A DNA stretch of 32,000 nt, from NCBI RefSeq assembly GCF_000025925.1, contig NC_014033.1, positions 1,050,001 to 1,082,000 on the forward strand. The letters run 5' to 3'. The notes beneath the pieces were generated by a model. The model worked only from the letters and a program-made list of their open reading frames with translations. It had not been told where the DNA came from and made no database searches. Positions 1-32,000 of this stretch are shown in pieces (positions within the stretch are counted from its first letter, which is position 1; every line of letters begins with the position of its first letter). Origin of the DNA: Xylanibacter ruminicola 23. Lineage in GTDB: Bacteria > Bacteroidota > Bacteroidia > Bacteroidales > Bacteroidaceae. The position numbers were made by a program, and so were the translations under genes.

Positions 1-1344
1 AATCTGTAGTGTTACGATGTCCAGGTCGTTCGTAGGCTCGTCGAGCACCAGGAAGTTGGGGTTCTTCATCAGCACTGTACATAGGTACAACTTACGGCGC
101 TCGCCACCGCTCAGCTTGTACACATAGTTGTGCTGCTGTTCGGGTGTGAACATGAAATGCTGCAGAAACTGCGAGGCAGTTAAGTGCTTGCCGCCACCCA
201 TGTCGATATACTCAGCTATATCCTTTACTACATCGATAACCTTCTGTGTATCATCAAAATGCAGACCTTCTTGCGAGAAATAGCCGAAGCGTACGGTGTC
301 GCCGATATCAAACTTTCCGCTATCGGGTGCCACCTGGCCTAACAGCATTTTTATGAAGGTAGATTTGCCTGTACCGTTATTGCCCACGATACCCATCTTC
401 TCAAAGCGTGAGAAGTTATAATAAAAGTCCTTGAGTATTGTCAACGGTTCGGCTTCTGGGCGCTCAAAGGCCTTCGATACATATTGGCACTCAAAGATTT
501 TTGAGCCAATATATACGTTGCGGGATTTCAATCGTACTTGGCGTTCCTCTATGCGCTGCTTGGCTATCTTCTCTAGTTCGTAGAAAGCTTCTTCGCGGTA
601 ACGGGCTTTGTGACCACGGGCCTGAGGCATGCGACGCATCCACTCCAACTCGGTGCGATATAGGTTGTTGGCGCGTGCTATTTCGGCACGGCGGTTGTCG
701 ATACGTTCCTGGCGTTTCTCTAAGTAGTAGCTGTAGTTGCCACGATAGGTATAAACAGTCTGATCGTCCAGCTCCAGGATTACCGAGCACACACGGTCCA
801 GGAAAAATCGGTCGTGTGTTACCATCAGCAGCGTTTTGTTGCCACGGTTCAGGTAGCCCTCCAGCCATTCAATCATCTCCAAGTCCAGATGGTTGGTTGG
901 CTCGTCGAGTATCAGAAGATCGGGATCGGTAATCAGCACGTTGGCCAGTGCCACGCGCTTCTGCTGTCCTCCGCTCAGCTGGCGCATAGGCTGTTCCAGG
1001 TCGCGTATCTTCAGCTGTGTCAGCACCTGCTTGGCTTTCAGTACTTTCTCAGGGTCGCCCTGATGATTAAAGCATGCATCCAGCACACTCTCGTTAGGGT
1101 CGAATGCGGGACTCTGCTCCAGCATGCCCACGCGCAGGTCGCGACGGAAGATAATCTCGCCCTCGTCGTAACCTTCCTTACCGCTCAGGATAGATAACAG
1201 CGTACTTTTACCGGTACCGTTCTTGGCTATCAGTCCTACCTTTTGTCCTTCGGCTATCGAAAAGCTTAAATCGCGAAACAGCACCAACGATCCAAACGAC
1301 TTCGTTAAGTGCTGCACGTCTAAGTATGGATTTTCTTTAGCCAT
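1..1344 (-). CDS. ABC-F family ATPase (two ABC cassettes, no TM domain); 3' end runs off the window
   Basis: The minus-strand frame appears open from ATG 1344-1342 to position 1; motifs spot-checked in frame, stops not scanned codon by codon. It is absent from the ORF track, presumably because it is open-ended. It reads [13 protein letters not shown]...IAKNGTGKSTLL (Walker A, ~1205-1240), LSGGQQKRVALANVLITDPDLLILDEP (~897-978) and a second Walker A IVGNNGTGKST (~361-390), all in the same frame. The start overlaps the engB stop (TAATG). Confidence 0.85.
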   Translation of the reverse strand, partial: MAKENPYLDVQHLTKSFGSLVLFRDLSFSIAEGQKVGLIAKNGTGKSTLLSILSGKEGYDEGEIIFRRDLRVGMLEQSPAFDPNESVLDACFNHQGDPEKVLKAKQVLTQLKIRDLEQPMRQLSGGQQKRVALANVLITDPDLLILDEPTNHLDLEMIEWLEGYLNRGNKTLLMVTHDRFFLDRVCSVILELDDQTVYTYRGNYSYYLEKRQERIDNRRAEIARANNLYRTELEWMRRMPQARGHKARYREEAFYELEKIAKQRIEERQVRLKSRNVYIGSKIFECQYVSKAFERPEAEPLTILKDFYYNFSRFEKMGIVGNNGTGKSTFIKMLLGQVAPDSGKFDIGDTVRFGYFSQEGLHFDDTQKVIDVVKDIAEYIDMGGGKHLTASQFLQHFMFTPEQQHNYVYKLSGGERRKLYLCTVLMKNPNFLVLDEPTNDLDIVTLQI

Positions 1345-1946
1345 TATTCCTTCAATCCTTTATTAATTTGTTCAATGTAATCCAGTACCTCGTCGCGGCC
1401 CTGTTTCTTTTCCGATGAGGTAACAAAAATCGGGGGCAGCTCCTCCCATGTTTCGCTCAGCACCTTCTTGTAAGCATTCAGGTTCTGAAGCACCTTGCTG
1501 GCGCTCAACTTATCGGCCTTGGTAAATATAATGGCAAATGGCACGCTACTGGTTCCCATCCACTCCATAAACTCCAGATCTATCTTCTGGGCCTCCAAGC
1601 GTATGTCAATCAGCAGAAACACGTTTACCAGCTGCTCGCGCTGCAGTATATAGCCGTTAATCATCTGCTCCAGCTTCTGCACCTCTTTCTTCGAGCGCTT
1701 GGCAAAACCATAGCCGGGCAAATCTACCAGGTACCACTCATTATTAATAATAAAGTGGTTAATGAGCAGTGTTTTACCGGGTGTGGCACTGGTCTTAGCC
1801 AGATTTTTCTTGCCGGTAAGCATGTTTATCAGGCTCGACTTACCCACGTTCGAACGACCAATAAAGGCGTATTCGGGTTTGGTATCCTTCGGACACATCG
1901 ACTCCATCGGAGCGCTTAATGTAAATTCGGCTTTCTTAATTTCCAT
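1344..1946 (-). CDS. engB: Ribosome-biogenesis GTPase EngB/YihA (YsxC)
   Basis: 200-aa ORF with G1 motif [14 protein letters not shown] (G2), DLPGYG (G3) and TKADK (G4). Size and motif order are typical of EngB. Confidence 0.9.
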
Positions 1947-1967
1947 AAGTTATATCAATTTTGGGTG

Positions 1968-1975
1968 CAAAGATA
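1968..1975 (-). promoter_or_regulatory. Bacteroidetes -7 box (TATCTTTG on minus strand) for the engB operon
   Basis: CAAAGATA on the + strand lies 22 nt upstream of the engB ATG. A second identical CAAAGATACGAAA copy lies at 2050-2062. Confidence 0.5.
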
Positions 1976-2076
1976 CGAAAAGTCGAGAGCAAAACAAAAG
2001 AATTCATTCTTTTTTTTGCCGAGACGGAGTATCTTCGCGGTTTTTAGCGCAAAGATACGAAATTTTTCCGAAAAAG

Positions 2077-2108
2077 TTTGGTGGTTCGCAAAAATATGCG
2101 TACCTTTG
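2077..2108 (+). promoter_or_regulatory. rho promoter: -33 TTTG (2077-2080) and -7 TACCTTTG (2101-2108)
   Basis: Matches the Bacteroides primary-sigma consensus with 20-nt spacing. Leaves a ~85-nt leader containing a TGCTTC/GAAGCA hairpin before ATG 2198. Confidence 0.6.
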
Positions 2109-2197
2109 CAACGATTTTTCTAATCAGTGCTTCCGTTCGCGAAGCATTTCCACAAAATCTTTTCAGAATCATAAATGTAATTTAAGTACATAATTGT

Positions 2198-4171
2198 ATG
2201 TATACAAAAGAAGAATTAGAATCTATGGACATACCCCAGCTTGTGGGTATTGCCGACGAGCTTGGTATTAAGGTTTCGCCCGACGACCAGCTTACTGACG
2301 TGGTGTATGCCATACTCGACAAGGCTGCTGAACAGAGCGCCACAGCCGAGGATTCACCTAAACGCAAGCGTACACGTATTGCAAAGAAAGATACCAGCAA
2401 GGTTTATACAGTAAATGGCGAGGACGGTGAGAATCTCGACTCGAAGAGCAACCGTACCCGCAAAAAGGCCGAGCAGCCACAGCTGTTTGCCGATATGCCT
2501 GCTGCCCCCGCTGCCCCTGCCGAGGCTGAACCCGAAGAAGCACCTAAACCTAAGAAGCGCGGACGTAAGAGCAAGGCCGAGAAAGAGGCCGAAGAGGCTG
2601 CTGCACGTGCTGCCATCGAGGCCGCTGCTGCCAAAGCCGCTGCCGAGGCTGAGGAGTTTGTTGTGCCCGAGGCTGCCCAGTTTGCTGTTGGTGCCGATGA
2701 TGCCGACGATGAGGTAGCACCTAATGCTATCGAGCAGCTACGTGAGAAAATGGCAGCTACAAAGGTTGCTGCCCCCGAGTCAGAGTATGAGCCCGAGGAA
2801 GAGCCTGAGCAGGCACCTGAAGCCCAGGAGGTTGCACCCGACCCAATGACCGACGAGGTTGATGAGAATGGTGTATGGATGGGCGACCCAGGCGATGGTA
2901 CCGATTTTATTACCATTCTGGATATCCCCATCGAGGACCAGAGCGCTATACCTACACTCGATATGTTCGACCGTCCGGTAGCACCTGTTGCCACCGAGCA
3001 GCCCGTTCTCAATCGTAATGTCGTTCCCAGTTCGCAGCCACGCTACGACTTTGCCGACCTGATTGATGCTAACGGCGTATTGGAGATACTTACCGACGGT
3101 TACGGTTTCCTGCGTTCGAGTGATTACAACTACCTGTCGTCACCCGACGATGTATATGTAGCTCCCCAGCAGATTAAGCGTTACGGTTTGAAGACTGGTG
3201 ACGTGGTAGAGTGCACCGTTCGTCCACCACACGAGGGCGAGAAGTTCTTTGCCATGACCGATGTTCGTAGCATCAACGGTCGTCACCCAGATGAGGTTCG
3301 CAACCGTGTAGCCTTCGAGCACCTTACACCACTGTTCCCCGAGGAGAAGTTCACCCTCTGCGGCGATCGCGCCACTACCAACCCATCGGTTCGTATTGTC
3401 GATCTCTTCTCGCCAATCGGTAAAGGTCAGCGTGCCCTGATTGTGGCCCAGCCTAAGACCGGTAAAACCGTGCTCATGAAGGATATCGCCAACGCTATTG
3501 CCGCCAATCATCCTGAGGCTTATATCATGATGCTGCTGATCGATGAGCGTCCTGAGGAGGTTACCGATATGGCCCGCACCGTAAATGCCGAGGTTATTGC
3601 ATCAACCTTCGACGAGCCTGCCGAGCGCCACGTAAAGATTGCCGGTATCGTGCTCGAAAAGGCTAAGCGTATGGTAGAGTGTGGTCACGATGTAGTTATC
3701 TTCCTCGATTCAATCACCCGTCTGGCTCGTGCTTATAACACCGTAGCACCTACCTCTGGTAAGATTCTTACCGGTGGTGTGGATAGCAACGCCCTGCAGA
3801 AGCCAAAGCGTTTCTTCGGAGCTGCTCGTAACATCGAGGGTGGTGGTTCGCTCACCATCATTGCAACAGCTCTGGTTGATACTGGTTCTAAGATGGACGA
3901 GGTTATCTTCGAGGAGTTCAAGGGTACAGGTAACTCTGAAATCCAGCTTAACCGCTCGCTGGCCAACAAGCGCATCTTCCCAGCTATCGATATCGTGCTG
4001 TCTTCAACACGCCGCGACGATCTGCTGCTTGATGATACTACACTTAACCGCATGTGGATTATGCGTAAGTTCATTGCCGATATGAATCCTATCGAGGCCA
4101 TGAGCACCGTTCGCGATCGTCTGGTAACCACCCGCACAAACGAGGAGTTCCTCCTGTCGATGAACGGATAA
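2198..4171 (+). CDS. rho: Transcription termination factor Rho with a ~230-aa disordered acidic/Ala/Pro-rich insertion
   Basis: 657 aa. It has an N-terminal Rho_N-like helix pair ([19 protein letters not shown]), a low-complexity block from about aa 45-275, a CSD-like RNA-binding domain ([15 protein letters not shown]...GDVVEC), Walker A AQPKTGKT, Walker [11 protein letters not shown], and a C-terminal RecA-type ATPase core. Confidence 0.95.
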
Positions 4172-4621
4172 ATGATGAAGAAGATTCTTTTCGTTTGTCA
4201 CGGTAACATCTGCCGCAGTCCGATGGCAGAGTACGTGATGAAATACTTAGTAGAACAGGCGCAGCTGACCGATCAATTCCTGATCGAGTCAGCTGCAACT
4301 TCTACCGAGGAGATTGGTAACCCCGTTTATCCCTCAGCCCGTCGCAAACTGGCCGAACACGGCATCAGTTGCAACGGCCACGCCGCCCGCCAAATGACAC
4401 GTGCCGATTATCTGCGTTACGACCTGTTGGTAGGTATGGATTCTGCCAATCTTCGTAATATGACCCGTATAGCCGGTGGCGACCCCGAGGAAAAAATCCG
4501 CCCCCTACTTTACGATAAAGATGTTGCCGACCCATGGTACACCGGCAACTTCGAAGTCACATGGCAAGATGTTCTTCGTGGCTGTCAAGCTTTACTCGAA
4601 GAACAAATTCAGTGTATTTGA
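4172..4621 (+). CDS. Low-molecular-weight protein-tyrosine phosphatase
   Basis: 149 aa. P-loop VCHGNICRSP (CX5R-S) at the N-terminus and DPWY Asp loop near the C-terminus. The ATG directly abuts the rho TAA (TAAATG), suggesting co-transcription and possible translational coupling. Confidence 0.85.
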   Translation: MMKKILFVCHGNICRSPMAEYVMKYLVEQAQLTDQFLIESAATSTEEIGNPVYPSARRKLAEHGISCNGHAARQMTRADYLRYDLLVGMDSANLRNMTRIAGGDPEEKIRPLLYDKDVADPWYTGNFEVTWQDVLRGCQALLEEQIQCI

Positions 4622-4670
4622 TGATCAAATTCAGTGAATTTGTTGACCAAATACACTGAATTTGTTTTTA
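4604..4670. terminator. Long-stem intrinsic terminator between convergent genes
   Basis: CAAATTCAGTGTATTTG (4604-4620) is the perfect reverse complement of CAAATACACTGAATTTG (4648-4664), followed by TTTTTA. A third near-copy of the 17-mer lies in the loop (4626-4642). Confidence 0.6.
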
Positions 4671-4685
4671 AAGATATTAATTCTT

Positions 4686-5081
4686 TTAGTCTTTCTTCAG
4701 AAAGTCTAAAGGATTTATTTCCTCAAGTTTCTTTTTGATGAGTTGGCGGGCTTGATCCTCGTCGAGGGTGTACACGTGGTTAAACACACCTACGGATACC
4801 ATGATAAACTCGCCATCGTAATCTACAAAGCCGAGACTATAGAAGCGGTGGTCGCGAACCAGGAAGTTGGTGTTCAGGAACTGATCAACGGCTGTGGTGG
4901 CGGCTACCGAGGCAATAGAACCAATCGGACCATCGATGTTGTTTTCGCGCAATTCGGCACTTACAGCGCCTTTCATGACCGATTTAATGGTATCAACATG
5001 CTGCTGACGATCGGGCGTGGTGACCATCAAACCTAATGCAATGGCGCCTATAATCACCAAAAAGATAACTAACTTTTTCAT
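4686..5081 (-). CDS. Small N-terminally anchored membrane protein, function unknown
   Basis: 131-aa ORF with one N-terminal hydrophobic helix (KKLVIFLVIIGAIALGLMV). It is the last gene of the minus-strand exonuclease-rlmI-tilS operon. No motif recognised. Confidence 0.6.
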   Translation of the reverse strand: MKKLVIFLVIIGAIALGLMVTTPDRQQHVDTIKSVMKGAVSAELRENNIDGPIGSIASVAATTAVDQFLNTNFLVRDHRFYSLGFVDYDGEFIMVSVGVFNHVYTLDEDQARQLIKKKLEEINPLDFLKKD

Positions 5082-5088
5082 AACCTAT

Positions 5089-6390
5089 CTAAAAAGTAAC
5101 TGTTATTCGCAATACGTTTGTGGTTTCTTTGCTTACACAGAAACGGTTGTCGGTGCGGCGACCGATTAGCCACACAATGGCGCCTGTGGCATCGGTTACT
5201 ACCTCCTGGTGGCGCTTATCCAAGATACTGACCTTCTGGTCGGTAAGATAGTCGCTCACCAGTTTGCTGCCTTTCATACCAAAAGGTACGAATCTGTCGC
5301 CCTGCTCTACAAGGCGCACCGTGAGCGGGAACTGCACCTTGTCGGCATCGAGCGTAGCCACATAGGGCTCACGCGATACGGTGGTGTCGGTGGTTATCTC
5401 GAACTTAAAGGCCGTTTGGTCTTCGTCACGATAGGTACCTGTCTCGGGTATTTTAAGCGGTTTAATCGGATCTGTAATAGGCTCAACCTCAAAGAATTCG
5501 CGATCAACCACTAACCTATGTGTTGCCGAAAGAAATTCACGCCCAGTTTCGTTCATGCAATCGAGTATCTGTTCGGTTTGCGTAGAGTTAAAACCAAAAG
5601 GCGACAGCCACTCGTGAAGTATCGACGGCATCGACGGTGTTATGTCTGAATCTTTGTAGAATTTATTATCAGATATAAAGTTATCTTTATAATCTTCGAT
5701 TTTCTTATTATATACCTCCTCGGCCTCGCGCAGGTAATTGGCGGTTTTATAGATGTTGGCCATAGCGCCAGGGGCGATTTCTTCGAGAAGGGGCAACACC
5801 ATAAGACGCAGTTTGTTACGCAGCACGTCGGCCTCGAGATTGCTTGAATCGGTAACATAAGGCTGACCGATGGAATCGAGATATTCTAGGATCTCCTGTC
5901 GATTAATACACAATAATGGGCGGCGCACGATATCGTTCTTAGGGCGGATGCCTGTAAGGCCGTGTATGCCAGCACCACGTGACAGGTTCATCATCAGCGT
6001 CTCAACAGCATCGTCGCGATGATGGGCGATGCACACATCTGTGGCTCCGATATCCTGACAAAGCTGACGGAAATAGCCGTAGCGCAAATCGCGTGCAGCC
6101 ATCTCAATACTTACTTTATGTAGTGCGGCATATTCTTTTGTGTCGAAATGAATTACGTGAAGCGGAATATCGTGCTGCTTGCAGAGGTTACGTACAAACT
6201 GCTCGTCGCGATCGCTCTCTTCGCCACGTAAACGAAAATTACAATGCGCAGCCTCGATTCTATAACCCAAATCCTTTAAAATCAAGAGCAAGGCTACCGA
6301 GTCGGCTCCACCGCTCAGGCCCACCAAGTGCAGATCGTAGCGATAAAGAAGCTTCTCGCGCTCAATAAACTTTCTAACCTTATTCAACAT
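5089..6390 (-). CDS. tilS: tRNA(Ile)-lysidine synthetase
   Basis: 433 aa with N-terminal PP-loop LVGLSGGADSVAL, followed by conserved AHCNFRLRG and HHRDD motifs typical of TilS. Confidence 0.9.
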   Translation of the reverse strand: MLNKVRKFIEREKLLYRYDLHLVGLSGGADSVALLLILKDLGYRIEAAHCNFRLRGEESDRDEQFVRNLCKQHDIPLHVIHFDTKEYAALHKVSIEMAARDLRYGYFRQLCQDIGATDVCIAHHRDDAVETLMMNLSRGAGIHGLTGIRPKNDIVRRPLLCINRQEILEYLDSIGQPYVTDSSNLEADVLRNKLRLMVLPLLEEIAPGAMANIYKTANYLREAEEVYNKKIEDYKDNFISDNKFYKDSDITPSMPSILHEWLSPFGFNSTQTEQILDCMNETGREFLSATHRLVVDREFFEVEPITDPIKPLKIPETGTYRDEDQTAFKFEITTDTTVSREPYVATLDADKVQFPLTVRLVEQGDRFVPFGMKGSKLVSDYLTDQKVSILDKRHQEVVTDATGAIVWLIGRRTDNRFCVSKETTNVLRITVTF

Positions 6391-7552
6391 ACAGCACCAG
6401 TCCTTTCAGATACTCGCCCTCGGGGTGATAGATGTTAATAGGATGGTCGGCTGGCTGGTGCAGCTGGTGCAGAATACGAACCTTGCGACCTGCCTGGGCT
6501 GCAGCTGTGAATACGGCGTTGCGGAAGTGGTCTTTAGTAACCACCTGCGAGCAGCTGAACGTAAAGAGTATGCCGCCTGGCTGAATCTTCTGGAAAGCCT
6601 TGTTGTTCAGGCGGGTGTAACCCTTCAATGCATTGTGCAGGGCACCACGGTGCTTGGCAAATGCAGGAGGGTCGAGAATAATCAGATCGTAATTGTTGCC
6701 TGCCTGCTCAAGATACTTGAAGGCATCTTCGCAGAAGGCCTCGTGGCGGTTGTCGCCCTCAAAGTTAAGGGCTATATTGCGGTTGGTAAGCTCGATGGCC
6801 TTAGCGCTGCTATCTACCGAGTGTACCAGTTTGGCGCCGCCGCGCATGGCGTAAACCGAGAATCCACCGGTGTAACAGAACATGTTGAGCACGCTCTTGC
6901 CGGCCGAATAACGCTCGAGCAGCGAACGGTTGTCGCGCTGATCCACAAAGAATCCGGTTTTCTGTCCGCGCAGCCAGTCTACATAGAACTTCAAGCCGTT
7001 CTCGAGTGCCACGTTGTCCTCGCTGCCGCCATATACAAAGCCGTTCTCCATATCGTCCATAAACGGCAGTGTGGTTTCGCTCTTGTAATATACATTATCA
7101 ATACGGCTGCCCATTACCTTTACCAGCTGCTCGGCTATCTGCTTGCGCTGCAGGTGCATGCCAATACTATGAGCCTGCATAACGGCGGTACGGTCGTAAA
7201 CGTCGATAATCAGTCCGGGCAGGTTGTCGCCCTCGCCGTGTACCAGACGGTAGGTGTTGTTCTTGGGATTGTCGGCAATGCCGATGGATTGGCGCACTTT
7301 AAGTGCCGAGGCCAGTCGTGATGCCCAGAAATCGGCATCGATATCAACATCGCGGAACGAGAGAACACGTACGGCGATAGAGCCCATCTGGAAGTGGCCT
7401 ACAGCGATGAAATCGCCATGATTTGTTAATACGCGTACCAGGTCGCCATCCTTCAAATCGTCGTCGGCCTGCGCAATGGCACCCGAGAATACCCATGGAT
7501 GGAAACGCAATAAACTCTCTTCCTTACCTCGCTTAAGATATAGTTTCTTCAT
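6380..7552 (-). CDS. rlmI: 23S rRNA m5C1962 methyltransferase RlmI-like (PUA + class I SAM MTase)
   Basis: 390 aa. The N-terminus LKRGKEESLLRFHPWVFSGAI matches the RlmI signature start. SAM motif I VLNMFCYTGGFSV and motif IV IILDPPAF are present. Overlaps tilS by 11 nt. Confidence 0.8.
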   Translation of the reverse strand: MKKLYLKRGKEESLLRFHPWVFSGAIAQADDDLKDGDLVRVLTNHGDFIAVGHFQMGSIAVRVLSFRDVDIDADFWASRLASALKVRQSIGIADNPKNNTYRLVHGEGDNLPGLIIDVYDRTAVMQAHSIGMHLQRKQIAEQLVKVMGSRIDNVYYKSETTLPFMDDMENGFVYGGSEDNVALENGLKFYVDWLRGQKTGFFVDQRDNRSLLERYSAGKSVLNMFCYTGGFSVYAMRGGAKLVHSVDSSAKAIELTNRNIALNFEGDNRHEAFCEDAFKYLEQAGNNYDLIILDPPAFAKHRGALHNALKGYTRLNNKAFQKIQPGGILFTFSCSQVVTKDHFRNAVFTAAAQAGRKVRILHQLHQPADHPINIYHPEGEYLKGLVLYVE

Positions 7553-8186
7553 TATTCTTAGTTGTTATTTCTGGCACGATAACCAGTTGATAATCATTAT
7601 TTTCAATCATTCTTTTAAACTCATTATAAAGCTGTACGCAGGCCCACGCATCGGTGGCTGCATAGCGCTTCTGATGGTCGTCGAGTACGTCGCGCTCCCA
7701 GTTGGTTAGCTGCTCGCGTTTGCTGATGCGTTCGCCAAACACGTTGGCGTAGAGCTTAGCCAGACTCTGATCCTCGATACCTATCTTGCGGGCCATATCC
7801 TGCAAATCTACAAACTCGCCCATCTCAAAATCGCCTAACTGGTGCAAGCCTAATGCGTCGTTTCGCCATGCCAGACCTACCTTGGTTACGGTGTTGTCGG
7901 CCAACAAGCGCTTAACGGCAGGGCAAAGACCAATGTGATTCAAACGGAACAGGAAACAGCAGTTGCTGGTTGAAACCTGCAACAACGAGCACTTGTGGTG
8001 TACGCCTTTTTTAAAGCTGGGGCGCGTTTCGGTATCAAACCCAAGCACGGGTTGAGCCAGCAGGTAATCAACTGCTCGCTCGGCTTCGGCTTGTGACACC
8101 ACTACCACAATCTTTCCGTCGAAAATTGCACGTGGAAATTGCGAAATTGCCTTCTTATCTACCTTGTTTTGTATTAACTTTTTCAT
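7533..8186 (-). CDS. DEDDy-type 3'-5' exonuclease (RNase D / WRN-exo-like domain)
   Basis: ExoI motif LGFDTETRP and ExoIII motif YAATDAWA. The start was moved to ATG 8186 (MKKLIQ...) because the track start at 8198 is a TTG inside the promoter box. Overlaps rlmI by 20 nt. Confidence 0.75.
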   Translation of the reverse strand: MKKLIQNKVDKKAISQFPRAIFDGKIVVVVSQAEAERAVDYLLAQPVLGFDTETRPSFKKGVHHKCSLLQVSTSNCCFLFRLNHIGLCPAVKRLLADNTVTKVGLAWRNDALGLHQLGDFEMGEFVDLQDMARKIGIEDQSLAKLYANVFGERISKREQLTNWERDVLDDHQKRYAATDAWACVQLYNEFKRMIENNDYQLVIVPEITTKNNEETIS

Positions 8187-8195
8187 TTCTGCGTG

Positions 8196-8203
8196 CAAAA
8201 TTA
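8196..8203 (-). promoter_or_regulatory. -7 box (TAATTTTG on minus strand) for the exonuclease-rlmI-tilS operon
   Basis: CAAAATTA on the + strand lies only about 10 nt upstream of ATG 8186. It is divergent from the ftsK promoter. Confidence 0.45.
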
Positions 8204-8246
8204 TAAAAAAAATCCCGATTTATGATGAAATATGAGCGATTTTAGC

Positions 8247-8254
8247 TACTTTTG
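8247..8254 (+). promoter_or_regulatory. -7 box TACTTTTG for ftsK
   Basis: TAnnTTTG match 22 nt upstream of ATG 8276. Confidence 0.5.
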
Positions 8255-8275
8255 CACGAAAATATCATAAACTAT

Positions 8276-10720
8276 ATGAAGAAAGCAAAGAAAAAGAACT
8301 CAAACAACGATCATAAAGAGCGCTTGAGCTTTATACTCGGTGCCATCATATTTGGTATTTCTATCTACCTGTGTTTCGCATTCGTGTCATACTTTACAAC
8401 GGGTGCGGCCGACCAAACCCTGATAGAGGAACCGCGTGCCGGTGAGGTGATGAACGAACATCATGAGTTTGCCAACACCTGTGGCTCGTTGGGTGCTTAT
8501 GCATCGTGGTTCTTTATTAAGCACTGCTTTGGCTTGCCGGCATTCCTGATTCCGGTACTGCTGTTCGTGGTTGCTATACACCTGATGAAGGCCTATCGTG
8601 TAAACCTGCTTAAGTGGGCACTCTCTTCGATGCTGCTCATGATTTGGGCATCGGTTGCACTGGCCACATTCCTGGAGCCATTGTTTACCAACGCTAGCTA
8701 CAATCCTGGTGGCGATCACGGTTTGTATATCAGCAGCTTTATTGGCAACTTGGTGGGTGCACCTGGTCTTACAGCCTTGCTTATTCTGGTGGCTGTGGCA
8801 TTCCTCACCTACTTCAGTGCCGCTACAGTTATCTTTATCCGCAAATTGCTTAACCCCGCCATCTATTATAATAAGGTAAAGTTTACCGTTAACAAGGGCG
8901 CTGAGCAGACGGATACTAATGAGTATGAGGACGAGGAAGCCGAGACACTGGTGTTCGACGATCCTGCCAAGCAGGAGGTGATTTTCGACGATAATGGCGG
9001 TGCTGTGGTTATCGACGAGGGCTACCAGAACGAGGATATCAACATTAAGGAAGGTCCGATGCCTAAGCCTGTCAAGCCCGAGCCTAAGCAGCCCGAAGCT
9101 AGTGGTAGCGAGATTGAGATGGTGGTTGAAGAGGCCAAGGGCGATACCGAGACAGCAAATGCCAAGACCGTGGCTGATGCTGTTGAGAGCAACGAACCTT
9201 ACGATCCCAAGCGCGATCTGGAGCACTATAAGTACCCCACCCTCGACCTGCTGAAGAAATACGACAACGATGGCAAACCCTATATCGATATGGCCGAGCA
9301 GAATGCTAATAAGAACCGTATCGTGGATGTGCTGCGCACCTTTGGTGTTGAAATCAGCAGCATTAAGGCTACCGTTGGTCCTACCATCACACTTTACGAG
9401 ATTACATTGGCACAAGGCGTACGTATCCAGAAGGTGAAGAACCTTGAGGATGATATCGCCCTGAGTCTGGCTGCACTCGGCATCCGTATCATCGCTCCTA
9501 TGCCTGGTAAGGGTACGGTGGGTATCGAGGTACCAAATGCCAAGCCTTCAACTGTATCGATGGAGTCGATCCTGAACTCTAAGAAGTTCCAGGAGTCGAA
9601 GATGGAACTGCCTTGTGCTATCGGTAAAACGATTACCAACGAGGTGTTTATGTTCGATTTGGCCAAGGCGCCACACTTGCTGGTGGCTGGTGCTACCGGT
9701 CAGGGTAAGTCGGTTGGTTTGAACGCCATCATTACCTCTTTATTATATAAGAAACACCCAGCCGAGCTGAAGATTGTGCTGGTTGACCCGAAGAAGGTGG
9801 AGTTCAGCTTCTACGAGCCTATCTGCAATCACTTCCTGGCACAGGTGCCCGACGAAGAGGCCGATCCTATTATTACCGACGTAACCAAGGTGGTACGTAC
9901 CTTGAACTCGCTGTGTAAGGAGATGGATACACGTTACGACCTGCTGAAGGTGGCCCGTGCACATAACATCAAGGAGTACAACCAGAAGTTTACAGCTCGT
10001 CAGCTGAATCCTAACAACGGTCACCGTTTCCTGCCATACATTGTGGTTGTGATCGATGAGTTCGGTGATCTGATTATGACTGCCGGTAAGGAGGTTGAGT
10101 TGCCTATCGCACGTATCGCCCAGCTGGCACGTGCCGTGGGTATCCACATGATTATCGCTACCCAGCGTCCAACAACCAATATCATTACCGGTACCATCAA
10201 GGCCAACTTCCCCAGCCGTATCGCCTTTAAGGTTTCGGCAGGTATCGACTCAAAGACCATTCTCGACCGTACAGGTGCTCAGCAGCTGATTGGTCGTGGT
10301 GATATGCTGGCGCTGGTAGGCGGCTCAGAGCCCGAGCGTGTGCAGTGTGCCTTTGTGGATACTCCCGAGGTTGAACGTATCAACGAGTACATCAGTGAGC
10401 AGCAGAGCTACGGTGCACCATTTGAGTTGCCCGAGCCTGATATGCCCGAGGCCGACATGGGTGATGCTGGTGATAGAGATGTGGATATGGCTCATCTCGA
10501 TCCGCTGTTCGACGATGCAGCCCGATTGATTGTTATGAATCAGAGCGGTTCTACATCACTCATACAGCGTAAGTTCGCTATCGGTTACAACCGTGCAGGC
10601 CGACTGATGGACCAGCTCGAGAAAGCCGGTGTGGTTGGTGCCGCTATGGGTTCGAAACCTCGCGAGGTACTGATTCAGGATGAGAATAGTTTGAATAATC
10701 TTTTAAATAGTTTACGATAA
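8276..10720 (+). CDS. ftsK: DNA translocase FtsK/SpoIIIE
   Basis: N-terminal multi-TM region, acidic linker, Walker A LVAGATGQGKSVGLN, Walker B IVVVIDEFGDL, and a C-terminal gamma winged helix (GSTSLIQRKFAIGYNRAGRLMDQLE). The start is taken at the first ATG (MKKAKKK); the track start at 8252 is a TTG overlapping the promoter. Confidence 0.9.
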   Translation: MKKAKKKNSNNDHKERLSFILGAIIFGISIYLCFAFVSYFTTGAADQTLIEEPRAGEVMNEHHEFANTCGSLGAYASWFFIKHCFGLPAFLIPVLLFVVAIHLMKAYRVNLLKWALSSMLLMIWASVALATFLEPLFTNASYNPGGDHGLYISSFIGNLVGAPGLTALLILVAVAFLTYFSAATVIFIRKLLNPAIYYNKVKFTVNKGAEQTDTNEYEDEEAETLVFDDPAKQEVIFDDNGGAVVIDEGYQNEDINIKEGPMPKPVKPEPKQPEASGSEIEMVVEEAKGDTETANAKTVADAVESNEPYDPKRDLEHYKYPTLDLLKKYDNDGKPYIDMAEQNANKNRIVDVLRTFGVEISSIKATVGPTITLYEITLAQGVRIQKVKNLEDDIALSLAALGIRIIAPMPGKGTVGIEVPNAKPSTVSMESILNSKKFQESKMELPCAIGKTITNEVFMFDLAKAPHLLVAGATGQGKSVGLNAIITSLLYKKHPAELKIVLVDPKKVEFSFYEPICNHFLAQVPDEEADPIITDVTKVVRTLNSLCKEMDTRYDLLKVARAHNIKEYNQKFTARQLNPNNGHRFLPYIVVVIDEFGDLIMTAGKEVELPIARIAQLARAVGIHMIIATQRPTTNIITGTIKANFPSRIAFKVSAGIDSKTILDRTGAQQLIGRGDMLALVGGSEPERVQCAFVDTPEVERINEYISEQQSYGAPFELPEPDMPEADMGDAGDRDVDMAHLDPLFDDAARLIVMNQSGSTSLIQRKFAIGYNRAGRLMDQLEKAGVVGAAMGSKPREVLIQDENSLNNLLNSLR

Positions 10721-10722
10721 AA

Positions 10723-11319
10723 ATGAAACGATTAAGCATGATGCTGGTTGCTGCGCTGCTGGCCGTAGGAGGCTATGCGCAGACAGCAAAGAGCGTATTG
10801 GACAAGGCTGCTGCCACCATCACTGCCCCACAGGGCGTAAAAGCAAACTTTAAGATGAGCGCCACCAGTGGTAGCACCAGTGGTACCATCGCCATCAAAG
10901 GTAAGAAGTTTTATGCTACCACACCTCAGGCCACCGTATGGTTCGATGGTAAAACACAGTGGACCTACATGAAGAATAACGATGAGGTGAATGTGAGCAA
11001 TCCTACCGAGGCGCAGTTGCAGGCCATCAATCCCTACAACTTTATCAATCTGTACAAGCGTGGTTATAACTACACTATCAACACGACTGGTAAGGATTAT
11101 GTGGTGCATCTGCTGGCCAACAGCGGTGAGCGCAAAATCAAGGAACTGTTTGTTACCGTTGATAAGAAGAACTATCAGCCCAAGCAGGTAAAGATGTTGC
11201 ATGGTAAGAAGTGGACCACCTTCGATATCAGCAACATTAAGAAGGAGAAGCTGGCCGACGGTCAGTTTCGCTTCAACTCAAAAGACTTCCCCAAAGCCGA
11301 AATCATCGATCTTAGATAA
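10723..11319 (+). CDS. LolA-like periplasmic lipoprotein-carrier family protein
   Basis: 198 aa with signal peptide MKRLSMMLVAALLAVGGYAQ. Size and composition are beta-rich and LolA-like. It sits 2 nt after ftsK, the ftsK-lolA adjacency known from E. coli. Call rests on context and general resemblance only. Confidence 0.55.
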   Translation: MKRLSMMLVAALLAVGGYAQTAKSVLDKAAATITAPQGVKANFKMSATSGSTSGTIAIKGKKFYATTPQATVWFDGKTQWTYMKNNDEVNVSNPTEAQLQAINPYNFINLYKRGYNYTINTTGKDYVVHLLANSGERKIKELFVTVDKKNYQPKQVKMLHGKKWTTFDISNIKKEKLADGQFRFNSKDFPKAEIIDLR

Positions 11320-11335
11320 AAACAAAACTTAAACA

Positions 11336-12820
11336 ATGAACAAATTTCAACTGTACCGACTGCTTCGTAAGAACACTAACCTGAGTTATAAACGTAGTCC
11401 TGCCTTCGAGCAGAATAAATGGGCCAAGCTACTTATTTATTTTGGTGCTGGCATGTTTGCCCTTTACCTTATTATGTATGGTTGCATAGTTGGTATGGCT
11501 GCCAAAGGCGAGGCTGGCATGATGCTGGCGTTTGCGCCTTTTTATATGGCCATCGATTTCCTGCTGCGTTTCATCGTGCAAACCACACCTGGCATGATGG
11601 TTAAACCCTACATTCTGCAGCCCATTTCGCGCTATACCGCCATCGAGTGTTTCTTGATTGGCGAGCACGTGAGTGGCTACAATCTGCTGTGGCTTTGCAT
11701 GTTTGTGCCCTACTCTATCATCCAGCTGTTTGCTGGCGAGAGCTTCGCACTGGTACTGCTCGAGCTGGTAACCTGCGAGCTGCTCATGATCTTGAACAGT
11801 CAGATTTATCTGTTCTTCCGTACACTGATTAATCGCAGCGTGCTGTGGCTTATTCCTGGTTTGGTGTTCTACGCTCTGCCATTTACACCGCTGATGCTGT
11901 CGCCAAAGGCCGACACCTTCGATAAAATGGTAGATATGATTATTGCTCAAGGTTTGTCGTGGTACGCACTGCCTATCGTGCTGCTGGTTATCTGCGGTTT
12001 GTTCTTTGTAAACCGCCACATGCAGTTTATCTTTGTGTACGAGGAAATCTCGAAGAAAACCGAGCGTGCACTCAAGCATGTGTCAGAGTTCGCATTCTTT
12101 AATCGCTTCGGATTGGTTGGTGAATATCTCAAAATCGAGCTTAAGTCGAACATCCGCAATAAAACCATGCGTACACGCTGTATCTATAGTCTGTGTGCCG
12201 TGATTGCTTTCTCGCTGCTGGTGGCTTATACCACTATTTACGACAGCGAGCTGATGCAGAACTTCTGGTGCCTGTACTGTTTTGCCCTTTATGGCGTAAC
12301 TGCCCTGATTAAGATTATGGGTCAGGAAGGCAACTATATCGAGCTGCTGATGATGCACCGCGAAAACATCATCGCCCTGCTGCGTGCCAAGTTCATTTTC
12401 TATAGCGCTGTGCTCATTATTCCATTTGTTATCATGTTGCCTGCCGTTTTCACTGGCAAGTACACCATACTGATGCTGTTTGCTTACATGTTGCTAACGG
12501 CCGGATTCCTGCATTTCGTCATCTTCCAGCTGGCGGTTTACAATAAGCAGACTCTGCCTTTGCAACTCAAGGTAACAGCTAAGGGTAACTTCGAAAATGG
12601 AATGCAGTTGGTCATCGAGTTATTTGCACTTTTTGGTCCTGTGCTCATTACTGGTCTCGGATATTTGTTAGTGGGTCTTACATATACCTATATTTTTATG
12701 TGTATTGTGGGTTTGGCATTCATCATTGCACACCCCATTTGGATTCGCAACATTTACACTAGAATGATGAAAAGAAGGTATGAAAACCTCGAAGGATTCA
12801 TGAATACACGCGATTTCTAG
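11336..12820 (+). CDS. Polytopic inner-membrane protein, function unknown
   Basis: 494-aa ORF made almost entirely of hydrophobic helices (about 10 or more predicted by eye). No catalytic motif recognised. Confidence 0.6.
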   Translation: MNKFQLYRLLRKNTNLSYKRSPAFEQNKWAKLLIYFGAGMFALYLIMYGCIVGMAAKGEAGMMLAFAPFYMAIDFLLRFIVQTTPGMMVKPYILQPISRYTAIECFLIGEHVSGYNLLWLCMFVPYSIIQLFAGESFALVLLELVTCELLMILNSQIYLFFRTLINRSVLWLIPGLVFYALPFTPLMLSPKADTFDKMVDMIIAQGLSWYALPIVLLVICGLFFVNRHMQFIFVYEEISKKTERALKHVSEFAFFNRFGLVGEYLKIELKSNIRNKTMRTRCIYSLCAVIAFSLLVAYTTIYDSELMQNFWCLYCFALYGVTALIKIMGQEGNYIELLMMHRENIIALLRAKFIFYSAVLIIPFVIMLPAVFTGKYTILMLFAYMLLTAGFLHFVIFQLAVYNKQTLPLQLKVTAKGNFENGMQLVIELFALFGPVLITGLGYLLVGLTYTYIFMCIVGLAFIIAHPIWIRNIYTRMMKRRYENLEGFMNTRDF

Positions 12821-12858
12821 GCTTTTTTTGAGTTTTTTGAAAGAAAATCGCGAAAAAG

Positions 12859-12890
12859 TTTGGTGGTTTCAAAAAATAGTCGTACCTTTG
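12859..12890 (+). promoter_or_regulatory. tRNA-Lys promoter: -33 TTTG (12859-12862) and -7 TACCTTTG (12883-12890)
   Basis: 20-nt spacing. It is embedded in a 42-nt block (12851-12892) that is 37/42 identical to the rho promoter block at 2069-2110. Confidence 0.65.
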
Positions 12891-12934
12891 CACCCGCAAT
12901 TCAGCAAGAGAGCTGATACAAAGCAAAAAATGAT

Positions 12935-13007
12935 GCACCCGTAGCTCAGTTGGTAGAGCACCTGACTCTTAATCAGGGTGTCCAGAGTTCGAGCCTCTGC
13001 GGGTGTA
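12935..13007 (+). tRNA. tRNA-Lys (anticodon CTT)
   Basis: Hand-folded cloverleaf: acceptor GCACCCG/CGGGTGT (G1-U72 wobble), D arm GCTC-AGTTGGTA-GAGC, anticodon arm CCTGA-CTCTTAA-TCAGG, T arm CAGAG-TTCGAGC-CTCTG, discriminator A. CCA is not encoded. Confidence 0.9.
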
Positions 13008-13049
13008 CTTTTTGCAAGAAAACAGGCCCTAAAAAGCCACCAAAATGAT

Positions 13050-13122
13050 GCACCCGTAGCTCAGTTGGTAGAGCACCTGACTCTTAATCAGGGTGTCCAG
13101 AGTTCGAGCCTCTGCGGGTGTA
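13050..13122 (+). tRNA. tRNA-Lys (anticodon CTT), second identical copy
   Basis: 73/73 identical to 12935-13007 and shares the AAAATGAT 5' flank. Followed by a hairpin terminator. Confidence 0.9.
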
Positions 13123-13139
13123 CAAGTGAAGAAAAAAGA

Positions 13140-13170
13140 AGCAGACTTTTTAAGTCTGCTCTTTTTGTTT
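13140..13170 (+). terminator. Intrinsic terminator after the tRNA pair
   Basis: AGCAGACTT-ttt-AAGTCTGCT (9-bp stem, 3-nt loop) followed by CTTTTTGTTT. Confidence 0.75.
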
Positions 13171-13306
13171 AGGAACCAGGCACTTATGCCCCAACTCCTA
13201 CTTATGATAAGCCAGTTCGATAATTTTAAGTTATTGTTGAACCCCGCAGTCCATTTGGACAGACTTGGAATTAACTGGAACGGCTTGGACATACCTGGAC
13301 ATTTTT

Positions 13307-13390
13307 TTGTTACCAGTTTTGTTACCGGCCACGAGCGGATTTGTTACCGCTTGTTACCGCTTGTTACCACTGACCTAAAGTTTTGTTACC
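13307..13390 (+). repeat. Six direct TTGTTACC repeats upstream of the integrase gene (candidate arm-type or Xis binding sites)
   Basis: Copies start at 13307, 13319, 13341, 13351, 13361 and 13383, all in the same orientation. The middle three are spaced exactly 10 nt apart. Confidence 0.5.
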
Positions 13391-13423
13391 AGTCTTCCGG
13401 TGGCTGCACAAAAAAACAAAATT

Positions 13424-14569
13424 ATGAAACAACATGTAAGAGTGGTCTTTGACCGCAAGAAGGCCTCGGCCAAGACAGGAACTGGTAAGATTGAACTGTG
13501 TGTTTACCTGAAAGAAGGTGAACGCAAGTGGATCACTGTTGGTACAGCATCGCCAGAGAATTGGATGTCTGTATCAAACTCTCGCAGCATCACCTCAAAG
13601 GTGGAGCACTACGAACAGGTTATTAAAGCCATGGAACTATTGAAGGAGGATATGACAATATCCAACTTCAACCGCTATGTAGAGTTTGAGCAACTGGGAC
13701 TTAATCAAGATAAAGTGCTCTTCAATGGCAATGATTTGCGACAGAGCTTCGTGGAGTTTTGTCGTAAACATATGGAGCAAGAGAATCTGGCTCAGAACTC
13801 TATTAAGGATATCAAGGTCGTTTTAAAAAGTGTTGAAGAGTCTGGATTACTCAATACATTAGCTGATCTAACACCTGCCAATGTCCGAGCTTATGATGCC
13901 TGGCTTAGAAAGCCAAACACCAGAACTGATTATACAATTAATGGGTATCATAAGAAGGTACGCAAGTACACAAAGATTCTTTGGCAACAGGAGATTATTT
14001 CAATTGACCCTTATGACCATGTAAAGTTTCCAAAGGGCACAAATAAGGAGCGTCATCCACTTACTGAGAATGAAATCATCAAGATTCGTGATGCAGAGTT
14101 CTATGGTCGTAAAGACCGCGCAAGAGATTTGTTCGTCTTCATGGCATATACTGGACTTGCTTATTGCGACATGTGCTTGTTTAACTTCAAAACGATGACA
14201 GAATTGCATGATGATTATTATTATATCGACGGTGCTCGTCTGAAGACCGGTTCGAACTTCTTCACTCCTATCCTACCACCTGCTTTGGCCGTGCTCGAAA
14301 AATACGACTTCAAGTTGCCAATTATCAGCAATCAGAAGTTGAATGATTATTTGCATCTCATCCAAGATACATTGGATATTAGAAACGAAGTAACCTGTCA
14401 TATCGGTCGCCACTCGTTTGCTACGCTTATGCTTACTTATGGCATCCCCATCGAGAAAGTAAAGAGAATGCTCGGACACAAGAACATTGCAACGACTCAG
14501 ATCTATGCTAAGATTCTGAAGAAGAATGTAGAGGATAGTGTCAACGAGATTCTCCCTACACTCAGATAA
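13424..14569 (+). CDS. Tyrosine site-specific recombinase (phage integrase, Bacteroidetes type with N-terminal arm-binding domain)
   Basis: The N-terminus VRVVFDRKKASAKTGTGKIELCVYL is typical of the Bacteroidetes integrase arm-binding domain. The C-terminal catalytic region reads HIGRHSFATLML...LGHKNIATTQIYAKI (H-x-x-R ... H ... Y). The start is set at ATG 13424 (the track start is GTG 13400). Confidence 0.9.
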   Translation: MKQHVRVVFDRKKASAKTGTGKIELCVYLKEGERKWITVGTASPENWMSVSNSRSITSKVEHYEQVIKAMELLKEDMTISNFNRYVEFEQLGLNQDKVLFNGNDLRQSFVEFCRKHMEQENLAQNSIKDIKVVLKSVEESGLLNTLADLTPANVRAYDAWLRKPNTRTDYTINGYHKKVRKYTKILWQQEIISIDPYDHVKFPKGTNKERHPLTENEIIKIRDAEFYGRKDRARDLFVFMAYTGLAYCDMCLFNFKTMTELHDDYYYIDGARLKTGSNFFTPILPPALAVLEKYDFKLPIISNQKLNDYLHLIQDTLDIRNEVTCHIGRHSFATLMLTYGIPIEKVKRMLGHKNIATTQIYAKILKKNVEDSVNEILPTLR

Positions 14570-16511
14570 TTCGATAGAATGTACCTTTGAGTAACTGCGA
14601 CTTTCCTGTTGATTCATGGAAAGTCGCTGTTATTTTCTCACAGATATAGCGGCTGCCTTCAATGTAGAAGACGGCTCGCGGATTAGGAATTTCGTCAGCC
14701 AGGAAAGAGAAGCTATACTTCTTCCTGTTGTCGATATTGTAGGTATATTGATATGGGATATTCTGCGCGTCGAGACCTTTCTTGGGCTCCAGTCGCAGTG
14801 AGTACGGGGGCTTTACAGCGGAAAAGTCATCGTCTATCTCCACCTTATCTACAATCGGACGAGGCAACTTTCCTGAGGTGCGGATATTGCCGTCCCAGAA
14901 GGCCACATAAAGCTTGTCGAAATAAGCCTCTGCCTTTTTCTGATCCCCTTTTTCTATGGTCTTTCCGGCCATACTCTGCGCTAAAGCGCCGTCGCCATAT
15001 TCTGTTTCTGTATCGCCTTGCCTATCATCGTCGCGACTTCCTGTAATACCTCGTGTTCGCTGCCCTCCCATCCGGCTGCCATCGCCAGTATCGACGGAAC
15101 CACCTCCAGAGGTATCCTCGTTCCATGTCGTAGCGTTTCCCAGGTCGCCACACTCCAGGAATAAGCACGGACCTAAGGTTTCCTCTGTTTCATCAATCCA
15201 GGCAGGAACCATTTGCAATTCCACTTCTTCTGCATCCTTACTGACGAATAACTTACCAAACTGGTTAATAGGCATCAAACGGTTGTAGTACTTATACCAA
15301 TGATAATCCTGGCCACCGATATGTGTTGTTTCGTATAACTCTGACTTGTAGCAGTACATAATAAAATAGGTATCTACATCCTTGGCATAGAAGAGCTTGT
15401 TACCATCGGAACCAGCCGGATAGCCTCGTGAATAACGCTTATGTGAACCTCCATCTGTGATGTAAATTCCGCTTTCCTTAAGTGTTTTGGCAAAGTTGAG
15501 TAATGCTGTAAGCGTGCTATATTTTAAGGCGCTGTCTTTGTTCTTAGCGATGTACCATTGGCAGCTGCGATAAGGCCAAAGGCGGTTGTCATTGTCTGCA
15601 TAGGCAATGTTTTTCGAAGCGATGTAGTCCGATTTGTCCTCCTGAGCCACGTCCACAGAGTACTTGCTGACGATACGGTCAATTTTCATCGATTTGATGT
15701 TATGAGCAATCTTGTGCGAGAAGTCAAATCTGATAGTGTGGTTCTTATGGTTGATGGTGAACTCACCACCCATCAGCAGCTCCAATTGCTCGAAGAATTC
15801 AGTGAGCGACCAATGCGGCATGGCATCAGCGAAGTTTGCTAGCGACCATGCTGCAGGGAGTGTGTTACAAATAATAAGGTATTTCCAATAACTGTTGTTG
15901 ATGACGTTGAAACTACCTGAATACTTTATGGCGCTGCAGATTTTCTTCAGGATGTACAGCAGATACGGCTGGAATGAGAGATTAGCGAGCTTGCTATCCC
16001 ATTGGAAACTGCCGTCCGAGGCTTTTGTAACGGCGTTCTGAAGATTTCCAGATGTGTTGTTCACCCATGGCAGAGCAACATAATCAACCAATGGATAGCT
16101 TGCTTCCCAAGCTGTTGAAATATCGTAATTCTCAGCACTACGTTCTGATGGTGTGCCAAGATCGAGCTGGTTCAAATAGATATTGTCAAAAGTATCGTTG
16201 AAGTTTTGTTCGCTGCGGCCCTCCAGGAACTGTGTCTTCACTTCTACTTCCGATATTTGTGTGATGGTGATGCAACCAGCTTTATAAAACTGTTTGTCAC
16301 GGATTTCACAGTCGAATACGACCTTGTTCTTCAAAACGTCCTGACGATAAAGGTGCCCGAAGATATCGATGTTCTGCGGGCATCCTTTCAGCGGGAAAGT
16401 GATGGATAGTGTATAGCTGTCAGAGCCTGTAAACAAGGGGTTCTCTGCGATATATTCAAACGATGTGTTCTTTTTGAGATAGGCAATCTTGCCGTTGATA
16501 ATGATTTCCAT
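14562..16511 (-). CDS. Phage tail/baseplate (host-specificity) protein immediately downstream of the tape measure
   Basis: 649-aa ORF beginning 18 nt after the tape-measure stop. It has an internal Gly/Asp/Arg/Thr-rich low-complexity linker (SGGGSVDTGDGSRMGGQRTRG...). Function is inferred from position only. Confidence 0.5.
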   Translation of the reverse strand: MEIIINGKIAYLKKNTSFEYIAENPLFTGSDSYTLSITFPLKGCPQNIDIFGHLYRQDVLKNKVVFDCEIRDKQFYKAGCITITQISEVEVKTQFLEGRSEQNFNDTFDNIYLNQLDLGTPSERSAENYDISTAWEASYPLVDYVALPWVNNTSGNLQNAVTKASDGSFQWDSKLANLSFQPYLLYILKKICSAIKYSGSFNVINNSYWKYLIICNTLPAAWSLANFADAMPHWSLTEFFEQLELLMGGEFTINHKNHTIRFDFSHKIAHNIKSMKIDRIVSKYSVDVAQEDKSDYIASKNIAYADNDNRLWPYRSCQWYIAKNKDSALKYSTLTALLNFAKTLKESGIYITDGGSHKRYSRGYPAGSDGNKLFYAKDVDTYFIMYCYKSELYETTHIGGQDYHWYKYYNRLMPINQFGKLFVSKDAEEVELQMVPAWIDETEETLGPCLFLECGDLGNATTWNEDTSGGGSVDTGDGSRMGGQRTRGITGSRDDDRQGDTETEYGDGALAQSMAGKTIEKGDQKKAEAYFDKLYVAFWDGNIRTSGKLPRPIVDKVEIDDDFSAVKPPYSLRLEPKKGLDAQNIPYQYTYNIDNRKKYSFSFLADEIPNPRAVFYIEGSRYICEKITATFHESTGKSQLLKGTFYRII

Positions 16512-16528
16512 ATTGAAATGCTTATGTT

Positions 16529-19500
16529 TTATTTCCTGCGACTTTTGGGTGATTTGTTACGGATGAGCTGGGCGTATTCGTCCTGGGCCTGTTTGATGCC
16601 GGTGTCGCCAGTGACGGTGTTGACTGTCACAAAAGGTTCGCTGAGACGATCCTTCAACTGGCGCATGATATCGGCATACTCCTTCATCTGCTTGTCAGAC
16701 TGTTCTGACTGCTGCTGGGTGGGCTGCAGGATAACTGTCGGCGATGATGGTGCGGACTGTGCGTACACGCTCGGAGCCACGATACTTCGTGAAACGTCAT
16801 CCGAGCGTAATGAACCGATGGTGTTCGTTCGCTGGGCATAGTCCAAAGCCTCAATCATCGGGCGGGCTACGGGCGACTGCAGTAACTCCTGACTGGCCAC
16901 CCACTCCCCTTTATGTACGATGCCGGCCACCTCGTATTTACCGCCGTCGCCGGTGAAGCCACCCTTGGCGTAACCCTGCGCGGCCGATGCCTCCTGCTGC
17001 TTCTTGATGGCAGCCACCTGTAGCATGCCTGCAGCTACAGCCGAAGCTGCTGCGATTGGTGCCAGGATGTAACCGATAAGTGGTACTGCAGCCGCTGAGC
17101 TGTAGGCATTGATGGCAGAAGTAGCTGTCTGTGCGATGGCCTGCATCACCTGCATCTTGAACATTTTCTTGTTCGCGTCGGACTTGACCTTGGCCACCTC
17201 CTGCTCCTTCTGCTTCTCAAGTTTCTTCACGATATAATTGTTACCTTCGGCGTTGGAGATTTCCGCCTGGTATCGCTTTTCGATGGCAGCGATTTGTATA
17301 TCCGCTTCGGCCTGAATGAGCGAAGACATCTGTTGGAAGATGCTGCTCATGCCGGAGCTGATGACATCCAGGGAACCAGTGACCGCCTTACCCATATCTG
17401 ATTGCAGCCACTCCTGAGTGGCGTCGGTCCATTCTTCGAGGAATGACTTGTTATCGTCGAGTTCGTCGATGCCGTACTTCTTACGCAGGGCCTTTTTCGC
17501 TTTCTGGTAGTCCTCTTCGATACGCAGTTTCTCTTGGGCGTTGTTGTCGGCTGCTTGTATCTCCAGGTCATAGACTACTTTGAGTGCTTCCAGGTCGGTC
17601 ATATACTTATTTGTACGCTCAGAGCGGCTGTCCCCGAAATATTCCTCCTTGATTTTCTTCAGTTGGTCCTGATGCTTCTTCTCGGCGGCTTCCGTCTCCT
17701 GTTGGCGTCGCTTCTGGTCGGCAATGAGTTTGTCCTGATATTGGGTCTGCGCCTGCGTGTATTCTGTCGTGCCCTCTTCATAGATCGACGTCATGCGCTT
17801 CAGGTGATTCAATTCCAAGAGCTCCATTGACTGCTGGTAAATCTCCTGGTCTATCTTCCCATCGATATAGCGTTGCTTCTGGATGGACATTGCTTCGTTG
17901 TAAAGCTGTGTCTCCTGTTCCACAGTGATTTTTGTATGCTGCTCCGATTGCTTCTTTTCAGCCTCTGCATATGCTGCCTGAGCCTCCAGCTTTTCTATTT
18001 CCGTGAGGTCGCTGTGTTGTAGGATCTTCGTCTGGTATTCGATTTCGATTTCCAGAATGCGCTTCTGGTACTGTTCGTAGTTCTGCTGACCGGTGGCATA
18101 ACTGATTCGATTGAGGGCTTCTTCCTTGGCTTTCCAGTCCTTTTCCTCCTTGAAGCGCTCCTGTTTTTTACTGTCGTCAGTGGGAGGTGGTGTTGGGGTC
18201 TTCTTTGGGTCTTCGGCCTTTGCTAACTTCTCCGCTTCGTCTGCCAGGCGCTGATTGTCCGCTGTGAGGGATTCGATGATGTTGTTGTACTGTGTCACCG
18301 TCTTGTCCAGACGGGACTGTTGCAGCTTCCATGCCCTGTAGGCAGTAGGACTTACATTAGCGCTGCGGATGGCCTCCGATTCCGACTGGCCCTGCTTTTC
18401 GTTGAAATAGGCGTCCTGGATGTTATGTGGCGCATCGTTGAAATGCACGTCGCGCTGATGCTCAGCGTCGGGCAGCTTGTCTAAAGCGGCTTTGATTTTG
18501 GCAGAGTTCTTCAGCTGTTCCGTATAGTTTTTCAGGATCTTGATGTTGTGACCATAGAGCTGGCCCTCCTCGCTGATGCTCGCGTGGTAGTCAGGTATGA
18601 TCTGTTGCAGCTCCTCGATGGCCTTGCGGCGCTTGTTGACAGATAGAGACTCGTTTTCTATCGTACGTTTTAGCTGCTCAATGCGGTTGATTTCCTCGCG
18701 TGTGTTGCGGTCGGCTTCCTCATTGATATCCTTCAGGCGCTTCTGAGCTGCAGCGGCCGTGCTGCTTGATTTGGCAAACTTCACGTACATTCCAATCAGG
18801 AGTGTCATAGCTGTGATGGCCACACCCATGGGGTTCATCTTCAGTACCTTGTTAAAGAATGTCTGTGCTGCTGTAGCGGCGGTGATTTCCCCTCTTAGTA
18901 CCTTGTGTTTGAGGATAGAGGCTGCCAATGCCGTGTTTTCGATGGCTATTGCTGCAGCCTTCAGTTTGGCGACGGCAATGTATCTGAGCGACCAAAGATG
19001 TTGCAGTTTGACGGCTGTATAGTAGCCCACTACAGCAGCAGTAAGTGTGATGAGTGTGCCTTTGTATTTCAGGATAAAATCTACTAGCGTAGAGAGAACT
19101 TTCAGTATGAGTGTTGTACTGCTCAGAACGTGACGCATGACGGGCTGCAGCTTTTCACCCAGTTCGATGGCCATTTCCTTGACACGCTTGCGTGCCTTGT
19201 CGAGTCCGGCCTGTACCGTAGTGTTCTGTACGTTGTATTCCTTGGTGACCGATGTTGCTTCCTTGAAAGCCTTCGCTGCTTCCGACTGTTCCCAACGAAT
19301 CATATCCAAATTACCTGCCAACGCAGATATGACCTGAGCAACTCGGGCACCGTTTTCTCCCATATCCTTGAAAATGGGTGCCAGAACGTCGATGTTACCC
19401 AGTTTGTCGAGCGTGTCTAGGAGCATCAGCAGGCCCTCGTTTGTTCCCTTGGCCAGCGTCTGCTTGAACTTCTCCGCATTCATGCCCGTAGCCTTAATAA

Positions 19501-20551
19501 TCTTATCCTGCTGCTTGAACATGTCCATGATCAGCTTCGAGACAGCTGTGGCCGACATCTCAACGGCCTGTCCCTGAGAGTCGAGGACAGCGGCCAGACC
19601 CATAATCTGTGGGATGGTCATTTCTGCCTGGGCACCTACGCCTGCCATACGCTTGGCGAAGTTGGCCAGGTATGGAGCTGATGCGGTGCAGTTCTGTGAG
19701 AGCTCGTTGATGACAGAACCAACAGACAGCAACGCTTTTTCTGTGCCTAAACGCTCTTCGTCGCCGAAGATGTTGGTCAGTTTGGAGAGTGTGAGTGTGG
19801 CCCCGTCGCCGAGCTCGTCGAGTGCGACATTGATCTGGTCAGCCGCTTTCACGAATCCCATGATATCCTCTTTCGACTGCTTGCCCAGTTTACCCGCTTC
19901 CTCTGCAAGGATGTTCAGCTGTTCACGGCTGGAGCGTGTGTCCATCTTCTTGAATTCCTCGTTCAGGTCCTCGACTTGTTCCTTGGCCATGCCCGTGAAC
20001 TTGCGGACATTAGCCATCTCTGCGTCGATGTCCGCATAGGCTTTCACAGCGGAACGGCCGGCCATAATGATACCTGTTGCAGCAGCTATCATGCCCATGA
20101 GTGTGGTCTGCCAGTCGTTCATCTTACGGTTGAAGCGGTCCCAGAATCCCTCGCCAACGGTCAGCTCGGTGTTGACCTTGGCGAGTTCCGCTTTTACCCG
20201 TTTGATGGCTTCCGCCTGCCGGTACCACTGCTCTGTACCTCGTTCGATACCGTTGAGCTGCTTCTTGAGAGTGGCTAGTGTCTTGTTCAGTTCCTTGGGT
20301 GTTGCTCTGTCGAGGTTCTTCAGGACCTTCTCCACGCCGGCAGTAGCACTCTCTATCTGGGTTATCTGCCGGTTGGTCTGCTTCAGTTCCTTCTGAAGTC
20401 GTTTGAGTTCTACCTTGTTACCCGCTTTTGCTGCGTTCTCGATAGCATGTTCCAGGTCTTGTGATTTCTTTTTGAGGTTGTCCAGCATATCCTGCGCCTG
20501 TTTGCCGTTGACAGTCAGGGTGACAGTTGCGTTTGTGTTGATTGATGACAT
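16529..20551 (-). CDS. Phage tail tape measure protein
   Basis: 1340 aa. It has long coiled-coil Q/E/K-rich stretches, central hydrophobic helices, and a C-terminal GGFTGDGGKYEVAGIVHKGEWV motif common in tape measure proteins. Confidence 0.85.
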   Translation of the reverse strand: MSSINTNATVTLTVNGKQAQDMLDNLKKKSQDLEHAIENAAKAGNKVELKRLQKELKQTNRQITQIESATAGVEKVLKNLDRATPKELNKTLATLKKQLNGIERGTEQWYRQAEAIKRVKAELAKVNTELTVGEGFWDRFNRKMNDWQTTLMGMIAAATGIIMAGRSAVKAYADIDAEMANVRKFTGMAKEQVEDLNEEFKKMDTRSSREQLNILAEEAGKLGKQSKEDIMGFVKAADQINVALDELGDGATLTLSKLTNIFGDEERLGTEKALLSVGSVINELSQNCTASAPYLANFAKRMAGVGAQAEMTIPQIMGLAAVLDSQGQAVEMSATAVSKLIMDMFKQQDKIIKATGMNAEKFKQTLAKGTNEGLLMLLDTLDKLGNIDVLAPIFKDMGENGARVAQVISALAGNLDMIRWEQSEAAKAFKEATSVTKEYNVQNTTVQAGLDKARKRVKEMAIELGEKLQPVMRHVLSSTTLILKVLSTLVDFILKYKGTLITLTAAVVGYYTAVKLQHLWSLRYIAVAKLKAAAIAIENTALAASILKHKVLRGEITAATAAQTFFNKVLKMNPMGVAITAMTLLIGMYVKFAKSSSTAAAAQKRLKDINEEADRNTREEINRIEQLKRTIENESLSVNKRRKAIEELQQIIPDYHASISEEGQLYGHNIKILKNYTEQLKNSAKIKAALDKLPDAEHQRDVHFNDAPHNIQDAYFNEKQGQSESEAIRSANVSPTAYRAWKLQQSRLDKTVTQYNNIIESLTADNQRLADEAEKLAKAEDPKKTPTPPPTDDSKKQERFKEEKDWKAKEEALNRISYATGQQNYEQYQKRILEIEIEYQTKILQHSDLTEIEKLEAQAAYAEAEKKQSEQHTKITVEQETQLYNEAMSIQKQRYIDGKIDQEIYQQSMELLELNHLKRMTSIYEEGTTEYTQAQTQYQDKLIADQKRRQQETEAAEKKHQDQLKKIKEEYFGDSRSERTNKYMTDLEALKVVYDLEIQAADNNAQEKLRIEEDYQKAKKALRKKYGIDELDDNKSFLEEWTDATQEWLQSDMGKAVTGSLDVISSGMSSIFQQMSSLIQAEADIQIAAIEKRYQAEISNAEGNNYIVKKLEKQKEQEVAKVKSDANKKMFKMQVMQAIAQTATSAINAYSSAAAVPLIGYILAPIAAASAVAAGMLQVAAIKKQQEASAAQGYAKGGFTGDGGKYEVAGIVHKGEWVASQELLQSPVARPMIEALDYAQRTNTIGSLRSDDVSRSIVAPSVYAQSAPSSPTVILQPTQQQSEQSDKQMKEYADIMRQLKDRLSEPFVTVNTVTGDTGIKQAQDEYAQLIRNKSPKSRRK

Positions 20552-20583
20552 GATTTACAAGTTTAAATATGGATTTACAAGTG

Positions 20584-20591
20584 CAAATATA
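20584..20591 (-). promoter_or_regulatory. -7 box (TATATTTG on minus strand) directly upstream of the tape measure gene
   Basis: CAAATATA on the + strand lies 33 nt upstream of ATG 20551. The leader consists of two direct ACTTGTAAATC repeats (minus-strand sense; 20552-20562 and 20572-20582). Confidence 0.45.
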
Positions 20592-21120
20592 GTTTCGTGC
20601 GTGTTTATGTGAAAAGACGTGTCTGATGCCCATGCCTGAGACTTGACTGGGTGAAGGTATGGGGCGCACATCAGGCACTTTTCATTGATTATCCCACAGT
20701 TATTTGTTAAAACTGAAAATAGTTAAGTTAATAACCCTTTCGGTTGCTGATAATCAATGACTTACGGGATTGTTAAGGGCTGTGCCCTTAACCCGTCGGG
20801 ATAGACACCCCCCACGCGCCCTGCCCTCGCCTCCCGCTCCCAACGCTCAGAAGAAGCGGAATATGTAAACAGATGTTAAGAAAATGGGGCTTGAAGTCGG
20901 ATATTGTTAAGAAAGCCCCCGAAGTTGCGCATAGGCTCAAAAGCCCTTGAAATTCAGCTAAAATGACGAATGTGCGGTACTGAGCCACAGGTGCGACACG
21001 AAATCCCTTTGACTTGGCAAAGGGTTGCGTGGCGTACTTGTGGAATGGGCGAATCAGACACTCTTCGGCTTGACCTCAATCTTTGATTGAAATCATAGCC
21101 GATGTGTGTCCGCCCTGGCG

Positions 21121-21288
21121 CACGGATGTGCGGTACTGGGCAGGGGTGAACAGGCATAAAGAAAATCAGAGGCAGAGTGTTGGCTCACCAGAGCCTTAAC
21201 GTGCCCCTGACTTTTCTGTTGACTGTTCTCTCCTGCTTGCCTCCAGAGCCGAATGTGGCTGGGCTTTATGCGCTGCCTCTTTCGGCTG
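21121..21288. repeat. Structured non-coding module, copy A (long form)
   Basis: Shares ordered blocks with copy B: CACGGATGTGCGGTA, GGGGTGAA, CTCCTGCTT, and a 42-nt block AGCCGAATGTGGCTGGGCTTTATGCGCTGCCTCTTTCGGCTG (41/42 identical). Copy A also carries a 73-nt insertion (21152-21224) inside a conserved stem. Confidence 0.6.
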
Positions 21289-21291
21289 GAA

Positions 21292-21705
21292 CTACTGTTT
21301 TAGCATGGCTTTGCCGTACTTGTACCACCAGTAAACAGAATTGTAGAGTGCGTAAACACGCTCTTTGAAGAAGTCTGGATACTTTGGTGTTAGCTCTTCT
21401 GCATTGTAACCTGCAATGACACAGATGAAAGAGAGGTCGGCCTCGATGTAATCACACCATTTGTTCTGACCAAGACACCAACCGAGGATGTTATCAAACT
21501 CGGCTTCGCTTTTTGGCAACTGCACGTGCACGACAAGGTGCGGCTTGTCCTGCTGGTACAGGAGCCAATAGGAACCATGTCCTTCGATGTGTTTCAACTC
21601 TGCCTTGAAGGACTCGAAGGCAACATGCTTAGGCTTTAGCCCAGGCTTCTGTAGGCGTGGGAACAATACTAAATCACTTTTTTCAATCTTTCTGATTTCC
21701 ATCAT
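21292..21705 (-). CDS. Hypothetical phage protein (137 aa)
   Basis: Clean ORF with a plausible composition and its own -7 box at 21819-21826. No motif recognised. Confidence 0.6.
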   Translation of the reverse strand: MMEIRKIEKSDLVLFPRLQKPGLKPKHVAFESFKAELKHIEGHGSYWLLYQQDKPHLVVHVQLPKSEAEFDNILGWCLGQNKWCDYIEADLSFICVIAGYNAEELTPKYPDFFKERVYALYNSVYWWYKYGKAMLKQ

Positions 21706-21818
21706 CGTAAATTTTTAGTGGGTTAAACAATCTCACTCACATCATTTTACCACCGATGCCTACGACAGTTGGCCGGTTGGTGGGCAAATTGTGCCACTCT
21801 TGATGCAATTTTCTGCTG

Positions 21819-21826
21819 CAAAGGTA
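21819..21826 (-). promoter_or_regulatory. -7 box (TACCTTTG on minus strand) for the 137-aa gene
   Basis: CAAAGGTA on the + strand lies about 115 nt upstream of ATG 21705. Confidence 0.45.
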
Positions 21827-22202
21827 TGGATTTTATTCGGAATGAACAAATGTTTTGAAGGAAATGTATTTTTAGAGTGAGCCGTAGGCTTAGTGTTGGC
21901 AAGCGCTTGCTGGACTTTTAAGTACAGATTTTTGTGTGCCTGTGGTGAGCTGTAAGCCATTTGTGGAATGAAAACGGCAGGAGTGCGTAGGTGCTGCGCG
22001 ACATACAGCAATCGCTGTCCACTTGTGGCAAAACAGTGTGTATGTGCTTGCACATTCTCTCTATTTTGAAGCGTTGCCGTATGCCGCATTAGCAGCACCT
22101 TCGCTCTCCAGAGTGTCATGTAACAAGTGGCCAGCCCACCTCAGGCATACAAAAAGCATATCGCAGATATGAAAGCACGCAGGGGTGTGTGGGCTGGGTG
22201 CT

Positions 22203-22305
22203 CACGGATGTGCGGTAAAAAAGAGGCTGGGGTGAATTTGATTCACTCCTGCTTATTGATGATAGCCGAATGTGGCAGGGCTTTATGCGCTGCCTCTTTC
22301 GGCTG
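22203..22305. repeat. Structured non-coding module, copy B (short form)
   Basis: Same block order as copy A. The stem GGGGTGAAT-ttg-ATTCACTCC (22229-22249) closes with a 3-nt loop where copy A has a 73-nt insertion. Confidence 0.6.
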
Positions 22306-22497
22306 AGTGCCAGCGGCTAGGAGAGGACACGGGACTTGATAGACTTAGAACTTCGTTTCTATGAATGATTATTGAAGGAACGCAGGAGATTGTGAGTGGG
22401 TTTACTGCAAGGATGAGTGGTATAAGGATACTTATGCCGCAAGATTCCCTTTGTTTTGGAAATGAGTTCGAACTGTACTGTTGGATTGGAATTTATT

Positions 22498-23847
22498 TCA
22501 ATTTGAACCTAGTAAATATTTTCTACCCTCATCTGTTTTTAGTAATGGTATAATTTTCTCCAACAAATCGAATAAATAGGATTTAAGAAGATCTTTAGAG
22601 TCGCACTCTCTTCTCTTTGCCATCCCCGCAATGGGCTCTGACTTTGTCCTATATTGACAATAATAACAGAAATCACTCTCCAGATATTCCAATTTAATAT
22701 TTAATGTTTTATTAATAATACTTACTAAAGATTCTGAAGGCCTAAATTCTGATTCTGCAGAAAATAAGACAGTATATTCATACCACCCATAATCGTCTCT
22801 ACCAGCTCTGTAATTGCCGTCTTCAAAGCAAGTGACTTTAAGACTTAAAATAAAATTCATTAGATTGCGAATATCTTTGTCTTCAATAATATAATCCTTA
22901 CATATCCCTATTGGAACTTTATACTTGAAGCCTTCTATCGCTTTTTCTTGATTAAACTTAAGAAATAGTTGAAGATACAATTTTCTTTGAAGATATCTTT
23001 TAAAAGCTTCTAAGTCATACATATAATACTTGGGGAGGTTTTTGATTGTTCCAATGTATTGAACAGTTTTTTCAATAGTTACTATTTTAATGCTTGAATT
23101 AGTAATAACTTCCAACATATTTGCCAAATACAAATTTGGCAAAACATTTTTGTTTCCATAGAATTTGACAGTGCATTCTTTATGTTCAACCGACCAAATA
23201 TCAAGATCATCTCTGACATTTACTTCCAAATTATAAACCATAGATAAAACATTCCTTATATTTATTGAATGGCTTTTCCTTAAAGCTTCTTTATCTACAA
23301 AAGAAGAACTATCTGTTAACTCATTTATTTTCCGATCCCAATATTGGAAATTTATATTATGTGTAATAATACCTTTGTCTAATATTTCATTTATCTCTGG
23401 AATAACATTAGAAAAGAGAAAATGTATTGGGCTCTTTATACCGGATTCTTTTTTACCATCCTTAAAAAATATAGATTGATTTACATCGAAAATATGCTCT
23501 ATCGGTTTCTTCCATTTATTACTTTGATAGTCGGAATCATAAATAGACGTATGAATAGAATAACTATAAAAAATGATATAACTATTAGGATCGCCATATG
23601 GAGACTCTCTCTTGTTTACTTTAATAGTTATCTTAGAAATCTTTATATTACCTATCATTATCTCCACCTCTACCTTTTCTTTCGTGTTGATATTTATGTA
23701 ACCTAATGAACAAATAAAATTATTTTTTTTATGTTCAATTTCAACAAAAGGAACATCATCAGCTATAAAATCATATTCCTTTATTTGTTCATAAAAATCC
23801 GTATAATTAGAAACTTCTATTACCTCTTGATTATTTATTAGAATCAT
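22498..23847 (-). CDS. AT-rich orphan protein (449 aa), function unknown; candidate prophage accessory/defence gene
   Basis: Uninterrupted 449-aa ORF rich in Asn/Ile/Lys/Tyr. A sampled 60-nt line (23101-23160) has 16 G+C, against 35 G+C in a tape-measure line (17041-17100). Its own -7 box lies at 23870-23877. Confidence 0.75.
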   Translation of the reverse strand: MILINNQEVIEVSNYTDFYEQIKEYDFIADDVPFVEIEHKKNNFICSLGYININTKEKVEVEIMIGNIKISKITIKVNKRESPYGDPNSYIIFYSYSIHTSIYDSDYQSNKWKKPIEHIFDVNQSIFFKDGKKESGIKSPIHFLFSNVIPEINEILDKGIITHNINFQYWDRKINELTDSSSFVDKEALRKSHSINIRNVLSMVYNLEVNVRDDLDIWSVEHKECTVKFYGNKNVLPNLYLANMLEVITNSSIKIVTIEKTVQYIGTIKNLPKYYMYDLEAFKRYLQRKLYLQLFLKFNQEKAIEGFKYKVPIGICKDYIIEDKDIRNLMNFILSLKVTCFEDGNYRAGRDDYGWYEYTVLFSAESEFRPSESLVSIINKTLNIKLEYLESDFCYYCQYRTKSEPIAGMAKRRECDSKDLLKSYLFDLLEKIIPLLKTDEGRKYLLGSN

Positions 23848-23869
23848 ACCACTAAGAATTTTTATGGGT

Positions 23870-23877
23870 CAAAGATA
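23870..23877 (-). promoter_or_regulatory. -7 box (TATCTTTG on minus strand) for the 449-aa orphan gene
   Basis: CAAAGATA on the + strand lies 22 nt upstream of ATG 23847. Confidence 0.5.
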
Positions 23878-24094
23878 GCTTTTTTTTTTGGAAAATAAAT
23901 ATATTAATCCAAAAATATGATAGAAATTTTATACTATTTCATATTTTAGGATATTTTTTAAAGATCTATTATTCATTATAAGATTTTATATAATTAAACA
24001 AATCATAGGACAAAATTTACAGAGGAAACTACAAATAGATGAAAATTTATGAAATGATAAATGGCCAAGCGTAGAAAGAATATGATTGTTTTTA

Positions 24095-24679
24095 TTAAGC
24101 AGAAATGCGGAACCGATGAATTATATATAGGACAATAGTAAAGATGAAAATGAGAGCGATGTATTCGTGAGCTGATGCAGGAGCGGACTTGTCCGCTTTT
24201 GCCGATTTGAACTTTTGGGACTGGGTGGCTACTGCTACGCTGTCCTTCAAATCGGTGGCGGTGACGGACTTCTCCTTGGTGCTTGCACCGAGGTGTAGTC
24301 CGTAGATGTGGAGAGACTTTGGGAAAGGCGAAGCGAGGACGGGACGCGAAGCGTCTCGTGGGCGCTGATGGCTATTGGGGACTTGTGGAGTGAGTGAGTC
24401 AGAGGGAGTTTCCAACCAGCTTTCTATCGCTGATGGAAACGCTGTTGGAAACTCCTGAGACTCATTAAAGAATATCATTGAGATGCTGTCTGCAGACAAG
24501 GAAAACTGTCTGGAGAGCGAATCGATTGTGCGGTAAAAAGTGAGACGGGATGCCGTCACGGCTGCCGTCTCACTTGCACTTACCGCCTTTTCGGACGTGC
24601 GCACTGTCTTACAAGCGGCAAGTGACAGACAAAATGAAAACAAAATAACAGAGTAAAGTGAGCGAGAAAAGTATTTCAT
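24095..24679 (-). CDS. Lipoprotein with C-terminal TM helix; unimolecular-spanin-like
   Basis: 194 aa. It has a lipobox signal MKYFSRSLYSVILFSFCLSLAAC and a C-terminal hydrophobic helix YIALIFIFTIVLYII. It starts 12 nt after the endolysin stop. Confidence 0.55.
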   Translation of the reverse strand: MKYFSRSLYSVILFSFCLSLAACKTVRTSEKAVSASETAAVTASRLTFYRTIDSLSRQFSLSADSISMIFFNESQEFPTAFPSAIESWLETPSDSLTPQVPNSHQRPRDASRPVLASPFPKSLHIYGLHLGASTKEKSVTATDLKDSVAVATQSQKFKSAKADKSAPASAHEYIALIFIFTIVLYIIHRFRISA

Positions 24680-24691
24680 ATTTTGTGTTGT

Positions 24692-25111
24692 CTATTTAAA
24701 GATGTAGTCATACTCGTGAACATTGAACGAAGGACAGGCCTTGGCTGCGAATTCGCGGTGGCCATGAAGAGTGGCTTGTGGGTAGCGTTTGTGAAGTTCC
24801 GTCAGGATCTTCACGAATGCTTCCTTCTGGGCTGGTGTTCGGGTATCCTTCTCGGTAAGCTTAGCGTCTCTAGCGCAACCGCCGACATAGCATACTGCGA
24901 TGGAGTGCTTATTGTAACCAGAGCAGTGTATGCCAGGGATGGACTCATCCAGGCATTGATGGATGGTGCCGTCGAGGTATATCAGATAGTGATATCCGAT
25001 GTGGGACCAGTGATTGTCCTTGACGTGCATACGTCTGATATCTTCGACAGTCTGGACTCGGCCTTCGGGCGTAGCTGTGCAGTGGCAGATAATCCTATTT
25101 ATCTCTCTCAT
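24692..25111 (-). CDS. N-acetylmuramoyl-L-alanine amidase endolysin (Amidase_2 / T7-lysozyme / PGRP fold)
   Basis: 139 aa with IICHCTATPEG, HIGYHYLI, NKHSIAVCYVGG and HGHREFAAKACPSF, the zinc-amidase signature of T7-lysozyme-type endolysins. Confidence 0.9.
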   Translation of the reverse strand: MREINRIICHCTATPEGRVQTVEDIRRMHVKDNHWSHIGYHYLIYLDGTIHQCLDESIPGIHCSGYNKHSIAVCYVGGCARDAKLTEKDTRTPAQKEAFVKILTELHKRYPQATLHGHREFAAKACPSFNVHEYDYIFK

Positions 25112-25356
25112 TGGTTTCCTCCCTCCTCTATTGTATCGAACTTAGATTTTAGTTCGGCAAACTTGGTGTGAATATAGATACTTACACCAAAGATAGAGCC
25201 TGCGTATATCAGACACTGTGCGAAGAAAAGGAGTACGGAGTCAGAGATGACACCAGTTGGTGCTACGATGAAGCCCGCTGTGGCGAGTGCGACTCCTGCG
25301 ATGAGCATCGCGATTGCCGAATAGATTTGGATGTCAGTTCTAGTTTCTTTGGTCAT
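25108..25356 (-). CDS. Holin-like two-TM protein
   Basis: 82 aa from ATG 25356 (MTKETRTD...). It has two hydrophobic helices and a charged C-terminus, and overlaps the amidase start by 4 nt (ATGA). Confidence 0.6.
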   Translation of the reverse strand: MTKETRTDIQIYSAIAMLIAGVALATAGFIVAPTGVISDSVLLFFAQCLIYAGSIFGVSIYIHTKFAELKSKFDTIEEGGNQ

Positions 25357-25383
25357 GTTGTGTTGGATTATATTTCGATGGTG

Positions 25384-25391
25384 CAAAGGTA
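25384..25391 (-). promoter_or_regulatory. -7 box (TACCTTTG on minus strand) for the lysis cassette
   Basis: CAAAGGTA on the + strand lies 27 nt upstream of ATG 25356. Confidence 0.5.
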
Positions 25392-25449
25392 GGAAGCATA
25401 TTTGATTTAAAAAAAGACAATATTCTATTGGATTTTCAAAATTATTATG

Positions 25450-25457
25450 TATTTTTG
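25450..25457 (+). promoter_or_regulatory. -7 box TATTTTTG for the 314-aa orphan gene
   Basis: TAnnTTTG match 22 nt upstream of ATG 25480. It is divergent from the lysis-cassette promoter. Confidence 0.5.
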
Positions 25458-25479
25458 CAGTAGACTAAAGCTATAAAAT

Positions 25480-26424
25480 ATGAGAATAAGAGATATAGAT
25501 GTGAATTTTGATTTTACTTCTGATACCAAAGGATTTTGGGAAGGCTTTTGGGAAAGAAACGATGGACTTGGGGCTGGAGGCGCAGATCCTGATTCCAGAA
25601 GTAAAACGCTTAGACTATATAGTCAGCTATTATGGAGTAAGCCATTACCTAATGGTGAATTAATGGAACTAGAAGATGGCAGAAGTAAATTCTATCTAAA
25701 ATGGAAGGATTTCTATTTCGGAAACGATTCTATTACTGCTTCTTTTAGATATTATCGAAACAGACCGCTTTTGGAAGAAGTAAAGAAGAATGTACCCGAT
25801 TATCATCAGTTCGTAGAAACGTATCTTCATCAACTATATCAGATTGGTGGTGAAGTCATATTGCCATCTGCGGTCGGGGGAATAAATCAGACTAGGGGAT
25901 TTCGGGCTGATATACGTGACCGATGGGATTTGACATTAGAATGTATTCGTCGATTCTATAATGGAGATGACAGCCCATTAAGTGATGTATTGAATAAGAA
26001 TAAAGCTTTTTTTGAATTGTTTGTGGACTTTAAGGGCTATGTGGATTTCTTCTTTTTTCAAGATCTTGTCGATAAGAATTATGCAAGTGTCAAACTATGG
26101 TTGGATACTCCGCTGTTTGTAAAGAACCCCATCCCAAAGACTGTTGATGAATACTTTAATTTCTTGAACAAGGAAATAGAATTTGTAGAAAGTAGGAATA
26201 TAAGAATTCAGCATTACATTAATTCTGTGACTAAGAAGGATGAATTTACAACTATGATGCACGCTGACCTACTAGCTGAAGACGGTTGGTCGAGATTAGA
26301 TGTCATGGTGCTCGGTGCCTATGCAAATATTCTAAAAGGAATAAAGAAAGCCGATGCCTGTAAGAATCACGGTATCACGATAGAAGAATATGATGAGAAT
26401 ATAGAGCGAGTCAAAAAGCTTTAA
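25480..26424 (+). CDS. AT-rich orphan protein (314 aa), function unknown; opposite strand to all neighbouring phage genes
   Basis: Clean ORF with Trp/Phe/Asp-rich N-terminal motifs (GFWEGFWERNDGLGAGGADPDSRSKTLRLYSQLLWSK). Its stop TAA (26422-26424) abuts the stop of the convergent gene. Confidence 0.75.
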   Translation: MRIRDIDVNFDFTSDTKGFWEGFWERNDGLGAGGADPDSRSKTLRLYSQLLWSKPLPNGELMELEDGRSKFYLKWKDFYFGNDSITASFRYYRNRPLLEEVKKNVPDYHQFVETYLHQLYQIGGEVILPSAVGGINQTRGFRADIRDRWDLTLECIRRFYNGDDSPLSDVLNKNKAFFELFVDFKGYVDFFFFQDLVDKNYASVKLWLDTPLFVKNPIPKTVDEYFNFLNKEIEFVESRNIRIQHYINSVTKKDEFTTMMHADLLAEDGWSRLDVMVLGAYANILKGIKKADACKNHGITIEEYDENIERVKKL

Positions 26425-26853
26425 CTAATGATTGTACCTCCTGTAATTTTCGTCTATTGCTTTGGCTACGATGCCGACGAAGGACTGGCCGATGTTATCA
26501 GCCAGGAAATCACGGAGGTTGAGAACTGAGGAATAATACTTTCGAGAGAACCACTTCTTAGCGACACGTCGCTTTTCACGACCTATATCCCCGGAGTTGC
26601 CTCTGGGGATTTCCTTTCCTGTACCGAAATCTTGCCAAAGTCCGTATTCGAGGAAGGCCTGTGACAAGCCTATCTCGATAAAACGGCCATCGGCTCTTAC
26701 TGGCAAAGCGCTGACGGAGTGCAGCAGCCGGCCTGTGTCGATGACATCCAGCAGTGTAATCTGCTCCTGCCAGATTTTAAGCATAGTGTCGTTGAAAGCG
26801 AGAACGTATTTCTCGCGCTCGCCTTGTGGATCGGGATGCTGATTCAAGTCCAT
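26425..26853 (-). CDS. HK97-gp10-like phage head-tail/tail-completion protein
   Basis: 142 aa. The central segment TGRLLHSV...FLEYGLWQDFGTGKEIPRG resembles the TG-L-S ... YA-YVE-GT signature of the HK97 gp10 family. Overlaps the upstream gene by 10 nt. Confidence 0.5.
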   Translation of the reverse strand: MDLNQHPDPQGEREKYVLAFNDTMLKIWQEQITLLDVIDTGRLLHSVSALPVRADGRFIEIGLSQAFLEYGLWQDFGTGKEIPRGNSGDIGREKRRVAKKWFSRKYYSSVLNLRDFLADNIGQSFVGIVAKAIDENYRRYNH

Positions 26854-27383
26854 TCCTCCTGGTTGAATTGTAAATCGGTGTAGGTGTCAACGGCGATTTG
26901 GAAGTACGCACAAGCGCATCCTGAGAAGAAATAGCGGTCGATTTCTTGGAAGGAGATACGAGGGTCGATATAAATAGATTGCTGCTGCAGACGAGTGTGC
27001 TCCTGGATCAGGACAGACATAAACTGTCGGAATAGCTCGCGCATGGCGTCCATACAGGACTGGCGGACCACCATGTTGTCAATGGTGTGGCGCATGGCTA
27101 GGAACACTGTCTTCACACGGCGAGTGTGCGGTGTGTTATTGATGTCCGTAAATCCCTGTGAGATGTCGGACACGCAGACGAAAGCCGCTTTTGTCTGCAT
27201 TTTGGCCAGTGCTTCTTCGAAGCCGTCAAGCCCAGAAACTCGACAGAAGGTGAAGTGCTTGGACTGAGCGAACTTGTTGCGCTTGGTTAGGTCTTCAAAG
27301 AACGATGTGGCATCCCAGTTGAAGGAGTCGTTGTTCTTTGTTTGTGTTGGCTGTTCAGGCGTATGTGGAAGAAATGGTAACAT
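26844..27383 (-). CDS. Hypothetical phage structural-module protein
   Basis: The ORF is open from 27512. ATG 27383 (MLPFLPHTPEQ...) was chosen because the upstream ATG 27509 would overlap the preceding gene by 53 nt. The start remains uncertain. Confidence 0.45.
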   Translation of the reverse strand: MLPFLPHTPEQPTQTKNNDSFNWDATSFFEDLTKRNKFAQSKHFTFCRVSGLDGFEEALAKMQTKAAFVCVSDISQGFTDINNTPHTRRVKTVFLAMRHTIDNMVVRQSCMDAMRELFRQFMSVLIQEHTRLQQQSIYIDPRISFQEIDRYFFSGCACAYFQIAVDTYTDLQFNQEEWT

Positions 27384-27456
27384 AAGTAAGAGTATAAGGA
27401 ATGTATGTAAATGTTTGGTAAGTAGGCTATTGTGTGATAACTGTGTAACAAACTTG

Positions 27457-28209
27457 CTAAGGTTTCTTATAAGCCTTTCGAAGCTCTTCTGCTTCCTTTG
27501 CCTTAGCATCAAGCTCGGTGAGCGCGCGCCAGGTATCCATCTTTAGGATGCGCTCTTCTTTGGTGATATCGCCACCTGTTAGGGCGCGGATCATGGCATT
27601 CGTACTGTCACGCAACTGACTGTAGATATCCGGCTGGCTGGAGCCCAGCAGATTGGCCTCGCCCTTAGCGGGGGCTGGCTTATAGAAGTTCGTGAAGAGC
27701 GATGCGAAGTACTGTTTGAGTGAAGCCATCCAGTAGAAGATACCTACAAGATGGGCTTTCGAGGGCTTCACATGGTCGCTTCCGTATAGGATTTGTGCCA
27801 TCTGAAGCAACAGTTCATCCTGCTGAGTGTTGAGATAACCCTGGAACAGGTTGTCAACATACAGATACTGCTCAAAAGGAACTTTCTCGAAGTCCGCTGG
27901 CAAAGCGCGGTGCTTGCCTATTCGTGAGATACGAATGGGCATAGGTGCTAATGAATCAAGATAATCAAGAACTGAGGTGGCTTGCTGAATCTGCCTGACT
28001 TTGAGCACAACCTGCTCTTTTCCTCGCTTTATGAGGAAACGATGGCTCGGCAGAGTGGCTAGCACCTTTAAGTGATTCCACTTCATGAGGCAGAGGGACT
28101 TGACCTCTGCTGCAGACAAGTCGCGTGCGAATAGTCCATAGACCATGAGCAGCTGCTCGTCTGTCAATTCGGGCCAGCTGGTGGGCAATGTGATATTGAA
28201 CATTTTCAT
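27457..28209 (-). CDS. Hypothetical phage structural-module protein (possibly chaperone-like)
   Basis: 250-aa ORF with a charged helical C-terminus (TGGDITKEERILKMDTWRALTELDAKAKEAEELRK). No firm motif recognised. Confidence 0.5.
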   Translation of the reverse strand: MKMFNITLPTSWPELTDEQLLMVYGLFARDLSAAEVKSLCLMKWNHLKVLATLPSHRFLIKRGKEQVVLKVRQIQQATSVLDYLDSLAPMPIRISRIGKHRALPADFEKVPFEQYLYVDNLFQGYLNTQQDELLLQMAQILYGSDHVKPSKAHLVGIFYWMASLKQYFASLFTNFYKPAPAKGEANLLGSSQPDIYSQLRDSTNAMIRALTGGDITKEERILKMDTWRALTELDAKAKEAEELRKAYKKP

Positions 28210-28213
28210 GGGG

Positions 28214-28221
28214 CAAAGATA
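28214..28221 (-). promoter_or_regulatory. -7 box (TATCTTTG on minus strand) abutting the 250-aa gene start
   Basis: CAAAGATA lies only 4 nt from ATG 28209. This implies a leaderless or near-leaderless mRNA, or use of the second ATG at 28203. Confidence 0.4.
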
Positions 28222-28343
28222 GATATTCTATGTGGATATTGGAAAGACACGGGAAGCTATATTCTACTAGATAACTTAATCCTACAATTTATTGAAGAAA
28301 TATAAATATACAAAATTATATTTGTAGGTTGAGATTTATTATT

Positions 28344-28351
28344 TATATTTG
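28344..28351 (+). promoter_or_regulatory. -7 box TATATTTG for the 136-aa orphan gene
   Basis: TAnnTTTG match about 140 nt upstream of ATG 28491. Confidence 0.4.
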
Positions 28352-28490
28352 CAACGGATTTATCATCCACCAGGGGCTTAAAGAATCGAGTAGCAATATT
28401 CGTGGAGGGCTGGGTGATTCCCAAGTGGATAGCGCGGCTGCCAGTCTTGAAGGAATTTTTGTATATAAAAAGAAACTAAAAAGTACTAGT

Positions 28491-28901
28491 ATGACAATAG
28501 AGCAAATAAAAGAGATTTTCATTGGAATGGGTAATAAGCCATGTCCATTGACAGAGAAATTGGTATATACTGGATATCAACAAGTAAGTGGTGGCTATAT
28601 TGCACGTGCAAAGAAAGAAGGGATATTAGTTGATTACAAGAAGAATTCCCCCTCCCAATATTGGCATTTAATGACATATTGTGATAGCAACGATGGTAAT
28701 AAGAAGTTCAGCAAAAGCATTGTTTGTGGTGAATTGATTTTTTGGATGGCAGAGGTGTCAGGTGCTGTGGACAAAGCGAGATTGGAACAATTGTTGGAAG
28801 AGATTGTCGAAAGCGCAGATCGGACAAAAGGCATTAAACCGACTTACGATAGAAAAAAGTGTAATAGAATCATTCAAGAAGTTTGTTTTGTTTGGAAATG
28901 A
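28491..28901 (+). CDS. AT-rich orphan protein (136 aa), function unknown
   Basis: First ATG of the 28329-28901 ORF (MTIEQIKEIF...). The track start is a TTG that overlaps the promoter region. Confidence 0.55.
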   Translation: MTIEQIKEIFIGMGNKPCPLTEKLVYTGYQQVSGGYIARAKKEGILVDYKKNSPSQYWHLMTYCDSNDGNKKFSKSIVCGELIFWMAEVSGAVDKARLEQLLEEIVESADRTKGIKPTYDRKKCNRIIQEVCFVWK

Positions 28902-28977
28902 AAGTTGAACTTGAAATAATCGGAAATATTTAGGGCATTTCTTTGTTTTATCGATAGAATTAACTATCTTTGCAGCG

Positions 28978-29060
28978 CGGGATGAGAGAGGGAGGTAATG
29001 CCCCCGCATTCTGCACCTAAGTTCGGGCAATCCTTTTTTGGAGTGCCCGAAGCTCTTTTT
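28978..29060 (+). ncRNA. Candidate ~85-nt small RNA (promoter + two hairpins + U-tract)
   Basis: A -7 box TATCTTTG lies at 28965-28972. It is followed by hairpin GCGGG...CCCGC (28977-29007), then terminator TTCGGGCA-N14-TGCCCGAA (29022-29051) and GCTCTTTTT. The only ORF is 12 codons (MREGGNAPAFCT). Confidence 0.3.
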
Positions 29061-29073
29061 CTGATTTGATTCT

Positions 29074-29127
29074 CGAAGACATTTGGGGTGTAGAGGGCGC
29101 CGACTGGGGAGGTGTGTCAGCGGGGAA
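29074..29127. repeat. Degenerate copy of the 3' end of the 282-aa gene (left arm of a direct repeat)
   Basis: CGAAGACATTTGGGGTGTAGAGGGCGCCGACTGGGGAGGTGTGTCAGCGGGGAA aligns by hand with 30918-30972 at about 49 of 55 positions, with one 1-nt indel that breaks the reading frame. Confidence 0.7.
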
Positions 29128-29224
29128 CTCTACAGTATGTTTACAGATGAGGTTAACTAGGCCGTAGAAACATAGGGATAATTTGGTTGTGTTAAACTTA
29201 TACTATCTCAGAATTGTTCAGGGA

Positions 29225-29995
29225 TTATTTGTTAATGTTTGATTCCCATTCCTGATGGAACTTGGTCCATTTATCGCTATGGGCACCGAGAGCACCAATT
29301 TGGCGAGGGTGTGCCAATGGGAGAACATTTACGGTGTGACCGTCAACGGTAGCAGCCGTGATAGTGCCGTATCCATAAAGCTCAACATACTCCTGCAGGG
29401 ATTTATAAGGAACTTCAGCAACCTTGTTTAAGAACTGTGCAATGGGGATATCCCCGAGGAGAACCAAAAGACTAGCTTTTGATTCCTTCAGTTCTGAAAC
29501 GATTTCTTGGCGTCTCTTGTCATCGCAGAATACTGTTGGCCGTTTTGGTATGTTCACTTCATTGAGGCCATACTTCTCTATTAACGGATTATATTCTTTC
29601 TCGATCACTTTTGCTTGGCCGTCGTTGATGCGTGTTTCAGGAAGAAGGTCGCACAACCATGCGTTTTTCCTTGAGTAGCCAAGAATCCCGAGGATATGTT
29701 CATCGAGGACTTTGGCAGAAGGGCCGTTGAGATGTTCTCCGGCCGGTTCTAGCGTTCCTACTTCTGTAGGAATCTGTATCTTAGATATTATTTCTTTTGC
29801 TTCATCGATGTTGCCGTCCCAGAAGATACGTGGTTCACTTGCAACAGCCAAAGCTGGACATATAGTTTTGCCGTCTTTCTTCCAACGCGCATGAACTGCA
29901 CTTGCATAGACACCTAGAACGAAAACTTTTTTAGGAGTACGGTCTTGCTGTACTAATGATTGGACCTGTTGGCCGAATGGGTATTGGTATGACAT
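29225..29995 (-). CDS. Hypothetical protein with possible uracil-DNA-glycosylase-superfamily fold
   Basis: 256 aa from ATG 29995 (MSYQYPFGQQ...). VFVLGVYASAVHA near the N-terminus and VLPLAHPRQIG near the C-terminus are placed like UDG motif A and the HPS-type motif B. The resemblance is weak and judged by eye only. Confidence 0.35.
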   Translation of the reverse strand: MSYQYPFGQQVQSLVQQDRTPKKVFVLGVYASAVHARWKKDGKTICPALAVASEPRIFWDGNIDEAKEIISKIQIPTEVGTLEPAGEHLNGPSAKVLDEHILGILGYSRKNAWLCDLLPETRINDGQAKVIEKEYNPLIEKYGLNEVNIPKRPTVFCDDKRRQEIVSELKESKASLLVLLGDIPIAQFLNKVAEVPYKSLQEYVELYGYGTITAATVDGHTVNVLPLAHPRQIGALGAHSDKWTKFHQEWESNINK

Positions 29996-30019
29996 AATTA
30001 GATATTTATAATTTTGTGG

Positions 30020-30027
30020 CAAAGATA
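30020..30027 (-). promoter_or_regulatory. -7 box (TATCTTTG on minus strand) for the UDG-like gene
   Basis: CAAAGATA lies 24 nt upstream of ATG 29995. Confidence 0.45.
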
Positions 30028-30066
30028 CATCTTTTTGTTGGAATGTCCAAGGATTATGTGAAATAA

Positions 30067-30273
30067 TTACAATTCGTCGAATCTTAGGAGATCATCTGTT
30101 TTTACGTCAAGAAGAACAGATATCTTCATGAGGGTTTCAATTGATGGCTGGGCATCGTTTGTGCACCACTTGCTTACTGTGGATGGTGTAACGCCTAGCT
30201 GTTCGGCTAGCCATTTGTTGGTTCTATGTTTTTCAACTAGAACCACTTTAATTCGGTTTATATTCTTCTTCAT
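30067..30273 (-). CDS. XRE/Cro-CI family helix-turn-helix transcriptional regulator
   Basis: 68 aa from ATG 30273 (MKKNINRIKVVLVEKHRTNKWLAEQLGVTPSTVSKWCTNDAQPSIETLMKI...), the classic HTH_3 pattern. Confidence 0.85.
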   Translation of the reverse strand: MKKNINRIKVVLVEKHRTNKWLAEQLGVTPSTVSKWCTNDAQPSIETLMKISVLLDVKTDDLLRFDEL

Positions 30274-30274
30274 A

Positions 30275-30308
30275 TTTGCACTATTTGAATTTTTTGTGTG
30301 CAAAGGTA
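30275..30308 (-). promoter_or_regulatory. XRE gene promoter (-7 box CAAAGGTA at 30301-30308) overlapped by inverted repeat TTTGCAC-N16-GTGCAAA
   Basis: The inverted-repeat arms lie at 30275-30281 and 30298-30304. The right arm overlaps the -7 box, which makes it a candidate auto-operator. Confidence 0.4.
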
Positions 30309-30385
30309 CGAAAAAAGAAATGAAACGTGAAAGCGAATGCTTTAAACAAGAAAAATATTGTTAATAATTAGCTGTGTTTTTTGTT

Positions 30386-30414
30386 TTGCAAATATTATCT
30401 TTGTAAATTTGCAA
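30386..30414 (+). promoter_or_regulatory. Promoter of the small-peptide gene (-7 box TATCTTTG at 30396-30403) bracketed by inverted repeat TTGCAAAT-N13-ATTTGCAA
   Basis: The inverted-repeat arms lie at 30386-30393 and 30407-30414. They share the TTTGCA core with the palindrome at the XRE promoter. Confidence 0.4.
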
Positions 30415-30466
30415 TAATAAACATCATCAAAACAAAACTTTTAATAAAAGAATACAATTAATAAAA

Positions 30467-30610
30467 ATGGGATTTATTGCTTTGGTATGCTGGCTTATCG
30501 TTAGTGTCATAATCATTATAATAGCTATCTCTATAGGAGGATGGGGATATGCTTTATTTCTTTTTATTTTCGCCATTTTTTATTTGTATGTTAAAAGAAA
30601 CGATTATTAA
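30467..30610 (+). CDS. 47-aa hydrophobic two-TM peptide (below the ORF-track cutoff)
   Basis: Hand translation gives MGFIALVCWLIVSVIIIIIAISIGGWGYALFLFIFAIFYLYVKRNDY*. It has its own promoter and is divergent from the XRE gene. Confidence 0.4.
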   Translation: MGFIALVCWLIVSVIIIIIAISIGGWGYALFLFIFAIFYLYVKRNDY

Positions 30611-30837
30611 CAACTTTTATTATGATCTTTGGCGGAATACATCCCCTCTCCCCAAGGCTATAGGGTAAGTCATTGACATGTTTTATGTGCTAATACAAGT
30701 ATTCTATTGACTATACTTAGTATTGTCATACCTTAGGTTAGCATCATCAGCATAATAATTGATTTGTTATTGATGTACCAGTATGTTGATGGACTGGAAA
30801 AAGGATTGTAAAAGACCATTTTTAAAATCTATCTTGT

Positions 30838-30866
30838 CCCCGCTCACTATTATTAGTGTAGCGGGG
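30838..30866. terminator. Hairpin between the small-peptide unit and the end of the 282-aa gene
   Basis: CCCCGCT-CACTA-ttatt-TAGTG-t-AGCGGGG with A/T-rich flanks on both sides. It lies 17 nt past the stop of the minus-strand 282-aa gene. Confidence 0.45.
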
Positions 30867-30882
30867 ATTATAATATTTGTAT

Positions 30883-31731
30883 TTATAACCAGTAACCACC
30901 AGATGACTTTTGGTTCACGAAGACTTTGGGGGTGTAGAGGGCGGCGACTGCGGAGGTGTGCCAGGCGGGGAATATTTCTTCGTGTTCGCGAATGATAGTG
31001 ATTAGATCGTAATAACATTGGGGGTGAACTTGGATGTTGTTTAGAAGCTCCAACTCGTAGGACTGCAGGGATTTAATCACCTGCTCTTCGAGGGGTGATG
31101 CGCTGCGGTGCTGGGTGAATACGTGGGAGCGGAAGACTTGCATCTGCTCGTGAGAGAAGTATGTGTCGGCAAGAACGGACTCTATCTTTATGAGACGTTC
31201 GTGCAGCTGCTGGTAGGAGTCCCAGATATGTTCGCGGATGGCGAGACGGCGGCAGAGGCTCAGGAACGGGAACATTGTGGCGGCGAAGTATTTACCTGGT
31301 TCGCTTTGCTGCCAGTCCGTTCTACTGGATAGACGAAGGATGAGAGCTTCGATAGCGGCGTCGCGCTGAGACTCGAGAGAGGCGATCAGAGCGGCGACGC
31401 GCTCACGAGAAGCGGGAACAACTGTCTGATTTGAGACGATACCGAAACCATTAGGGGTCAAGACTAAATCAAGCGAAGGGATGGCTGTCATATAGGCATG
31501 ACAGGCTACGAGCTTTTCCAAGGGGAAACGGAAACGCTCGTTAGGACCTGAGCTGTCAGCTTCAGCTATCTCGGCAAAATTGGCTTCAGGAACGAAAGTG
31601 TCCATTACCCATTGCTCGGCAGACTCGAGATATGGGTAAAGCTTTTCAATCAATGTAGGCTCACCCTCAACGGTGGCCAGTACGTTAGGTATGAGCAAGC
31701 GCAGCTGCTCGTCGGTGGTAATCAGTTTCAT
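30883..31731 (-). CDS. Phage structural-module protein (282 aa; possibly head-tail adaptor)
   Basis: Clean ORF coupled to the upstream gene by a TAATG overlap. Its last ~18 codons (30918-30972) are duplicated in degenerate form at 29074-29127. Confidence 0.55.
   Translation of the reverse strand: MKLITTDEQLRLLIPNVLATVEGEPTLIEKLYPYLESAEQWVMDTFVPEANFAEIAEADSSGPNERFRFPLEKLVACHAYMTAIPSLDLVLTPNGFGIVSNQTVVPASRERVAALIASLESQRDAAIEALILRLSSRTDWQQSEPGKYFAATMFPFLSLCRRLAIREHIWDSYQQLHERLIKIESVLADTYFSHEQMQVFRSHVFTQHRSASPLEEQVIKSLQSYELELLNNIQVHPQCYYDLITIIREHEEIFPAWHTSAVAALYTPKVFVNQKSSGGYWL
30918..30972. repeat. Right arm of the ~55-nt direct repeat (intact coding copy)
   Basis: See 29074-29127. This copy encodes FPAWHTSAVAALYTPKVF at the C-terminus of the 282-aa protein. 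Confidence 0.7.
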
Positions 31732-32000
31732 TATTCTTCTTCAGTCTTATTCGGTGTAACAAGCTTAGCGTCTCTATTTTCATCAAGCGTTGAAAGCATG
31801 ATGAATGGACAATCGGGATGAACGCCTTCCCAACCGTTGAACCTTATAATGATATGGTGAACGGTGAAAAGAAGGTCGTGATATGGCTTCTGCAGAGCCT
31901 GAGCGATGGTATAGAGCTCACGCTTGTCAGAACCGGAGTTGTTTGTCTGACTCTTTCCTGGTACTGAGCCGACGAGGTTAGAATGAACGCGCATCGTAAA
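31731..32000 (-). CDS. Phage protein, probably 5'-truncated by the window edge
   Basis: The frame stays open from the stop at 31731-31733 to position 32000. ATG 31994 is the only in-window start. Confidence 0.5.
   Translation of the reverse strand, partial: FTMRVHSNLVGSVPGKSQTNNSGSDKRELYTIAQALQKPYHDLLFTVHHIIIRFNGWEGVHPDCPFIMLSTLDENRDAKLVTPNKTEEE

Follow-up and report, generated by a model that had tools for sequence, protein, structure and literature searches.

Conserved hairpin modules at gene junctions in rumen Prevotella/Xylanibacter prophages: candidate boundary elements of moron slots

Two copies of a hairpin module lie on either side of a 137-aa gene in a prophage of Xylanibacter ruminicola 23, which raises the question of whether such repeats are parts of a structured RNA, scars of recombination, or something else. 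In temperate phages of gut and rumen Bacteroidota, accessory genes specific to a strain are mostly concentrated in a few hot spots, the organization of which is poorly known. We analyzed a 32-kb stretch of DNA (the window, which includes ~13 kb of host DNA) and ~20 related contigs, whose loci are labeled L002, L003, L005, L007, etc. The two copies, A and B, are located between a 194-aa tail-region gene and the tape-measure gene, in what is a hyperplastic non-coding region. The carriers form a narrow clade of siphovirus-like prophages of rumen Prevotella/Xylanibacter, and the host phage is a temperate phage of Bacteroidota. The hot spot here is built around a conserved folded element, the hairpins of which coincide nucleotide for nucleotide with the junctions of cargo genes.

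Inspection of the region revealed two paralogous copies, A (21119-21288) and B (22201-22305), each comprised of three hairpins, b1, P2, and P3, the last being the 42-nt block of each copy. Both close a larger base-paired non-coding unit: copy A closes unit A (20966-21288), and copy B, together with a mid-domain (21931-22153), makes up and closes unit B. In phages without cargo, the units together span ~1.2 kb. The features are as follows.

20584-20591, minus strand: promoter-like -7 motif TATATTTG, which precedes the tape-measure gene and is the downstream limit of the non-coding region
20966-20982, unstranded: motif C (ACGAATGTGCGGTACTG), third copy of the block-1 motif, which opens unit A
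20985-21043, unstranded: H1, a long hairpin of unit A whose apical stem, CCCTTTG/CAAAGGG, lies at 21005-21024; covariation (helices 1-2)
21047-21115, unstranded: H2, the second long hairpin of unit A, with GACAC/GTGTC, CGGCT/AGCCG, and TCAATC/GATTGA; covariation (helices 3-4)
21119-21135, unstranded: b1 of copy A, a small hairpin (CGCAC-GGAT-GTGCG) followed by GTA; block 1 of the first-pass annotation
21140-21236, unstranded: P2 of copy A, with basal helix GCAGGGGTGAACAG / CTGTTCTCTCCTGC (21140-21156 with 21220-21236); covariation (helices 6-8)
21247-21288, unstranded: P3 of copy A, a 42-nt hairpin with outer stem GCCGAA/TTCGGC, conserved internal mismatches, and a variable apex
21292-21705, minus strand: 137-aa ORF (cargo), with its stop 3 nt from the 42-nt block
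21701-21811, minus strand: SAM-I/IV riboswitch aptamer (Rfam RF01725, 57.4 bits against a gathering score of 41.1), overlapping the ATG of the 137-aa ORF
21819-21850, minus strand: Bacteroidetes-type promoter-like motif TTTG-N20-TACCTTTG, directly upstream of the riboswitch; a pattern match only
21931-22153, unstranded: mid-domain of unit B, a long branched hairpin with inverted repeats I2, I3, and I5
22201-22217, unstranded: b1 of copy B (CTCAC-GGAT-GTGCG, one mismatch), followed by GTA
22224-22254, unstranded: P2 of copy B, short form, GGCT.GGGGTGAAT-TTG-ATTCACTCC.TGCT
22263-22305, unstranded: P3 of copy B; the 42-nt block proper is 22264-22305
22365-22425, unstranded: remnant of a third unit, truncated next to the 3' end of the 449-aa ORF
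22498-23847, minus strand: 449-aa ORF, with promoter-like TATCTTTG at 23870-23877

The blocks described by the first-pass annotation were all located where it had placed them. The 42-nt block was identical at 41 of 42 positions in the two copies, with a T/A as the single difference, and gave two matches in the window compared with none in 100 shuffles. ACGGATGTGCGGTA was present at 21122 and 22204, with a one-mismatch copy at 20966 (three matches compared with 0.1 expected). The last of these had been called a third partial copy (20970-20982); the sequence copy is indeed there, but it is a conserved motif (GAATGKGCGGTA) with which unit A opens in every relative. Motif C folds as a small hairpin (CGCCC-GAAT-GGGCG) in several relatives, and GAATGKGCGGTA, which resembles the 5' side of P3, occurs two or three times per unit. 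Variants of b1 in the relatives include GCAC-GAA-GTGC and CACAC-TT-GTGTG. The remnant of the third unit aligns with the sequence ahead of b1 in unit B of other phages, at 86% over 36 nt for four loci (L002, L017, L020, and L021) and at 78% over 60 nt for L022.

Further inspection of P2 confirmed that its stem is conserved and its terminal part varies in length, as first claimed. The helix GGGGTGAAT/ATTCACTCC of copy B corresponds to GGGGTGAAC...GTTCTCTCC in copy A, and the change of the loop-end pair from T-A to C-G could be read directly from the sequence; in 11 homologues this pair was CG (5), UG (4), or UA (1). The terminal part is either 3 nt or ~70 nt, and the stem is kept either way. Copy B and L005 have the short P2, as does the unit-A position of L030; copy A has the long one, as does the unit-B position of the same locus. 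The 73 nt of copy A, described previously as an insert that folds, do fold, but as a rod-like extension of P2 (21161-21215) with the apical stem GGCTC/GAGCC rather than as an insert; in the long rod, A-rich and U-rich flanks pair with each other. The CAGGGG...CCCCTG pairing proposed for it did not hold, as CAGGGG belongs to the 5' arm of P2 and CCCCTG pairs instead with CAGAGG (TCAGAGGCA / TGCCCCTGA), with compensatory changes in relatives.

The family proved to be small and young, with many copies >95% identical. An exact 27-mer was found in 5 of ~185,000 species genomes, in one or two places each. Covariance model R1 detected only two copies of P3 in the whole window. Searches with models R1 and R2 found no homologues of P3 or of H1-H2 in phages with 51 to 79% tape-measure identity, and H1 was detected by R2 in the close clade only. 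A distant blastn search of the GenBank phage collection with 20552-22497 gave no match. The pattern GGGGYGAA..TTCNCTCCTGCTT in viral contigs also matched L008 to L010, which were coding-like on inspection. The search of Rfam 15 that had been proposed likewise yielded no homologous family: at the gathering threshold, only tRNA-Lys (twice) and SAM-I/IV were found in the window, and a permissive search gave nothing relevant at E of ≤10 in 20500-22600 or at E of ≤1 in five homologous loci. As P3 begins GAGCCG, we considered domain V of a group II intron as a candidate, but Rfam gave no intron match; a CRISPR repeat mimic was a further candidate identity.

Covarying stems were found in related prophage contigs; the helices are kept, with covariation, in the ~20 contigs compared. 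For the 88 pairs of unit A, 94.6% of cells were paired, compared with 38 to 44% with slid partners, and 29 pairs were altered on both sides, compared with 12.1 ± 2.2 in shuffles (0/500). P3 alone was 92% paired, with a covariation score of 0.27 against 0.14 in shuffles (0/500). In the mid-domain, 33 of 79 predicted pairs showed at least two Watson-Crick types among eight sequences. H1, H2, and the mid-domain together contain ~170 covarying or conserved pairs, and covariation spans roughly 700 nt. Folding of both modules was more stable than that of shuffles on the plus and minus strands (z of -5.1 and -4.1 for A; -5.8 and -5.6 for B). These results show that selection maintains pairing in the helices.

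The modules contain no ORF, and the lengths of their indels are not divisible by three. For the small ORFs that overlap the region there was no Pfam or PHROG match, and tblastn with neighboring phage ORFs gave nothing above chance in the modules, in line with the earlier view that they are not protein-coding remnants. With pre-tape-measure ORFs of more distant phages, tblastn matched only the 194-aa and 139-aa genes plus a core at 20696-20851; the core match reflects nucleotide conservation, and that frame holds no 40-codon ORF in the window. These comparisons support the view that the base pairing of copies A and B is conserved, that its covariation is real, and that neither copy is decayed coding sequence. 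The probability that they are functionless scars, leftovers of duplications or of decayed genes, is very small: the family is young and parts are lost in L007 and L027, but compensatory changes maintain pairing in relatives that are only 70 to 83% identical.

Comparison of the loci revealed that P3 is a recurrent junction, to which unrelated cargo genes are joined tail to hairpin. The sequence directly beyond ...TTCGGCT differs among six classes of loci. The cargo abutting P3 is the 137-aa gene, a metallophosphoesterase gene, or a gene for a Sel1-repeat protein, with stop codons -1 to 29 nt from the hairpin; AT-rich ORFs for putative lipoproteins are further off. The 137-aa stop is 4 to 6 nt from the hairpin in six loci, including the diverged L023 and L026, that of the metallophosphoesterase overlaps the hairpin in five loci, and the Sel1-repeat gene ends 29 nt away. 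In the window, copy A lies 3 nt from the 137-aa stop and copy B 192 nt from the 449-aa stop, in agreement with the distances first reported. In "empty" sites a 13-nt hairpin takes the place of cargo, and comparison with filled sites indicated that ~45 nt of filler, that hairpin among it, gave way to the 137-aa cargo, which added no hairpin of its own. The cargo always lies outside the helices. In L015 and L018, the order is cupin, metallophosphoesterase, P3. We had considered the metallophosphoesterase junction as a prophage-host boundary, but in these two loci phage sequence (the cupin cargo) follows the gene; synteny beyond it varies.

The repeats also participate in rearrangements between phages, namely deletions, duplications, and replacements. 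Two copy-A-like modules flank AT-rich ORFs for putative lipoproteins in L003, an exact deletion between two ATGTGCGGTACT repeats was found in L007, and a 373-aa gene stands in place of the module in L027. Because L007 and L027 lack parts of it, the element may be dispensable. The segment 21289-22202, proposed earlier to be a single cassette, is not one: only 21289 to approximately 21876 is variable cargo, and the rest is a conserved structured domain. Relatives without the 137-aa gene still hold A and B (e.g., L002/L021 and L017), and therefore its insertion did not create them. The modules are thus older than the 137-aa gene at the locus. The alternative put forward at first, recombination scars bounding an inserted cassette, stands insofar as the 137-aa gene is inserted cargo and P3 a recurrent junction, and fails in that A and B predate the insertion. 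A homologue of the 449-aa ORF was found in 0 of 16 related loci (tblastn matched the window only), and we infer that it is further cargo.

A moron is a unit of promoter, gene, and terminator found among the late genes of temperate phages. The 137-aa gene is a predicted self-contained moron with its own promoter-like motif and a SAM-I/IV riboswitch as leader, and it is flanked by tail genes and occurs in only some of the close relatives. Equivalent slots are filled by other cargo. The adjoining structured element differs in being phage scaffold, conserved whichever moron is present. The riboswitch also is found upstream of 137-aa homologues elsewhere, where the pair heads restriction-modification-like operons, and P3 is absent there; hence P3 belongs to the phage scaffold and not to the cargo. 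The same observation led us to reject P3 as the native terminator of the 137-aa gene.

TAnnTTTG motifs (by pattern match) occur on the minus strand only, preceding the tape-measure gene, the riboswitch, and the 449-aa gene, so that at least two cargo genes have putative promoter motifs of their own. Neither a TAnnTTTG motif nor a sigma-70-like site was found inside either module on either strand. As reported in the first-pass annotation, there is no U-tract at P3 on either strand, and a simple terminator scan made no call on P3. P3 therefore lacks the hairpin-plus-U-tract arrangement of an intrinsic terminator, the A/U flanks of the P2 rod pair with each other, and the internal mismatches and flanks of P3 are conserved beyond the needs of a plain terminator.

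We tentatively prefer, as possible though short of probable, the explanation that the modules are conserved structured boundary elements of moron slots, acting as insulators and recombination handles. Transcription in the gene sense (the minus strand of the window) would include the modules, immediately 3' of the stop codons of the cargo. P3, with the long P2 rod where present, would form or stabilize 3' ends, and such insulators would keep each moron, as well as the late genes upstream, apart from the promoter that follows (that of the riboswitch or of the tape-measure gene). As the modules are conserved and repeated, they would supply homology with which related phages swap, gain, and lose cargo. 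The weak points of this explanation are the large domains H1, H2, and the mid-domain, which insulation does not explain, the missing U-tract and the extra conservation of P3, a slight lean of H1, P2, and the mid-domain to the plus strand, and the partial loss of the element in L007 and L027. If it is true, it provides a concrete, testable rule for the entry sites of morons in these phages.

A close known system is the PeSL (promoter-early stem-loop) cassette of T4-type phages, which combines a strong early promoter, sigma-70-like, with a terminator hairpin and in which recombination between neighboring repeats yields mini-circles (Arbiol et al. 2010, PMC2839356; Comeau et al. 2014, PMC4122927). 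Both systems have short conserved repeats with a stem-loop, situated between non-essential ORFs in hyperplastic regions, and in both the breakpoints of indels and replacements among related phages fall at the repeats. Unlike PeSLs, the modules contain no promoter motif, the promoters belonging to the cargo; they have three hairpins over ~100 to 170 nt with conserved unpaired bases, lie within larger structured units, and are hosted by a temperate siphovirus of Bacteroidota instead of a T4-like myovirus. The modules behave in a PeSL-like way, yet they fall outside the PeSL family. REP/BIME palindromes can stabilize upstream mRNA and promote rearrangements, and they too are imperfect palindromes 3' of genes. 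The modules, however, do not appear to be a high-copy family genome-wide, as the window has only two P3 copies, both in this region. A diversity-generating retroelement (DGR) has a reverse transcriptase nearby, a repeat overlapping the 3' end of a target gene, and adenine-specific differences; a scan of the ORFs near the repeats gave no reverse transcriptase, neither copy lies within an ORF, and the 42-nt blocks differ only by one T/A. On their defining features, attC and DGR identities were rejected, and a REP identity is unlikely.

The foremost alternative, which we consider somewhat unlikely, is one or more genes for a dedicated large structured RNA, ~1.2 kb without cargo and acting in trans, with b1-P2-P3 as a shared terminal domain; equally doubtful is its corollary that cargo gathers beside P3 as the only insertion site that does not disrupt the RNA. 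The extent and quality of the covariation favor it, as does the placement of cargo. The conserved unpaired nucleotides of P3 and the repeated GAATGTGCGGTA motif suggest recognition of a partner. The consensus folding energy was lower on the plus strand (-82 versus -69 kcal/mol and -93 versus -70 kcal/mol), and H1, P2, and the mid-domain are more stable on that strand. Counts of G-U versus A-C (98:55 and 53:33 cells; 26:20 and 17:14 columns) lean modestly the same way, but the unbiased G-U:A-C ratio is only about 1.7:1, with both intermediate types tolerated, and H2 favors the minus strand in 11 of 11 sequences. There is no Bacteroidetes-type promoter on the plus strand within 20400-22870. The missing Rfam match, the narrow clade, and the deletions in L007 and L027 also argue against such an RNA. 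The initial proposal of a structured RNA is partly supported: conserved pairing with covariation is upheld, and the evidence on the strand is mixed, with a modest plus lean and Bacteroidetes-type promoter motifs on the minus strand only.

Large prophage-associated structured RNAs such as ROOL and GOLLD are known (PMC5737381). The units share with them hundreds of nucleotides of covarying structure, a prophage context, and a rumen origin, but match no Rfam 15 model of ROOL, GOLLD, group II intron, or 6S, and they have a modular, repeated organization with genes between units. A dedicated RNA would add a new member to a small prophage-linked set. It is conceivable, although we hold it to be doubtful, that the units together are a previously undescribed large ornate phage RNA or folded-nucleic-acid scaffold, built of tandem paralogous domains that end in b1-P2-P3 and whose ends serve as docking slots for cargo; such an element would have its own role, over and above termination, in lysogeny or in virion production.

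A double-stranded DNA control region, in which protein-binding motifs or palindromes serve the tape-measure or cargo promoters, replication, or packaging, is improbable; improbable, too, is the associated proposal that template switching maintains palindromes and so gives apparent covariation. The recurrence of GAATGKGCGGTA and its likeness to P3, the tolerance of both G-T-type and A-C-type intermediates, and the deeply conserved core that adjoins the tape-measure promoter are consistent with it. However, helices of 15 to 20 bp with loops and bulges, kept through many independent double changes in nine helices, go beyond the needs of dimeric sites, and a P2 stem kept with either 3 or ~70 nt between its arms is incompatible with a protein site of fixed spacing.

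We regard as highly improbable that the modules are attC-like folded single-stranded DNA sites at which a tyrosine recombinase captures or excises cassettes. Integron attC arrays include near-identical chromosomal ones, such as Vibrio repeats. The likeness lies in an imperfect hairpin 3' of unrelated ORFs, at times overlapping the stop codon, with a P2 terminal part as variable as that of attC and repeats that delimit exchangeable genes. The weak strand bias also fits DNA, and covariation methods do not separate single-stranded DNA from RNA (PMC5737381). A tyrosine recombinase gene is present (13400-14569), the only recombinase, but it is 6.5 kb from the modules and beside tRNA-Lys, the position expected for phage integration. 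Neither P2 (GGTGAAC/GTTCTCT) nor P3 (ends GCCGAA/TTCGGC), read from the sequence, contains RYYYAAC/GTTRRRY core sites, and there is no intI/attI/Pc platform. The cargo carries no site of its own, the 137-aa gene having displaced filler only, while some cargo has promoter-like motifs, and large conserved domains lie between the sites.

The AlphaFold model of the 137-aa protein had a pLDDT of 46. Searches of the literature for a link between SAM riboswitches and restriction-modification, or for a structured RNA of Prevotella phages, returned nothing relevant. The riboswitch is predicted to control this small conserved protein, whose gene stands alone as a phage moron here and leads restriction-modification-like operons elsewhere, which hints at SAM supply being wired to DNA-methylation-based defense or counter-defense.

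The modules lie in a prophage beside two tRNA-Lys(CTT) genes, presumably its attachment site; the prophage also carries a 649-aa gene. Positions 20552-22497 are nearly free of coding sequence apart from the 137-aa ORF. The features concerned are as follows.

12935-13008 and 13050-13123, identical tandem tRNA-Lys(CTT) genes, directly adjoining the integrase gene
13400-14569, + strand, tyrosine integrase
16529-20551, - strand, 1340-aa tape-measure gene (Pfam PhageMin_Tail)
20584-20591, promoter-like -7 motif before the tape-measure gene
20985-21043, hairpin H1
21047-21115, hairpin H2
21140-21236, P2 of unit A
21247-21288, P3 of unit A
21292-21705, - strand, 137-aa ORF
21701-21811, - strand, SAM-I/IV riboswitch (Rfam, 57.4 bits; gathering score, 41.1), overlapping the ORF start codon
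21819-21850, - strand, Bacteroidetes-type promoter-like motif TTTG-N20-TACCTTTG, just upstream of the riboswitch
21931-22153, mid-domain, a conserved long branched hairpin between the 137-aa cargo and copy B
22365-22425, remnant of a third unit
23870-23877, promoter-like -7 motif before the 449-aa gene

As the first-pass annotation had noted, a 42-nt block recurs with 41/42 identity; it matches the window twice, at 21247-21288 and 22264-22305, and matched 100 shuffles not once. ACGGATGTGCGGTA is found at 21122, at 22204, and, with one mismatch, at 20966 (three matches, 0.1 expected), and the copy B helix GGGGTGAAT-ttg-ATTCACTCC and its copy A counterpart are as claimed, including the change of the loop-end pair from T-A to C-G. 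Dinucleotide shuffles fold much less stably than either copy, whichever strand is taken: copy A folds at -79.4 kcal/mol with a z of -5.1 on the + strand (-4.1 on the - strand), and copy B gives -5.8 and -5.6, respectively. The 73 nt described as an insert in copy A proved to be part of P2, which they extend into a long rod. In Prevotella sp. MA2016, the second module has a perfect TCTGAAGCA/TGCTTCAGA as its counterpart of the rod pairing TCAGAGGCA/TGCCCCTGA; therefore, the CAGGGG/CCCCTG pairing proposed for this stretch is not the conserved one. The finding is genuine and reaches beyond what was described.

Eleven homologues of unit A were aligned, motif C through P3. The order of elements is motif C (GAATGKGCGGTA), H1, H2, an optional small hairpin (missing in the window), b1 (CGCAC-GGAT-GTGCG, then GTA), P2, and P3. 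RNAalifold predicted 93 pairs, and 30 of these show compensatory double changes. Removal of one invariant long-range helix left 88 pairs, for which 94.6% of cells are paired, compared with 38 to 44% when partners are slid by 1 to 3 columns. Twenty-nine pairs changed on both sides, compared with 12.1+-2.2 in column shuffles, and 0/500 shuffles reached the observed value. P3 alone is 92% paired across 16 distinct variants. Its stem GCCGAA/TTCGGC became GCCGGA/TCCGGC in three lineages and its apical stems vary freely; a conserved G-C pair is flanked by mismatches that are conserved too. Either position can have a short or a long P2; in the related locus L030, unit A carries the short P2 and unit B the long one. 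A second conserved domain, the mid-domain (79 predicted pairs, 33 with at least two Watson-Crick types among eight sequences), precedes copy B, which is therefore the terminal part of a second unit.

Covariation cannot tell single-stranded DNA from RNA (Weinberg et al., PMC5737381). Consensus folding energies were -82 (+) versus -69 (-) kcal/mol for unit A and -93 (+) versus -70 (-) kcal/mol for the mid-domain. The + strand is stabler for H1 and P2, and the - strand is stabler for H2 in 11/11 sequences. Pooled over positions pairable on either strand, G-U:A-C stood at only 98:55 and 53:33 for cells and at 26:20 and 17:14 for columns. Recognizable promoters are confined to the - strand, with no Bacteroidetes-type promoter-like motif on the + strand at 20400-22870. 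The structural part of the original structured-RNA reading is supported, the helices being kept with compensatory changes; its assignments to RNA and to a strand are not yet supported.

Exact-pattern scans located the hairpin in two viral contigs, eight metagenome contigs, and five genomes (Prevotella sp. MA2016, Xylanibacter ruminicola KHT3, and three rumen MAGs). A search with the tape-measure N terminus returned 58 viral loci at 27 to 98% identity, and the noncoding region is detectable by blastn (70 to 83% identity) in L023, L025, L026, L028, L029, L030, L037, and L075. Covariance models R1 (P3) and R2 (the long hairpins H1-H2) match their targets solely within the close clade, with no targets in phages of 51 to 79% tape-measure identity and nothing further in the window. 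There was no match in GenBank phages, no Rfam 15 family for the element in the window or five homologous loci, and no description of it in the literature searched. Only a narrow clade of prophages, those of rumen Prevotella/Xylanibacter, carries the element.

The sequence directly after P3 (...TTCGGCT) varies by locus and falls into six classes. Two are gene 3' ends, that of the 137-aa gene and that of a 374-aa metallophosphoesterase gene (Pfam Metallophos). A third, in the window, is the stretch that runs toward the 449-aa gene. A fourth, in L002, L017, L025, and the second module of L022, is a short "empty-site" hairpin, TGGCTTTAGCCA. In L003 it is AT-rich DNA in which two copy-A-like modules bracket two putative lipoprotein ORFs, and L014 has other sequence. 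On the gene-sense strand, six loci, the diverged L023 and L026 among them, have the 137-aa stop 4 to 6 nt ahead of the hairpin; in five loci the P3 hairpin and the metallophosphoesterase stop overlap, and a 518-aa Sel1-repeat gene ends 29 nt from the hairpin. Comparison of empty with filled sites places the 137-aa cargo at ~21289-21876, where it replaces ~45 nt of filler and contributes no hairpin. The metallophosphoesterase gene is also mosaic cargo, 97 to 99% identical in at least five settings, phage and chromosomal, with differing flanks (L005 1101-2225, L006 1405-2319, L015 4978-6099, L018 4251-5372, and L019), and it always adjoins P3 in them. It follows a cupin cargo gene within the phage in L015 and L018; in L005 and L006 its surroundings are chromosomal, with toxin-antitoxin or redox genes. 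In X. ruminicola KHT3 it is ~250 nt from the tRNA-Lys pair, beside a 68-nt mid-domain fragment; this site has the look of a scar left by prophage deletion.

Where a cupin gene lies beside unit B (L002 2650-2700, L011, L016, L017, L020, and L021), the junction is inside P3, after AGCCGA, and the cupin 3' end provides a new complementary arm, so that a different hairpin replaces P3 beyond its first six bases. The 5' arm of this hairpin (gene sense) comprises the last cupin codons, with the stop codon in the loop. In L007, a related MAG prophage, H1-H2 (window 20982-21121) is exactly deleted between two ATGTGCGGTACT repeats (7568-7583), at a site corresponding to window 20966-20981 and 21122-21137. 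A 373-aa gene stands where b1-P2-P3 would be in L027.

The SAM-I/IV riboswitch, with its own promoter-like motif, is predicted to control the 137-aa ORF. The protein's family comprises at least 214 clusters and has no Pfam or PHROG annotation, and its AlphaFold model (pLDDT 46) is too poor for use. Homologues 64 to 81% identical (loci L078-L084) retain the riboswitch. Two homologues were traced to contigs, and each is gene 1 of a restriction-modification-like operon with the riboswitch retained; one is followed by HTH_3, a 948-aa ResIII helicase, and an N6_N4 methyltransferase, and the other by a 317-aa protein, a MutH-like protein, and a DNA methylase. P3 is absent after the homologue in both contigs. 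Therefore, P3 is phage scaffold and the riboswitch-gene pair is a portable unit. The literature searched does not describe a link of this riboswitch and gene to restriction-modification operons.

The best-supported interpretation concerns behavior: the modules serve as boundary elements, conserved and structured, for moron slots (sites for accessory genes) in the tail-gene region and, being repeats, participate in deletion, duplication, and the exchange of cargo. The PeSL cassettes of T4-type phages share this behavior (PMC2839356, PMC4122927); however, the modules here are not PeSLs, because they lack a promoter and canonical terminators do not include P3. On gene-sense transcripts, the modules would serve in 3'-end formation, mRNA protection, and insulation, a role that fits their position directly after stop codons, with promoters coming next. 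This mechanism leaves the conserved unpaired bases and the large extra domains unexplained, and for that reason a dedicated large RNA stays a serious rival. The earlier alternative of recombination scars bounding an inserted cassette is half right: the 137-aa gene is cargo, but modules A and B also occur in phages without it. attC sites, DGR repeats, and membership of any Rfam family were rejected, as the modules fail the defining tests.

Other features of the prophage were also noted. A 20-nt tandem direct repeat (GATTTACAAGTTTAAATATG / GATTTACAAGTGCAAATATA) occupies 20552-20591, between the tape-measure start codon and the promoter-like -7 motif. Just upstream of the tape-measure promoter, a deeply conserved noncoding core at ~20700-20880 (CATATTCCGC ... 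CAGGGCGCGTGGGGGG ... GGGTTAAGGGC-NNN-GCCCTTAACAATCCC) persists in phages with just 67 to 79% tape-measure identity, and its hairpin is swapped for a different one at the same place in L038 and L046. A DUF6994 gene (E 1e-74; 25480-26424, + strand), on the strand opposite to the neighboring phage genes, is possibly further cargo.

Follow-up and report, generated by a model that had tools for sequence, protein, structure and literature searches.

A variable accessory-gene slot beside a DUF6712 gene in Prevotellaceae prophages, with a relic of that gene inside the cargo

Background

Lambdoid and HK97-like phages, in the work of Hendrix, Juhala and Pedulla, reportedly carry morons and owe their mosaicism to illegitimate recombination. 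The moron and illegitimate-recombination idea is mentioned in PMC3029335. The locus described here, a 2.67 kb cargo slot in a Xylanibacter ruminicola prophage, resembles such morons in holding apparently self-contained units of gene, predicted promoter and predicted terminator, of deviating GC content, between late genes, with junctions that lie at gene borders after selection. It differs in that its units are stacked, that junctions fall inside the ends of the flanking genes and leave pseudogene fragments behind, and that one of these fragments has apparently been reused as a crossover site.

In the hotspots of P2 and P4 (Rousset et al. 2022, PMC9122126) and those reported with iLund4u (bioRxiv 10.1101/2024.10.15.618418), as in the present slot, two core genes bracket a site that is empty or variably filled, and the cargo includes known defence genes (here AbiD and PDC-S26) and is atypical in composition. 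Unlike those hotspots, the present one belongs to Prevotellaceae prophages and occupies a site within the late-gene block that has a DUF6712 gene on one side and the gene following it on the other, rather than a site next to cos; unlike the P2/P4 hotspots, for which the mechanism of turnover was stated as open, it carries relics of both flanking genes at internal boundaries, which are clues to cargo addition. The prophage accessory hotspot is of a known kind, and the Prevotellaceae DUF6712 hotspot is, by the literature searched, newly described.

Integron arrays and integrative islands share with this locus the stacking of cassettes with related short separators, and the direct repeat of a gene's 3' end that leaves the gene intact; here, however, there is no integrase or conserved core site, boundaries are variable, cassettes lie in both orientations, and the repeats are imperfect and mosaic. 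Relaxed homologous recombination between diverged phage sequences has been documented (De Paepe et al. 2014, PMC3945230), and exchange by Rad52-like phage recombinases at short homologies diverged by ~10-20% would explain crossovers between a gene relic and functional gene tails. Finally, Brig1 and other antiviral DNA glycosylases of the UDG superfamily (PMC11078745) resemble one cargo gene as single-gene units in mobile or defence contexts; unlike them, that gene has a weak fold match and is likened to them by predicted fold, not by sequence.

Results

Throughout, 'the window' denotes the whole 32,000-nt stretch of DNA that was analysed; its features are listed in Table 1. Homologues of the 282-aa gene were found in 152 loci, and homologues of the 282-aa, 250-aa and then the 222-aa and 142-aa genes were syntenic in 132 loci. 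Relatives were aligned across the 282-aa/250-aa junction, as the first-pass annotation of this DNA had proposed, and both empty sites and alternative cargo were found: among 126 unique related loci the junction was empty in 70, where the two genes overlapped or had 0-65 bp between them. In the other 56 it was occupied by cargo of 0.4-6.5 kb, which fell into 44 arrangements and comprised 94 gene families (counted at 100 aa or more), with cassettes in both orientations. The three closest relatives (L001, L002 and L003; 92-96% amino acid identity in the 282-aa protein) all carried different cargo. Genes in relatives' cargo included AbiD (3e-50) and PDC-S26 (2e-59), together with radical-SAM/pVip-like, caspase+Sel1, REase-ARP and UmuC-like genes; judged from static comparisons, the cargo probably serves in superinfection defence or in regulation. 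A box like that at 28214-28221 preceded the 250-aa gene in 28 of 59 occupied versus 1 of 73 empty sites, and a TAnnTTTG box lay within 60 nt of the 282-aa stop, mostly 8-14 nt after it, in 36 of 59 occupied sites.

The slot is very probably an accessory-gene hotspot with a recombination scar, and the hotspot family is that of a large group of Prevotellaceae/Bacteroidales (pro)phages. The 'repeat-bounded hotspot' proposed earlier therefore stands as a site of cargo swapping, its bounds being the two conserved genes and not the repeat. A module pair at 21.2/22.3 kb, which had been taken to behave likewise, does so: the nearest relative, L001, has a single copy of a 42-mer and lacks the ~975 nt that lie between the two copies in the window.

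The 282-aa gene sits between a highly conserved 462-aa gene and tail genes, a position that fits its earlier description as a structural gene; by homology it matched no virion protein, DUF6712 being the only match. A search of PHROGs gave none, and no mention of DUF6712 was found in the literature searched. An AF2 model of the protein, for which 23 homologues with 79% identity or more were used, was too poor for a fold search (pLDDT 39.6). When 26400-32000 was compared by BLAST with the GenBank phage collection, the one match was 141 nt long and to an unannotated record, and there were no annotated relatives.

Table 1. Features of the slot and its flanks in the window, in order along the minus strand
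Feature	Position	Strand	Basis and remarks
282-aa conserved gene (Pfam DUF6712), left hotspot flank, source of the repeat	30883..31731	-	ORF; PF20459 4e-21
Repeat copy inside the functional gene, codons ~253-274, ...FPAWHTSAVAALYTPKVFVNQ	30909..30973	-	Repeat search and alignment
Window-specific AT-rich block (GC 0.27-0.30)	30317..30874		No match in any locus
Terminator-like G+C-rich hairpin (CCCCGCT...AGCGGGG), with the 282-aa gene and the 47-aa ORF converging on it	30838..30866		RNA fold and sequence
47-aa hydrophobic ORF	30467-30610	+	TATCTTTG box upstream at 30396-30403
68-aa XRE/Cro-type HTH regulator	30067..30273	-	HTH_3 8e-12, phrog_8; TACCTTTG box 30301-30308
256-aa UDG-like gene	29225..29995	-	Weak fold matches; no HMM match
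Relic of the 282-aa gene 3' end	29065..29224	-	31-nt spacer 29224-29194, then pseudogene copy 29193-29065 (gene nt ~694-824)
Repeat copy in the relic, its well-preserved distal part	29065..29128	-	Repeat search and alignment
Separate cargo block	28490..29064	+	91.5% identity to L167; 136-aa ORF, orphan box, hairpin
Hairpin in the 28490..29064 block	29019-29055		RNA fold
Orphan TATCTTTG box in the 28490..29064 block	28965-28972		Box scan
136-aa ORF, annotated as 158-aa hypothetical protein PRMUPPPA20_14330	28491-28901	+	P0241 100% identical
AT-rich putative promoter region	28210..28489		Box scan
TATATTTG boxes facing the 136-aa gene	28317 and 28344	+	Box scan
TATCTTTG box 5 nt before the 250-aa gene ATG	28214-28221	-	Box scan
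250-aa conserved gene, right hotspot flank	27457..28209	-	ORF; homologues in related loci

Four or more blocks make up the window's mosaic cargo, and the relatives differ from block to block. The GC content of the cargo is 0.27-0.43 against 0.49-0.54 in the flanks. Where the window has its unique AT-rich block, L001 and L190 carry other DNA. The segment 30316-29224 is common to L001, L177, L179 and L190; it is the only cargo that L001 shares, the shared block of the XRE regulator being 92% identical. In L178, L189 and L191 the XRE-UDG-relic succession is held in common and followed by three different cargos. Homology to L167 begins exactly at 29064, the relic's end; a protein search with the 136-aa product also found L167, and in viral contigs this protein has one distant relative. 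What had been described as a single 1.8-kb cassette therefore consists of two or more blocks that differ in ancestry (30317-30874, window-unique, and 30316-29224, shared), and the relic forms another block of its own, followed by the one shared with L167. The variable region, previously ended at the repeat, extends to the start of the 250-aa gene at 28209 and gains a fourth gene (136 aa).

All three units reported earlier between the repeat copies exist. The XRE assignment was secure (45.4 bits for PF01381, whose curated cut-off is 23), a UDG fold was weakly indicated, and the 47-aa ORF is very hydrophobic, with no homologue in any locus examined. Predicted TAnnTTTG boxes precede each cargo unit and predicted hairpins follow (sequence and fold prediction). 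Putative promoters were called by these boxes, a sigma-70 promoter/terminator scan being uninformative for Bacteroidetes, with counts close to shuffle expectation. None of the four cargo genes of the window gave an effector match in PADLOC.

The UDG-like protein had no match by sequence or profile in Pfam, PHROGs, PADLOC or the PDB. Its AF2 model had a pLDDT of 67, and the top 27 Foldseek matches in the PDB all belonged to the UDG superfamily (UdgX, family-4 UDG, MUG, TDG), at weak scores (E 0.05-0.3, TM 0.22-0.46); the second of these, the family-4 UDG of Sulfurisphaera tokodaii (4zby), is in the reference list of PMC11078745. One homologue has a precomputed PF03167 match. Invariant columns include F25-V-L-G-V-Y-A-S32 and L225-P-x-A-H-P-R-Q232; read by eye, the latter resembles UDG motif B (HPS/HPA-type) and the former lacks the P-G of canonical motif A (GxxPG-type). 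A UDG fold is thus weakly supported by the predicted model, and the protein is possibly a defence glycosylase. A 70%-identical homologue stands alone in an ordinary chromosomal context, adjoining MgsA/RarA, so a repair role is equally possible.

Gapped local alignment of 29065-29128 with 30909-30973 matched 56 of 64 columns with one 1-nt indel, the longest exact run being 15 nt; an ungapped repeat search paired 29065-29125 with 30909-30969 at 85%. The alignment score of 86 lay about 30 standard deviations above the 23.3 +/- 2.1 (maximum 31) obtained when the tail segment was shuffled 100 times and searched against the remainder of the window. Only two pairs of direct repeats of 30 nt or more occur in the prophage part of the window, of which this is the longer. 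Read on the minus strand, the copy gives *HTSPVGALYTPNVFENQ where the 282-aa gene has WHTSAVAALYTPKVFVNQ, and the frame of the copy is broken by the indel and a stop. The repeat segment is G-rich on the plus strand. These results confirmed the first-pass annotation in that a direct repeat duplicates the 3' end of the gene. Its frame-destroying 1-nt indel was upheld, and its count of about 49 matches in 55 became 56 in 64 columns. The repeat does not comprise the last ~18 codons, as had been stated; it stops ~25 nt (8 codons) short of the stop codon at 30883-30885. A low-complexity match by chance, named there as a possible refutation, was excluded by the shuffles, the repeat being a pseudogenised gene tail.

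The repeat copy is the distal part of a longer relic, which begins 31 nt past the stop of the UDG-like gene and is ~130 nt long (~160 nt with this spacer); upstream of the repeat, weaker colinear similarity to the 282-aa gene reaches ~29193, and the last ~25 nt and stop of the gene are missing. Identity to the window's own gene tail was 88% in the distal and 58% in the proximal relic (Fisher p = 1.3e-4, heterogeneity), and the distal part was closest to tails of the window's own clade (87-88%). The relic also occurs in L178, L189 and L191 (94-96% identity) and in L008; the relic-bearing arrangement is present in five independent assemblies, which makes an assembly artefact unlikely. The four close relics, including that of the window, were 94-96% identical over ~140 nt, to ~50 nt before the gene stop. 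Over the last ~50 nt they were 78-87% identical (47-53% against the window), a drop that among L178, L189 and L191 involves few sites, and unrelated cargo then follows. Crossovers inside the relic would therefore account for this pattern, and the distal relic ends resemble different functional tails (L003-type, L004-type).

The relics of L008 and L191 retain the stop, hairpin and box. The UDG/relic junction is shared with L008, whose 282-aa gene is only 84% identical, and a scan of viral contigs for a degenerate junction pattern found the L008 contig and two unrelated chance matches. The relics of the window and L008 have in common a spacer of 31-36 nt behind the UDG stop and an identical start within the gene, which point to a common origin. 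Shared derived substitutions were rejected as proof of this ancestry, the securely aligned part holding one such site.

Relics were also found at internal boundaries of other arrays. Tail relics precede internal cassettes from -12 (L009), -17 (L022), -29 (L016), ~-75 (L014/L084) and -155 (L008), and in a human-gut clade from -39 and ~-62. Directly before tail relics stand head relics of the 250-aa gene, reaching +13, +36, +28 and +23; head relic ends range from +10 to +36. For the stacked array of L074 both parent arrangements were seen, in L133 (F15-F3) and L075/L140 (F1). Adjoining tail and head relics are, on these alignments, the apparent signature of out-of-register recombination. In contrast to these stacked arrays, the window's relic has no head relic of the 250-aa gene beside it, and the junction that founded it may thus have arisen differently.

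Discussion

The account that best fits these data, to which we assign a probability of about 75%, combines a hotspot, out-of-register growth and reuse of a relic, with pathway and direction of events read from static comparisons. Cargo units would bring their own Bacteroidetes-type promoters and hairpins, and the array would grow by out-of-register recombination between two related genomes, in which the end of one genome's cargo is joined to the 282-aa gene of the other, somewhere within its 3' end. Such a recombinant would hold a single intact 282-aa gene and both cargos, separated by a dead gene tail, of which the 64-nt repeat would be the best-preserved piece, behind the XRE/UDG-like unit. 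The relic could then serve as a second copy of the target homology, at which crossovers with functional tails of other phages, by relaxed homologous recombination, would swap the downstream DNA or, equivalently, add the XRE/UDG unit without displacing the recipient's resident cargo. Later deletions would trim the array, the last 25 nt of the window's relic having presumably been lost where the 136-aa block joined. The earlier reading, a recombination footprint at the gene end with the old tail left as a relic, is supported and refined thereby, save that either copy may be the older one.

A role of the relic as a homology arm is the somewhat better-favoured reading of its breakpoints, and its crossovers may be linked to Rad52-like recombinases. 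The two copies in the window should now rarely recombine with each other, because their longest exact run is 15 nt. More tentatively, the dead tail may itself be a working part as well as a scar: cargo between two 3'-end copies would form a homology-driven 'add-on' cassette, which ordinary or relaxed homologous recombination could copy into any related phage while the resident cargo stays in place. Entry would be through a double crossover, or through a circle that pops out and re-enters in the Campbell manner, and core-gene relics would be a general device for accumulating and shuffling defence genes in phage hotspots that needs no dedicated recombinase. If true, phages could gain cargo additively by a simple, recombinase-free route.

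A tandem duplication in situ of the 282-aa gene or its 3' part, with cargo arriving between the copies and the downstream copy decaying, would create the relic without recombination between phages, would leave the same intact gene, cargo and decayed tail, and would suit the closeness of the distal relic to tails of the window's clade (87-88%). It is nevertheless unlikely: in other arrays tail relics are fused to head relics from the 250-aa gene, which simple duplication of the 282-aa gene does not produce; parental single-cassette arrangements exist for stacked arrays; and the same UDG/relic junction is present in L008, where identity in the 282-aa gene is only 84%. Slightly less probable still is retention of the relic for a function, as a promoter upstream element, terminator or regulatory RNA segment. 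With a box after the stop, the last 20-30 nt of the 282-aa gene form the region upstream of the putative promoter. Exactly those nucleotides are included in the short tail relics that precede internal cassettes of the same direction, while L008 and L191 keep stop, hairpin and box; the window's relic, however, lacks precisely that terminal part, faces a convergent next gene on the opposite strand, and has a broken frame and a proximal part decayed to 58% identity.

The intact gene with direct repeats of its 3' end around an insert is the classic pattern of an integrase, many relic boundaries lie near the stop-codon hairpin TCCGCYTATTGGTTTTAGGCGGA, and cassettes are stacked as in an array, so that a site-specific system (integron-like, or an att-site element with the gene tail and hairpin as recombinase site and the repeat as attL/attR) was considered. 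We regard it as very improbable: no recombinase was found in or beside any cassette, the sole integrase being the prophage's own (13400-14569, ~15 kb off); left ends of relics vary from -12 to -155 and head relics from +10 to +36, with no conserved core; the repeat copies are ~87% identical with an indel rather than identical; cassettes occur in both orientations and breakpoints at different places within the relic; and the human-gut clade lacks the hairpin at the gene end. Against att duplication in particular, the DNA between the repeats holds no integrase, has a mosaic make-up and varies even among close relatives. Chance or low-complexity similarity, or the template and variable repeats (TR/VR) of a diversity-generating retroelement, might be suspected from the G-richness of the segment, and has a negligible probability given the shuffle scores, the protein-level colinearity with the gene and the five assemblies; mismatches of seven kinds occur (A>G, T>A, A>T, T>G, C>G, G>C, T>C) and are not adenine-specific, and the window has no reverse transcriptase. 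A transposon or IS insertion was also rejected, with neither a transposase domain nor an inverted repeat at block ends; the inverted pairs found (14-21 nt, 75-88% complementary) were consistent with chance.

Conclusions

Prophage hotspots are where much new anti-phage defence biology is found. The DUF6712 hotspot is widespread in rumen and human-gut Bacteroidales and holds dozens of uncharacterised families beside known defence genes, which makes it a practical mining ground. Fragments of both flanking genes at its boundaries are unusually direct evidence of out-of-register array growth, and the breakpoints inside one relic suggest that such fragments may be reused as crossover sites.

Cargo between the 282-aa and 250-aa genes

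The window runs from the host chromosome through a pair of tRNA-Lys genes, probably an attachment site with a duplicated tRNA, into a tyrosine integrase, beyond which it is prophage (Table). The minus-strand gene order there is 462-aa gene, 282-aa gene, variable region, and 250-aa, 222-aa and 142-aa genes. The 282-aa protein (DUF6712; PF20459, 4e-21) had no PHROG match and AF2 gave no usable model of it (pLDDT 39.6), so that its description as structural in the first-pass annotation was a guess from position. About 1,350 DUF6712 homologues are known. The 462-aa gene directly upstream (6613-8001 in L001, the nearest relative) was extraordinarily conserved, its C-terminal 87 aa being 76-100% identical even where the 282-aa protein was only 30-35% identical; it had no Pfam match and only a marginal PHROG match, to portal.

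Searches with the 282-aa protein in viral contigs and one genome per GTDB species gave 160 loci (here L001 and so on), originating from rumen Prevotellaceae, Muribaculaceae, Paludibacteraceae and human-gut Prevotella/Leyella. Among the 126 unique loci containing both flanking genes, these genes overlapped by at most 7 bp or sat at most 65 bp apart in 70, and 56 carried 0.4-6.5 kb of cargo (median 1.2 kb), in 44 arrangements with 94 families (ORFs of at least 100 aa). Cargo had a GC content of 0.27-0.43, lower than that of the genes on either side (0.49-0.54). The cargo of relatives included known defence genes (AbiD, 3e-50; PADLOC candidate PDC-S26, 2e-59), a radical-SAM/pVip-like protein, a caspase-Sel1 protein with a CHASE2 partner, a REase-ARP nuclease, UmuC-like polymerases, a BspA-type LRR protein and many predicted lipoproteins. 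Each of the three closest relatives (282-aa protein 92-96% identical at the amino acid level) carried different cargo. X. ruminicola strains Ga6B6, of the L002 type, and D31d are available in culture. Related phages thus did not share an invariant arrangement, which favours the first-pass proposal that cargo is exchanged here.

Table. Features of the window, in window coordinates
Feature	Position	Strand	Remarks
Host chromosome	1-12.8 kb		Rho, PP-loop ATPase, RlmI-like methyltransferase, FtsK, DUF5687
Two tRNA-Lys(CTT) genes	12935-13008 and 13050-13123		Identical scores; 42 nt apart; just before integrase
Tyrosine integrase	13400-14569		Prophage; follows tRNA-Lys genes
Tape-measure gene	16529-20551
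Non-coding stretch	20552-21290		Upstream of tape-measure gene
42-nt direct repeat	21247-21288 and 22264-22305		98% identity; hairpin-like AGCCGAA...TTCGGCT
137-aa ORF	21292-21705	-	No family match
SAM-I/IV riboswitch aptamer	21701-21811	-	RF01725; 57.4 bits (gathering score 41.1); E 4e-7
Amidase	24692-25111
DUF6994 gene	25480-26424	+	314 aa; 1.4e-74; GC 0.33-0.37
250-aa gene	27457-28209	-
Block (v)	28210-28489		AT-rich promoter region; last element a TATCTTTG box 5 nt before 250-aa gene ATG
Block (iv)	29064-28490		Hairpin, orphan promoter box, 136-aa gene on opposite strand
Block (iii)	29224-29065		Spacer and relic
UDG-like gene	29225-29995	-	256 aa
XRE regulator	30067-30273	-	68 aa
Block (ii)	30316-29224		XRE regulator (HTH_3, 8e-12) and 256-aa gene
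Block (i)	30317-30874		AT-rich; found in window alone; 47-aa very hydrophobic ORF, TATCTTTG box upstream
282-aa gene	30883-31731	-	DUF6712
462-aa gene (window part)	31731-31994

Mosaic structure of the window's cargo

The window's own cargo (28210-30882, 2.67 kb) was a mosaic in which every block had its own set of relatives. At the position of block (i), L001 and L190 carried other DNA; block (ii) was common to L001, L177, L179, L190 and L192 at 86-95% identity; and block (iv) was 91.5% identical to L167, with homology starting exactly at the right end of the relic (the decayed 3' end of a 282-aa gene). The L167 homologue of the 136-aa gene closed a unit of three genes, also located in this hotspot, and the window's 136-aa ORF was 100% identical to the Xylanibacter ruminicola hypothetical protein PRMUPPPA20_14330. 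The first-pass annotation had taken the segment between the repeat copies for a single 1.8-kb cassette bounded by the repeat; since its blocks have different relatives it is not one cassette, and the slot extends beyond the stretch between the repeats.

Bacteroidetes-type -7 boxes (TAnnTTTG) stood upstream of four genes, those of the XRE regulator and of the UDG-like, 47-aa and 136-aa proteins; the convergent gene pairs were followed by stable hairpins. Among 59 occupied sites, 36 had such a box at most 60 nt past the 282-aa gene stop. At most 40 nt upstream of the 250-aa gene a box was present at 28/59 occupied sites versus 1/73 empty sites, so that cargo insertion goes with predicted re-promotion of the downstream late genes. 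This box of the 250-aa gene in occupied hotspots lay 12-15 nt before the ATG (28214-28221 in the window), implying a putative near-leaderless mRNA. Within 28965-29062 (plus strand), an orphan TATCTTTG box (28965-28972), kept in L167, was followed by a 23-aa ORF, MPPHSAPKFGQSFFGVPEALFLI, running through the hairpin towards the relic; any transcript starting at this box would lie antisense to both the relic and the 3' end of the UDG-like gene. Homologues of the 136-aa protein (L171-L173, L170) occurred in a conserved, recurrent unit, in the order HIRAN-domain protein, SecG-like 73-aa protein, homologue and 277-aa protein. The unit adjoins genes for DUF4942 and ParA-like proteins, a context that suggests an anti-defence module or one from the leading region of a mobile element.

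The repeat and gene-end remnants in other arrays

An ungapped search detected the repeat at 29065-29125 and 30909-30969 (85% identity), and gapped alignment extended it to 29065-29128 versus 30909-30973, with 56 of 64 columns identical and one 1-nt indel. Its score of 86 exceeded by about 30 standard deviations the scores that 100 shuffled versions of the tail segment gave against the window (23.3 ± 2.1, maximum 31). The prophage part of the window contained just one further direct repeat of 30 nt or longer, and this was the shorter of the two. The repeat reported in the first-pass annotation was thereby confirmed with a corrected extent: it does not cover the last 18 codons of the 282-aa gene, but stops about 25 nt short of the stop codon. 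One copy lies inside the 282-aa ORF; the other reads *HTSPVGALYTPNVFENQ on the minus strand versus WHTSAVAALYTPKVFVNQ in the gene, and is therefore a broken copy of the C-terminal coding region. Colinear but weaker similarity continued upstream of the repeat to about 29193, at the protein level as C-[YF]-Y-x-L-[IV]-x-[IL]-I-x-x-H-x-x-x-F-P-A, and a 31-nt spacer separated the start of the relic from the stop codon of the UDG-like gene (29225-29227).

When the 282-aa gene tails of all loci were searched against all occupied sites (shuffled tails scored at most 26, matches 36-161), internal cassettes were commonly preceded by a remnant of the 282-aa gene end, and then by a leader that elsewhere follows the intact gene. 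Counted in nucleotides before the gene end, these tail remnants began at -12 in L009 (100% identical to L011 over 66 nt), -17 in L022, -29 in L016, about -75 in L014/L084, -39 and about -62 in the human-gut clade, and -155 in L008, where the stop codon and hairpin were included. In the reciprocal search, the stretch directly upstream of those remnants matched the 250-aa gene, covering its leader and 10-36 nt of its 5' end. For example, the 3' flank of the cassette of cargo family F3 in L074 was identical to that of L133 up to nt 13 of the 250-aa gene; next came a degenerate 282-aa gene tail, followed by the family F1 leader of L075. Both "parental" arrangements were present among the loci. Fusion of a head to a tail fragment, in reversed order relative to the empty site, is what one out-of-register crossover between two related genomes would yield. 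A site-specific mechanism is argued against by the variable boundaries and by the lack of any recombinase or transposase with the cassettes of the arrays examined. Most relics are short, possibly because long duplications may be lost fast by recombination between the copies.

History of the relic

L008 carried a homologous UDG-like gene, a similar spacer (31-36 nt) and a relic starting at the same nucleotide of the 282-aa gene (about 694), aligning contiguously with window positions 30011-29065 at 74% identity, so that the founding junction is old and inherited. A metagenome scan with the UDG-like protein recovered the XRE-UDG-relic arrangement in L178, L189 and L191 (92-96% identity to the window), where the relic passed the stop codon by 22-44 nt and was followed by three unrelated cargos (1.5, 3.0 and 1.7 kb) reaching up to the 250-aa gene. 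The first ~140 nt of the four relics were 94-96% identical, and the last ~50 nt 78-87% identical among L178, L189 and L191 and 47-53% versus the window, where block (iv) was joined. The distal relic ends in these three loci resembled different functional tails, of the type of L003 or L004, and past the relic L191 carried part of the L004 cargo at 93% identity. The window-type relic was 58% identical to the gene in its proximal and 88% in its distal part (Fisher p = 1.3e-4), while that of L008 was uniform (76% and 79%). The drop in identity at the relic ends and this heterogeneity indicate that functional tails from other phages have probably crossed over with the relic at internal positions.

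We infer that the relic works as a homology arm. A unit between two gene-tail copies could move into a relative, or see its downstream neighbours exchanged, by homologous recombination tolerating divergence, a process which has been documented for phage Rad52-like recombinases (PMC3945230). The last 25 nt of the window's relic were lost where block (iv) was joined, probably by deletion of intervening DNA. The first-pass reading of recombination at the gene end is thus upheld in refined form: the repeat is a recombination by-product, probably reused later as substrate, not a defined boundary element.

The 256-aa UDG-like protein

The 256-aa protein had 3,173 homologues, nearly all unnamed, and no sequence or profile match in Pfam, PHROG, PADLOC or PDB. 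Its AF2 model was of moderate quality (pLDDT 67), and the top 27 PDB neighbours of the model belonged to the UDG superfamily (UdgX, family-4 UDG 4zby, MUG, TDG) with weak statistics (E 0.05-0.3, probability at most 0.96 for the best hits); one homologue had a precomputed PF03167 match. A UDG-like fold is accordingly plausible but unproven. The gene recurred in the hotspot with other partners (L008, L017, L161), and a 70%-identical homologue stood alone in an ordinary chromosomal setting. Brig1 shows that glycosylases of the UDG superfamily can act against viruses (PMC11078745), which offers a lead towards a possible antiviral role.

Other features of the prophage

The riboswitch, directly upstream of the 137-aa ORF, lies between a 449-aa gene and the tape-measure gene; control of a cargo gene by a riboswitch, as predicted here, would be unusual within a phage tail module. 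The two are bracketed by the 42-nt repeat, of which L001 had one copy, lacking the ~975 nt between the window's copies, and a homologue of the insert was present in L004/L083 (83% identity). The segment 21247-22305 forms the second insertion bounded by repeats in this prophage. The non-coding stretch had no Rfam match and may be a structured RNA or regulatory region; positions ~20762-20883 were 74-82% identical in many distant relatives, including human-gut Prevotella phages, and CACGGATGTGCGGTA-like motifs recurred at about 20970, 21121 and 22203. Another apparent cargo insertion is the DUF6994 gene, which is flanked by the 142-aa gene and the lysis genes and runs on the opposite strand; in the unrelated contig L170 such a gene has a PDDEXK_4 nuclease, a WYL protein and a homologue of the 136-aa gene as neighbours.

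Relation to known systems

Morons and mosaicism by illegitimate recombination are textbook phage genomics (see also PMC3029335). That conserved phage genes can border hotspots filled with defence systems is established (PMC9122126; bioRxiv 10.1101/2024.10.15.618418), with the mechanism of exchange explicitly left open in the P2/P4 study (PMC9122126). The DUF6712/250-aa slot is of the same kind as these defence-filled hotspots and moron mosaicism. Readings of the locus as an integron, att-site element, transposon or DGR were rejected on membership tests. DUF6712 was mentioned in no paper of the literature searched, which makes the slot a new hotspot; also new here are the kept junction fragments, which record out-of-register stacking, and the breakpoints within a relic.
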